From: Octopus sinensis
Taxonomy: Eukaryota
NCBI RefSeq assembly: GCF_006345805.1
Contig: NC_043015.1
Coordinates: 16,182,001 to 16,246,000, forward strand
Direction of reading: 5' to 3'
Length of the DNA stretch: 64,000 bases
Numbering within the stretch: the first letter of the stretch is position 1; the number at the start of each line of letters is the position of its first letter. The notes beneath the pieces were generated by a model that was not told the origin of the DNA, made no database searches, and saw nothing but the letters and a program-made list of their open reading frames with translations. Shown here one piece after another: positions 1 to 64,000 of the stretch. The translations under genes were made by a program, and so were the position numbers.

Positions 1-249
1 AGCAGTATACACAAGTGATGATCACTTAAGGTGGATGGAATTTGTGGAAGAGGGAAACCCAAGAACACATGGGATAAAATAAACAAAAATAAACTCATTC
101 ATGTACCACAGTTGGTATCTGTTCAACAATCCCAATCTTCTGCTACCATTGCTACATAAACTTTTTAGACACTTTTAGTCATGAATGGCCATGGGATAAT
201 ACCTAGAAAGTTCACCTCCAAAGCACAAGTTCAAGAAAGGCTGTTTGTG

Positions 250-497
250 GAAGACCAATAGTCACTCATGCATACTAGTTTCCCCTCTCCATGCCACCAA
301 CGTTGTCCAAGGAAAGGCAAACGCCAATAAGTTTGACACCACTGACATCGGAACTCATTTCTATAGCTAAGTGAACTACAGCAATGTAAAATAAAGTGCC
401 TTGCTCAAGAACGCAACACACAGCCTGGTTCAAGAATTGAACTTACAACTTCACAATTGTAAGCCCAATGCTCTAACCACTGAGCGATGTGTCTTCA
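250..497 (-). mobile_element. tRNA-derived SINE, degenerate (head similar to the 50209 element)
   Basis: Reverse complement reads A-box GCTCAGTGGTTAGAGC, then B-box-like AGTTCAATTC, then ttgagcaaggcactttattt as in 50209-50535. Confidence 0.7.
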
Positions 498-672
498 CTA
501 CAGTGACTTACACAGTGCCAATAATAAATTCCGAAGTGAAATGTTTTGATTGTGTCGAGTTATATCGAAAGAATGCCAACTTTACTTCCTGGCGATTTAC
601 TAGGGAAGTAAAATAACTCAAAAATAAGTTGTTTTTTTAATTACAATTTGTTTTTTAATATAAGGTAATTGT

Positions 673-950
673 TCAGTTGTGTCTGAGGAGAGTCGTTTTC
701 TTTTTGTGCCTCATAATGTAACACACTCGCCGGTAAAATTTCCAATAGTCTTGACTATTGAAAAGGTTGCAAGACGCAACGAAAATTTTAGGAAAATAAA
801 AATAAGAAATAAGTGGAAATTTTATCGACGAGTGTGTTACATTATAAGGCACAAAAAGAAAATGACTCTCCCCAGACACAATAGAATATGCTTCAACACA
901 CGAACTCATATAAAGAATCTTGCAAACCAAATCCAAAAACGAATTATTCA
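673..950. repeat. Asymmetric foldback repeat family F, copy 1
   Basis: The arm tgtgtctg(g)ggagagtcattttctttttgtgcc and its reverse complement, plus a ~65-bp one-sided extension ending ccaaatccaaaaacgaa. Confidence 0.8.
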
Positions 951-1089
951 GTTTACGTGCGTAAAAAAAGGGGACATAACTAAATGCACCAAAATATGTT
1001 CGTTTGGCTCCGACAAAATATAATGGAAATTGGCTGCTTTGATGTTAGTGGACAACTAGTAGTAGTGAACGTAACTTTGATAGGTTTCG

Positions 1090-2040
1090 GCCATTATTGG
1101 CCCAGACCATGTCTAACTTACTAGCACCACCTGAAAGTAAATTTTTTCATCGAAAATATAACCACGGTGAGTGGCGCACTGGCCATTGGGTATTCGGCGG
1201 AATATTTGTCTGTTAAATTTATATATATATATTTTAAATATTTTTATGTGACGAGTTAATCACACGAAATATTATATATGGTAATTGTTCAGTTGGTGGA
1301 AGTAAAGAATACGTACACCCGGTGTTTTGGGTTAGGATTTTTGTTACGCCGAAAAAGGGTGGTGTGCGTATTTACCTCCGCCAAGTTATTTTACTACGTT
1401 TGACGAAATCGTCTAACTTTACGTTCTCTTCATGAAACATAAATGAAATCAAAATAAATCTTTGCAGAAATATACGCGACGAAATTAAAAGCATGACTTT
1501 ATTTAAATTTAACCATTTTATTTTCTCATTCATTTTGCGTTTGAGCGTAGACTTTCATTCCCTGGTTCCAGAGTTTCTGAACCTATTTCTTTACTACCCA
1601 CAAGGGGCTAAACACAGAAAGAACAAACAAGGACAGACAAACGGATTAAGTCGATTATATCGACCTCAGTGCGTAACTGGTACTTATTTAATCGACCCCG
1701 AAAGGATGAAAGGCAAAGTCGACCTCGGCGGAATTCGAACTCAGAACGTAGCGGCAGACGAAATACAAAGAGTTTCTGAACCAACTTCTCACATGTGTAT
1801 CCACCGAAGTTCAGTTATTTGGATCGTTTAAAAAATTTACTTTTCACAATTTTTGGTCACCAGTTGTTGATGTTACATACACTTCTATTTTCAAAATTCT
1901 AAAATGCGTTTCGTTTGTTAGTTTCCTATTTTAACTCATAAAAACTACATACAACTTACGCTAGAATTACATTAAATGGCGTTACGTCACGTAACGGAAA
2001 TTGCAAATAATTTCCGTGACTTTAATGGCCAATGAATCGT
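1090..2040. promoter_or_regulatory. CpG-retaining promoter-like region of an unidentified neighbouring gene
   Basis: YY1-like AAATGGCG at 1974-1981, palindrome GTTACGT-C-ACGTAAC at 1981-1995 containing a CRE/ATF site, inverted CGGAAATT pair at 1994-2017, and CCAAT boxes. Minus-strand donor GAG|GTAAAT at 1375. Confidence 0.4.
1585..1766 (-). mobile_element. SINE fragment with conserved gaggtcgactttgcctttcatcctttcggggtcgat core
   Basis: B-box-like GAGTTCGAATTCC followed by the core shared with 55612-55730. Confidence 0.7.
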
Positions 2041-2585
2041 CTACTTACCATATTATTTAGGTGATACTTGTTGATGTGTTTCTATTGTTTACAGATATTC
2101 TGACAGTAATTTCCAATGGTATGGGATGCCTTTACCTATAAAAATACATTTTAAGAAGTACAAGGCCTCATATGAGGGAATAACTACGATGTACAGCATT
2201 AAATTAGTTTTCAAGAATTCCAAGTTGTCTCCCTTATTTCAAGAGTGTAATTAGATTGAGTCATTAATTACAAATTCCAACAACTCAAGATTGTTATTAT
2301 TTTTTAGCTTTATTAAACAAGCAAGGTAGGGTAGGGAATTAACAAAACTGTTTGAGCATTCATATTCCGAGTTCAAATTAGGTCCTATACCCCTTTTTTT
2401 AAAATATATTTATTGAGTTACTTCCCTTCATACTTGTTAATTACAGAGGACAATTTTTTTTTAATTTTCAGCTGCATGAGATGTTTTAACTGCTTCTAAC
2501 AGTCCTTTTTGTGCTAATTTCAAAACTGTAATCGGTTTTGCTCTCGATGCTCTAGTTTTCTTGCAATTCGAAGATTACCTTTTTA

Positions 2586-2760
2586 TATTCTGTTGTGTCT
2601 GGGGAGAATCATTTTCTTTTTGTGTCTTATAATTTAACACACAGGTAAAATTTTCACTTATTTCTTATTTTCCTAAAATTTTCATTGCGTCTTGCAACCT
2701 TTTCAGTAGTCTTCACTCTATCTGTTATTTATACTGCGTTCCTTTTGTTTGTGCGCATGT
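2586..2760 (+). repeat. Foldback family F, single arm
   Basis: Matches the left arm of 4597-4780. Confidence 0.7.
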
Positions 2761-2809
2761 GTGGGGGTAAGTGTGTGTGCCTATGCATGCATGCATGTAT
2801 GTATGCTGG

Positions 2810-3900
2810 TCACTCAGTGCATTTACAAGAAGAATACAATGACATAAAAATGGTTATTGGCCAACTAAAATGCCATGAGCACAACTGGACCATTTGTGTA
2901 GATTTGAAAATGGTCAGTTTCCTCCTCAGCCAACAGAAAGGTTTCACAAAGTATCCTTGCTATGTTTGCATGTGGGACAGCTGAGCTCAAGAGTAACACT
3001 GGATTTAGAAGTGGCCCATTTGTGAGACACTGGAGGTAGGCATGCCTAATATTGGGAATGATTTGTCAGCTGAGGAAAGATTATTTTCCAACCACTCTAT
3101 ATAAAGTTGAGCTCAATGAAGCAATTCACTCAGGCATTGAATACTGATGGTGAATGTTTTCAACATATTGTCTATGCATTTCCTGGTTTATGATTTGAGA
3201 AGATCAAAGCAGGTGTGTTTGATGGACCTCAGATTCATGCACTTCTACATGGTAAGGAATTTGTAGGAAACATGAATGACAAGGAAAAAGCAGCATGGCT
3301 GTCATTCGTAGCAGTCGTGAATTTTCGTTGGAACAGAAAAGCAGATGACTATGAAATTCTTGTAAATAATATGCATAGTCACTGCAATCGATTCCCCGAA
3401 AACATTGGAGATGTAAGTGATGAACAAGGTGAATGCTTCCACCAAGACCACAGGACCATGGAAGAATGTTATCAAGAGTGATGGAAAAAAAACGTGATAG
3501 CAGACTACTGCTACAGCATTAAACAACATTTCCCTGAGAAAGTCTACAAATGAAGAGCTCCAAGCATAAATTCTTGCCTGAATAAGATCTATTTGTGTTT
3601 TATCTTCTATCCCAATCACTTTCTCAACTATGTACACCTATCATTTGTACATAATATATATTTTCAACTGAAAAGCAGATGGCAAAAAAACTGGCATATA
3701 ACATTTATTTTACTCAGGATCAGAATAAGAAACATTATTTTTATAACTTAATTCTTATTGTGGTGTAGAAACTCATACATATGAATAAAGTTAAAATCTC
3801 AATGCATAGATATTTGTTCTTTTCCACTTAGTTTGAAGATAGTATAACTAGAAAATTATCAGATGGATTATATCATATCTCAGGAAATTTTCAAAACTTG
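2810..3900 (+). mobile_element. Degenerate DNA transposase remnant, probably CMC/Chapaev3-type
   Basis: Fragments WTICVDLKMV..KGFTKYPCYVCMWDS, FDGPQI and HSH..RFPENIGDVSDEQGECFHQD..ME, broken by stops and frameshifts. The superfamily assignment is from memory of the motif set. Confidence 0.6.
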
Positions 3901-3938
3901 GAAAATATATTAAAAAAACCCTTAAATGCAAGTAATCT

Positions 3939-4324
3939 AGGCACAGGAGTGGGTGTGTGGTAAGTAGCTTGCTTACCAACCACATGGTTCCAGGTTCAGT
4001 TCCACTGTGTGATACCTTGGGCAAGTGTCTTCTACTATAGCCTTGGGCCGACCAAAGCCTTGTGAGTGGATTTGGTAGATGGAAACTGAAAGAAGCCTGT
4101 TGTATATATATATGTGTGTGTGTTTGTCCCCACCCCCAACATCGCTTGACAACCGATGTTGGTGTGTGTACATCCCTGTAACTTAGCAGTTTGGCAAAAA
4201 GATACCATTAGAATAAGTACTAGGCTAACAAAGAATAAGTCCTGGGGTCGATTTACTCAACTAAAGGCGGTGCTCCAGCATGGCCACAGTCAAATAACTG
4301 AAACAAGTAAAAAAAAAAGTAAAG
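3939..4324 (+). mobile_element. tRNA-derived SINE family A (octopus OR-like), full length
   Basis: Head gcacaggagtgggtgtgtggtaagtagc, CORE-like ccttgggcaagtgtcttc, internal (TA)/(TG) tract, tail ctgaaacaagtaaaa. Highly similar to 62328-62729. Confidence 0.85.
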
Positions 4325-4596
4325 CTTACAGAGGAAAACTAACTTCATATTTGAATTCAGCATACTCAAATTAAATAATACCAGTTGTTGGTATCAATGC
4401 AACAAAAATTTTACTTTCAAGTTTTGTTTTTATTTAAATAATCGTATTTTTATAAAATACTAGGGTAGCCATACCATCAATAATGATGATGTATATATAA
4501 ATAATCGATTTTCTATTTGGAGGTATTACTGAAAAATTTAGATGATCAAAGTTACCAATGAGAGTATGAGGATGTAAATAAAAATATCAAAATAAC

Positions 4597-5258
4597 AGTT
4601 GTGTCTGGGAAGAGTCATTCTCTTTTAGTACCTTATAATTTAACACACGCACCGGTAAAATTTCCACTCATTTACTTATTTATTCTTCTAAAATTTTTGT
4701 TGAGTCTAGCAACCTTTTCAATAGTTGTTGACTCTGTCCGTTATTTACACTGCATTCATTTTGTTTGTGTGCATGTGTGTGGGTCAGTGTGTCTGCACAT
4801 ACACATGTATGTATGCATGTATGTATGCATGTTTGTATGTATGTGTGTGTATGCATGCATGTATGTGTGTGTGCATGCACACAAGGAGACAGGTACACAC
4901 ATAAAAACACACAAACACATGAATACATACATACATACATACAAACGTACACACATGTAAATATGAACACACACACATACATGCATAGACACACTTACAT
5001 ACATACATATATATGTATGCGCACAAACAAACAAAATGAACGCAGTGTAAATAACGGACAGAGTCAACAACTATTGAAAAGGTTGCAAAATGCAACGAAA
5101 ATTTTAGAAGAATAAATAAGTAAATGAGTGGAAATTTTACCGGTGAGTGTGTTAAATTATAAGGTACTAAAAGAGAATGACTCTTCCCAGACCAACAGAA
5201 TCTGCTTCAACTCACAAATTCACATAAAGAATCTTGCAAACAAAATCCAAAAACGAAA
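4597..5258. repeat. Foldback family F, complete copy: ~175-bp inverted arms around a self-complementary TG/CA microsatellite core
   Basis: 4600-4780 is the reverse complement of 5018-5193, with the one-sided extension at 5194-5258. Confidence 0.85.
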
Positions 5259-5799
5259 TCAAAATAACAGGAAAATAAGAAAATTATATTTATCACTCAA
5301 CAAATATTATACAGGTTTTATTCTTTTCAGTAAAAAGTCATAGTCAGTGATTCCCTTGTTATTCTATATTTTATGTTATTTTCCACAATAAATGCTCGAT
5401 CTAATTTCACAAATCTTCTACATATATATGCATTCAAAACTGCCAAAATAATTGCTTATTTATTTTGGTACATCATCTTACAAACAGATTACATACATTC
5501 TAACAATAGTCACATGATTAATGAGCCACATGTAATGTCTCTTCTTATTTTATCCAGTTATTCATGTTGTTATAACATGACATAAAATACTATCAGAATA
5601 AGTTAACCACAAAAGAAAGCATGCACACAAACCCGAGTATTTATTCTCTCCTTTAATTTTATTTGTTTTGCAAGTTGTTTGAAAGTGAAATATCCTGCAC
5701 ACATTTTGGGGGATACATTCAACTAAACATGATGAGCTTGAAACCATCAAAAAATCTGAAGGAAATTTAGATGAAAACTACAAGGTCTGGGAACAATAC

Positions 5800-8760
5800 T
5801 ACAACTTTATTCACTTGCTGCAGGGGTCACAGGAAACTATCTCCTCATTGCCAAACTCCATGCACAACTTTTTTGAATTTGAAAAGCTAGACTAAAGACA
5901 AAATTATCACTGTTAAACTGAAGTTCCAAGAGTACTAAAAAATAACTTCATCACATACGTCTGCTATTTAATAGAAATCAAGTATAGTTTGAGAAATTTG
6001 ATCCACTTCTAACTAACTTTAAACTGAAAGCTAAAGACAGTCGTTTTGGAAACTTACTGGAAGATTTTATCACAGGAATGATCGTATGTGGAATACAAAA
6101 TAAAAATACTTAAGATTGACTGTTTTCATATGCAGAATTAACCATTTAAAAATAGCTATAGATAAATGTGACAGTTATTGAATTACCATACATGCAAACA
6201 GTATCACTGAAGATTCTTTTATATTATTGTAACACAAAATATATCAACAGATGAGGAAAATAGAAATCAAGAAAATCTAAAAGCATGCTGTTCAAAGATT
6301 AAAATAAAAGTTAAGAAATGACTATCAATTCATATGGTAGGAGTCATCAATCTAAACAATGTCCTGCCTATGGGAAAACATCTGCAAAATCATTTTGCCA
6401 ATCTGTGAGGCTTTAAATAATCCCAATGGGTGTCAGAAATAAACACACAGGAAAGTGACTCATCATATCAATAGTTATTTCTAGACAGTATCACACTGGA
6501 AATGAATGCAGTAACATCTGGCTGGATATGAGCTATCATAGAAGATAGACAAAGCATTGACTTCAAGCTTGATACTGCAACACAAGCAAATATTCCACAC
6601 TTTGCTCATTTTACACTACAGTTAGCTAAAGTTCAGCTGAAGAACTTCAGTCAGCATGCCATCCAGCCAGAAGGTCAGATTGAACTTAAAGTTGAGTCAA
6701 TAATGTTATGAAATTTATGTTTCAAGTTGTCAATATGAAAGTATCACCTTTACTAGGAAAAGTTGTCTGTATCAAATTAGGTTTATTAAAGACTTGAAGT
6801 TGACTCTGTAATTACTTGGTCAATACTCAATTGATTTAAAAGCCAAATGTCACACCAATCATACACCCTCTATGTAAAATTCCATATGCTATTTAAGATA
6901 AAGTAAAAGCAACTTGGTTGCATGGAGCAGCTTGGCATTATTGTCCAACAGTTGTCCCATGTTGTTGGGCAATAACAGCAAGGGACAACTCAATAGCAAC
7001 AGCACAAAAATGGATTTGCATTGATCCAACCAATCTCAACAGTTATTATACATGAACATCATCTAACTGTCATAGTTGAGAAAGTTGCCACACAAATAGG
7101 CAAAGCTACTGAGTTCACCAAACTAGATACACAACATAATTACTAGTACGAAGAGCTGACAAAGATAGCTCAAAATTGTGTTCAGTTGCTTCTTTCTTGT
7201 GTTAACTATTTGGTCAATGCAGCTCAGGAGACTTTTTGCAACAAGCTTTGGTAAATATTGAACTCAGGGAAAACAGAAATTGGCAAAGAATGTTGGCCAC
7301 ATACTCACCTTTGTGTTAAATCAAATCCAGAGCATGTGCATACCGTTATTGAGATTCCACAAACAAACAAGATGTATTTAGATTTTTAGGAATAGTCATG
7401 AATGGTTGCAAAATTTTTTTCTAATTCATCTAACATTTCTGTACCTTTATGTGAGCTTACCAAAGATGACATCGAATTCACATGGAATTATACACACAGG
7501 AAAAGTTTTGATAACTAAAAACTGATAGCAGATACTTAAGTATGATGATGTCAAAAAACAAATTACAGTAATCTCTTGACTATCATGGGTATTACATTCC
7601 AAAACCCTTCACGACAGGTGAAAATCTGCGAAGTAGAAACAGTACTCTACTGGATATTTTTATTATTATTTTTATAATTCATATATATTTATTTTATTAT
7701 AAATGCAAAACAACACCACACACTCATCTCCCAAGTTTCGTTTTCCATACAGTATGTGTGATTCTTTGTTTACTCATCTACGGTATACTAACATATTTTC
7801 TTTTAATATATGTTAATTAATGTATTATACAGTGCAGTACTGTACTGTATTTTTATTTATTAATTTTTAGGCATGAAAATGCTTATTTTACCACAGAAAT
7901 AATTAAAATCTAAAAAAATATAAATACCTATCAGCCACAGAAACCTGCAATATACTGAGGAGTCCACAATACAAATTTACATATATTCGCCAAAAAAAAT
8001 CCATGATGTACTGAGGGCACAATAGGTGAACCGCGATATGATGAGTGATTACTGTTTACTCTTAGTAGACAGCTAAAAAGATGTCAAAGAATATGAATAT
8101 ATCATAATATTGTCATCTCATTGTTTTATATATCACATGCATTAAATGAAACCCCCAAAAAGGAGTTACTTGCAAATAGAGAAGGAACTGCTTGCCATAA
8201 TCTATGTATATGACATATGGAAAGACAGCATTGGTTTAAACTAGCCTTAAAGCATTATTATCAATTTTCCAGAAGAATTTTTGTCTATTCACATCATGAG
8301 TACTGAAAATGTTACACTTACAAAGATATGATCTCAGAGTCATATATAAACATGAGAAAAATTTATTTATAGCTGATTCAAAAGCATACCTAAATGAGCT
8401 TGGTGATTCTCTTGTAGCAATGCTTGGAATTTGAAATTCTGATATCTCAGTAAAGAGAAATAGGCCACAACACATCAGGTGACTGAGCCCTGAATTCTGA
8501 CCAATTGCATTTCAGGTGTATTCATGAGACTGCATGATATGAATGAAAATTTCTGTGCTGTCCCCTGCCAAAATATGGTCATAAATGTATGGTTCCAGAG
8601 AGAGTAGAAGTTCCAGAGAAGACAGGTAACTACAAAGAATCCTTGGTTTGAGCAGAATCATTTTGTCTACCTCAAACAGAGAACACCCTTGCCTCATGCC
8701 AACACAAAGAAATAATGATCTCACTTCTTGCCAGCATACATTATGACCTGTAGCCAAATC
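5800..8760 (+). mobile_element. Highly degenerate Ty3/Gypsy remnant (gag knuckle, protease, RT, RNase H; integrase-like piece inverted)
   Basis: CPAYGK (~6360), FKLDT (~6560), ICIDPT.LN (~7015), QIEKELLAI (~8170), with many stops. Confidence 0.6.
7566..8054. mobile_element. Tigger/pogo-type MITE inserted in the Gypsy remnant
   Basis: Termini CAGTAATC and GATTACTG, preceded by TA. Confidence 0.55.
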
Positions 8761-10077
8761 TCAGTAAACAGACACAGCTTAACATGCTTGGCAATTAATC
8801 TCTATAATGCCTTTATGTAAATAAATGGATTCATTGAAAAGTTAATATGGTGACTTGGTTTTACATGGGAATGACATGCAGCCTAACTAAATCTACATTG
8901 CTCACCTATCCAAGCCACATTTGGCAACAATGACATTTAATGCAAGCTAAAGTGGTGAACACAATATACCATTCACACTGTTACATCTAATAAAAGGAAA
9001 TAGCAGCCAAAACAAGCTACATCACTCAACGCCTGACATTCAACTTCTACAAACTGGTAACACTGATACAACCGCTACAAACTGCTGAAGCCAACAATGA
9101 AAGTGAGCCACTCAACCATTTCAAAGTAATAACATGCAAAATATTGAAGTTTACATTTTGTCATGGCTCATACAAAGCATGCCACTCAACTATACTTCCA
9201 CATTCATTACCAACCATTATTTGGTACCACTAACATTGACAACAACAGGTTACTTCAACAACAAATTGTTGAACTCCAACATTGACATCGACACAACAAT
9301 TTGTCTCTTACTGACTGCCACAAAATAGTGATAAAACCACTAGAAATGGCAGCTAAATTTCTTCTACAAACTGGTGAACCTAACTGCTATGACATGGAGA
9401 CCAGACCACTAGAAATGATAGTTAACATGGAAGCCAGACAATCAAACTTCAAAGTACAGATTGCAGCCAGCAACAGAAACAACGAAATGCAACCAAATGA
9501 CAATTTTATGCACAGATATGCATTTTACATGGTGTTCTATTCTTTTTTGTAGATTATACTCAATTTATGCATTCAGGCCACTCACTGTCCTCTTGCAATG
9601 GTTTTTGCTTCATGTTTATGCACACAACACACAAGCAGAGCTAACACTACACTGTTCTTACACTTTCATTTTTAAGAAAGATGTTACATGAACCTTTTGT
9701 CACTCTCTGCTTGCATTTAACATGAACTCTAAATATGGACCATTCATTTTATTTGTCTCAATTTAAAGTTGCATGCCTTTTGCTTTTGTAATTCTTTGCC
9801 TTTTTCTTACTTTATTGATAGTTAGCATTTTAAGATTTAAACTTTACTCAGGCTACATGACTACTCAGATTTTAAGCAGCCATGAGTCAGAAAAAAAAAC
9901 AAAAACTTGTATATTTGGCAAAAGAATAATTTAATATCTGTTCTATACAGTTTAATAGATCCATTTCAGCCAATTTTACCAATCTGTTTCATACATAAGA
10001 ATTTAAGAAAAAAATCAGTCTCAGTACTCATCAGAAGAGCTGATAGGAAGAGTATGGTAATTTCCTACTTGGCTAGG

Positions 10078-10470
10078 AATGGCTGTGTAGTAAGAAACTT
10101 GCTTCTCAACCACATGGTTATGGGTTCAGTCCCACTGCATGGCACCTTGGGCAAGAGTCTTCTATAATCTTGGGCCGATCTAAGTCTTGTGAGTGAATTT
10201 GGTAGCTGGAATATGAAAGAAGCCCATCATATATGTGTATGTGTGAGTGTGTGTATCTTTGTGTCTGTGCTTATTTCCCACCACTACTTGATAACCAGTG
10301 TTGGTGTGTTTAGAGCCCCATAAATTAGCAGTTTGGCAAAATGACTGATAGCATGAGTACCAGGCTTTAAAAAAATAAATTCTGGGGTCAATTCATTCAA
10401 TTAAATCAAATTCTTCAAGGTGATGTCCCAGCATGGCCACAGTCTTATGACTGAAGCAAGCAAAGGATGA
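10078..10470 (+). mobile_element. SINE family A, diverged
   Basis: Same head, core and tail order as 3939-4324. Confidence 0.8.
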
Positions 10471-11014
10471 AGATAATGAAATATTACAACCACCACCCAC
10501 AATAGGAAATCACTTGTAAATGACAAAATATGGATACTAGCAGCCATCAAAGACAAAAGTAATAAACTGAGATAGTATGTAGCTAAGATGACAACTGGAA
10601 TGCAATACAGAAGATGGTTGAATGTACATACATTCAACCATCAAAAGAGACTGGCACTCAAATCAAACAGAGAACAGCATCTATCTCTTATGAACCAGTG
10701 TGAATGACCAAATGAGCGCAACTCAGTTGAGCAGCCAACTCCAAATGAGCCACCCAGCAGCTGGCAAGACTATAAGAAGTGGTCATGTAATCAACAAACC
10801 AATATAATGTAGAGCCTAATAAGCCCTCAATCTGGCCAGAATAATGCCATAAGAATGTGAGGTTAGTCTACCTCTGTGATTATTCATGTTTAAAATAATT
10901 TTCATGTGTTCCACCTTAAGATGGGAGATGGTGTGTATTGAGTTACTTCCTTTCTGTAGTAAAATCACTTCTTATTGTTTTATTTAGCCAATTATATTAT
11001 GATAAAGCATTCAG

Positions 11015-11300
11015 AGGTGCAGGTATAGCTGTGTGGTTAAGAAACTCACTTTGCAACTGTGTATATTCAGGTTCAGTCCCACTGTGTGGTACTTTGCGTG
11101 TCTTCTACTATAGTCCCAGATTAACCAATGCCTTGGTGCGTGTGTATGTATCTTTGTGTTTGTGCTCTCCACTCCTTGACAACCAATATTGCTTTCTTTA
11201 CACTCCCATAATTTAGAGGTTTGGCAAAAGAGGTCAATAGAATTAATACCAGACATAAAAAAAAAAAAAGTAAGCATCAGAGTTGATTTCTTCCTCTAAA
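11015..11300 (+). mobile_element. SINE family A, diverged and 3' truncated
   Basis: Head gcaggtatagctgtgtggttaag, caggttcagtcccactgtgtgg, tcttctactatag. Confidence 0.7.
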
Positions 11301-11559
11301 CCGGTGTTTCTCAACCATTTGTCACCTATGAAATATCTGTCAAGCAGTGAGAATCAATATAATCAACTAACCCCTCCCCTTAAAACTGCTGACCTTGCAC
11401 CTAAATTAGAAACCATTATAAAACAAGCAACTACTTCAGTGCTTACACACTTCCATTCTCCAAAGGAGTACACTGTTATATCTCTTACAGTTGTATATCT
11501 TCACTTTCAGTTAATGTTGGCTTTCAGCTCAATATAGAGTATACATAAATGATAAATAC

Positions 11560-11845
11560 ATACATCAGTGACACATGAAAGACACCTATCCAGGTGACAT
11601 GTAAAAGACACTAGTGACGGGGACATGTAGAAGCCATTTGTATTGGTGACATGTAAAAGACACACATGATGGTGACATGTAACAGACACCCAGTACACTC
11701 TGTGGAGTGGTTGACCTTAGGAAGGGCATTCAACCATAGAAACAGACTGGAGCCTGAGGCAGCTTCCTGGTTTGTCAGCTCCAGTCAAACTGTCTTACCC
11801 ATGCCAGCATGGAATATAGGTGCTAAATGATAATGATGATGATAT
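11560..11845 (+). mobile_element. RTE-LINE-type 3' end with internal gtgacatgtaaaagacac repeats and (GAT)n tail
   Basis: Shares ggaagggcattc..gtagaaac..catgccagcatggaa..taaatgatgatgat with 34740-34937, 61040-61310 and the RTE ORF remnant at 46440-47270. Confidence 0.65.
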
Positions 11846-11868
11846 ATATATATATATATATATATATA

Positions 11869-12203
11869 TTTCGTTTTGGGATTTGGTTTACAAGATTCTT
11901 TATGTGAGTTCATGTGTTGAAGCATATTCTGTTGTGTCTGGGAAGAGTCATTTTCTTTTTGTGCCTTATAATTTAAGACACTCACCGGTGAAATTTCTAC
12001 ATATTCCTTATTTTTATTTTCCTAAAATTTTCGTTGTGTCTTGCAACCTTTTCAATAATGGACAGAGACAAGACTATTGAAAAGGTTGCAAGACGCAATG
12101 AAAATTTTAGGAAAATAAAAATAAGGAATATGTAGGAATTTTACCAGTGAGTGTGTTAAATTATAAGGCACAAAAAGAAAATGACTCTCCCCAGACACAA
12201 CAG

Positions 12204-12234
<31 letters not shown>

Positions 12235-12566
12235 CGTTTTGGGATTTGGTTTACAAGATTCTTTATGTGAGTTCATGTGTTGAAGCATATTCTGTTGTGT
12301 CTGGGAAGAGTCATTTTCTTTTTGTGCCTTATAATTTAACACACTCACCGGTGAAATTTCTACATATTCCTTATTTTTATTTTCCTAAAATTTTCGTTGT
12401 GTCTTGCAACCTTTTCAATAATGGACAGAGACAAGACTATTGAAAAGGTTGCAAGACGCAATGAAAATTTTAGGAAAATAAAAATAAGGAATATGTAGGA
12501 ATTTTACCAGTGAGTGTGTTAAATTATAAGGCACAAAAAGAAAATGACTCTCCCCAGACACAACAG
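11869..12566. repeat. Tandem duplication (period 363 bp) of a family F hairpin unit separated by (TA)n
   Basis: The units starting at 11871 and 12234 are nearly identical. Each has ~130-bp inverted arms and a 17-nt loop atggacagagacaagac. Confidence 0.9.
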
Positions 12567-12597
<31 letters not shown>

Positions 12598-12629
12598 AAT
12601 AAAATTAAAAACAGAACACAAAGGATATC

Positions 12630-12720
12630 GTGGTAGACGTGTTTCAAGCTTTATAAACCATCCATTATTACATCAGTGTATTATTGATATAAAAGATGGT
12701 TTAAAGCTCTCTTCAGCTGC
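12630..12720 (-). ncRNA. Decayed type I hammerhead ribozyme motif (Penelope pLTR-type), probably inactive
   Basis: GCAG-CTGAAGA-GAGCTTT...AAAGCTT-GAAAC-ACGT-CTA-CCAC. Same family as 49132-49222, but stems I and III are mutated. Confidence 0.6.
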
Positions 12721-12899
12721 AAACATTGTTAGTCCAAAGAATGTCCAACCCATGCCAGCATGGGCAACAGACAATAAATGGTGATGATGATGATGATGAT
12801 ATATATATATATGTATGTATGTATGTGTAATAGTTGTGGTAGTAGAAGTGTTCTTTCTGTTCTGTGTCGGAGTTACCAATTGTAACAGTTTATGGATCT

Positions 12900-14650
<1,751 letters not shown>

Positions 14651-15324
14651 ATACCCAACGTATGGAGTTTTTGCTCAATATGATACTCCAGTAGCTGAGA
14701 TATCTTAGAAACAGCTGTCAGAAACTATCTTTACCATTTTGTACTATTTCTACCATTTGTTATGTAACTAAATTTTAAAATGAATTAAATGAAAATTAAA
14801 TATTCTTGTCCCAGAAGTAAATTATTATACAGGCAAGTACTGTAAGAGCTCTCAGGTATAGTCCAGATTCTACTAAACCACATCAAGTAGTAAGAAGCAT
14901 CAAGGATCACTGAGGGTGAGCAATCCCAATGTAATACTTCTGATGGTAAGTCCAGGTTTGCTTTGCTGGATTACAAATATTTTCAGGAGTGTAAATCCAA
15001 AACCTAGCTACCTCAGATTATTATTTGTTCCAATCCATGTCTTACTTCCTGTGCTTGTGATGCTTCATCAACCAAGAGGTGGTGAAAGCTTCCGGGAAGG
15101 AGTCCTTCACCTTGAAAGACAAGAACTGCTATCGCATGGGATCAAAGAACTAGCAAGAAAGGTAGGTTCAGACAGTGCAACATGATGGCCTCTACTTTGA
15201 ATGCTCACCTACTTCTGATGTAACTTCACAGATAAAGTAAACAAGTTATCAAAATATTGCAAATCTTTTAACTCAGCACAATATATATGACAAACTTCTT
15301 TCAGATTCCATCTAACAAATCTAT

Positions 15325-15433
15325 TTACAAGGCTTTGGTTGACCCAAGACTATAGCAAGGCGCCATACAGTGGAACTGAACCCAGAAACCTTTTGGTTGG
15401 GAAGCAAACTTCATACCATACAGCCATACCTAC
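15325..15433 (-). mobile_element. SINE family A 5' fragment
   Basis: Reverse complement reads aggtatggctgtatggtatgaagtttgcttccc..gggttcagttccactgtatggcgccttg. Confidence 0.65.
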
Positions 15434-16282
15434 ACATACTTTTAATTACTGTTATTGTTTTTATTATAAAGCCAAAACAATGCAAGCTATAAGAAATAAT
15501 ACAGGTTTGTTAGCAGGAATATTTGGCAGTCATAGAACACCTAGATATCAAAGTCTTATCATTGTGTCCGATACAAAAATAATTAAAGAACATGAATGTG
15601 ATTCACTCAAATGTTGCTGGCATCATCAAAACATTAACCATTCAAAACTTTTGGTTGATCAGGATTAAATCTTTGGTGCACTTTTTCTGACCAAGAACAG
15701 CAACTATATATTTAGTGCATTTTAGCAAAAAGCAGACCAGAGCTGTGTCTCGCACCAAGACAAAGGTTAATAACAATGACAATGTTGGTAGCAATGGCAG
15801 CAACACAACCTAACTCCATGAAAGACACAATGTCATATTATACCTGATTCAACAGCCTATTGTATAAGTCTTGAACTATCTTATTTGTGTAAACATCTTT
15901 CCTTTGTCATTCAACATTTAGTTGTTAATGATAAGAATAAATATTTTTGCATTTAATATCTCAACAGCATTTGTGTTCATTCAATTACCAAATCACAACA
16001 CACTTCATACACACACATAAACACTGATGGCTTGTACTTTTATTTTGTATTTCAATATTTGAGGCTTAGGACTCCTTCAGAAAATCTTCAGACAAATGAT
16101 GTGATCTGTCTTAACACTGAAATATTGAAATAGAAGAGAGAAGTACAAACCACTGACTTGTATTCTTTCTTATAATTTGTATTGTTTTGACTTTATAATA
16201 AAAATTTCAAACATTTATATATTAGACAAAGCTTTATGCAGTCTATACTACAGTGCGTGTGTGTGTGTGTGTCAACCTTTCT

Positions 16283-16331
<49 letters not shown>

Positions 16332-16335
<4 letters not shown>

Positions 16336-17570
16336 GGTGTTTAGAAAGTAATTGTGTTTTTTATACCACTATGGAATATGAATGAACTAATCATGTCAGA
16401 GCTAAGTTTGAATGGGTGGGAACTGTCTAGAAATAGCATATCATCTCTTCTATCCAGTAGTGAGTCATTCATAGTTATTTTGGTAATTAAGCCCATGGAG
16501 AAAAAGAATTTTACAAAGCAACATATTTGCCATTGCTTACTGTATGAGTTTCGAAAGAAAAGTACTGCTACAGAGGCAATGAAAAACATTTGTGAATTGT
16601 ATCATAATGCAGTGAAAGTTCATACATGCCAGCTGTGGTCTAAAAGCTTTAAAGATTGTGACATATCAGGAAGATGACTCACTCTGAATGATGACATTTT
16701 GAATGAGACTCTTTTTTTGAAAACTTGTCAAAGCACCAGAGATTTAGCACTAAAATTTAATGTGTCATGTTCAACTACCCAAGAACATCTCAAGCAAATT
16801 GGGAAAACATGCAAAGAGGGAATTTGGGTTCTATATGAGCTTATGCTTGAAAACCGAACACAACATTCCACTATCTGCAGCTGTCTTCTAATCAAAATAA
16901 CAACCTGTCTTTCTGAAGCACATATATTACTGGTGATGAAAAATGGTTTTGCACAACAGAAAACGAAAAAAACAATGGTTATTATGCTATGAGAAGCCAG
17001 TGCCAACACCAAAACCAGAATTTCATCCACAAAAATCTTTGCACTGTGCTTGGTACAACATAAAAGGTATCATCCATTATGAGCTACTAGAACATTAAGG
17101 ACCATCAATGTAGACATCTATTACCAACAACTTGATTGTATATATGAAAAATTGCATCAAAAGTGGTCAGCTTTGGTAAGCAGAAAAGGTGTTATTCTCC
17201 ACTATGACACTGCATGGCCACATTCTTCAAAACAAACCCAAGAAAAAAATAAGATCTTTAGGATGGGAGGTTCTTCCACATCCTCCATATTCACCTGACT
17301 TAACACCTACAGATTTCCATCTGTTCTGATCACTAGAACATTTTATAAGAAAAGAGACGAAGTTGAAAACAGCCTTTCAGCCTTTTTTTTTTTTAAGGAA
17401 GAGAAATAAGTTTCTTTGAAAGTGGCATAAAGAAAGTTACTTTTCTGTTGGGCTGCAGTCATTGAAAATGATAGTGATTACATTCTTGATTAAAACTATT
17501 CAGCTAAATGTAGTTTATTTTTGTGTTTATATACTTTCTGCTAAAATGCAATTACTTTCCAAACACATAA
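16332..17570 (+). mobile_element. Full-length but inactivated mariner (Hsmar1/cecropia-like TIRs)
   Basis: TIR ttagggtgtttagaaagtaattg / caattactttccaaacacataa, flanked by TA. Transposase pieces include HCLLYEF, TGDEKW, HYELL and HPPYSPDL.PTDFHLF, with many frameshifts. Confidence 0.85.
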
Positions 17571-17861
17571 TATATATAACCTACATACACACATGTACAT
17601 ACTTAAATAATAAATATACATACACATACAAACATAAATGTATGCGTGTACATACACACTAGTAAAAGCTAATCTACAGATGAAGACAAAACATAGAAAC
17701 ATAACTTTTCTAACTTCAAAATATAAGAGGATGGTGAAGAAGGCAGACTAGTAAATGTTAGGCTCAATATATGCTAGTACATAAAAATACATGGAGACAC
17801 ACAGACAGACATACATATAGAAATGAAATGATAACAGCAACATGTATGTTTATGTGTGTGA

Positions 17862-18083
17862 AGCAGGAATGTTTGGCAGAATCCTAAACACTAACTTCCT
17901 ACCTAGGAATTGAACCTGAGTCAAACTACGTTCAAATGACCAAGATTTTGTTATGGACTGATTGGTCAGTTGTTTGCTGACAGCATCAATCTCTCACAAA
18001 GTCTTGGTCATTTAAACAGTTTGAGTCAGGTTCAATTCCTAGGTAGTGAGTTGACAATTATGATTCTGCCAAATATTCCTGCT
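17862..18083. repeat. Palindromic MITE-like element
   Basis: Arms agcaggaatgtttggcagaatc..acctaggaattgaacctgagtcaaact..tgaccaaga and their reverse complement. Confidence 0.75.
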
Positions 18084-18299
18084 ACATACACATAGATACA
18101 TAAACAAGTAGTACACTTATGTGGAATCACATCAAAATACCATATAGTTACAGTAAAAATTCCATACAGCATACTCAGTGCAAAATATGGGTACATTAGA
18201 GGCACAGTGTAATTTCAGAAGAGTTAACAGGGAAAGTAGACTTTGTGATTGATGTTTAGGTGCAATAAACACTAACAGCATACGGAAAATAGATTTTCT

Positions 18300-18500
18300 A
18301 AAAATCTCTGTAGAATCTTTATATTTGTTGAGAGAAAACTGTGCCGGTTTGGTCATGAGATACAGATGTATAAAGAAAAGTTGATTGCTAGACATGGATG
18401 GAACCTGCAGAAAATGGAGACCAAGGATGATGTTGGATGAAGTAGTGAAGATCAAATTTAAAATATTGAGCTTGAGAGAGGAGATGAGAAAGGACCAGAA
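18300..18500 (+). mobile_element. RTE RT C-terminal fragment
   Basis: RKLCRFGHE..M...GTCRK.RPRMMLDEVVK resembles the RTE LRWFGHV.RM...GRPR motif. Confidence 0.4.
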
Positions 18501-19429
18501 AGAGTGGTGATATGCTGTGCTAGATATAACCTGTCCATCTCAGCAAAAATGAAATCCTGTCAAATCTAGCAGCAGTACAAAGCACTTAGTTTCTGTAAAG
18601 GATGCTATCGTCCCCCTACACTTCACATTATTACCTTGTTATTTTCCCTTATCATCTTCTCCCCCTCTTTGACCTACTAATATTTGCTTCCCTTCTTCAC
18701 CAAACTGGATATTCAATGTCCACATCAATCCCCATGTGTAACCATATCACACTTCAGTTCAATTACCTGTGCACTCACCCTCTCTGTTCCTCTATCTCTA
18801 TTTTCCCTCTCATGTTTACCTTGTCAAATGCTTAAAATAAAAAATATTGAGGAATTAAAGAAACAAGCCAGTAACAGTGATAATTTTGTTCTTTATTTTG
18901 ACTGAATATACAAGCAAATTTAGTAGGAAAGGAAGTATAGAGGATTCCAGGGTATAAAATGTACTTATGTAAATGTTAAACTACATCTAACACCATGTTT
19001 TCTTTTTTTTAACACAAATCTATTATAAAAAAAAACATATATAGTTCATAGGCTTAAAAGTGGTTCAGTAAATAATTTTATACCACTTTCATGGCTTTCT
19101 TTATTCTAAAAAGTATCTTTCACTTTATTCTCACAACCAGAGTGCAACTGGATTTGGTTAGTTAAAGTGTTCATTGATATTTCGTATTGAAATTAGAGTA
19201 ACAGTTAGTTTTGGTTTAACAGGTTTATATGCATATTTTCAGTTAGGTTTGACCTGTGGTTAAGTTACTACAGGTAAAACAATACAAAGAGAAAGCAGCA
19301 TGATCAATTGCTCAAATATATTGTTATGAAATAAATAATAATTAAAAGAATGTTTAGATTTGCTTACAACTTGAATAGATAACAATTTAATTTTTCAAAC
19401 ATATAGAACACTGTATATTTCAATAAAAT

Positions 19430-19465
19430 TTTATTAGATCTACAAGTAAAGAAATAGTATTTATT
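19430..19465 (-). terminator. Candidate ZNFX1 polyadenylation signals (two AATAAA)
   Basis: tttatt on + at 19460-19465 and 19430-19435, just 3' of the stop. The context is AT-rich, so use is not proven. Confidence 0.45.
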
Positions 19466-19478
19466 GAACAAAATCTTT

Positions 19479-19660
19479 TTACTGAATCAAATTCAAATTA
19501 GCAGCATCAGACCAAGCAGGGTGTTCTGCACCATCCATTTCATCAGCCAATGTATTACTTCCTAATAACTGATGAGACGTTCCTCCTATCTCGCATTTAC
19601 ACTCAGGACAAATGCTTGTCACTACAGCACCTCCACAATCTCCAATAGCATAAATATGAC
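19479..19660 (-). CDS. ZNFX1: ZNFX1 last coding exon completing the C-terminal RZ-type zinc finger
   Basis: Acceptor TTTTGTTTCAG ends at 19661 and the phase matches the upstream donor. The splice gives GHWFKCQN-G-HIYAIGDCGGAVVTSICPECKCEIGGTSHQL...PAWSDAANLNLIQ*, the canonical ZNFX1/RNF213 RZ pattern. Stop TAA at 19481-19479. Confidence 0.93.
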
Positions 19661-20838
19661 CTGAAACAAAACTATTTATGTTAATAGAGGTATAAGAGAT
19701 AAATAACAAGATTAAGAAGTTTCTTTAGTGAAAATTGTAAAGATATGAAATAACTGTAAAAGAAACACTAGGTTTGCTGATATTCTGAAATTGCTTTTTC
19801 CCTTCTTTTTTTGACAGGAATAGCAGTCAAATCTCCCTCATATATCACCCCACTGCCTTGAAAAGAAAAGTGGTGTCAGTGGATAATGAAGGGATGGTCA
19901 TGATGGAGAGCATCTAATTTGGTTTGCTAGATCAAAGCTATCCTAGGGATAAACAACAATAAGAACATTCAGCATAAAGATGTTGGAGTGTTGACCAGTT
20001 AGCTAATTTGAAGGACAAGGTTTGGGAAGGTGCTATTGTTCAACAGGACAATGATTTTCAAAATGACAAATACCAGTCACCATCTCAAATATTAATGTAA
20101 TTTTTGCTCAACCTTATTAATGAAATGAAAAAATAGCTTGCATTCGTGTGATTCTTTTTTATTTTTCGAGCTTTTAGAAATGCTAAAACACTTGAAACTT
20201 AATTTTATTACACATGACAATTTCTCCACCACCATTTGAAATTTCACAGCTTCCATCCCACCATGAGAAGACTTCAAAACATTATATGTTGCCTTAAGCA
20301 GTAATCAAGCAATTCATTGGACATAGAAGAGATTAATATTGGGTAAGTGGTGGGTTTGGAATTGAGAGATGAAGGATATTTGAAATGGTAGAGTGAGTGT
20401 GTGTTAAGAATACATATAGATGTAGCTTCAAACTGGTAGAAAATAAGAAGTTATTTCAGCTCTTTTCAAACAGCTATGATGTCATGGGAGTACAAAAACC
20501 AAGACTTTATATTATCTACAACAATGATTTCAAATGAGAGAACTACATATATGGTTGCTCAACTTGTTAGATACAGTTACCAAATTTCTCCTTATTTCCT
20601 TAAAAAAGAGAAAAACACATTGGATAATTTAGTCTCATTATTAGATGCTGTGGGCATCATATGGATTCCAACAGGGGTACATGAATGGGAAATCACAAGG
20701 ACATTACATTAACTGAATATTGAAAGTGTCAGAATGTGTTATATCAAAAGTAATGGAAGTAAAGATAAACTCTGTGAGATTTTACTATCGCAATTAAAAT
20801 GAATTATTTACAAACAAGTTATTTTCACATTTACTTAC

Positions 20839-23800
20839 CATTTTGACATTTAAACCAATGTCCTTTAGGAAGTTGCAAAGCTTGAACAATTTCAATTCTT
20901 TCCTTCTCAGAAATCTTCAAACCGGGCTTTAAAGTTTCTATTTTATTCATGATTGTTTCAATTTTTGATTGCTTTTCTTCTGAATAAAATCCTTCCAAAT
21001 AAGTGGATGCTTCTTTTAACAAACTAGAAATATCAGACATGCCTTGTGTATAAGTCTTCAAATCTTCTATGTTTTCAAGTTCTTGAAGACGTTGCACTTC
21101 TAAACTTGCTTCCTTCAGCTCTTGAGCAGTAAATCTAGCTTTATGATTTACAAACCATTCAACCAAATATTGAATATCTATTGTACTCAGTTTAGACAAA
21201 ACTTCTAAATATTGAGCCTTAGTTTTCATAGAGTTAAAATGTTCCTTACTTATTATGCTCCCAATATGAAAATGTCCTTTTAACTTTCTTAAATCTCTAA
21301 TATGATTTGGATTTGAATCTATATAAGATTTTAATGTAGAAACTTCTCTAGGATCAGCATTCAGTTTTTCTTTTACTTTTTCGATGTCTTGTAAGGTCTT
21401 ATTGATAAGATTTCCATATCTATGATTACGCCTGATTGGAGTTTTACACTTTGGGCACAATTTTAGTTGAATTTCAGAATTATTCAAATCAACTTCCATC
21501 CAATTATCCAAGCCAGTTACTTCAAAAATGTGTTTGCAATCTTCAAGTTGAACAAAACGAGCATCATTTTCATCTTCATTGCCAAAAAATATTTCTTTAA
21601 GCTCAACTTCATTACAAGTTGAGCACAATTCAGGGCACTGTTCTCCACAAAGACCAGCACACTGGTGATTACAGTCAAGTAATTTTTTGCAAGGTGCATT
21701 ACATGCTGGACGATCACAGGGTTCGTGACATAACTTACTGCATTTGTAATGCTTACACTCCCACTGACAAGGCTCAACACACTGCTTACAAGGTTCACCA
21801 CATTTCATTTTACATTTATTGTGTAGACATCGGTTTTCACAAGGCCTTTCACAAGGTATACAAGAAGAACAATCTTTACTTTGACATTTATGACCACAGA
21901 TTAAAATTCTGTCACATCCTTCCTTACATGGCTTGTGAATATGAATTCCACGACACTCAAAACAGTATCCCTTACAAAAATGGCCACAGTCGAGAAGTTC
22001 TTTACAAATTACAAAACATTTTTCCTTTTGATAGCACTCTATATTTGAAGTATGACCACAAGGACAAGTGTTTTCAATGATTTGAAGACATTTACTCAAA
22101 CAATTTTCTCCACATGTATTTAAACATTTATGACCACAAGGAAGTTCTAATGGACATGGCTCCTGGCAAATAAATGTAACAGGATCTCTGGAACAAAACA
22201 TTTCCTGATGATGAGAGCAATATGGCATTACTTTTGTAACTTCCGTTATGCATGGTGTACAACGTTCGGAGCAGCTTCTTAAACATGGATGATTACAATC
22301 AGGGAGAGTTTTGACACATTGTTTTTTACAGATATATTTGGTATGTTCCTTATCATAAGGATGACACAGTAATGCACAAGTGTGTCCACAATCTAGACGT
22401 GCTTCACATGGTTTTAAACATCCACCTTCTGGTGCCTTACAAAAGTCTTCAAAAGATGTTACTTGAGCACATGTTTCAGGATGATTCTGACATTTCAATA
22501 TCATTGCATCAACAAGTATTTTCTTCTCCTCTAACGACAACAAAATTTCTGCCCAAAGTGGACTGTTTGTAGCAAGAAGCTTAAAATTTCCAATGACATA
22601 TAAGCCTTTCTTTGCTCTTGATAATGCAACACATACTCTGTTATCAATTTTTAGATATCCAACTGAATTAAGCTCATTACTTCTGACTAAAGACAATAAA
22701 ATTATGTCATTTTCTTCTCCTTGATAATTGTCAACGATGGTTACTCTGACACCATCACATAGTCGCTCAGTTTTAATCAATTTCTTTATAGAAAACAACT
22801 GTCCTGAATATGTTGTCAGTATAGTGATTTGTGAGCTTTCATAACCTTGTTTTCGTAAATAACAACATAATCCAGTGATAAATGATGCCTCATATGGATT
22901 GTGTTTACTTGTCCCAAATCTAACTTCATTTTCTGGCTGATTGTGATTAATAAAATATATATTTTTACTAATTCCATGGATATTATCATACAGTTTCACT
23001 GAATGGTGATTTTTTAACTCTGGATAAATTGGATGAACCAGTTCTGCAATTTCAGGCCGCATGCGATGTTGAAAGTTAAGGCATTTCACTTCGATGTCAT
23101 TATTAAACATGCGTTCAAAGAGAGAAATTTCCAAATTGTAGTGTTTTGCAAGTTTATAGACATTTGTAGATGGTTGCAGTTGTTTGTGATCACCAATAAG
23201 AATAAGTTGTTCACACTTGCAATTTAAGCTTGTTATAATATGAGCCTCAAGAATTTCTGCTGCTTCCTCTACAATTATAATTCGTGGCTGGATTTCTTGA
23301 AGAATTGCTCGATATCTAGCAGCACCTGTAGTCGTCATTCCAATGATTAAAGAATTCTGAAAGATGATTTTGTCTTCTTCATATCTCAGCTCTTCCAATC
23401 TCTTTGCAGCCATGTTGTACTCTGTTGTTAATTCAAAAATGTCTTCTAATAATTTTGAAGAATAGAGAGATACCCAATAACGATAAAGGCACCAACGTTT
23501 GGAAACAGGCATTATCCACAAATCAATATAACTGATTGAATCAATTTCTTCAACAGACATTATCTCTGTAGATTTTAATTCCATTTTGAATCTCTTTTGC
23601 AATTTTTTCTTATCTTTTGCTGTTCTTTCAAATCCATCTGTATTGTTTAAATTATCACTTTCTTTTGTTTCATCAGAGACAGGATTTCTTTTACATTTTG
23701 CTTGACTTAAATCTTCAATATCTGTATCAAGCATACGATTATTTTGAAGAAATTCAACATCAGAGTCATCAATAACTTCATCATTATGAGCTACTCTTTC

Positions 23801-25936
23801 AAAGCTATTTTCTTCTTCAACTGTGACATTTTGAAAACCTAACCATTCCTCCATCATATAATTACTTCCAACCATGTTCTTTTGAAAACTTTCTGTCAAC
23901 AAATTATAAAAGTGACGCATGTATGGCCGAAGTATTTCAATAGGAATGATTTTATGCTTTAAAGTCTGAAAACAAATAGTTTTGTCTTCAATTTGATGCC
24001 CAAGTGCAGTTATTTCAGTATATACATGTTCTCTGTTTGTCTGCAGTTCTCTAGTCCTTGGAAATCCATTGTCTAATTTTACTTGATGCAGAGAATATTT
24101 TTTAAGAATTTCACTAGAGCTTCGTCCTCCAACTCGAACAATACCTCCATCTAAAAACTTATCAATACCTTCAAGAAACTGATCCAAAGAATGGTTTGTG
24201 TAACATACAATCAGCATTGGCTTGCCACACCATTTCTCATAGTTGCTACAGAGAACCTTGACTGTCTGAAGACCAATATAAGTCTTTCCTGTACCTGGTG
24301 GACCTTGTGTAAGAGAGAATTCTTTGGATAAAATATTGGAAAATGCACTTAACTGAGAATCATTGAAATTCAGTGACACTGCTTCTGGCCAGCTGTTACC
24401 TAGAACATCAACCTTAATGGCAGTTGAAGAGGTTCTCTGAACTTTAACAGTTTTGGTGGAATAATCATAAACAAGTTTGGATTTATCAGTGAGACAAGAT
24501 AAATCAAAGACAGGGCTACAAGCTGTCAAATATTTTGGAGCCTTCACATTTTTATCAGCATATAAAATATAATCCTTGAAAGGTAAATCACAAGAAACAA
24601 TTTCCTTTAAACCCATCAAAATAGGTCGATATCCTTCATAAAAAGCTTTTGATTCAACCATAACAAATTGCTTATTTATCACCATATTCAATTTAACATC
24701 AGGAAAGAAGTTCACTGTAACAATTCCTTGCTGCAATTCTTCTGAATTCCTATCAGAAACAGTAGCATAGTAAGTAGTTATGAAATTGTCTTCAGACAAA
24801 CAGAGAAGTGACCCAAATATAAATCTTTTATTCTGTTCCCAATTGATATTTGAGAATTTAGAAACATCAAATAATACTTTATATTGAACGCCATTCTTAG
24901 TTGTTACCCAATCTATAACATATACTTTATGATAAATATAAAAGTCATCATTTTTTTTATCATTCAGTATTTTCTTATCACCAATGAATAAAGCTAAGCC
25001 ATTACGTAATGGACCAACAAAATCTTCGCGTAACAAACGGAACTGTACGTCCAGATAATGGTCAAGATTTTCATAAGCACCTTTTTTTATATTTTTATGG
25101 AGGATAGGTTTCTTATTTGAAATAATCTCTCCTACTGTGGGAATCAGTTTTAGATTCCTAAAATCATCCACAATACTATATGAAGAATCTGTTCTGCTCT
25201 GCCTGGATCTAGGTGCATGTTCAGAACTGATAGATTGTAAAAGATTTTGTAGTTCTTTCATTTTCAAATTAAGTTCTGAATCAGGATCTTGAACAGCAAT
25301 ATCTATAATGCCAACAGTTTGCATGACTTTTACATAATGGCTGGGAGTAAGTGTTAGAATTATTTTAAATATATTTAATATTTCAGTTAAGAAGTCTTTT
25401 TCTTTGTCATTTATGTCTCTTATGACAATAATTACATCATTGATATGATCAAAGAATGTGGAATACATCATTAGTGACAGATGTTTGTTGTTCATTTCCT
25501 TTAGTGTGAAAGATTTCAAACTTTGTCTCAAGACTTTCAAAAACAATGTTGTTGTGTGAAGATCAATTGGTTTATTGAGAAAGTATTTGAAGCATTCTTC
25601 ACAGGATCCCAACTGTAGACAAATACTGCTTGCATCCTTCTCAATCAGGTCTTGAAATAATTTCAAGTTTAAACAACATATTCTGTGTTTGGAACACACA
25701 ATGGATCTTGCAGATGTCTGACAACGATTTCTAAAATCAGGAAAATTTTTCAGTTTTGTTTTAAACTTTTCAGTTTTATGTTGCTTTCCACCAGAAGCAA
25801 TTGAATTTGATTGTAGACTTTTATGAAATCGTACTGCATTATCTTTCCCAGAACTATTTTGGTTTGATCCATTATAATTTGTTTTTGTTGATTGCTTTTT
25901 ATGAGGTCTTTTTGACCGTTTACCATTGTTGTCCAT
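20839..25936 (-). CDS. ZNFX1: ZNFX1 main coding exon (1699 codons + 1 nt): N-terminal region, SF1 UPF1-like helicase, NF-X1-type zinc fingers, RING-like Cys/His segment, start of RZ finger
   Basis: Uninterrupted ORF with Walker A QGPPGTGKT, Walker B IIVEEAAE, LIGDHKQL, QHRMRPEI, DNYQGEEND and RVCVALSRAK. It also carries the ZNFX1-typical YLDVQFRLLREDF motif, many CGHxC/CxHxC NF-X1 repeats and CKHIFE...CPKCKTPI. The ATG at 25936 sits 5 nt after the acceptor TTTCTTGCAG (AG at 25943-25942), with a CCTAAT branch-like site upstream. The exon ends AAT G|GTAAGT (donor at 20838, phase 1). Confidence 0.95.
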
Positions 25937-26254
25937 TATTCCTGCAAGAAAGACAGGTATACAATTAGGTAACACAATTTCAATGATTTTACAAATGTCG
26001 ACATTCTCCAAACAGTATTTAATTAACACCAGCATCCTATATATATATTAACATATCTTCATTCATTTTACATATCTTTACACATTGCTGTGGAAGTGTT
26101 TTACATTAGATGCCCTTCTAGTCATTAACTTTATCTGTTTTTCAAATCAAATGCAAGGAGCTAGCATAGAAGTTTCCAACAGAGAATGTCAGCAAACCTC
26201 ATATTTTGTAGCTCAATGGTTTTTCATTGGTAGCACTCAGTTGGTTATAACAAT

Positions 26255-26601
26255 TAGGCTTCCAGTTGATCCGATCAACAGAACAGCCTGCTTGTGAAAT
26301 TAATGTGCAAGTGGCTGAGCACTCACAAACACATATACCCTTAACGTAGCTCTTGGAAAGATTCAGCATGACACAGAGTGTGACAAGGCTGGCCCTCTGA
26401 AATACAGGTACAACAGAAACAGGAAGAAAGTGTGGGATAAAGCTGTGGTGAAAGAGTACAGCAGAGTTCACCACTACCCCTTGCCGGAGCTTTAGGTGTT
26501 TTTGATCAAAAAACAATCACAACGTCCGGTCTGGGAATTGAAACCCTGATCCTTCAACCGCAAGTCGACTGGTTTAACCACTGGGCCGTTGCACCTCCAC
26601 A
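26255..26601 (-). mobile_element. Chimeric tRNA-SINE: family C head and body plus family B tail
   Basis: The 5' half matches 41430-41610 (ggcccagtggtta..aacacctaaagctcc..ctgctgtactctttcaccaca). The 3' half matches 50350-50500 (gtatttca.agggccagccttgtcac..gctcagcca.ttgcac.ttaatttcac). Confidence 0.8.
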
Positions 26602-26719
26602 GCCTTTTATTACCAAGGACAGAATGTAAACATTCACAGATAAACAATTTTTAGACATAGATACATCCAGCTGACATACATTTCATTGCAGGCATCACAT
26701 TACACACATTACACACTGT

Positions 26720-29700
26720 TGTGGTGATAGACATTAACATCCGTGTGATTAAAAGGTGGACTTGTCAAACTCTTATAAAGAGTGTGTAGGTGCTAGAGTC
26801 AGTAGTCGGAAGTTACGTCTGTGAATACATTGCTTCACCCCCCCCCCTTCATTAAAATCATATATCTACAATGAAAGAATATAAAAGTAGCAACAAGATA
26901 TTCAAAGCTTGCATTGGACAATCCAAATTTATGGTATGAAACCAAAGAAATAATCTTTAACAAGAAGGATTTATTGGCCTGCATGGTGCAGTTACAACAG
27001 CAGCAGCAGCATCTGCATCAGCACAACAGCAACACTTGCGGGAATTAATGTTGAAGAAGTCTGAAAGTACTTCAGGGTTGTTCACGCTGGACGTCATGGT
27101 AAACTTGGTTGGAGAGTTTGTTCATAATACAATAGAAGGTTATTACTTTCTCTGCATATTTTCAAAGATATGAAGAAACCTTCAAAGAAAAATGTAGCAA
27201 TTGGACTGACAAGAAAACAGTGCAACTACTTTTAACTGAACACAAAAAATATTGTAATTATCAAAACAAATCTCACCTGGTTTCATCATCATCATCAACA
27301 TCATCATCATCGTTCAAACGGACGCTAAACGATGATGATGATGATGATGAAACCAGGTGAGATTTGTTTTGATGAAACAACATTTCATCAAAAATTTTCA
27401 GTGAAAGAAGTTCCCTGTTCAATACTCATTGGCAGTGTTTAAATTTGGTAAAGAAAGATGAAGATTTTGTTACCTATGCTGGGGTTGTGAATAGAGAATG
27501 TGAAAAATTCAAATTAAATTAATTAACCCCAGGCATGTTCAAAAGTCTAATTTTTGCTCAAGGGCTAACTGCAAGCAAAGATACAAATATACATTCCTGA
27601 ATATTAACAAAATTAGAACAGGACCAAAAATTAACTCTACATTCAGTAGCAGAGGAATGCCAGAAGATTATAAATTTGAGATATGATGCTGATATGGTTG
27701 AAGAAAAAGATTGGCCTCATATTCATGCATGTCAGTCTATAATGGATAAGAAAATAGAAAAACAAATATCAAGACACAATCCATGCTATGGGTGTGGAGG
27801 CTTATATTTTCAATGTAACTGTCTTTTAAAAATCTAAAATGTTCTAAGTGTGGAAAAAGCAGACATAAAAGCTCACATTGTAGAGCAAAACACACAAAAA
27901 AGGGTTGAACAAAAAAATTCTGGTAAGAAAGTATTATCAATAAAAAATCTAAATGAGGCTCAGAAAAGAAAATTTGTGTTTGTAAAAATTAATAATGTGA
28001 ATATCAAGTTACAATAGGATATGAGCAGTGATATCATAATAATTAATGCAGATATGTAGAGTAAAATCAGAAAACCTAGGTGGAAATTGCATGTGGTGTT
28101 TCAGGAAAAAAATTGCATTTTAATTGGAAAAACCTTAAGAGCCAAAGTTTTTGAGCTGAATAATATGACAAATTTATTTGGAACAGGTTGGATGAAATTA
28201 TTTAACTTATGGAACCTCCTCATATATTATTTTGTGAAAATGTGGATCATTTTTCAGCCAGTACAAATAAGGTGTCAGAAGGAAAAAAAAAAGAATTAAA
28301 AAAGATTTTTCCTTAAGTTTTTGCAGATAAAATAGATCTTTGCACCAAAACAAAGGCAAAGTTTCACGTAAAAGAAAATTTTTTACTGATATTTCAACCA
28401 AAAAGGACTGTACCTTTTGCAGCGTTGAAACAAGTTAATTGGATGGACTTGAAAAGCTTGAGGTTATTGAAAATATTGATTGCAGTGAATGGCGTCCCCA
28501 ATAGTTTATGTCAAGAAAAAATAATAAAATCTATGTATATCCTGATTTTTCAACAGGATTAAATGAACGCTTGATGCCATATAATTACCTGTTATCAAGT
28601 CCAGAAGAAAAGTTGAATCAAAGAGAATTTTTTTTGAAGTTGGACCTATCTGAAGCATACTTGTTTGTTATAATCCTTAAAATGTTGGCTTGATATAATA
28701 CCCACTTTGGTATACAGTATTTACTTAGTAAAACTAGTAAATACATGACTATTTCTGACTGCCTACTATGTACTCTCTTGTACTGTATTCTCCTGTTTAT
28801 AGTGACTAGGTTATTCCATTCATCACATGGGAGGGGTGTACCATTATTAATAATTCCTTACGACATCCCTTTAAGTTTTTCTTAGGAAGTGTCATTTTAT
28901 TTAGCAATAATATTTTTTACCTACCCTACCTTCCTTTCTTGGGCTTTTTTCATACAGTTTAATATTTTTTGTACTTGGAATCTATTTTCAGGAACTCTAT
29001 GTTTACTCTTCCTCTCATTTGTACACCTGGGTTCAATCACTTGCATTGGTACTTGGAACGTATTGTTCAACCATTACATCAGTTCCTCCAACTTCTTTGG
29101 TTCACTTTCCACAAATCTCTTTTTCAGTTGGTTCCTGTATCTCTCTTGTATATCTTTTCCACTTTTTACCAATGCATTTGGTAATTATGCCATCTTTCCA
29201 ACTCTGCTTTCCATTCTTGTATACTCTCATATACACCTTTTCACCAACTTTAAAGAATCTTGCTATGCCTTCTCTTGCACTTTTTATTTTCTTGCCAGGT
29301 AGCAATTTATAAAAAAACTGATTTTACTTTCCTTGCAAACACCAGCTCCACTGGTGAACTACATGGATTCTGTGTCACATTTGAATTTGGTGTCACATGG
29401 TACTCTTTGGTGTCACGTGGTACTCTTTGGTGTCACATGGTACACTCTTAAAAATTGTTGTCACATCTGTGACTTCCTTATTCGATTTTCTAAGGGATTT
29501 TTGAAGGTATCAACAAAGCATTCTGCCTGTCCATTATATCTGGGGTAGTATGGCGCCATGGTTATATGTTCTACCATGAATGTTTTACAAAATTTTAAAA
29601 ATTTGCTAGACTTAAATAGTGTTCCATTGCCAGACACTATCTAGTCTGGGATGCCAAATCTTGCACACAATTGGAGTAAAAAATTTATCACAGTTGAGGA

Positions 29701-32700
29701 GGTTGGTTTTTTTACACTTGCAAATTTCAGGTCATTTCAAGAAGCTATCACCTACCATTAAGTAGTAAGAACCATTTAAAGGAGCAGCGAAATCGATGTG
29801 TAGTCTTGACCATGGAACATCTACTTTTGAATGATGTTTACTTTTTATCATAGACAATTTTTCATTTTGTTTTGGCTCACCTACAGGTATTCCACTCAGT
29901 TTTACTGCAATTTTTTGTTTCACTCCCTCGGCCGCTTTTGAACCTTTAACTGAACCAACTGTATTTCCACACAAAACACTTATGGGCATATTCCATACTT
30001 TGAAAAGTTTCATGCACTCTATACCAAATAAATTAAATGAACTTTTTAAAACGTATCTTTGCTTTTTTTGTTTGACCTCAAAATGTTACATTACATACGA
30101 ATTCACCAAAAAAATATAATCTTTTTCCTGTAACACCATGTGCTATCTTAATTTCAGCTTACTGACATCTTTCCAAGTTTTTTTTTTTTTGTTTATAATG
30201 GTGATATCACTTCCAGTGTCTAATTTCATTTTAACACCTGAATTTCTGATTTTCACATTCATGAATTTCCTCATCATTATATTACAAATTTCTTCCGATG
30301 ACATACTATTTATTCTTTTTCCTTTGTTCCAATGTTTTATCATCTTCATTCAACTGTGTGTCTTTATTTTATCCAATATTACTACAATGAAAGCACTTCA
30401 CTTTTTTAAATGAACAATTTTTCCTCAACATGGGTTTATTTCCGGATTTTTGTCATGTTTCATCACTTCATCACTATTCTGACTATTTGTTTTACTTGGA
30501 AATAATATTTACATTCAATTTTCTCTGTGTTGTGTCTTAATCTGACTATCGTTTCACATTCTTCTGACACTTGCTGTAGGGTTACATCCTGGTTTTGTTC
30601 CAGCTTTTTAAAAATTCTAGTTCTAACTTCTGCATCCTTTTCGGCAGTTAGTCCCTGTGTAAAAAGTAGGCATTTGAACAAATCTAGTGTTAATTTGTCT
30701 ACCTTGCATTCCCTGTTTACTCTACCAGCATATGTAATGTAGTCCTCATCATTGTCTTTCTCTACGTTCAAACACTTCCAACGTGTGTTGAACGATGAGC
30801 TTTTTTCACTCAAAATTTTACACAATATATCTACTGTGTCATTAAAGTTTATGTCCAAACATTTTCTTGGGAGTATATAATTACTGTATTGTTCATGTCC
30901 TGTTACCACCAGTTTTCTCAAGATTAAGCATGATTTCATCTCATCATCCCAATCTTTACATTCTTTCTTGAAGATTTGCTCATATTTTCTGTGATATGCT
31001 TCATCTGGGTCATATTTGAACTCTGGAGTTTGTGACATAGTTTGGTGAGAAAACCTTTTCCGAATTTCCTGACAACTTCATTAATTGCAGCATTTGTTGC
31101 TGTAATAGTAATTGTTGCTGTTGGTGCTGCTGTTTTTGCAACTTGAACAAACCAGCTCACAGATTTTCCATAATTTTCACATTTATTTTCTTCATAAAAT
31201 TCACACAACATAACTTTGTGAGTTTATTAACTCCTCTTCAAGTTTCTTAATTCCTTGCGAGTTGTTAAAATCCTTGTTGCCACTGTTCTACCCTTATTTT
31301 GTTGGATTGATTTAACACCCATTTCAGTATACAGTATACTTAGTAAAACCAGTAAAGACATGACTATTTCTGACTGCCTACTATGTACTCTCTCATACTC
31401 TCCTATTTATAGTGACTATGTTATTCCATTCAACATGCAGGAGGGATGTACCATTATTACTAATTCCTTACAACACTGTTGGTACAAGTTGATGAGAAAT
31501 ATTCAAAATTATTATCAATAATTATCCATAAAGGATTGTATAAATTTAATCAACTTCCTTTTGGTACAAGGGTAGCACCAGGTATTTTCCAACAAGTTAT
31601 TGACACTATGCTTGCAAGTTTCGATTTTACAATAGCTTACCTTGACAACATACTCATAAAAAGTGAATCTCATGGTCAGAATGCTGAGCATGTTAAAAAG
31701 ATCTTCGAAAAAATAAAAGATTATGGTTTAGCTCAGCAAGGAAAAATGTGAATTTTGTATACCATGAATAAAATATCTAGGGCAGATTATCGATGACCAG
31801 ACCCATCAAGGGTGAGTGCAATAAAAAATATGCTTTCCCCAACAAACATTACAATACAAGCATTTTGAGGGCTTGCAAATTACTGCCAAGCATACATACC
31901 AAATATGCATGATTTTAGAGCACCTTTGAATAACTTGTTAAAAAATGACGTTAAGTGGAACTGGTCAGACAAGTGCCAAAAAGCTTTTTCAGAAAATAAA
32001 AACATCTTAATGTTAGAATTGTTATCAAATTTGACTCAAATTTAGAGAGGGTAGTGGTATCAGATGCTAGTGAAAGTGGTACTGGAGCTGTGATTTTACC
32101 CAAATATGAAGATGGTAGTGTAAAAGATGTAGCTCATGCTTTATGTTCCTTATTGCTGGTTGAGAAAAGGTACAATGAAATAGAGAAGGAAGTAGTAGCC
32201 ATCATATTTGTGGTAAAGAAATTCCATAACTTTATACATAAAAGAAGATACCATTTGCATACAGACCACCACCCATTATTGTTGATCTATAGATCAAAAA
32301 AAGGTATTCCTACACATAGAGCCAACAGATTGCAGCACTAGGAAACAATCCAACTGAATTATGACTTCAAGATGGAATATTTGCCATCTAAAAAATTAGG
32401 ACAGAGAGATGGCTTCTCAAAGTTAATACCAAAAACAGTGAACAACAAAAAAAAAACAGTGATAGCGGTGATAAGAGCTGAAAATAAAATAAAAAGTATA
32501 TTATACAACATTGAGCATTAATTGCCTGCTACATTGGAGGAAATAAAAATTAAGGCAGAGACTGATGAGTTTATCATGAAAATGAAAACAATAGAAGAAG
32601 AAACAAATAAAAAAATACATAACACAGTTTTGAACTTGTATTCGATATGTGATAGTGTGCCTTTATGTATGCACAGAAGGTCTCACAACAAAATTGAATG

Positions 32701-33913
32701 TTAAAGGAATTCCAAACCGGGCATCCTAGGATGAGGTCGCTTATGAGGAGTTGTGTTTACTGGCCAAAAATGGATCTAGATATTGAAAAGTTGATAAAAT
32801 CTGGTAGAGATTATGTTCTTGCAGCAAAATCACCACCTACAAAATTTCAACCTTGGCCCAAGACCGATATTCCATGGAACAGGATGCAAATGACTTCACA
32901 GGACCATTAAACAAATCATATTATCTAATAGTAGTAGATAGCTTTACAAAATTTCCAGAAATGTGTAAATGTAGAAAACTGACCTCCATGGTAACAGAGG
33001 ATTTTCTATATGAACTTTTAGCAAGTTATAATGTTCAGGACATCATAGTCTTTGATAACAGTACACAGTTTACTGCAAGTGAATTTAAGAAATTTTGCAA
33101 GATGTTCTCAATTGAACATATCACTACTCCTCCATATCACTCGAGATCAAACAGACAAGCTGAAAATTTTGTGGACATGTTCAAAAGGGCACTAGTGAAA
33201 TCCAGAAATGAGATAGTGGATAATATAGCATTGCAACAATTCCTGAGAATTTACACTATAATGCCAAACTCAAATACCCATTCAGACATGCTGCCTGCTG
33301 AACTGATGTTTGTAAGAGAATTAGGTCAGTTTTTGACAAATATTACCTAGAAAAAAAAAAACTGGGGAAAACACCAAAATGCAATCAAGTATTTAAAAAC
33401 TGGTGATGAGGTGTTTTAAGAGTGTACTGAAATAGAAAAGAAGGTTGGGAAGATGATGAAATAATAAAACACGTTAAAATAATGTACATGGTGAAAGGTT
33501 CAAAATGGGAACATAGAAGACATGGATCAGCTGAAAGCGTTTGCTGAAGAAAGGATTACAAGGAAAGATGTATCCATGGAAGTTCTCTACGATGACATGC
33601 TGACTCCACAAGAAATCGTTGAACCAAGGTGTACAGTACAAGAAAAAGAAAACGAGTTAGTAGTAGTTCCAAAACAAAAAAAAAAAATTAAGCTTCTGAG
33701 GAAAGTCAATCTCAAGAGGAGAGATGTGGTGATAGCTATTAACACCCGTGAGTAATTTAAAGGTGGACTTGTCAAACTCTTTTAAAGAGTAACACGTCTC
33801 ATTAAGACAGTAAGAAGATATTGGAGTCTTGTGTGCTGATAGCTGGAAGTTACGTTTGTGAATACATTGCTAAACTCCACTTCATTAAAATCTTATGTGC
33901 CTTATCTGACACA
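26720..33913 (+). mobile_element. Ty3/Gypsy LTR retrotransposon (K02A2.6-like), complete layout but degenerate
   Basis: LTRs at ~26720-26870 and 33725-33913 share tgtggtgatag..taaaggtggacttgtcaaactc. PPT gaggagaga precedes the 3' LTR. Domains: gag KYCNY/FAQGL, protease, RT LKLDLSEAYL..LPFG..IAYLDNI, RNase H SDASE..IEKE, integrase PFH..IVFDN. Confidence 0.85.
28666..31475 (-). mobile_element. Nested, internally deleted Gypsy element (gag-PR-IN, no RT/RNase H) inserted into the host RT
   Basis: LTRs at 28666-28865 and 31263-31475 (TG..CA), PPT next to 28866, TSD ttgtt (28661-28665) / ctgtt (31476-31480). Removing it restores the host frame EAYLLVQVDEKY. Confidence 0.9.
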
Positions 33914-33929
33914 ATATCAATACTGAAAG

Positions 33930-34130
33930 AAAGAGGAGTAAGCAACTCCCAGATAAACCAAAGCATTATTACTAAAGCCAACAAATATAGGGGCTGGAGC
34001 ACCATATGTGAGCTTTGCATTACTGAAAAGCTAGGCATCATCCAATCAAAAGCTAATATATTAAATATTATGGATGAAACATTCTCTCCCAGCATGCATA
34101 AGCAATATCTTACATTCTGATATTTCTAAG
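33930..34130 (+). mobile_element. Penelope-like GIY-YIG C-terminal fragment
   Basis: KANKY...CELCITEKLGII...LN matches the CxLCxxEK motif of Penelope endonucleases. Confidence 0.6.
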
Positions 34131-34204
34131 GGAACCTCCCCACTTCAAACCTGGATAGGTTTTCTTCTCTGAACATGAACATTAATTATATACATCATCA
34201 TTTT

Positions 34205-34227
34205 TATATATATAGAGATAGATATAG

Positions 34228-34281
<54 letters not shown>

Positions 34282-34576
34282 GTAGGTAGGTAGGTAAGTA
34301 GGTAGGTAGGTAGGTAGGTAGGTAGGTAGGTAGGTATGTATGTATGTATGTATGTATGTATGTATTATGTGTGTCTGTGTTTGTCCCCCAACATCGCTTG
34401 ACAACTGATGGTGGTGTGTTTACGTCCTTGTAACTTAATGGTTCGGCAAAAGAGACCGATAGAATAAGTACTAGGCTTACAAAGAACATGTCCTGGGGTC
34501 AATTTCTTCGACTAAAGGCAGTGCTCCAGCATGGCCACAGTCAAATGACAGAAACAAGTAAAAGAGTAAAAGAGGT
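34205..34576 (+). repeat. Graded compound microsatellite (GATA)n-(GGTA)n-(TGTA)n followed by the 3' half of SINE family A
   Basis: Seen directly; the 3' half matches 4125-4324. Confidence 0.85.
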
Positions 34577-34739
34577 ATGTGTACATATGTGCATTTTATG
34601 TGTGTATATACATATACATATATATGTATATATGTGTGTGTATCAGCCATGACTACGATCTCACTTGGCTTGACAGGTCTTCTCAAGCCTTTGGGTCCTG
34701 AGAAAACCTGTCAAGCCAAGTGAGATTGTAGTTATGGCC

Positions 34740-34937
34740 AATGCTCATGTTTCATAACTGGCACATAAAAAGCGCCCACTACACTCTTGGAGTGGTTGAT
34801 GTTAGGAAGGGAATCCAGACGTAGAAACCATGCCAAATCAGATTGAAACCTGGTGTAGCTCCTCAGCTTACCAGTTTTCAGTCAAACCATCCAAACCATG
34901 CCAGCATGGAAAATGGACATTAAATGATGATGATGAT
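34740..34937 (+). mobile_element. RTE-type 3' tail
   Basis: ggcacataaaagc..ggaagggaatccag.cgtagaaacc..catgccagcatggaaaatggacattaaatgatgatgat. Confidence 0.7.
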
Positions 34938-34959
34938 ATACATATATACATACATAGTA

Positions 34960-36250
34960 TTAATAATGATAAGGAAAACAGAGATTTTTAATTTTAATAT
35001 CCATAATGTTATTTAACAGTTATTTATATCACCTTTACAGGACCAACATGTGTTTCAACTGCAGTCACTACACACTGTTGGATATGCAAATATATATCGT
35101 GGTTGGTGCAGTTTCATCAGGGTCCTTAGCCTCCACTATTTTGAAGGAAAACTGAAGGAGTCAACAAACAGAATGAATAAAGTGTTTTGTAGGGGGTATG
35201 GGTGCCATTATGAATAGTGTTAGGAATCTTGACCAAGAGGTCTCTTCGACTTAATGTGGTAAGTGAATCAAAGCATAGTCCTAAAAATAGGTCACGGTTC
35301 AATTGAATGTTTATGTAGATGTATCAATAATATTAGAAGTTTACCATTCCATTCATTTCAAAGAGAATATTCTTAGAATAGAGGTATTCTATCGTGCTTA
35401 ATTTATTTTTTGGTTCTTGGTTTCTCAATTGTTATTCTAATAACTTTTAATGTTAAATAAGTGTAATATGTTTATTTAAATTTTTAAATGTAAATTTTCT
35501 TGTATGAAGTCATCCTCAAGTACAATCTTGCCTTGTGTTTATTAGGTTAAATTTAGTAGTTAAAATTTGGTACATTTTCTCTATGCAAAAGGTCACATCT
35601 TTTACTCCCTATACTATAAGTTTAGCCTTACTAATAATATTCCACCATATTGAATATATTTTGTTACTATCTTTCAATAACCAAATTAACTTACTAAGGC
35701 TAGTATTATTTTTTTGTCTCTATAACTGAAATAATTTTAATAGTTAGCTATTCTTTGTTTAATAAAACATGAACTAGCACCTACACAGAAATAATTTTTG
35801 TCTCCTGAGGTAACTTTGCACATGTAAACCACATTTTTGGTCTTATATTCAAAATTTAAAGGACATCATCTATTCCTTGTGTAATCACAATATTGCACAA
35901 TCCTTGAGCAACATTAGTTCTAATTTTATTATTAGTTTCTATGTTGATTTCATTAGGGGTAATCTAACTTATTTTGTCTATTTTCTAGGTTATTTCTTCT
36001 TTTCCTGTTGATGACATTATGAATACTGTACTTTCTAGCTTTCTTGTCTTCCCTTCCTAGTCTCATGTTTGAGTTAGTTATGGTTGCTTCCCTTTCATTA
36101 GTGTTTCTGCAACAGCCATTTCTCCCACCAATATAATTAACTTGGTTAATTATATTAACATTGTTACTATTTATTGTTACTCCACTATATTCTGGTTACT
36201 ACCATCAGAAAGATTTTGAAAATCAGAGATCACCATTATAATCCCCACTT
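34960..36250 (-). mobile_element. Degenerate Penelope-like element region carrying the hammerhead
   Basis: Hammerhead in a pLTR-like context with AT-rich decayed coding-like sequence upstream; boundaries are uncertain. Confidence 0.4.
35040..35125 (-). ncRNA. Type I hammerhead ribozyme motif with intact core
   Basis: GGACC-CTGATGA-AACTGCA...TGCAGTT-GAAAC-ACAT-GTT-GGTCC: stem I 5 bp perfect, stem II 7 bp perfect, short near-palindromic stem III, triplet GUU. Confidence 0.8.
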
Positions 36251-37009
36251 CCTTTATTGTCAAACAGAAAATGAAATGTAATTTAAAGAGAATACTGAAA
36301 TGTTCATTAATATTTTCATTAACCCCCAAAATCCTAAAATTTCAGCTCTTTTTAAAATTATTTTAAACCATAGTTTCACAATATGGACAGACTGAATTTG
36401 CAACTTGTTAATGATTTCAAAATAACTTTCAGAGGAAAATGCCTGTGATTTAAGAGATATTTAGCTGCTGTCTCTAAAACATCCCACGACTAGCTAGTAT
36501 CTTTCTCGTTTCTTTGTCACTCTGGCATGTATTGATGTTTTTCAAGATTTTTCTGCCTATAAAAACATTTTCTGGAATGATGATGTGGTGGGCCATTGCT
36601 GGGATTTAAGCAACTACAAGAAAATTTTGTAATTTAAATTTTTAACTCCCACCCCCAAATCTAGTGAATCTGTGCATGTGCATGTGTAAGAAAAAACATA
36701 TCTACTAACAGAAAAGTATGCTATTAAAATAAATCACCTTTAACATATTTTTAATTCACTGTTACCCTAATGAAATATCCTTACATACATGTATGCATAC
36801 ACCCCCCACACACACTTCGTATGCATAGCATACTTTTACTGAGGGTGAGAAAGTTTACCGTGAGAAAATGAAAGAAATAAACAATAAAGAGAGGGAGATC
36901 GCCATTACTGTCAGAGATTTTGAAATTTTAAGATCAAGTGAAAATTTTCAAATTTGGTATATTGATGTATTCTTTCACACTGACTCCAAGTCTGTGTATG
37001 TGTGTGTGT

Positions 37010-40000
37010 GCGCTATGATGTGGGTATACAAATCTGGTGTAAAATGGTATTACACAAATAAATAGTTGGTTGTGGTTATCTAAAAATAACCTGTCACAGA
37101 AATATAAGTTAACATAGGACACACTCCATACTGCTTGAAGGGAGGTACAATACTCAGTATTCACTGTTCAACTACTGACAGTGAAACCAACACATGTCAA
37201 ACTAACATGGTTGAACTAACACTGTCAATTATTCCTGCTGATAGTTCACTCAGTTCTTATTTATTGTAATCAATTAGTTAACCTTCAGTCACAAGGGTGT
37301 TCAGGTTTCTCCCACAACATCTCCCTTTCTTGAGAATTTGGCTCTACCTGGAGCTTAATATCTTTTACATTTAGGGTATATTTCAAGTACTTCAGTTCGT
37401 TTTCTTTTTCTCATACTTGAATGTGTAGTTTCCACAGTTTGTTTAGGTGTTAGTACATCAAATATATCATAAAAGACTTCCATTGGAATTTCATTCCTTG
37501 TGACCATTTCCTCAGTAAACCATTTTTTTTTTAGTTGATTTATGTCTCTTATGTTCATAGTTGTAACCTTTTACCAAAAATAACACTTTCCCAATCTGTT
37601 TAGTAATAACTGTCTTCCCACAGTTCTTTACCATTTTTATACATTTTAAAGAAAACTTTGTCACCAATTTTGAAAAATTTTGTATGATAATTATCTGATA
37701 GTTTTCTTTTTTACCTGGTAACAACTTGTTGAACACTGATCTTATCTTCTGAGCAAACATTAATTCTGCAGATGACATTCCAGACAGGGTATTGGGATTT
37801 GCATCATTCAATATGCTCTCAAAAAAAAGTGCTAGGTCATCCATTATTTTGTTGTTCGCATTCTTTAACACCCTCTTAAATATATTGACAAAATGCTCTG
37901 CTTGTCCATTTCACCTAGGATGATATGGCAGAGTGGTCACATGTTTGATAGAGAATATTTTACAGAATTTTTTGAACCCATCTGCAGTAAACTGAGTTCC
38001 ATTGTCAAACACAATGGTATCAGGAATACCATATCTGACAAACAATTCATGTAAAAAAAACTTACTGTAACTGTTGATTTTGGATTTTTACATTTATGTA
38101 CTTCAGGCTACTTAGAAAAACTGTCAACCACAACAAGGTAATGTGAACTGTTAAGTGGACCTGCAAAATCAACATACAGTCTGGACCATGGGATATCTGT
38201 TTTTGGCCAAGGTTGCCATTTTGTATGCTTTCACTAGTTTTTCAATCTCTCAGTCCATTCTTGGCCAATAAACATAGCTTCTCATCAACGATTTCATTCT
38301 TGAAATCCTCAGGTGACCATATTTTTATTTCTTTTTTCAGATTCAGAATTCCTTTCATTTTTATAATAAATTCATCATTTTCTGCTTTTAGTTTGATTTC
38401 TTCTAATGTAACTGGTAATTCTCATACAACTTTACATAAAGATCTTTTTCTGCTCACAATGCTGCAATACCAATATCCACAAATGGTTCAGTATTTTTTC
38501 TATCAATCTTGATAAACAAGCAGTGTATCCTAATTTCTTAGGTGGTATAATCTACATCTTAAAATCGTAATTTGGTAATAAAGTACCCCAGCATTGCAAC
38601 CTACTAGTAGTATGGGTAAGGATTCCTTTATTTGACCCATATATAGATAACAACAGATGATGGTCATTCTATTGTGGAAAACATCTACTGTGTAAGGATC
38701 TATGAAATTTTTTTACAGTGAAAATAACCACTTGAGCCTCGTTTTCAATTTGGCTGTAATTTTTCTCTCTTGGTAGAAAAGAATGCAAAGCATGGGCCAC
38801 ATCCTTCATATTACCATCCTCGTATTTATGTAGAATTACTGCTCACTGGCATCTGAAGCTAATACAAATCTGATGTTAATATCTTTTTTTAATTTTGTCA
38901 AACACCTTCTGACAATTTTCGGATCAATTCCACTTTATATCTTTTTTTAGTAAATTATTTAATAGAGCTCTTTACTTTGTGCATATTTGGTATATAAATC
39001 TGATAATAGTTTGCAAGTTCCAAAAAAGCTTATATGGTAGATATATTTGTCAGAGGGGGCATATTTTTTATCACATCTGCCCTTGACAAAACTGATTGAC
39101 AACCATTCTTATCAATAATTTGGGATCTTTTCCTTTTGAACGGCAGATGTCGACACAATTTCTAGTTAACTAAACACTTTTAAACTTCGTATACTGGTAG
39201 AATGTGTTTATAAAACATCATTTTTTCTTGGTTTTATTGAGAAAATTCTATAGTTTGTAACATATTTCCACTATAAAATCGAGAATTTTGGCAATTTTAA
39301 CCAATCAAATACGTCCATTTGTAGTCAAAACATACCGTGCTGTATGAATATGCCCTTCGTTTAAGAAACAGATTGGGTTTATTTACATTTGCGAAGAAAA
39401 AAAGATACCCTTCCCCAACCCTAACCCTAACCCTAATCCTAACCCCACCCCTAACCCTAACCCTAACCCTAATCCTAAAATAGATTGAAATGCAATAGAT
39501 CGATACCAGGGCCATAATTATGGGTGACAATTTCATACGACACCGCTACGGAAAATGGGATTTTTTTCTAGCGGTGTTAAATGAAAATGTCACCCATAAT
39601 TATGGCCCTGGTATCGATCTATTGCATTTCAATCTATTTTAGGATTAAGGTTAGGGGTGGGGGAAGGGTATCTTTTTTTCTTCGCAAATGTAAATAAACC
39701 CAATCTGTTTCTTAAACGAGGGGCATATTCATACAGCACGGAATCTTTTCACCCCAAATGGAGGTGAGCGATTGGTTAAAATTGCCAAAATGCTCGATTT
39801 TAAAGTGGGAATATGTTATAACATATAGAATTTTCTCAATAAAGCCAAGAAAAAAATGATCTTTTATAAACACATTCTACCAGTATACGAAGTTTAAAAG
39901 TGTTTAGCAAACTAGAAATTGTGTTGACATCTGCCATTCAAAAAGAAAAGATCCATAATTTGTCCCTAGTACTTAATTTTAGGCAAGAAAAATTCACATT

Positions 40001-41291
40001 TCTCCTCATAGTTTGAAACCTTAATCTCTTATTTTTTCAGAAACACATTTTTCATGCTCAACATGCTGAGCATGGGATTCACTTTTAATTAATACATTAT
40101 CCAGACCATTGTGAAGTCACACCCTGCATGCATCACATATGGAATATAATCAGAGCAAATTTTATGCCAAATGGGGGCCAGTTAAATTTGTAAAGACCTT
40201 TATGGGTATTGTTAGCAACTTAATACATTCATCTTCTACTTGTATTTGTAAGTAAACATCAGAAAGATCTCATTTTGAGAACAAATTTTCACCATTTAAT
40301 TTTGAGAGATTTCCTCTGAACTAGGTAATAGCTTTGCTGTTAATTAAACCTTGCATGAAAATTAAGCATTTAAACATATCTAGTGTTAGTTCATTAATTT
40401 TTAATCCCTTGCATTCCCCATTAACAATACCAGTGTATGTAATAAAATATTTGTTCTTCTTTTTTGTAATATTTATGTATTGCCAGTGCATATTAAATAA
40501 AGAGATTTTTTCACGAAAGCTCTTTGATAGAATATTCACTGTTTTTTCAAAACAGACTTCACCTGATATCTTTGGTAATATGTAATTGCAATATTTCTCA
40601 TGCTCAGCTGGTGCCAACTTTCTCAACAGGAATTGAATTTTTTCTCATCTTACCAGTCACATTCTTCTCTAAAATTTCTTCATACCTTCAAAAGTAAGCA
40701 GAGAAGGTAGTGTGCTCCTCTGGGTTATATGCAAACTCTCTGATTGAGTTTACAAGTGTCAGAAGTGAACATACTAAAAGTATTTTCTGTTTTCTTCTGT
40801 ATCAGTTGTACTAAAAGTTGCTGTTGCTTCTGAAATTTCAACAACTGCTGTTGTTGCTGTTTTTATAATTCCAACAACTGTTGCTGATGATGTCGTTGTT
40901 GCTGTAATTGAATTACTGAATATAGTAAACCTTCCATGTTCAAGCAAAAATCTGTCCAGCAGGAGCTTTGAATAATCTTGTCACCAAAAATGTTATGACA
41001 TGGGTCTGGTGTAAAATGGTATTATACAAATATATAGTTGATTGTGGTTATCTAAAAATAACCTATCACAGAAATATATGTTGAACGCACACTGTACTAC
41101 TTGAATATAGGTACAATACTCAGTATTCAACTACTAACTGTTAAACCAACACATGTTGAACTAACACGGTAAATGAACACAGTCAAACTAACACCATCAA
41201 CTACTCCCACTGACAGTTCACTCAGTTCTTATTTATTATAATCAGTTAGTCCACCTTCAGTTACATGGTGGTGTTCAGGATGCTCCCATAA
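37010..41291 (-). mobile_element. Ty3/Gypsy element with ~300-bp LTRs, degenerate and partly deleted
   Basis: LTRs at ~37010-37319 and ~40990-41291, PBS-like TGGTGACAAG at ~40977-40986, PPT next to 37320. Domains: gag KYCNYILP, RT KYLGQII, RNase H SDAS, integrase PWSRLYVDFAGPLN. Confidence 0.85.
39123..39954. mobile_element. 832-bp foldback DNA transposon (MITE) with 8-bp TSD and internal telomeric repeats
   Basis: The whole element is an inverted repeat centred near 39558, with termini GGATCTTTTC / GAAAAGATCC and TSD ATAATTTG at 39115-39122 and 39955-39962. (CCCTAA)n lies at 39416-39477. Confidence 0.9.
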
Positions 41292-41295
41292 GTGT

Positions 41296-41342
41296 ATGTA
41301 TATCTATATATATGTATATGTATATACATATTTATGTATGTG

Positions 41343-41392
<50 letters not shown>

Positions 41393-41429
41393 TATATATA
41401 CATATACATATATACATATACATATATAT
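41296..41429. repeat. (TA)n/(TATG)n microsatellite
   Basis: Seen directly. Confidence 0.9.
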
Positions 41430-41738
41430 AAGGTGGATGCGCACTGGCCCAGTGGTTAGGGAAGTGGACTCGCAGTCATAGGATTGCGGTTTCGATTCCC
41501 AACTGGGCGTTGTGGGTGTTTATTGAGCGAAAACACCTAAAAAGCTCCATGAGGCTCTGGCAGGGGGGTGGTAATCCCTGCTGTACTCTTTCACCACAAC
41601 TTTCTCTCATTCTTTCTTCTGTTGGCCTGCTTGCTTAGCCAGCGGGGTGGCGTCATTTGAAGGCTAAAACAATGCGAAGCGCATTGTGACCAGCGATGTG
41701 TAGCAACATCTGATAGCCTGGTCGGTCATGTGATTACA
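41430..41738 (+). mobile_element. tRNA-derived SINE family C
   Basis: A-box TGGCCCAGTGGTTAGG, B-box GGTTTCGATTCCC, body and tail ending gtcggtcatgtgat. Confidence 0.8.
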
Positions 41739-41751
41739 CATATATATATAT

Positions 41752-41783
<32 letters not shown>

Positions 41784-41869
41784 TATATATATATATATAT
41801 ATATAATATATATATATATATCATCATCATCATCATCATCATCGTTTAACGTCCGTATATATATATATA

Positions 41870-43115
41870 CGAGGGGCGTTCAATAAGTAATGCCCCTGAC
41901 CCACTTCCTATAGCAGTAGAGCAACGAAACCTGACACAGTTATTAGTCTTTGTCTACATAGGAAACACCCAGAGTTACGCATTTCTCTCATCGTTTGATG
42001 CAGCTCTGGAGACCGTTTTTGTAGAAGACCCCAGCTTGGTCCTCCAACCACGACGTGACTTCAGAAATCAAGGCTGCATCATCTGGAAAATGCTTTCCTT
42101 TCAAAAACAACTTCATGGCTGGGAAGGGGTGAAAATCAGAGGGTGCAAGGTCAGGAGAGTAGGGGGGATGGGGTGGAGTTCATAGCCGCACGCCTGTGCT
42201 TCTGATCTGGCGACAAGCGAGTTGTGGACCGGAGAATTGTCCTGCAGGAGGAGGATGCCTTTGCTGATCTTGCCCCGCCTCTTGATTTTGATAGCTTCTC
42301 TTAATTTCCTCAAAAGTGAAGCATAATAGGCTCCTGTAATTGTAGTACCCTTTGCCAGGAAATCTGTCATTACTACACCGTCCTGGTCCCAGAAGACTGT
42401 GAGCATGACCTTGCCAGCGGAGGGCTGTACCCTTGCCTTCTTTGGAGGAGGTGAGTCATGGTGCTTCCACTGCATTGACTGAGCTTTGGTCTCTGGATCA
42501 TAGTGATGGACCCAGGTTTCATCCTGTGTTATCAGTCTTTTGAAAAATTTTGACTCATCTTCTTGGCACATCTCCAAATTCATCCTCGTGCACTTGACGC
42601 GTTCTTGCTTCTGGAAAGGTGTGAGCAACCTGGGAATCCATCTTGCAGACACCTTTTCCATATCCAAATGGCCATGAATGATAGTTTCCACAGACCCGGT
42701 ACTAATCTTGACCTCATGGGCTATTTCGCGAATAGTTATGCGTCGATCTTCCAAAATGGCAGCCTCAACTTGACGGACAGATGCCCCATCAATGGCAGAA
42801 AGGGGGCGACCAGATCTGGGAGCTGTTTCCTCAGAGTTCCGACCATGTTTAAATTCACGATGCCAGCGTTTTACAAGGTCATATGATGGGGCATCCTCAC
42901 CATAAGTTACTTTCATTTCATCAAAAGTCTTCCGTGGTGTGCGTCCTTTCAAATACAAAAACCGGATCACTGCTCGACACTCAACAGGCTCCATTTCATA
43001 CTTGACTCAGTTCAAACACCTGTAAATCAGAAACCGCAATTAGTCCAGAGCTGTAATTTGCCACTTCATCTATAGAGATATAAATAATTGCACATGCAAA
43101 ATTTCAGCTAGATCA

Positions 43116-43116
<1 letters not shown>
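41870..43116 (-). mobile_element. Mariner (irritans/Himar-like, DD34D), one TIR lost
   Basis: The 3' TIR reads on + as TA|CGAGGGGCGTTCAATAAGTAATG; the 5' end is replaced by (TA)n. Confidence 0.9.
41943..42994 (-). pseudogene. Mariner transposase pseudogene (~350 aa; one frameshift, one nonsense codon)
   Basis: WIPRLLT, QDETWVHHYDPETK, QDNSPVH. A 1-nt deletion near 42172 precedes HPPYSPDLAPSD, and TGG>TGA occurs at 41990-41988. Confidence 0.9.
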
Positions 43117-43147
<31 letters not shown>

Positions 43148-43169
43148 CATATATATATATACATATACA

Positions 43170-43430
43170 ATGCAAAGCAGCTTGCACAACATTGCCTAGT
43201 AAAATTTGGGAACTGAAAACGAATAATATAGAATTCAACATGAAATGGGATATAGTAAGAAAAGCATGGCCTTATAAAAACGGTGGAGATGGTTGTGAAC
43301 TTTGTTCTATGGAAACATATGAAATTTTAAAACATAGGAGTAATACAAATCTGTTAAATAACCGTTCGGAGCTAGGATTATCTTGCATACATCACACAAC
43401 CAGTACGTTTAAATATTTTAAATAATAATA
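43170..43430 (+). mobile_element. Penelope GIY-YIG 3' fragment
   Basis: KIWELK..IEFNMKWDIV.KA.PY..G...CELCS.E..EIL...LLNNRSEL. Confidence 0.75.
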
Positions 43431-44899
43431 TTGTGACTATTCCTAAATTTTTCAAATTCTAATTCTTTATAACCAAATAAGAATGAATATACCATACTGG
43501 TTTTTAATTCAACATACATAGATTACTAAAAAACTTCATTGCAAACTTGGATTTAAATTCTCCCATTTTTCTTTTTTTTTTTTTTTGATAATCTCCTATA
43601 CTAAATAGTATAAAGTTTATGTCCCTAAAGAAACTACTCAGTTCACCTTGATTATCTCACTTCCATTTCTTAATATATCATTAACCTAGGATATTTTTAC
43701 CTAACTAATTAGCCTTTCTCCTTGGGTAGTAAATATTATGTCTAACAGATTCTATATTTTAATTCATTAATAACATTCCACTATCTACGAAATCTGAGTA
43801 ATTTACTCTTCTTAATTACTTCTCTTCATAAAAATAAATCACCTTCTACTAAACCTACAAATACCATTCTTCTTGATTACTCCTCTTCCAGTTTCCCTAT
43901 TATATATATTTGACCCCTAATATATTCACTTGATTAATAAGACTTTTGTCCTCAGTTAATATGTATTATGCCTACTCATAAGTGATAGATTTTTCTCCAA
44001 AATGAATAAATATTAGATTTATAATTTCTCCTTTAATCCAACATATCAAAATATTCAAAATCTACCAGCTAAGTATAAAGTTGATGTATATAAGTATAAA
44101 AGAATCTCTGTATTCTCTATAAGTGGTCACTGTGACCATTTGACATTGACCTAGTTTTCCTAATACAAAATCTGTTTGCCAAATAGTAGTAAACAGCCTC
44201 TGTAGCATTACAACCCTCTCTCTACCTTAATTTCTTTATATAGAACTTGGACATCTATTTCACCCTTATTTCTATAAATAGAAAATCTTTCTTGTCTCCT
44301 TTCAGTTGATCATTCTTTCCAAACCTTCTAGCAGTTCAAAACAACTGAATATTCTGAATATTCTTCAGTCAGTTGATAAACTCTACTACCTTAATGTTCT
44401 TAAAATTTAAATCGACATCTTTGTCTGGTGTGGTTAATAAGAGCTATGTATCCCTAACTTAAAGGTTGTGGAGAGTTCGTATATTTGCAAAGGAAGCCAT
44501 AAGGGTAAATTTTATATCTAGCAAGAGTGCGATTTCATGGGTAAAGACAAAGTTTCAGAATACTATTTAGGTTTGAGGAGTGCAATGGAAAGGAAAAGAA
44601 AAAGATAGAAGAGGGGTAATATAATGTGTAAAAGGGTTGGTAGTTCTCGACTGAAAAGAATTATATGAAAAAAGTAGGCTAGGGTAGAAAGTAGATTAAG
44701 TATATTAATATTTATTGATAATGTGGATTGGGGTAGGCTAGTGTAAGATATAGCTATTTTTATTTATTTATAATGTGGGTTGGATAAGCATAAGCTAGTT
44801 AGGTTCAGGAAGGTTAAGGGAAGGTAATATGCTGATAAGTAGGTCTGCTAATAACATTTAAGCTTGGAGAAAGTGGTGTATATAGGAATGAGGTTTAAC

Positions 44900-45250
44900 A
44901 AAACTAAGAGAATACGAATTGGCCTTTATGCAAACAAAAAAATTTAGTTTTCATATTTTTTATTAAGTAGAGTTGATTTGGCCATTAAAATTAGTAGTTT
45001 TTCTGTTATACAAAGCTCACAGCACTTATTGTTAATGGTATATGACGAAGTTTTTACTAGGATACGCCACTCTAAACGATAGTTGATTTTTTTGTCGTTT
45101 AATTCCCAGATGTAGCTACTAAGTCCTGTAGAGTTTGCTTTACTTCTATTTCTAAAGGTAGATTGGTGGGAATTGTATCTAAGTATCATTAATTTTTCAT
45201 GGCTCCTATATAAGATTTCTTATGGTTATTTGCATTGGTATATTACGCAT
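44900..45250 (-). mobile_element. Penelope GIY-YIG 3' fragment
   Basis: RYNSHQSTFRN....STGLSSYIWEL.....WRIL....Y....CELCITEKLLI. Confidence 0.8.
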
Positions 45251-45799
45251 TTTGTTTGACACCTATTTGAGAATTGACACTTATTTCTGTCTCTGCAGCC
45301 ACATAAATTATTCAGTTTATCTGTGCTTGTGTTATGTTGAGGGGGGGGGGGTTATTATTTATCAGGTCGTTGACTGTGTTGTTTGAGAGTGGATTATTAG
45401 GGACAAGATTTGTTCCATTTGCCTGTTGGCAGTTATGTTTCATGTTGGTATTTTTCCTAGTTTCGTAGAAGGCTTATTATTGTTGATCGAGAATGTGATG
45501 GTAGCTAGGTTACTAATTAAGCTATGGCCTACTCTAATCTTATTCTTAAAGATTCCTGAGTATTTGTTATTTAAGTTCAAGTAAGTCTCACTATGGAGTG
45601 AACTATGTTATATTTCAGCTGCATTATGAAGGGGATTATTAACCAGATCGTATCAGTATTTCGTTTATTTATATCTTTATTATTTTGGGTGTAGAAGCTA
45701 TCCTCAGTGTTTGTGTATAGTGTAAAGTTGTTGTTATTATTATTATATTTCTTTCTATAGTTACTCTTATTTTTATTACTGTTAGGGTCAGTTTTATTG

Positions 45800-46330
45800 G
45801 GGTTATTTCTGTACGGTTTTCTTAAGTTATATTCTTAAGGCAACAATCATCATTACAAAAGTCACACAACAACTAAATTTTGTTCTTCCTGCATTTGTAT
45901 CTGCTCCAGAATCTCTTGGAGATGGAGTACTCAGCATCCTCTTCCTCCAAATCATCTGCACTTCCTGTTTTCTGCCATTTTGGAGTAAGTGAACCTCCTT
46001 CCTTTCCACTCTTAAACTTTTGTTGCTTCTTTAGTGCATATTTTGCTGTACATTCTTCTGCTTCAGTTTTGAAGCAGTGTAAATATCAATAATTACATGA
46101 AACTACTGCTAAAACACTTTCAGACACTGGTAAATATTTTTAAGGTGTCAAAGACTTAATTATTTTCTTCAGTTTATAGAAGCCTATGAACTATATCTAT
46201 TGTGCCCCACTTTTGAATTTCCAAGGATATTTCCTTTATCCAACTTAAGATGGGCAAAGAAGATGCTCTAAATATACTTCTAATACAAAAAATTTTTAAT
46301 TGGAGTAATTGCAGCACTGCAAAGTTTTTG
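45800..46330 (-). mobile_element. Possible pogo/Fot1-like transposase C-terminus with decayed PHD-like tail
   Basis: An acidic stretch followed by a Cys-rich FWS..KC...CDFC.D..C segment; weak. Confidence 0.3.
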
Positions 46331-46439
46331 ACAATCCAAAATTGGCTAGTCTAGCGAGAGAGGTCTGTGATCCAGAATGAAATACTTCAAATGAAGACAT
46401 CAGGAAAAATACAACATTTACATTAGCAGGAGGGATGAT

Positions 46440-47270
46440 AATGATCATCATCATCAATATCATTTAACATTGATTTTCCATGTTGGCATGGGCTGAATGG
46501 CTTGAGAGGAACTGGTAAAGCCAGAGGTTGCACCAGATTCTACAGTCTGTTTTGGCTTGGTTTCTACAGCTGGATGCCCTTCCTAATGCCAACTACTCCA
46601 GAGTGTACAGGGTACTTTATATGTGGCGCCATCACAAGTACGTTTTAAGTGGCACCAGCACCAGTGCTTTTTATTTGGCACCTTGGTTTTAGGATCTCAA
46701 TTCTGTTGTGGTGGTTGGGTTTTCCCTAGTACAACAATGTGCCACATACCTTGGTCCTATGTTGTCTCGTTTGCAAGGTTCAGCATTTTAAGACCAGCCT
46801 TCAAAACTTCATCCCATGTCTTCCTAGGTCTCCCTTTCCCACAACTTCCTTTCATCTTAAGTGATCAGCACTTGTTCATGCAACTGTATTCATCCATCCA
46901 CATCACATGACCAAACCGGCAGTCTCCTCTCTTGTACATTGCATCTAATTCCTCTTATGCCCAACTTCTCTCTCAATACATCAATGTTGTCACACATCCA
47001 CATTGACATTGCACCTCCAGCAGAGCATACCAGCATCACATCCTCCACATTCAGAGCCCACATCACACTACCATGCAGCAGCATCACAGTTTGTACACAT
47101 GCATCATACAATCTTCCCTCCACTTAGAGAGAGATTAGAGAGAGAGACCTTTGGTTGCCAACAGAGGTAAAAGCCCTCTGAACTTTCTCCACCCTATACT
47201 TATTCTAGCTATTACACTTTCTGTACAATTCCATCTGCTGCTAATTAGGTCACCTAGGTAGCAAAAACTG
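46440..47270 (-). mobile_element. RTE-clade LINE 3' portion (RT C-terminus, 3' UTR, (GAT)n tail)
   Basis: FCYLGDLIS..ARI.IGWRKFRGLLPLL; GRLYDACVQTVML.GS..WAL; LREKLGIR.I..VQERRL; GRPRKTWDEV. Confidence 0.8.
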
Positions 47271-47277
47271 TAGTTGT

Positions 47278-47761
47278 GTGAGTGTCTCCTTCGATTTAGA
47301 TTCCTAACTACTCCCACATTTTGCGGTGCAGTTTAACCAAATTCGGGTATCTTATAGTCGTGATTCATATCGAGCCCGTCTGAGTATTAGCGTGCGTCTA
47401 CGATGAGTCTACGATTTTAAAAATAATTTAACATAATTTTTTATTCCATTTTAATGCATAATTTTTCGTGTGTTGATGGCGGCGGAGATGGCGTCCATGG
47501 TCACACCTGCACCTGTTTGCTTCTCCCCCTTCTTCCCTCCCTCGTGAAGCTGTGGGGAAGGGAGTGTAAGGAAATCAACGTCGTAAAGCGTTGTCAAGGA
47601 GACCAGCGTTCTTTTAGAACAATGACTTCATGGCTTGAAGACACCAAAACAGAAATGGCTAAGAAAGCCCGAATTGGCATCTATAAGGGAAGTAACTCTC
47701 TAAAAATGCTTATATAGTTATTTCCCTTACAAACCCGAGCAACGCCGGGCGATACTGCTAG
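47278..47761 (+). mobile_element. Non-autonomous Helitron, 5' truncated
   Basis: 3' hairpin CCCG-agcaacgc-CGGG followed by CTAG|T; the body is shared with 47906-48303. Confidence 0.75.
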
Positions 47762-47905
47762 TATTTACTAAAATTTAACTGTAGATGTGTGTGTGAGGAT
47801 ATGTGTGTAATTCCATATACTTAAGGCTGTGTATCTCATGCTGTGCTTTATGAGACATGTTTATATATATGCGCACGGGTAAGTATGCAGACACACGTAC
47901 ACACA

Positions 47906-48303
47906 TCTTTATATATAAAAGTGAGGTTGTGTGCTGTCTGTCTCCTACAATTTAGATTCCTAACTACTCCCACATTTTGCGGTGCTGTTTAACCAAAACC
48001 GGGTATCTTATAGTCGTGATTCATATCGAGCCCTTCTGGGTATTAGCGTGCGTCTACGATGAGTCTACGATTTAAAAAAAAATTACCATCAATTTTTCCC
48101 ATTTTAATGCATTTTTGGCATATATATAAGGGAAGTAACTCTCTAAAAATTTATTATTAAATCTCAGAACGTAAAAAGCTACAGTAACCCCCCCCCCCTT
48201 TGTGGTTAGCCATATTGAGATGGCTATTATACTTTACATCTCTAAAAATGCTTATATAGTTATTTCCCTTACAAACCCGAGCAACGCCGGGCGATACTGC
48301 TAG
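47906..48303 (+). mobile_element. Non-autonomous Helitron, complete
   Basis: A|TCTTTATATATAAA 5' end, 3' GC hairpin plus CTAG|T, no TSD. Confidence 0.85.
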
Positions 48304-48479
48304 TACAGGATAAACTTAAAGCAAGTAGTGGCAGATTGCTGTAAACTGACCACTCTCTACAACAATATCAAATTTCAGTCCCCCCCACCCCACCCGGAAA
48401 TAAGAAGTAATTTATGACACCACCACATCAAAACCTAGATCTTATCCTCAACTCTTTTAGCATCTTATCTCTTTATTTT

Positions 48480-48900
48480 AATTCTTTTGTTTTTACGATT
48501 ATCTTATATCTTTTTATATTTCTTTATATTTTTATACTTTATATTTTTATACTTTATGTTTTTACATTTTATATTTTCTTGTTACTCTAATTTTTATATT
48601 TATTATATTTATTTATATATATTTATTTATTTGTGTTCCCAGCATTATTATCTTTTTTTCTTTTTTCCGACTTTATTACACTGACCCTTTACTTACATTA
48701 TCCCCTTACTTTGCTTCTACCTTTAGCGTTTTCTCTCTCTATTTTATCATCTTCCTTCTTTTTTCTCCTTTTTCTTTCTGTCTCTCTATTTCCCTTCTAA
48801 TCTTTCTCTCTTCTTTCTATCTATTTTCCTCTCCATGTTCTCCCTACTTTTTCTTCCTCTTTTTTTTTCCCTCTTTCCTTCTCCTTATTTCTATTTCCTT
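48480..48900. repeat. Low-complexity T/C-rich tract
   Basis: Seen directly. Confidence 0.8.
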
Positions 48901-49131
48901 ACAAGGGGAATGAACCCATTCAAATCTATTTAACATTCACTCTATGTTGACTGGTGATACAGTATGGACAGATTTTCGAAATCCAGTGATACCCTACACG
49001 CCTTTTTGGTAGTGAAATTTTACAAATACACTTTCTCAGGGAGATATAATATACCTATCATTATGGATAATACTACATGTACTTTTCATATTTTTCATAG
49101 TGTGATGTAACTTTTTGGAATAACAATGCAT

Positions 49132-49222
49132 GCGGCTGAAGAGAGCTTTAAACCATCTTTTATATCTATTATACACTGATGTAAGAGTGGGCCATTTATA
49201 AAGCTTGAAACACATGTACCGC
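49132..49222 (+). ncRNA. Type I hammerhead ribozyme motif with intact core in a Penelope pLTR-like segment (~48900-49320)
   Basis: GCGG-CTGAAGA-GAGCTTT...AAAGCTT-GAAAC-ACAT-GTA-CCGC; triplet GUA, predicted cleavage after 49218. Confidence 0.8.
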
Positions 49223-49320
49223 GACAGCCTTTGTGTTCTGTTTTTGATTTTATTTTATATATACCCTCTCACCTCTGCCACTAGCTGGCGTCTACAGGTG
49301 CTTACACTTATCAAGTATTC

Positions 49321-49356
<36 letters not shown>

Positions 49357-49856
49357 TATATATATATATATACTGTTCAAAAATTGACATTTTATAAACA
49401 ATTTTTGGCGATCTTTCGTCTCTAGTAGACCTTTCCGTCGATTTCCGTAAAAAAACTTTTTTTTTTTTTACATATGGGCTTGCGGGAACTTTTGAAGTAA
49501 TGAGAGCGAAAGAGACTAAGAGAAAGCGATTGTATGACGAGGGAAGTTCTTTTGAAGTTACCGTCCAGGGGAAGCATTGATGTACATGTGTGTGTGTTTG
49601 ATGGGGTGTGAGAGACAGAAAGTATGTTGTGTAAGTGAAGTGCTTCTGTTAGTGTGTGTGAAGAGACAGAGAGAGTAATGTGTGAAAGAGAGAGATAACG
49701 GATAACTGAAATTTTTTACTCGGTGTATGTGTATATGTATGTGTGTGTGTATGTATCTATGTATGTGTGTGTGTGTGTATGTATGTATGTGTATGTGTGT
49801 ATGTATGTATGGCCGATTCAGTGTTTACATTATTTCGAGTTAAAACGAAAGATCAC

Positions 49857-50147
49857 CTTTGCCGGTTTATGTAACGGTCTGCTATGTAGAAAATAATGAG
49901 GTTGACTCAATGGAATAATGACAGTGATCGAAGATATAGACAAATTTTATAACTCTCCCGTCTTTTTCTCACCATTTCACCATCGTCACATCAACAGAGA
50001 CATTAAGGCTGCACAGTAGCAGTCGACAAGGCATGTATAACGATTAAATAAATAAAAAATTTGTCTATATCTTCGATCACTGTCATTATTCCATTGAGTC
50101 AACCTCATTATTTTCTACATAGCAGACCGTTACATAAACAGGCAAAG
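49857..50147. mobile_element. Palindromic MITE with ~90-bp arms
   Basis: ttatgtaacggtctgctatgtagaaaataatgaggttgactcaatggaataatgacagtgatcgaagatatagacaaatttt and its reverse complement. Confidence 0.8.
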
Positions 50148-50185
50148 ACCTGAAATTTTATAACAATACTTTTCAAACGGCATAG

Positions 50186-50860
50186 ATTACGAGGTAATCT
50201 TTTAGTTTGTGAGGGCGCGTGGCTTAGTGGTTAGGGCATTCGGCTCATGATCGTAAGGTTGTGAGTTCGATTCCCGGCGACGAGTTGTGTCCTTGAGCAA
50301 GACACTTTATTTCACGTTGCTCCAGTCCACTCAGCTGGCAAAAATGAGTTGTACTTGTATTTCAAAGGGTCAGCCTTGTCACTCTCTGTGTCACGCTGAT
50401 TATCCCCGAGAACTACGTTAAGGGTACACGTGTCTGTGGAATGCTCAGCCATTTGCACGTTAATTTCACGAGCAAGCTGTTCTGTTGATTGTATCAGCTG
50501 GGACCCTCGTCGTCGTAACCGGCGGAGTCTTTTTTTAATCTTTTAGTTTAGTGTGTTTAAAAAGGTAAACAAGCACGAAATAACAAGGGGAGATAAATAA
50601 GTCAGCTGTCTCGTTATTCGACTAATAGAGTTAAATTCCAAAATTCCTCCAAAATTGATTCAGGGTCGAGGACTTCAGGTTCGGGAACAATGAATATAGG
50701 TGCCGCTAATCTTCCACGTACCATTTCGATCGATTCGAAAGTAAAAATGATCTCGGTGTAAATAAACAATGAAAGCCTATTATCTCCCCTAGTTGTTATT
50801 TTCCCTGTCATTTTTATTTACTTCTTTAAACACACTAAACTGAAAGATTACTGATTACGA
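50186..50860. mobile_element. MITE whose left TIR is interrupted by the SINE
   Basis: aatcttttagtttagtgtgtttaaa versus tttaaacacactaaactgaaagatt. Confidence 0.6.
50209..50535 (+). mobile_element. tRNA-derived SINE family B, full length, with 14-bp TSD
   Basis: A-box GGCTTAGTGGTTAGG, B-box GAGTTCGATTCCC, T tail; TSD taatcttttagttt at 50195-50208 and 50536-50549. Confidence 0.9.
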
Positions 50861-51551
50861 AATTCATAAATTATTTGGTTAAACTAAAGCGTAAGTTTTA
50901 AAAAATAAATTTTTAGATTCATTTATTTTTTGTCTGAGTAATAGAAAAAGGTTTTAAAAAAGATCCCATGTATCATGGTGGGAGGAAAAAAATTCATAAA
51001 TACGGTGTTGAATGTGGTTTAACTATAGGAAAGAAAGTTAAAGGCGATTTAGCTGTTGTTTTTAGCACATTTCCACCATTTGGATTTTTTTTTAAACGCT
51101 TTTCTATTACTCAAACAAAAAATAAATGAATCTAAAATTTTTATTTTCAAACTTTTTTCCATTACACCCAAGCAAAAAAATGATTTACGAGTTTCTTTCT
51201 CTTCGAAAGTCCTCTCCCCACCCCCTCGGAAAAAATTTCCCCACAAATTTTTTTATAATCGCAATCTGTGTTGTTTGAAAGGTATTTATATAAAATTTAG
51301 GCTAATCGAAAGATCGCCGTTTAGGCTAAATTACGGTATGAGTACCATAATTGTCAAATTTAAGGCACGTGTATTTGTTTGTTTCTGAAGAAGATCGTCG
51401 CATTCCGTAAAAAAATTATTATTTTTTTATATATGTGGGGTGTGGGAAGGGCATCTTTGGAAGTCGGCGTAAAAGCGAAAGAGACAGAGAGAGAGAGCGC
51501 GTGCCGTGTGTGTGCGCGTATGTGTGTGTGTCACTGAAGCCATTCATACAT

Positions 51552-52047
51552 CCATAGTGAGGAAAGGCTGTACACTGAGTCAATCCCACTCACTAAGCAA
51601 CAGCAGCCATAATCCGAAAAGAAGAACAAGTCAACATCATCGGTAACCACTGAGCCGCAGGTTTTATTTCGGAGTTATCCCAGTTACCTGAGTTACTTCT
51701 CCTAGAAGGATGCCCTAACAAAGGCTAGGAGTCCTTCACACCCAATGGTTTAACCGCGCGATCGGGTATTCAGTCCGATTATTTCTATGTCTCTGCGCAT
51801 GATACAGCCTTAAGACATTTATTGGATGGCCGTTGACTCTCAAGAGTTCCTCCGCCCTTTGACGGGTTTTGTTTTTCATCCCGCAGGGTGATCAATAAAT
51901 ACCCTCCTCACCAAGCAAGCTTGGTGGGGTTGCCGGTTTAGTCGCCCACGACCCGACCATGCAACAGGTTGTACGGGGTTACACGTTACCAGTAGCACTC
52001 GAAAGTGACCTGACATAAATACATACATACATAACAACCTGCGTGCG
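51552..52047. mobile_element. GC-rich ~0.5-kb insertion with 31-bp direct repeats, probably of non-LTR retroposon origin
   Basis: tgtgtgtgtgtcactgaagccattcatacat at 51521-51551 and 52048-52078; (CATA)n near the right end. Confidence 0.6.
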
Positions 52048-52899
52048 TGTGTGTGTGTCACTGAAGCCATTCATACATATATACATAACCTCTCTCTCTC
52101 GCTTTTCCTCTGTCAATCACTCACTACAAAAAGTGAATAAAAAATTAGTTATCTTTCTCTCTCTTACATACACACACACACCAACACATTACTCTGTCTC
52201 TTCACAAACACTAACAAAAACACTTTGTCTCGCAAACTCCATCAAACACACAAATACACACGCGCGCACATACACACGCACACACATGTACACACACTCA
52301 CTCACACACACACATACATCAATTCTTCCGCTTCACGCCAACTTCAAAAGCACTTCGCTCATACAATCGCGCTCTCCTTCGCTTTCACGCCGACTTCAAA
52401 AGATTTTTTTTTTACGTATGGGCTTGCGGGAACTTTTGAAGTAATATACATACATATACACATACACCGAGTAAAAAATTTCAGTTATCTCTTTCTTTCA
52501 CACATTACTCTGTCTCTTCACACACACTAACAGGAGCACTTCACTTACACAACATACTTTCTGTCTCCCACACCCCTTTCTGTCTCCCACACCCCATCAA
52601 ACACACACACACACACACACATGTACATCAATGCTTCCCCTGGACGGTAACTTCAAAAGAACTTCCCTCGTCATACAATCGCTTTCTCTTAGCCTCTTTC
52701 GCTCTCATTACTTCAAAAGTTCCCGCAAGCCCATATGTAAAAAAAAATTTTTTTTACGGAAATCGACGGAAAGGTCTACTAGAGACGAAAGATTGCCAGA
52801 TAATTTATCTTATTAACAATTTTCTGTTAGCAAATGATTTTCTCTTACACAAACACGCAGCAATTTTGATTTAGAAGTATTTTAAAATTATTTGGAAAT

Positions 52900-54910
52900 T
52901 ATAAAGAGAAACGAATGGCAGAATCAGTGTCCATATTTTAAAACCAAAAAAAAAAAATTTTAATCGAAAAACAGTAGAAAGTTTTTGAATTGGGGTGAAG
53001 GCAGGGGAACTTTAAAAAACTATTTTATTGGATAATCGTATTCATTCCATTATGCAGAAGACAGAAACGAAAAAATTGGGAAAATTCTTAAAATAAAAAA
53101 ACATTTTTATTTTGTAATTTTGGAAAAAAATGTGGGGCACAAGTATCACTTCCGACATGCTAGAAACAACAGTTAAATGGCACGACTGCTGAAAAAGCTT
53201 CCTGGGTGTAATTGAGCGTATATAAAAACCTGATCTTCGATATAAACTTAAAAAGGAAGCTTCTCAGAAATCGTGTCGCATCGCTGTTGTTTCTAGCATT
53301 TCGGAGGTGATACGTGCGCCCCCACTTTTTTTTCCAAAATTTCTTCGGATTCCTTTTATCGATATAGGAGATTAGGATTTTAACGCCCCAAAACACGTTT
53401 TGAAAATTATAATTTCCACTTCCCCACCCCAATTTTTAAATTTTTAATTTTTTTCGAAATTTTTTTCTTTTCTTTTTGTAATCCACGTACAAAAAAATAC
53501 AGAGATTACGAATCTTTAAGATTTAAAAAAAAAATTTTCTTAAAGTAACACTCAAATTCCCTTCCCCAACCTCCGCCTATCACGGCAAGACTTACTTTTG
53601 TTTTCCAAAAAAAAACACCCCCTTTTTTTTTTTGTTTTTCTTTCTACACAAACCCCCGTTTTCGGCTGCGGAGAATACGAATCTGCAAAAAAATTGGCAA
53701 AAATCGGTATTTTGAAATTACCCCCTCTAATTTCTTCATTTAAAAATTTTTTCAGGTTTTTTTTTTTTAAATGTGCAGAATAATACGGAGATTATGATTC
53801 TGAAAAGAAACTTCCCAAAACTTTTGTAGTTACGGTTAGTGTTTAAGGGTTAAGATTAGGGTTACGGAAAAAGTGAAAAATGAAGAAATTGGAGGGAGGG
53901 GGAGAAATTTTCCAAATGCCGATTTTCGGCAATTTTCCGGAATCTCGGTATCCGAAAAAAAAAAAAGAAAATGGGGGAACGGGAGGAAGTCTTTCTTTCA
54001 ACGGCAAATCGAGAAATTAATTTTTCATAACTAAACACTTTTAAACTTCAGACACTGGTAGAATGTGTCATATAAAACATCTTTTACTCTTAGTGTTGCT
54101 GAGAAAAGTTTATATTTTCAAAGTTATTTCATGTTAAAGTTGTCTTTTCCCTTTCAACGGCAGATTGAGAAATTCATTTTTTGTAACTGAACATTTTAAA
54201 ACTTCAGATACTGGTAGAATGTGTCATATAAAGTATCTTTTACTCTTAGTGTTGTTGAGAAAAGTTTATATTTTTAAAGTTATTTCGTGTTAAAGTTGTC
54301 GTATTTCGGTAATTTCAACCAATCAATGATGTGTATTCAGCCGACTAAAATTACTATCGTTGTTTGTCAACAACTATCGGCGGTGTATACTGTAAATCTT
54401 CGAGTATAATCCGGAAGTTGTTGACAAACAACATCAGTAATTTTAGTCAGCTGAATACACGTCATTGATTGGTTGAAATTGAATGTTTCGCTTTTAGTTT
54501 TTTTGAGAGCGGGCAAGTTTTTTCAGAAATAATGTCGTTTAGCTGTTGTTTCTAGCATGTCGGGTTTTCTGGTGGTGGTCGGATATTTTTGACGTCTGCT
54601 ATTTCAGTAGAATTCTACGCATGTGTAAACATCAAATAAAAGTGAAACATTCGGTGTCACTAACTTCTTGAAAGCGGGGACGGGAGGAAACATGCATTGA
54701 ATGTTTCTTTTAAGAAGAATTAAAACTCAAAAAAAAAAAAAAATTCCCAAATTCGTAATGTCTGTATGTCGATTAAAGAAAATTTAATAAGTTGAAAATT
54801 AAGAAATTGGCGTGGGGAGCGGGAAAATTAAAATTTTGGAAAACGTGATTTTGGGGGCAAAATCGTATTCTCCTATATCGAAAACAGAAATCCGAAGAAA
54901 TTTTGTGAGG
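52900..54910. repeat. Nested MITE-like complex with inverted segments and duplicated arms related to the 39123 foldback
   Basis: 53330-53540 is inverted against 54750-54905. There are recurrent gctgttgtttctagc motifs, tandem arms at 53985-54300 and a palindrome at 54310-54480. Confidence 0.55.
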
Positions 54911-55611
54911 TATACTGGGTCATATTTGACAGATTTTCATTTTCTGCCAACACCAAACCAGAAAGTAGAATGTCGCAGCCAATTGCTCCACCAGTCCTGT
55001 TAATATGAGCGTCGTATTCATCCTGGTGACTACTTTTTAACCTTTTCACCTGTCACAAATGCTCATAAAGATATGATGTAAATAAATCATCGCTATTCCC
55101 AAATTGTTGCCTAATTTTATTATTGGCGAGCATCCATCACCCTCCTATAGTCGGTATGTGGGTGCTATCGTTTGGGTCAACAAAATTAAATGAACGGTTG
55201 ACAACTTACGAGTATAGAAGTTGCCGAAACCTGCATAGGAAACCCACCCATCGAATATCAAACGTACTTCGTGACATTTTGGTATATCACTATCATTATA
55301 TATACCGTATTTGATGGCCTGTATGACGCACGAGTGCATAGGACACACCCTAGACTAGGCTATACTTTTGTAAAATAAATTACCACTAAAATAATGTTTT
55401 AATTCCTCCACTTAACTGTATAACTTTATGCTATTATCGTAGGCGAGGCTACTCGACTACGTCTACATGACCTCTGATGTATAATTTCGGTCAACAGTCA
55501 CGAGTTTTGAGCCTTCTTTGAGTGCATTGGACTCGGGTATTTTAAAAACCATTTGGGGATTAAAAAAAAAAATTAAAAAGTGTGTCTTAGGCCATCAAAT
55601 ACGATACTTTC

Positions 55612-55730
55612 ATTTTGAGGTCGACTTTGCCTTCGTCCTTTCGGGGTCGATAAATTAAGTACTGGAGTCGATCTAATCGACTGGACCCCTCCCCCAAAAT
55701 TTCGGGCCTTGTGCCTAGAATAGAAGTATA
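55612..55730 (+). mobile_element. SINE core fragment
   Basis: gaggtcgactttgccttc.tcctttcggggtcgataaattaagtac, as in 1585-1766. Confidence 0.65.
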
Positions 55731-56920
55731 CTTTCATTTTTTGAGGACAATTTACTTTTGAATGTTTTAAGACGATAAACTGCATGTTAACCTATACATG
55801 TACAGATATATGTATATATATGATTAAGCATATTCCACATAACTTTCAGAAAAAATTGGATACTTTTTTAATGAAAGATTCTACAAGTTTCTTTCACATG
55901 GTATACATTATAATTATACCGGAATTTAGAATGAAAAGAAAAAAGTGGCGAGCATAGACACAAACACTTCAAAGTTATAATGTGTGTATATTTGTGTGTG
56001 CGCCCATTATTTATTTATTTATTTATTCATATTAAATTCCGGTATAGTTGTAACAATCAACACACTCTGAAAAGTATTTGTTGAAAATTTCGTTAAAAAG
56101 TATTTGTTTTTCTTTAGGTTATAGGGAAACAAACCGACTCGTGTGAACGTTGGCTTTCCAATATAATGGTAATCGTTATGTACACAATTTGAAGCGTATC
56201 TGTAGAGAATTTCATTTAAAATATCCACTTTTCTTAAAGTTATAAGGAATAAGTTCCCATAGTAGCAATTCGTAATTCGTTCCCAGAAAAATATTTTATC
56301 TATAAAATTTATAATACTCTAAGAAATGGCAATATGACAACAGTAGAATATAGAGAATATCTTATGTAAAGTAAAAAGAATGTCAAGATCATTTATAATA
56401 AAAAAAATATTATCATACTCGTTATCTGAATCACTTTCACTCACATTAGCCTCGCGCACACCATCACTTGAAGACGCGATAGTCGTTTCACAAGCATTCG
56501 TAGACGACTTGTAGACTTCTTTTAAAAAACAAGTCTATAGCTGTTTGCTTAGATGAAGCCTTTTTTTTTCCTCACTCTTTATAAATTTCGGTAATTTCTT
56601 GATGACACGCAAAATTTGGATCTTGAGATCGTAATCTTTGATATGGAAAACAAGAATCTGGAGAAATTTTTGCAAAAAAAAAAAAAAAAGATGGGTAGGG
56701 GTGTTTGCACCCGCCCAACAAGAAATTAATAAAAGATAGAAGAATGAATATAACACAAACCACGGATAATCTATATCAATAACATCATTTTGCTTAATGA
56801 TTCAATCTCATAAAATACAAGTTCCTTTTTTTTCATATCTTTAAATGAAGAAAAATGACACATAAAAGCGACAAAAGTAAAAAATGTACCCTCGGTAGTT
56901 TTACCTAAATAATGTACAAT

Positions 56921-57741
56921 GTTTCATTTCCACGAAAGTGAAACTAATGTCAACTCCGAGATCGCCATGAAAAAGAATCAGACGAAAAAATAAAACGCAT
57001 TTAACACTATACTGATGATTAACTATCATTCGTTTACCCGCCTCTTTTCTGAAATACAGCTTATTTCACTTAGTCCCCCATCAGTTACGTTCAACGTTCG
57101 AGATATCACCTATGTCTAATTATGAATGTATGTGTACATATATATGTTTATATGTTTTGCGAAAAATTGAGCAAGTTTCACTTTAGCCGATATCTACATA
57201 AATGTAATTTATTTTGGAGAACATAAACACGTCAATACTGATCGAAAAATTGATATCTAATACTTGTAATTCATCGCGTAAGATTGGTGCGAAATATCAT
57301 CTTTTACTCTGGTTGCAACAGTAACTTCAAAATGAAAACACTTGAAAACATTTCAAGAATCTATTTTTATGTTTAAATTTTTATATTGAATTTATCTAAA
57401 TTATGGCGATTTAACAATCTGGTAGTAATAGCTACGCGGTTTTGTTACTAAAAGAAAAGTGGAACAGTTACCTAGAAATTACTTTTAAAATATAAACTTC
57501 TAACAAAGGAAACAATCTCACAACTGTTGACAGATAAATGTCAATAAGTACAATAAATAATACTGAATGAATTATATCTAAGTAAAAAACGTTTTCTTAG
57601 ACCATTAACAAAAATTTGAATACCTGTAAATCCGCAGTTGGTGGACACATTCCAAAACGGCAGAATGACGAGGTCTATGGTTCTAAAGCGTGATAATGTT
57701 AAAAGTGAAAGTAAAGTTTCCCGGAACTGCCTTTCTCAGAA
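56921..57741. promoter_or_regulatory. Cluster of IRF-binding (ISRE/IRF-E) and STAT GAS motifs; candidate ZNFX1 promoter
   Basis: GTTTCATTTCC at 56921-56931 back-to-back with GAAAGTGAAACT at 56934-56945; AGTTTCACTTT at 57174-57184; AAAAGTGAAAGT at 57701-57712; TTCCCGGAA at 57718-57726 and TTCTCAGAA at 57733-57741. The surrounding DNA is not recognisably repetitive and retains CpG. Confidence 0.55.
57624..57690 (-). other. Candidate non-coding first exon of ZNFX1 (5' boundary is a guess)
   Basis: Minus-strand donor CAG|GTATTC at 57623, directly downstream of the IRF/GAS cluster. An alternative donor TAG|GTAACT lies near 57471. No transcript evidence is available. Confidence 0.3.
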
Positions 57742-57985
57742 TTTACATTCATTGGAGAATATATTATATGTCATCACACGTGATACGCCCATAATTGTAA
57801 GCTAAGAAGGTGTGTGTGCGTGCGTGTGTGTGTGTGAGTGTGTGTGTGTGTCTGTGTGTGTGAGTGTGTGTGTGTGGGTGTGTGTAGGAAGTGAAGGATA
57901 AAAATATGGCAAGAAGTGGACAGATGTACATATATACATACATACATCCATACATACATAGATGTATGTGTATTAATGTGTGTTA

Positions 57986-58373
57986 TCTCTCTCTATATAA
58001 AGCTGAAGTTGTCTGTGTGCGCCAGGTTTGGTAGCCTTCAACTAACACTATCTCCTCCGAGACCCTGTGGCGCAAGTTGACTAAAATTGAGAGTATAATA
58101 GAAGCGTTACTCTTCCTTCCGTAGAAGATAAAATTCAAATCGGACCATGTTAACAGCAAAAATTATTTACATAAAAAAGGTGCTTTTTTCTATGAAAATC
58201 CCTATTTTTTACGATTTTTTCACTGCTGTGTCGCCACTTTTCAGTGTATTTCAACCAGAAAAATGTTCACTTGAAGAGAATAACAAGCTACATAATGCAA
58301 AATTTTTACTTTTCAAAAATTCCAATTCCAGCGGGTCGAAACAAACCTGAGCAACGCTGGGCGATACTGCTAG
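57986..58373 (+). mobile_element. Non-autonomous Helitron with a different body but the same 3' end
   Basis: A|TCTCTCTCTATATAAAG 5' end; acaaacctgagcaacgctgggcgatactgCTAG|T 3' end. Confidence 0.8.
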
Positions 58374-58452
58374 TATATATATATGAATATATATATACAT
58401 ACACACATATATATATGTATGTATGCATTTATGTGTGTATATATATATACAT

Positions 58453-59568
58453 ATAATAATAATAAACATTGTGTACAGTGCTCAGGTGCACTACAACTCA
58501 TCTAAAGTGCATATATAATCAGGTGTAGTTTCGACAGATTTCGGAAAGCATGAGGGCCTTAAAGGATGCAGTGTCATGGCAGTCAACAACTGACGCAGGC
58601 AGTTTATTCCATGCTTCAGCAACTCTAAGCATGAAGAAATGTTTCCGAAAGTCATGGGAGCTGTGTAGTTTTTTGACTTTGTAGGCATGTCCACGTGTGT
58701 TAGACACATGGAGATCAAAAAGGTGTTCAGTGTTGTTATTGGTGAGGTGGTTGACAACTTTGTGGGCGTTTACCAAGTCCGTCGCCAGACACCGGAGCTT
58801 CAGTGAATCCATGCCCAGGGAAACAAGGCGCTCAGAATATGGTAGGTGTCTGATGGAGGGTATGCGTTTGGTTGCACGTCTCTGAACAGATTCCAGGAGG
58901 TCAATGTTCTGAGCAAGATAGGGGTTCCAAACTGATGATGCAAATTCCAAGTGTGGTCGTACCATAGCTGTATACAGTTTTAAATAGATGGCTGGAGAGC
59001 GGCTAACAAAAGTCTTGCTGAGTGATGCCAAGACACCCTCGGCCTTCTTGACAATTTTAGAGATATGCTTTGTCCAACGCAAATCACTGCTGACAGTGAT
59101 GCCTAGGTCACGCTCGCATAAGGATTTCTTGATATTAGTGTTGTGGAGGGAGTATGTGAACACAGGGTTTTTTCTCCCAAAATGCATGGTGGTACACTTG
59201 TCCACAGCCAGTTTCCGTTGCCAGTCTGTGATCCATTGCTGCATTGTGTCCAGGTCTGATTGCAGGAAAGAGCTGTAGACAACAGGATCTGTCCTCTTGA
59301 TTTCAAGGTACAGCTTGATGTCATCTGCATATTTTAATACTGTGGCATTCTTTAAATTTGCATCTATGTCATTAATGTATGCCACAAACAAGAGGGGACC
59401 AAGGACAGATCCCTGTGGTACACCCGATGACATCTCATATGGTGTAGAATGCTGTCCTAGAACTGTGACTACCTCCTTTCGGCTGAGAATGAAGGATTTC
59501 AACCAGTTAAAAAGGTCATCCCTCACACCCATTGCAGAGAGTTTTACCATAAGCCTTTTGTGTGGCAT
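58453..59568 (-). mobile_element. 5'-truncated CR1/L2-group LINE with an open RT frame
   Basis: Stop-free frame from PHKRL through SGVPQGSVLGPLLF, YADD, RPHLEFASSVWNP and WNKLP to the stop at 58519, then a short 3' UTR and a (TTA)n tail. Confidence 0.92.
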
Positions 59569-59880
59569 ATATATATATGTATATATATACACACACACAC
59601 ATATATGTGTATATATGCATTTATGTGTGTATATATATACATATATTTACATATGCATTTATGTGTGTATATATATATACATATATATATGTATATATAT
59701 ACACACACACACATATATATGTGTATATATGCATTTATGTGTGTATGTATATATATATGTGTGTATATGTGTACATATGTATACATATACATATATTCAC
59801 ACATACAAACATGCATATAAAAGATAATAGGTGTGTGTGTGTATGTATGCGTGCGTGTGAGTGTGTATGTATGTATAATT
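59569..59880. repeat. Compound (TA)/(CA)/(TG) microsatellite-minisatellite
   Basis: Seen directly. Confidence 0.9.
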
Positions 59881-61039
59881 AAATAATTAAAAATACATTT
59901 GAAAAAATACACGTGTATTTTTTCAAATATATTTCATATTGAAAGGAATGAGAGATAAAAAGGGAGAGCTTGTTCTCAATGGAACACGGAGAGGGAGAAC
60001 TCTGTCATTGTACCAGCACCAGAGGTGTGTACTTTGCATACAGTAAATGTGAATGAAGAGAATGAATTCTCAGTAAACCAAGGTGTGTAGCAAAAGGAGG
60101 AGAATTGCAGAGAGACCAGAAATGGTTTGTCATCGTCATGGTCGTGATCATTGCCACCACCACCACCATTGTCATTATCTTTGGTATCATTTCATTGTCC
60201 TCATTGTCATTGTTAACATTGTCGTCATCATAGTTGTTATTGAGGACATTAGTGCAAAAGATTTCTATTATAACAATGACATAATTGTTGAGATGTGTCA
60301 TAATTATGACTTCATGGTTCAAAGTTGATGTTTCTATCATTCCAGAAAAGAGCCATTGAACTGATTGATATAAAGTCACTCATAGACATTCTCTAGCCTC
60401 TAGCCACAGCTATGCGGTCTCCTTTCTCAACTTTTTCTACGGCAACTATAATGGCCTCTGCTTCATTGATCTAACATGATTCATCACCCCACCACTCAGG
60501 CATTCTTGACCTATTCATCTCTCCTTCTCTTAACATTCATGTTTTCAGCCCCACTAAACCTTTTACTAATCACTAAGCAGAATATTAGCTATCAGCAATT
60601 CTCTCCTTTCTCATGTCTTTACCCACAGTTATTAACTTACAGAGATTCAAGACAAACACTAAGGAATACTAAAGGGCATCTCTCACTGATTTAAGAGGGA
60701 CTGCAAAGGTCAAAGGCACTGTCCCTTTCTCCAGACCCAACAAGTCAATAAACATCACCATGATGTCATAATTATTAGTGTATGATTTCCATTAAAAATG
60801 TTATATGATAGTAGGCAATAGGAAGTTGTCTTTACAGCATGAAATTTGCAGTATAGCTTTCCCTCCATACTGATATTTATCATCAACCACAACACAAGCT
60901 ACTCTTACCCATCCTTTAATAATATAGGGCAGCTATGTATCTACTTTATAGCAGAACACCCATGCCCATCCTTCTACCATACTTTAGCTTCTCATCATCA
61001 ATTTTAAACCATCTTCCTCTCAGTTGAGGGAGCTTTTTC

Positions 61040-61310
61040 TTTGTTTTGTGTCATGAAAAAAAAAAGCTCTCAGTACTCTCTGTAAAGTGATTGGCTTTAA
61101 GAATGGTATCTAGCCATAGAAACTGTGCCAAAGCAGACATTGGAACTCAGTGCAGACTTCCAGTTTGTGAGAACTGATCAAAACCATCCAACTCACACCA
61201 GCATGGAAGACAGATATTAAATTATAACAATGACTGTAGTTAGCATTAGGGAGGGCATTCAGTCATAGAAACCATGCCACAACAGACAAGTGTAGTCTGG
61301 GCAGCTCCCT
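61040..61310 (+). mobile_element. RTE-type 3' tail fragments (two partial copies)
   Basis: agccatagaaac..ccagcatggaagacagatattaaat; ggagggcattcagtcatagaaaccatgcc. Confidence 0.55.
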
Positions 61311-62327
61311 GCACGCCAGCTCTATGTCAAACAGTTTGTTCTCGATGGAACATGAAGTGAGTGCTCTCTGTCATTGTACCAGCACCAGAGGCGTGTACTT
61401 TGTATACGGTAAATGTGAATGCAAAGAATACTCAGTAAACCATGGTGTGTAGACAACAGAGTGAAATTGTAGTGTGTAATGACAGCAGAGAGACCAGAAA
61501 TAGTTTCTTGATCTGTGCTGGTATCTCTTAAATGATGATAAATCTTCTTGTACACAAAATAATAACTTTATTCTTAAAATGTTCTGGTATATTTGAATAT
61601 TGAATGTACTAATCGATTACCATTTGGTAATTATGATACTTCTACAATTGAAAATAATTTTAATAAATAAGGAATTTATGTATTATGGTATTTGATATTT
61701 GTCTTTTGTCTACATTGTTCATATAAATGCCAGCACCAGGCAGAGGTGGTTTCCAGCAGTAACAACAGCAATGACAGCAGTAACAGAACCGTAAGAATAA
61801 AAAAATGGAAATATGTCAGTGGAACAGGATACTCCTTCAAGACCAGAGTTAGTTACCACAAGTCATCTCTTACAATCTCAGTGTTGTGATGAGAGTCAAG
61901 ATACCCTCTTGTGAGGAATGGTCTGAACCGAGAGAGTATATATGGTTTGTAGAAGTTCATGTTATTTCGTAGTGAAGTTGCAAAGTATCGGTTGGTTTGT
62001 TCATTTGGAATATTTATTGTTGGATTTTAACGTTCTTATTGCTGCTGTATTATCTTGTTATTGTATCAAACTGGTACTGTGTATCGTGTATTTTTAACCA
62101 TATATCACCCAGATGATTTAGTAAATATATAAATGATTCCCCTAATTAAACAGATACATGAAATATTATATACTTTTTGTAATAAATTTGTAATAACTTA
62201 TCTTTCATAGGCATTATATTAGAACAATATCACCTTCGTAATTTCGCTTTAACCTAAAATTCTGATATGTATATATATGTATACGTACATATGTGTATGT
62301 GTATGTATATATATATATGTATATACT

Positions 62328-62522
62328 CTTTACTCTTTTACTTGTTTCAGTCATTTGACTGCGGCCATGCTGGAGCACCGCCTTTAGTCGAGCAAATCGA
62401 CCCCGGGACTTATTCTTTGTAAGCCCAGTACTTATTCTATCGGTCTCTTTTGCCGAACAGCTAAGTGACGGGGATGTAAACACACCAGCATCAGTCAAGC
62501 AATGCTAGGGAGCCAAACACAG

Positions 62523-62553
<31 letters not shown>

Positions 62554-62729
62554 CATACATATATACGACAGGCTTCTTTCAGTTTCCGTCTACCAAATCC
62601 ACTCACAAGGCATTGGTCAGCCCGGGGCTATAGCAGAAGACACTTGCGCAAGATGCCACGCAGTGGGACTGAACCCGGAACCATGTGGTTGGTAAGCAAG
62701 CTACTTACCACACAGCCACTCCTGCGCCT
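62328..62729 (-). mobile_element. SINE family A, full length, little CpG decay
   Basis: Reverse complement reads aggcgcaggagtggctgtgtggtaagtagc..ccgggttcagtccc..gaaacaagtaaaagagtaaagagta. Confidence 0.9.
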
Positions 62730-62750
62730 ATGTGCGTTTGTATGTGTATA

Positions 62751-62804
<54 letters not shown>

Positions 62805-62805
62805 T

Positions 62806-62838
<33 letters not shown>

Positions 62839-63239
62839 AAACTGAAATGCGATTTTAGCGCTTGGATCGCTTTCAATGCCACTACATCCCGTCCGATTCG
62901 CTCCAAAATTTACAGGGACATGTAGAATGAGGTGACGATGCTCGTGGGCTACCTTAGAAATCCCTAGCTTAAAAGGTGTGGTTGCCAGGGGCCATCTTCC
63001 TCACTCACGCTATTTCCTCCTTTCCCTCTCTTACTCCCCTTCATGAATAACTTTGAGAAGTCCACTCCCGTTATTTAATGTATTCCCCCCAACTCCCTTT
63101 CACTTTCCCTTTATAAGTTCGTCAGGCGGCTTTCTTTGATGTATCTGTTTGCATTCATAGGGAGAATTATCATCGCTACCAAACAACACACAATCATGAG
63201 AACAAATATTATGAATCAGATATTCTTGCGTTCATTTAT

Positions 63240-63440
63240 ATGTGTGTGTGTGTGCGTGTGTTCTATATATAAATATGTATATATAATGTATGTGTGTGTG
63301 TGAGTGTGTTCTATATATAAATATGTATATATAACGTATGTGTGTGTGTTTGTGTGCGTTCTATATATAAATATGTATATATAATGTATGTGTGTGTTCT
63401 ATATATAAATATGTATATATAATGTATATATACAAAGTGT
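63240..63440. repeat. Minisatellite of ~4 units, (TG)n-ttctatatataaatatgtatatataatgta
   Basis: Seen directly. Confidence 0.85.
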
Positions 63441-63714
63441 ATATATCTTTATTTATGTATATTAAACTTTTTCATACTTTTTCATAGTTATATATATTTT
63501 TAAACAAATTATAAATATAATTTAATAATTTTTATTTTCAATTTAAATAATTTAAATTTTTCAATTTTATATTTTATATATTTTCTATATCATATATTTT
63601 TTTTAATGTTTTTGTTTTGTGGTTTTCACTGTTTGATTTGCCTATTAGTGGTTTTATCTCTAATTAATTTATACAGAATATATCTCATTTGTATACATTT
63701 GTATATATAATGCG

Positions 63715-63717
63715 TGG

Positions 63718-63752
<35 letters not shown>

Positions 63753-63759
63753 TATATAT

Positions 63760-63826
<67 letters not shown>

Positions 63827-63838
63827 TATATATATAAT
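63715..63838. repeat. (CA)n/(TA)n microsatellite
   Basis: Seen directly. Confidence 0.9.
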
Positions 63839-64000
63839 GTGTGCATTACGTAGTCGGTCGATTCAGCTGAAAATATGCACACCTATGTTAAAAGTGCTGG
63901 CAAGTTTGTATGACAACTATTTTTTTCCTCAAATGAAAGGCGTCACCTCTAGGACAAAATTCCTCATCTTATAAAATGTGGCCCCAGTAGACCCGAATGA

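What the first reader, a model, noticed from the sequence alone, without database searches (positions are those of the whole stretch)
56921..57741. Interferon-style IRF + tandem STAT switch upstream of an invertebrate ZNFX1
Seen: within 41 bp lie AAAAGTGAAAGT, TTCCCGGAA and, 6 bp later, TTCTCAGAA. Three more IRF-type sites lie within 800 bp, including a full ISRE match ACGAAAGTGAAACT back-to-back with GGAAATGAAAC on the other strand. A minus-strand splice donor follows ~80 bp from the cluster. Known: ISRE is RNGAAANNGAAACT, GAS is TTCN3GAA with TTCCCGGAA optimal, and tandem GAS sites bind STAT tetramers. Vertebrate ZNFX1 is interferon-stimulated, and molluscs have IRF and JAK/STAT genes and an inducible antiviral state but no recognised interferon. 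Inference: this is the ZNFX1 promoter, and octopus wires it as an interferon-stimulated-gene-like target, pointing to an IRF/STAT antiviral regulon in cephalopods. Caveat: single motifs occur by chance elsewhere in this window (GAS at 15090, IRF-like at 5681), and the link across 31.7 kb is unproven.
Basis: partly seen in the sequence, partly recalled or inferred. Interest (0 to 1): 0.8.

Follow-up and report, generated by a model that had tools for sequence, protein, structure and literature searches.

The report
IRF/STAT sites beside ZNFX1 leader exon
A tight, statistically unusual cluster of binding-site motifs for the antiviral transcription factors IRF and STAT lies against a small non-coding leader exon of the octopus virus-sensor gene ZNFX1, which suggests but does not prove interferon-style inducible control in an animal with no recognised interferon.

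Summary
As a cluster they are far beyond chance: 4 of the window's 13 AAGTGAAA and 3 of its 21 TTCN3GAA fall in one 821-bp interval (joint P about 5e-5). The interval is not a detectable repeat and has the highest CpG observed/expected ratio in the window.

The unproven link to ZNFX1 now has support. An Octopus vulgaris ortholog isoform (CAI9736493.1) begins with 20 residues that translate window 57682-57624.

"This is the promoter" is not shown. In that gene model the exon is internal. Its acceptor lies 18 nt from the IRF site, and another leader exon sits 4.5 kb further upstream (62208-62174). For that isoform the GAS-GAS-IRF block is therefore intronic. No TSS data could be reached.

Best reading: an IRF/STAT-type regulatory module at the 5' end of ZNFX1, acting as a promoter-proximal or intronic enhancer or as an alternative inducible promoter. 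Binding, inducibility and conservation beyond the sister species are untested. Verdict: partly supported, moderately interesting, a new member of a known kind.

The parts
57733..57741 (.). GAS-type site 2, TTCTCAGAA (TTCN3GAA), 51-59 nt upstream of leader exon B on the gene (minus) strand
   Evidence: unchanged in O. vulgaris
57718..57726 (.). GAS-type site 1, TTCCCGGAA (palindromic optimum), 6 bp from site 2. One of only two TTCCNGGAA in the window
   Evidence: unchanged in O. vulgaris
57701..57712 (+). IRF/PRDI-type site AAAAGTGAAAGT. On the transcribed strand it reads ACTTTCACTTTT, directly 5' of a branch-point-like TTTTAAC and 18 nt from the exon B acceptor
57624..57682 (-). 59-nt ZNFX1 leader exon B, with acceptor ctttag|AACC and donor CAG|GTATTC. 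It translates to TIDLVILPFWNVSTNCGFTG, the N-terminal segment of O. vulgaris isoform CAI9736493.1
56932..56945 (+). Full ISRE consensus ACGAAAGTGAAACT, in the intron about 680 bp downstream of exon B
56920..56931 (-). IRF half-site type GGAAATGAAACA, back-to-back with the ISRE
56928..56936 (.). Third GAS-type site TTCCACGAA, overlapping the ISRE pair
57064..57071 (-). AAGTGAAA (IRF-type core)
57174..57184 (-). AAAGTGAAACT, one mismatch from the full ISRE
57329..57340 (+). AAAATGAAAACA, a weaker IRF-like site
25942..57623 (-). 31.7-kb 5'UTR intron between exon B and the main coding exon. It is full of transposons (LTR element, mariner, SINEs, foldback MITEs)
20839..25941 (-). Main ZNFX1 coding exon. 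The ATG at 25936-25934 lies 5 nt after the acceptor ttcttgcag|GAATAATG
19479..19660 (-). Last ZNFX1 coding exon (RZ-type finger end, stop codon)
62174..62208 (-). Upstream leader exon A, the part annotated as CDS in O. vulgaris (MKDKLLQIYYKK). It has a weak donor AAA|GTATAT and sits just after a tRNA-derived SINE and a microsatellite
48000..58000 (.). CpG-undepleted domain, CpG o/e 0.8-1.3 against a window median of 0.31. The window maximum of 1.69 is at 56901-57300. The upstream edge of the domain coincides with exon B and the cluster
   Evidence: same pattern in O. vulgaris
63095..63117 (-). TATAAA followed by GGGAAAGTGAAAGGG, about 0.9 kb upstream of exon A. A possible further IRF-type site near the distal start region

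Best explanation
The interval is a cis-regulatory module in the 5' non-coding part of the Octopus sinensis ZNFX1 transcription unit.

Shown:
- A 59-nt leader exon (57682-57624) is spliced across 31.7 kb to the main coding exon.
- Two tandem STAT-type sites and one IRF/PRDI-type site lie 18-59 nt upstream of that exon.
- One full ISRE, an overlapping third GAS-type site and four more IRF-type sites lie in the first 760 bp of the following intron.
- The DNA is unique in the sample and CpG-undepleted.

Inferred mechanism:
- After virus sensing, octopus IRF and STAT homologues bind this module and raise ZNFX1 transcription.
- They could do so in two ways. One is as a promoter-proximal or intronic enhancer for transcripts that start at the upstream leader exon (62.2 kb). 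The other is by firing an alternative inducible promoter that uses the 59-nt exon as a first exon.
- I estimate the link to ZNFX1 at about 0.85-0.9. I put function as an IRF/STAT-responsive element at about 0.45. I put 'TSS within about 100 bp of the cluster' at about 0.2-0.25.
For: Gene identity:
- The window is O. sinensis ZNFX1 (100% to XP_029647960.1).

A 5'UTR intron exists and is conserved:
- The ATG lies 5 nt after an acceptor in Octopus and in Argonauta, and in the O. vulgaris paralog.

Exon B is a ZNFX1 exon:
- The N-terminus of O. vulgaris isoform P0122 is encoded by window 57682-57624, with exact GT-AG boundaries.
- That annotation used Iso-Seq, RNA-seq junctions and PASA (PMC10700109).
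- ZNFX1 is the only gene listed for locus L004, which spans the gene and 10 kb upstream of exon A.

Clustering beyond chance:
-.

Not a detectable repeat, and non-coding:
- No second copy was found in the window or in L002.
- No Pfam domain and no Rfam family.

CpG:
- The highest CpG o/e of the window falls here.

Biological plausibility:
- ZNFX1 is virus-induced in oysters (bioRxiv 10.64898/2026.05.15.723513).
- Oysters have a functional IRF/ISRE/GAS-reporter axis (PMC8218723).
- IRF- and STAT-like transcripts are listed for O. vulgaris haemocytes (PMC4199593).
- TTCCCGGAA as the optimal STAT site, including for insect STAT92E, is from my own knowledge.
Against: - No binding, expression or TSS data exist for this locus.
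- In the one visible gene model the exon is internal, so the proximal block is intronic.
- The proximal IRF-like motif is, on the transcribed strand, a pyrimidine-rich stretch next to a branch-point-like TTTTAAC. It could be a splice-signal by-product.
- Conservation could only be checked in O. vulgaris, where neutral divergence is about 2%. Unchanged motifs there mean little.
- No similar module was seen within 10 kb upstream of the two paralogous or related genes examined (L002, L003).
- AAGTGAAA-type motifs can be repeat-borne in this genome. Examples are SINE-borne GAAACTGAAAG and the 'Y' repeat array in O. vulgaris.
- High CpG o/e in 48-56 kb may partly reflect young transposons.
- The statistics are post hoc.
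Confidence: 0.45

Rival explanations
1. The exon and its link to ZNFX1 are real, but the motifs are not functional IRF/STAT sites. On this reading they are an accident of A/T-rich intronic sequence plus 3' splice-site signals, picked out post hoc because the gene is a known interferon-stimulated gene in vertebrates.
For: - GAS sites occur at the chance rate across the window.
- The proximal IRF motif coincides with a pyrimidine-rich tract and branch-point region 18 nt from the acceptor.
- Motif definitions were chosen after the fact.
- No informative conservation test was possible.
- GAS-like TTCCNGGAA pairs can arise for unrelated reasons, for example in a collagen exon in L005.
Against: - The joint clustering probability is about 5e-5 even when conditioned on the window's own motif totals.
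- All three AAGTGAAA[CG]T of the window lie here, with dissimilar flanks.
- One of them is a perfect 14-nt ISRE.
- The sites lie at the 5' leader exon of a gene that is virus-induced in other molluscs.
- The region has the window's peak CpG o/e.
Confidence: 0.3
2. It is a functional regulatory module read by other factors that share these motifs. PRDM1/Blimp-1 recognises AGTGAAAGT. ETS factors recognise CCGGAA. Ken/BCL6-type repressors recognise GAGAAAG overlapping STAT sites. Control would then be developmental or tissue-specific rather than antiviral.
For: - AAAGTGAAAGT at 57702-57712 matches the PRDI/Blimp-1 type site.
- TTCCCGGAA contains CCGGAA on both strands.
- TTCTGAGAAAG on the gene strand contains GAGAAAG.
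- The motif-to-factor assignments are from my own knowledge.
- Clustering and CpG features argue for function but not for a particular factor.
Against: - A full ISRE, several IRF cores and tandem GAS sites together at a ZNFX1 leader exon are more simply explained by IRF and STAT.
- ZNFX1 is virus-induced in oysters.
Confidence: 0.15
3. The motif-bearing DNA derives from a mobile or locally amplified repeat that happens to carry AAAGTGAAA(C/G)T motifs. The 'Y' element upstream of the O. vulgaris gene is an example. The DNA is either inert or was co-opted later, in the way MER41-type elements carry interferon-responsive sites in primates.
For: - Four copies of a roughly 280-bp repeat lie 3-7 kb upstream of exon A in O. 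vulgaris. Each copy carries ATTAAAGTGAAACT and ATTAAAGTGAAAGT.
- The same 11-12-mers occur at the window sites.
- The cluster directly abuts a microsatellite, a SINE-like segment and a LINE.
- A tRNA-SINE carries GAAACTGAAAG.
Against: - An nhmmer profile of Y and shuffled-control Smith-Waterman alignments find no homology beyond the motif itself.
- There is no second copy of 56.7-57.8 kb in about 160 kb of octopus DNA sampled.
- The sample is too small to exclude families below about 10^4 copies.
Confidence: 0.1

Closest known systems
Vertebrate interferon-stimulated gene promoters with ISRE and GAS elements (for example the composite GBP and IRF1-type promoters); vertebrate ZNFX1 is itself interferon-stimulated (own knowledge)
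   Same: - The same consensus sequences: a full RNGAAANNGAAACT, AAGTGA-type IRF cores, and TTCN3GAA including the optimal TTCCCGGAA.
- Homotypic clustering and tandem GAS sites.
- An orthologous target gene.
   Different: - No interferon, ISGF3 or IRF9 is known in cephalopods.
- Most sites lie downstream of a short leader exon, and the proximal block is intronic in the known isoform.
- No binding or induction data exist.
ADAR1 p150-type arrangement: an interferon-inducible alternative promoter and first exon (exon 1A with an ISRE) beside constitutive leader exons (own knowledge)
   Same: - Two alternative 5' leader exons feed one main coding exon.
- The motif cluster sits at only one of them.
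- The choice of leader changes the upstream ORF context.
   Different: - Use of exon B as a first exon is not shown.
- It has a working 3' splice site, so it would have to be a hybrid first/internal exon.
Oyster IRF/ISRE and interferon-like system (CgIRF1/8, CgIFNLP, CgIFNR-3; PMC8218723) and virus-induced oyster ZNFX1 (bioRxiv 10.64898/2026.05.15.723513)
   Same: - A mollusc with IRF-dependent, poly(I:C)- and virus-inducible antiviral genes, ZNFX1 among the induced genes.
- ISRE and GAS reporters respond to oyster components.
   Different: - The oyster work rests on expression and heterologous reporters, not on mapped native ISRE/GAS sites at ZNFX1.
- Nothing comparable exists for cephalopods.
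Drosophila STAT92E target enhancers with clustered TTCN3GAA sites in a first intron (Socs36E, the source of the 10xSTAT reporter; own knowledge)
   Same: - An invertebrate setting.
- Paired 3n STAT sites near the 5' end or first intron of an inducible gene.
- TTCCCGGAA is the preferred site.
   Different: - That enhancer has no IRF component, because insects lack IRFs.
- Here the STAT sites are paired with IRF-type sites.
Transposon-borne interferon-responsive enhancers (primate MER41-type; own knowledge)
   Same: AAAGTGAAA(C/G)T pairs are carried by a locally amplified repeat upstream of the O. vulgaris gene.
   Different: - The window cluster itself shows no homology to that repeat.
- The genome-wide copy number is unknown.

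Membership tests
ISRE / IRF-binding element | Sequence match to RNGAAANNGAAACT or to the AANNGAAA / AAGTGA core | tested here: met
   One perfect 14-mer at 56932-56945 (0.14 expected per window). Four AAGTGAAA within 780 bp.
ISRE / IRF-binding element | Bound by an IRF-family protein of the same organism | not testable with these tools
   Needs EMSA, DAP-seq or ChIP with octopus IRFs.
ISRE / IRF-binding element | Confers virus-, dsRNA- or cytokine-inducible transcription | not testable with these tools
   No octopus challenge data for ZNFX1 were found.
GAS / STAT-binding element (tandem) | TTCN3GAA palindrome; two sites close enough for cooperative binding | tested here: met
   TTCCCGGAA and TTCTCAGAA lie 6 bp apart, the only GAS pair within 30 bp in the window, L002 or L004 apart from its own ortholog. 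Simulated 64-kb windows contain such a pair 17-24% of the time, so the pair alone is weak evidence.
GAS / STAT-binding element (tandem) | Bound by STAT dimers or tetramers | not testable with these tools
   Needs protein-DNA assays.
Core promoter of ZNFX1 | A transcription start site within about 100 bp | tested here: inconclusive
   The adjacent exon is a real ZNFX1 leader exon. In the visible O. vulgaris model it is internal, with an acceptor 18 nt from the IRF site and another exon 4.5 kb upstream. The UTR structure of the second isoform (P0123) is not available. No transcript contigs were found.
Core promoter of ZNFX1 | Exon next to the element is spliced to the ZNFX1 coding exon | tested here: met
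   The P0122 N-terminus equals the translation of 57682-57624 joined to exon C at 25941. The A-B-C reading frame is also intact in O. sinensis.
Conserved cis-regulatory module | Sites retained across species at neutral saturation | tested here: inconclusive
   All sites are identical in O. vulgaris, but the region is about 98% identical overall (30 differences in 1.47 kb). The Argonauta upstream 10 kb is all transposons. No other octopod ortholog could be reached.
Transposon-derived enhancer | Sequence is a member of a repeat family | tested here: not met
   No other copy in the window or L002. No homology to the Y repeat. Power is limited to very high-copy families.
Unmethylated (CpG-undepleted) regulatory region | Local CpG o/e near or above 1 in a CpG-depleted background | tested here: met
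   CpG o/e is 1.1-1.7 across 56.4-57.5 kb and reaches the window maximum, against a median of 0.31. The pattern is mirrored in O. vulgaris. Methylation itself was not measured.

The most novel reading that the evidence does not exclude
Octopus ZNFX1 carries a genuine IRF+STAT composite switch at an inducible alternative leader exon. That would mean the cis-regulatory logic of vertebrate interferon-stimulated genes (ISRE plus tandem GAS) already operated on this ancient RNA sensor in the protostome-deuterostome ancestor, or was rebuilt in cephalopods. The composite motif could then be used to define a cephalopod antiviral regulon. A further twist is that IRF-site-bearing repeats, such as the Y array upstream of the O. 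vulgaris gene, may be spreading such sites.
Probability: 0.3. Interest if true: 0.75.

Novelty: new member of a known kind. Interest (0 to 1): 0.5.

Why it matters
Whether invertebrates that lack a recognised interferon still run an 'interferon-stimulated-gene-like' programme through IRF and STAT factors is an open question in comparative immunology. The evidence so far is mostly expression data and heterologous reporters from oysters.

A native, mapped ISRE/GAS module at the leader exon of a conserved antiviral sensor would give cephalopod immunology a concrete element to mutate. It would also provide a motif to scan the genome with, and a pair of leader exons whose use can be measured after challenge.

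The work also fixes the gene structure. ZNFX1 in O. sinensis has at least two 5' leader exons, 31.7 and 36.2 kb upstream of its coding exon. At least the coding-sequence range on record for the O. sinensis gene does not include them.

Tried and rejected
- **Transcript evidence through the protein collection.** A search with the 282-aa N-terminus found only an O. bimaculoides fragment of the paralog and no transcript-derived contigs. The exact look-up of P0001 returned only the genome record, with the CDS range and no UTRs.
- **O. vulgaris P0002 as the ortholog.** Rejected. It is 95% identical in the CDS, its flanks are not colinear, and it is a truncated paralog next to a collagen IV gene. The true ortholog came from the cluster members.
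- **Conservation in Argonauta.** The 10 kb upstream of P0003 is LTR, LINE, SINE and microsatellite sequence with no alignable block. L003 never appeared in the script sandbox, so it was only read and pattern-searched.
- **Hidden gene or RNA under the cluster.** No Pfam domain in six frames of 54.9-58.5 kb, no Rfam family in the window, and ORFs of 65 aa or more in 43-58 kb look like transposon debris or low complexity.
- **The cluster as a copy of the Y repeat or the LINE 3' end.** No significant homology. Two microsatellites and a SINE-like segment separate it from the LINE ORF.
- **Similar modules upstream of paralogs.** None in L002 or L003. Tandem TTCCNGGAA in L005 turned out to be a collagen Gly-X-Y exon.
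- **NF-kB sites in the cluster.** None.
- **Donor strength as independent evidence.** The exon B donor is only at the 93rd percentile of minus-strand GTs, with 153 as good or better in 38 kb, so the sequence alone would not have identified it.
- **Literature.** No paper was found on cephalopod ZNFX1.
Full report
**What the window is.** The 1734-codon minus-strand ORF at 20831-26035 is 100% identical to Octopus sinensis NFX1-type zinc finger-containing protein 1 (XP_029647960.1, 1759 aa). The exact-protein look-up places it on CM016877.1 of GCA_006345805.1. The protein starts at ATG 25936-25934, only 5 nt after a good 3' splice site (ttcttgcag|GAATAATG). The big exon runs 25941-20839, and a last coding exon runs 19660-19479. 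An acceptor 5 nt before the ATG is also present in an Argonauta hians ZNFX1-like gene (ttttcttttag|AAATAATG) and in an O. vulgaris paralog. A 5'UTR intron is therefore a conserved feature, and at least one non-coding leader exon must lie upstream.

**Checking the observation.** All motifs are at the stated coordinates:
- AAAAGTGAAAGT at 57701-12.
- TTCCCGGAA at 57718-26.
- TTCTCAGAA at 57733-41.
- ACGAAAGTGAAACT at 56932-45.
- GGAAATGAAACA on the other strand at 56920-31.
- Further IRF-type cores at 57064-71(-), 57174-84(-) and 57329-40(+).
- The donor CAG|GTATTC, which ends a potential exon at 57624.

**Is it more than chance?** Single GAS sites occur exactly at the chance rate (21 observed, 21.8 expected). 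AAGTGAAA is about twofold over shuffles window-wide (13 against 6.6). The perfect ISRE 14-mer has an expectation of 0.14 per window. The clustering is the real signal:
- All three AAGTGAAA[CG]T of the window lie in 56936-57712, and 4 of 13 AAGTGAAA lie within 780 bp.
- With the window's own totals placed at random, at least 4 AAGTGAAA in some 821 bp has P = 0.005. The joint probability with at least 3 GAS in the same interval is 4.5e-5.
- 3 Mb of order-3 and order-5 Markov sequence trained on the rest of the window produced no such quadruple.
- The proximal composite alone (tandem GAS within 30 bp plus an IRF-like site within 60 bp) appears in 0.25-2% of simulated windows.

The flanks of the sites are unrelated, so they are not internal duplicates. 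The caveats are that the definitions are post hoc and that real DNA is clumpier than these null models.

**Is it a repeat or a gene?** Self-comparison of 56.0-58.5 kb against the window, and a more sensitive search against the window and the O. vulgaris paralog locus, found only microsatellite matches. Six-frame Pfam scans of 54.9-58.5 kb were empty. Rfam found nothing in the window. ORFs in 43-58 kb are transposon debris or low complexity. Reading the gene (minus) strand from upstream toward the cluster, the order is:
- a LINE reverse-transcriptase ORF (59598-58519);
- a microsatellite;
- a roughly 380-bp SINE-like segment;
- a (TATG)n/(CA)n microsatellite (57985-57805).

The cluster begins 60 bp after that last microsatellite. 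The power to detect repeats is low, since about 160 kb of a 2.7-Gb genome was sampled.

**The link to ZNFX1.** The 90%-identity cluster of the O. sinensis protein holds two O. vulgaris isoforms. CAI9736494.1 (1759 aa) starts at MDNNGK. CAI9736493.1 (1792 aa) starts MKDKLLQIYYKK-TIDLVILPFWNVSTKCGFTG-IMDNNGK.
- The middle 20 residues are the translation of window 57682-57624 on the minus strand. The segment is bounded by ctttag|AACC and CAG|GTATTC.
- The first 12 residues come from another small exon ('A') at window 62208-62174, with donor AAA|GTATAT.
- The O. vulgaris gene spans 53.3 kb and is the only gene called in its locus. That locus is colinear with the window at 97.6-99.5% identity apart from a few species-specific insertions.
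- The annotation was built from Iso-Seq, RNA-seq junctions, EVM and PASA updates (PMC10700109). The A-B-C structure is therefore probably transcript-supported, although I could not see the reads.
- The N-terminal extension is not shared with other ZNFX1 proteins, so exons A and B are best regarded as 5'UTR exons.
- By sequence alone the exon B donor is unremarkable: 93rd percentile, with 153 equal or better GTs in 38 kb. The exon A donor is weak.

**What this does to the 'promoter' reading.** In the visible isoform exon B is internal.
- On the transcribed strand the order is: GAS2 (-59 to -51), GAS1 (-44 to -36), the IRF-type site (-30 to -19), a branch-point-like TTTTAAC, the acceptor, exon B, the donor. 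The ISRE pair and three further IRF-type sites follow within 760 bp of the next intron.
- The proximal IRF motif reads ACTTTCACTTTT on that strand, so it could be part of the 3' splice-site region.
- A TATA-like CATATAATATATTC and a CCAAT box lie upstream of the GAS sites (57770-57748), and a TCATTC initiator-like sequence lies inside exon B. None of this locates a TSS.
- The second isoform could start at exon B or could be A-C. In A-C the exon A ATG opens a short upstream ORF. The data on hand cannot tell the two apart.
- I put a TSS at the cluster at 0.2-0.25.

**Context that favours a regulatory region.** The window is strongly CpG-depleted (median o/e 0.31; gene body 0.1-0.46). The stretch 48-58 kb has o/e 0.8-1.3. 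The maximum of the whole window (1.69) is at 56901-57300, and the domain's upstream edge is at exon B. The pattern is mirrored in O. vulgaris, and it is absent from the 10 kb upstream of the paralog. Part of the 48-56 kb signal may come from young foldback elements, but the peak itself lies in unique DNA.

**Context that urges caution.**
- Conservation is uninformative. All sites are identical in O. vulgaris, but there are only 30 differences in 1.47 kb.
- No comparable module lies within 10 kb upstream of the O. vulgaris paralog or the Argonauta gene.
- IRF-like motifs can ride on repeats here. The tRNA-SINE just upstream of exon A and its copy at 4.1 kb both carry GAAACTGAAAG.
- In O. vulgaris, 3-7 kb upstream of exon A (beyond the window end), four copies of a roughly 280-bp repeat each carry ATTAAAGTGAAACT and ATTAAAGTGAAAGT.
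- A profile search and shuffled-control alignments show no homology between that repeat and the window cluster beyond the motif itself.
- The motifs are also compatible with PRDM1/Blimp-1, ETS and Ken/BCL6-type factors (own knowledge).

**Comparison with what is known.**
- The sequence features are those of vertebrate ISRE and GAS elements. The target is the ortholog of a vertebrate interferon-stimulated RNA sensor (own knowledge; ZNFX1 literature listed).
- In molluscs, ZNFX1 is among the genes induced by OsHV-1 in oysters and is counted among antiviral genes in Aplysia.
- Oysters have an IRF axis, an interferon-like cytokine and a receptor that activates ISRE and GAS reporters.
- IRF- and STAT-like transcripts are listed for O. 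vulgaris haemocytes.
- No paper on cephalopod ZNFX1 or its regulation was found.
- The two-leader-exon layout recalls the interferon-inducible alternative promoter of ADAR1. Paired STAT sites near a first intron recall Drosophila Socs36E (own knowledge).
- On these grounds it is a new member of a known kind, not a new kind.

**Verdict.** The claim that this is the promoter is not established and is partly contradicted by an upstream leader exon and a functional acceptor. The IRF/STAT wiring is a good, directly testable hypothesis with no functional evidence yet. Confidence that it is a working IRF/STAT-responsive element of ZNFX1 is about 0.45. Interest is 0.5.

Noticed in passing
L004 3200-7200 (O. 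vulgaris, 3-7 kb upstream of ZNFX1 exon A; lies beyond the window's right end): Four copies of a roughly 280-bp repeat ('Y'). One copy is split by a foldback element. Each starts after a microsatellite and carries a hairpin AGTTTCACTTTAAT...ATTAAAGTGAAACT followed by ATTAAAGTGAAAGT. That gives 11 AAGTGAAA in 3.7 kb. No other copy was found in about 160 kb sampled.
   Followed up: partly
L003 23990-24060 (Argonauta hians, 6 kb downstream of a ZNFX1-like gene): A perfect NF-kB consensus GGGAATTTCC is followed at once by GAAAACGAAAAGTGAAAGAAAGTGAAAGAAAAAGAAA, an enhanceosome-like NF-kB plus multimerised IRF-type block. It sits among LINE fragments and tandem repeats. Its target gene is unknown.
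   Followed up: partly
window 62573-62587(-) and 4081-4095(+): The ISRE-core-like GAAACTGAAAG is part of a tRNA-derived SINE family, with copies at about 3.9-4.3, 10.1-10.5, 34.3-34.6 and 62.3-62.7 kb and in L002. Genome scans for IRF sites in octopus must mask it.
   Followed up: partly
window 57650-57648 with 25941-25934: Exon B contains an ATG that, after splicing to the coding exon, opens a 10-codon upstream ORF (MCPPTADLQE). Its stop overlaps the main start (TAATG). TAATG at the start codon is also present in Argonauta. In the A-B-C isoform the exon A ATG is instead in frame and adds 33 residues.
   Followed up: partly
window 63095-63117(-): TATAAA directly followed by GGGAAAGTGAAAGGG, about 0.9 kb upstream of exon A, with consensus-like donors (G|GTGAGT, A|GTAAGA) 70-100 bp downstream. 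It is identical in O. vulgaris. It could mark a further upstream start or leader exon.
   Followed up: no
window 1001-2000: An isolated CpG-undepleted kilobase (o/e 1.46) about 17 kb downstream of the ZNFX1 stop, in otherwise strongly depleted DNA. It could be a young insertion or the 5' end of the next gene.
   Followed up: no
L002 and L005 (O. vulgaris and Argonauta): A truncated ZNFX1 paralog (1226 and 1178 aa) lies convergent with a collagen IV gene in both species, so this paralog arrangement predates the Octopus-Argonauta split. The O. vulgaris paralog protein is a mosaic: long stretches nearly identical to the main gene alternate with diverged blocks, which suggests gene conversion. Collagen Gly-X-Y exons create tandem TTCCNGGAA matches (L005 21177-21212).
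   Followed up: partly
window 26230-26600(-), 29700-33400, 42113-42994(-), 53995-54480, 58519-59598(-): The 31.7-kb leader intron and its surroundings are largely transposons. They include a tRNA-SINE 300 bp from the coding exon, LTR-retrotransposon gag/RT/RNase H/integrase pieces, a mariner transposase ORF, foldback MITEs and a LINE RT ORF.
   Followed up: partly
L004 31576-38163 and 45761-48606 versus window 41.8 kb and 34.2 kb: Two insertions of about 6.6 kb and 2.8 kb are present in the O. vulgaris intron and absent from O. sinensis. The first has CpG o/e up to 1.8. These are recent transposon activity or deletions since the species split.
   Followed up: no
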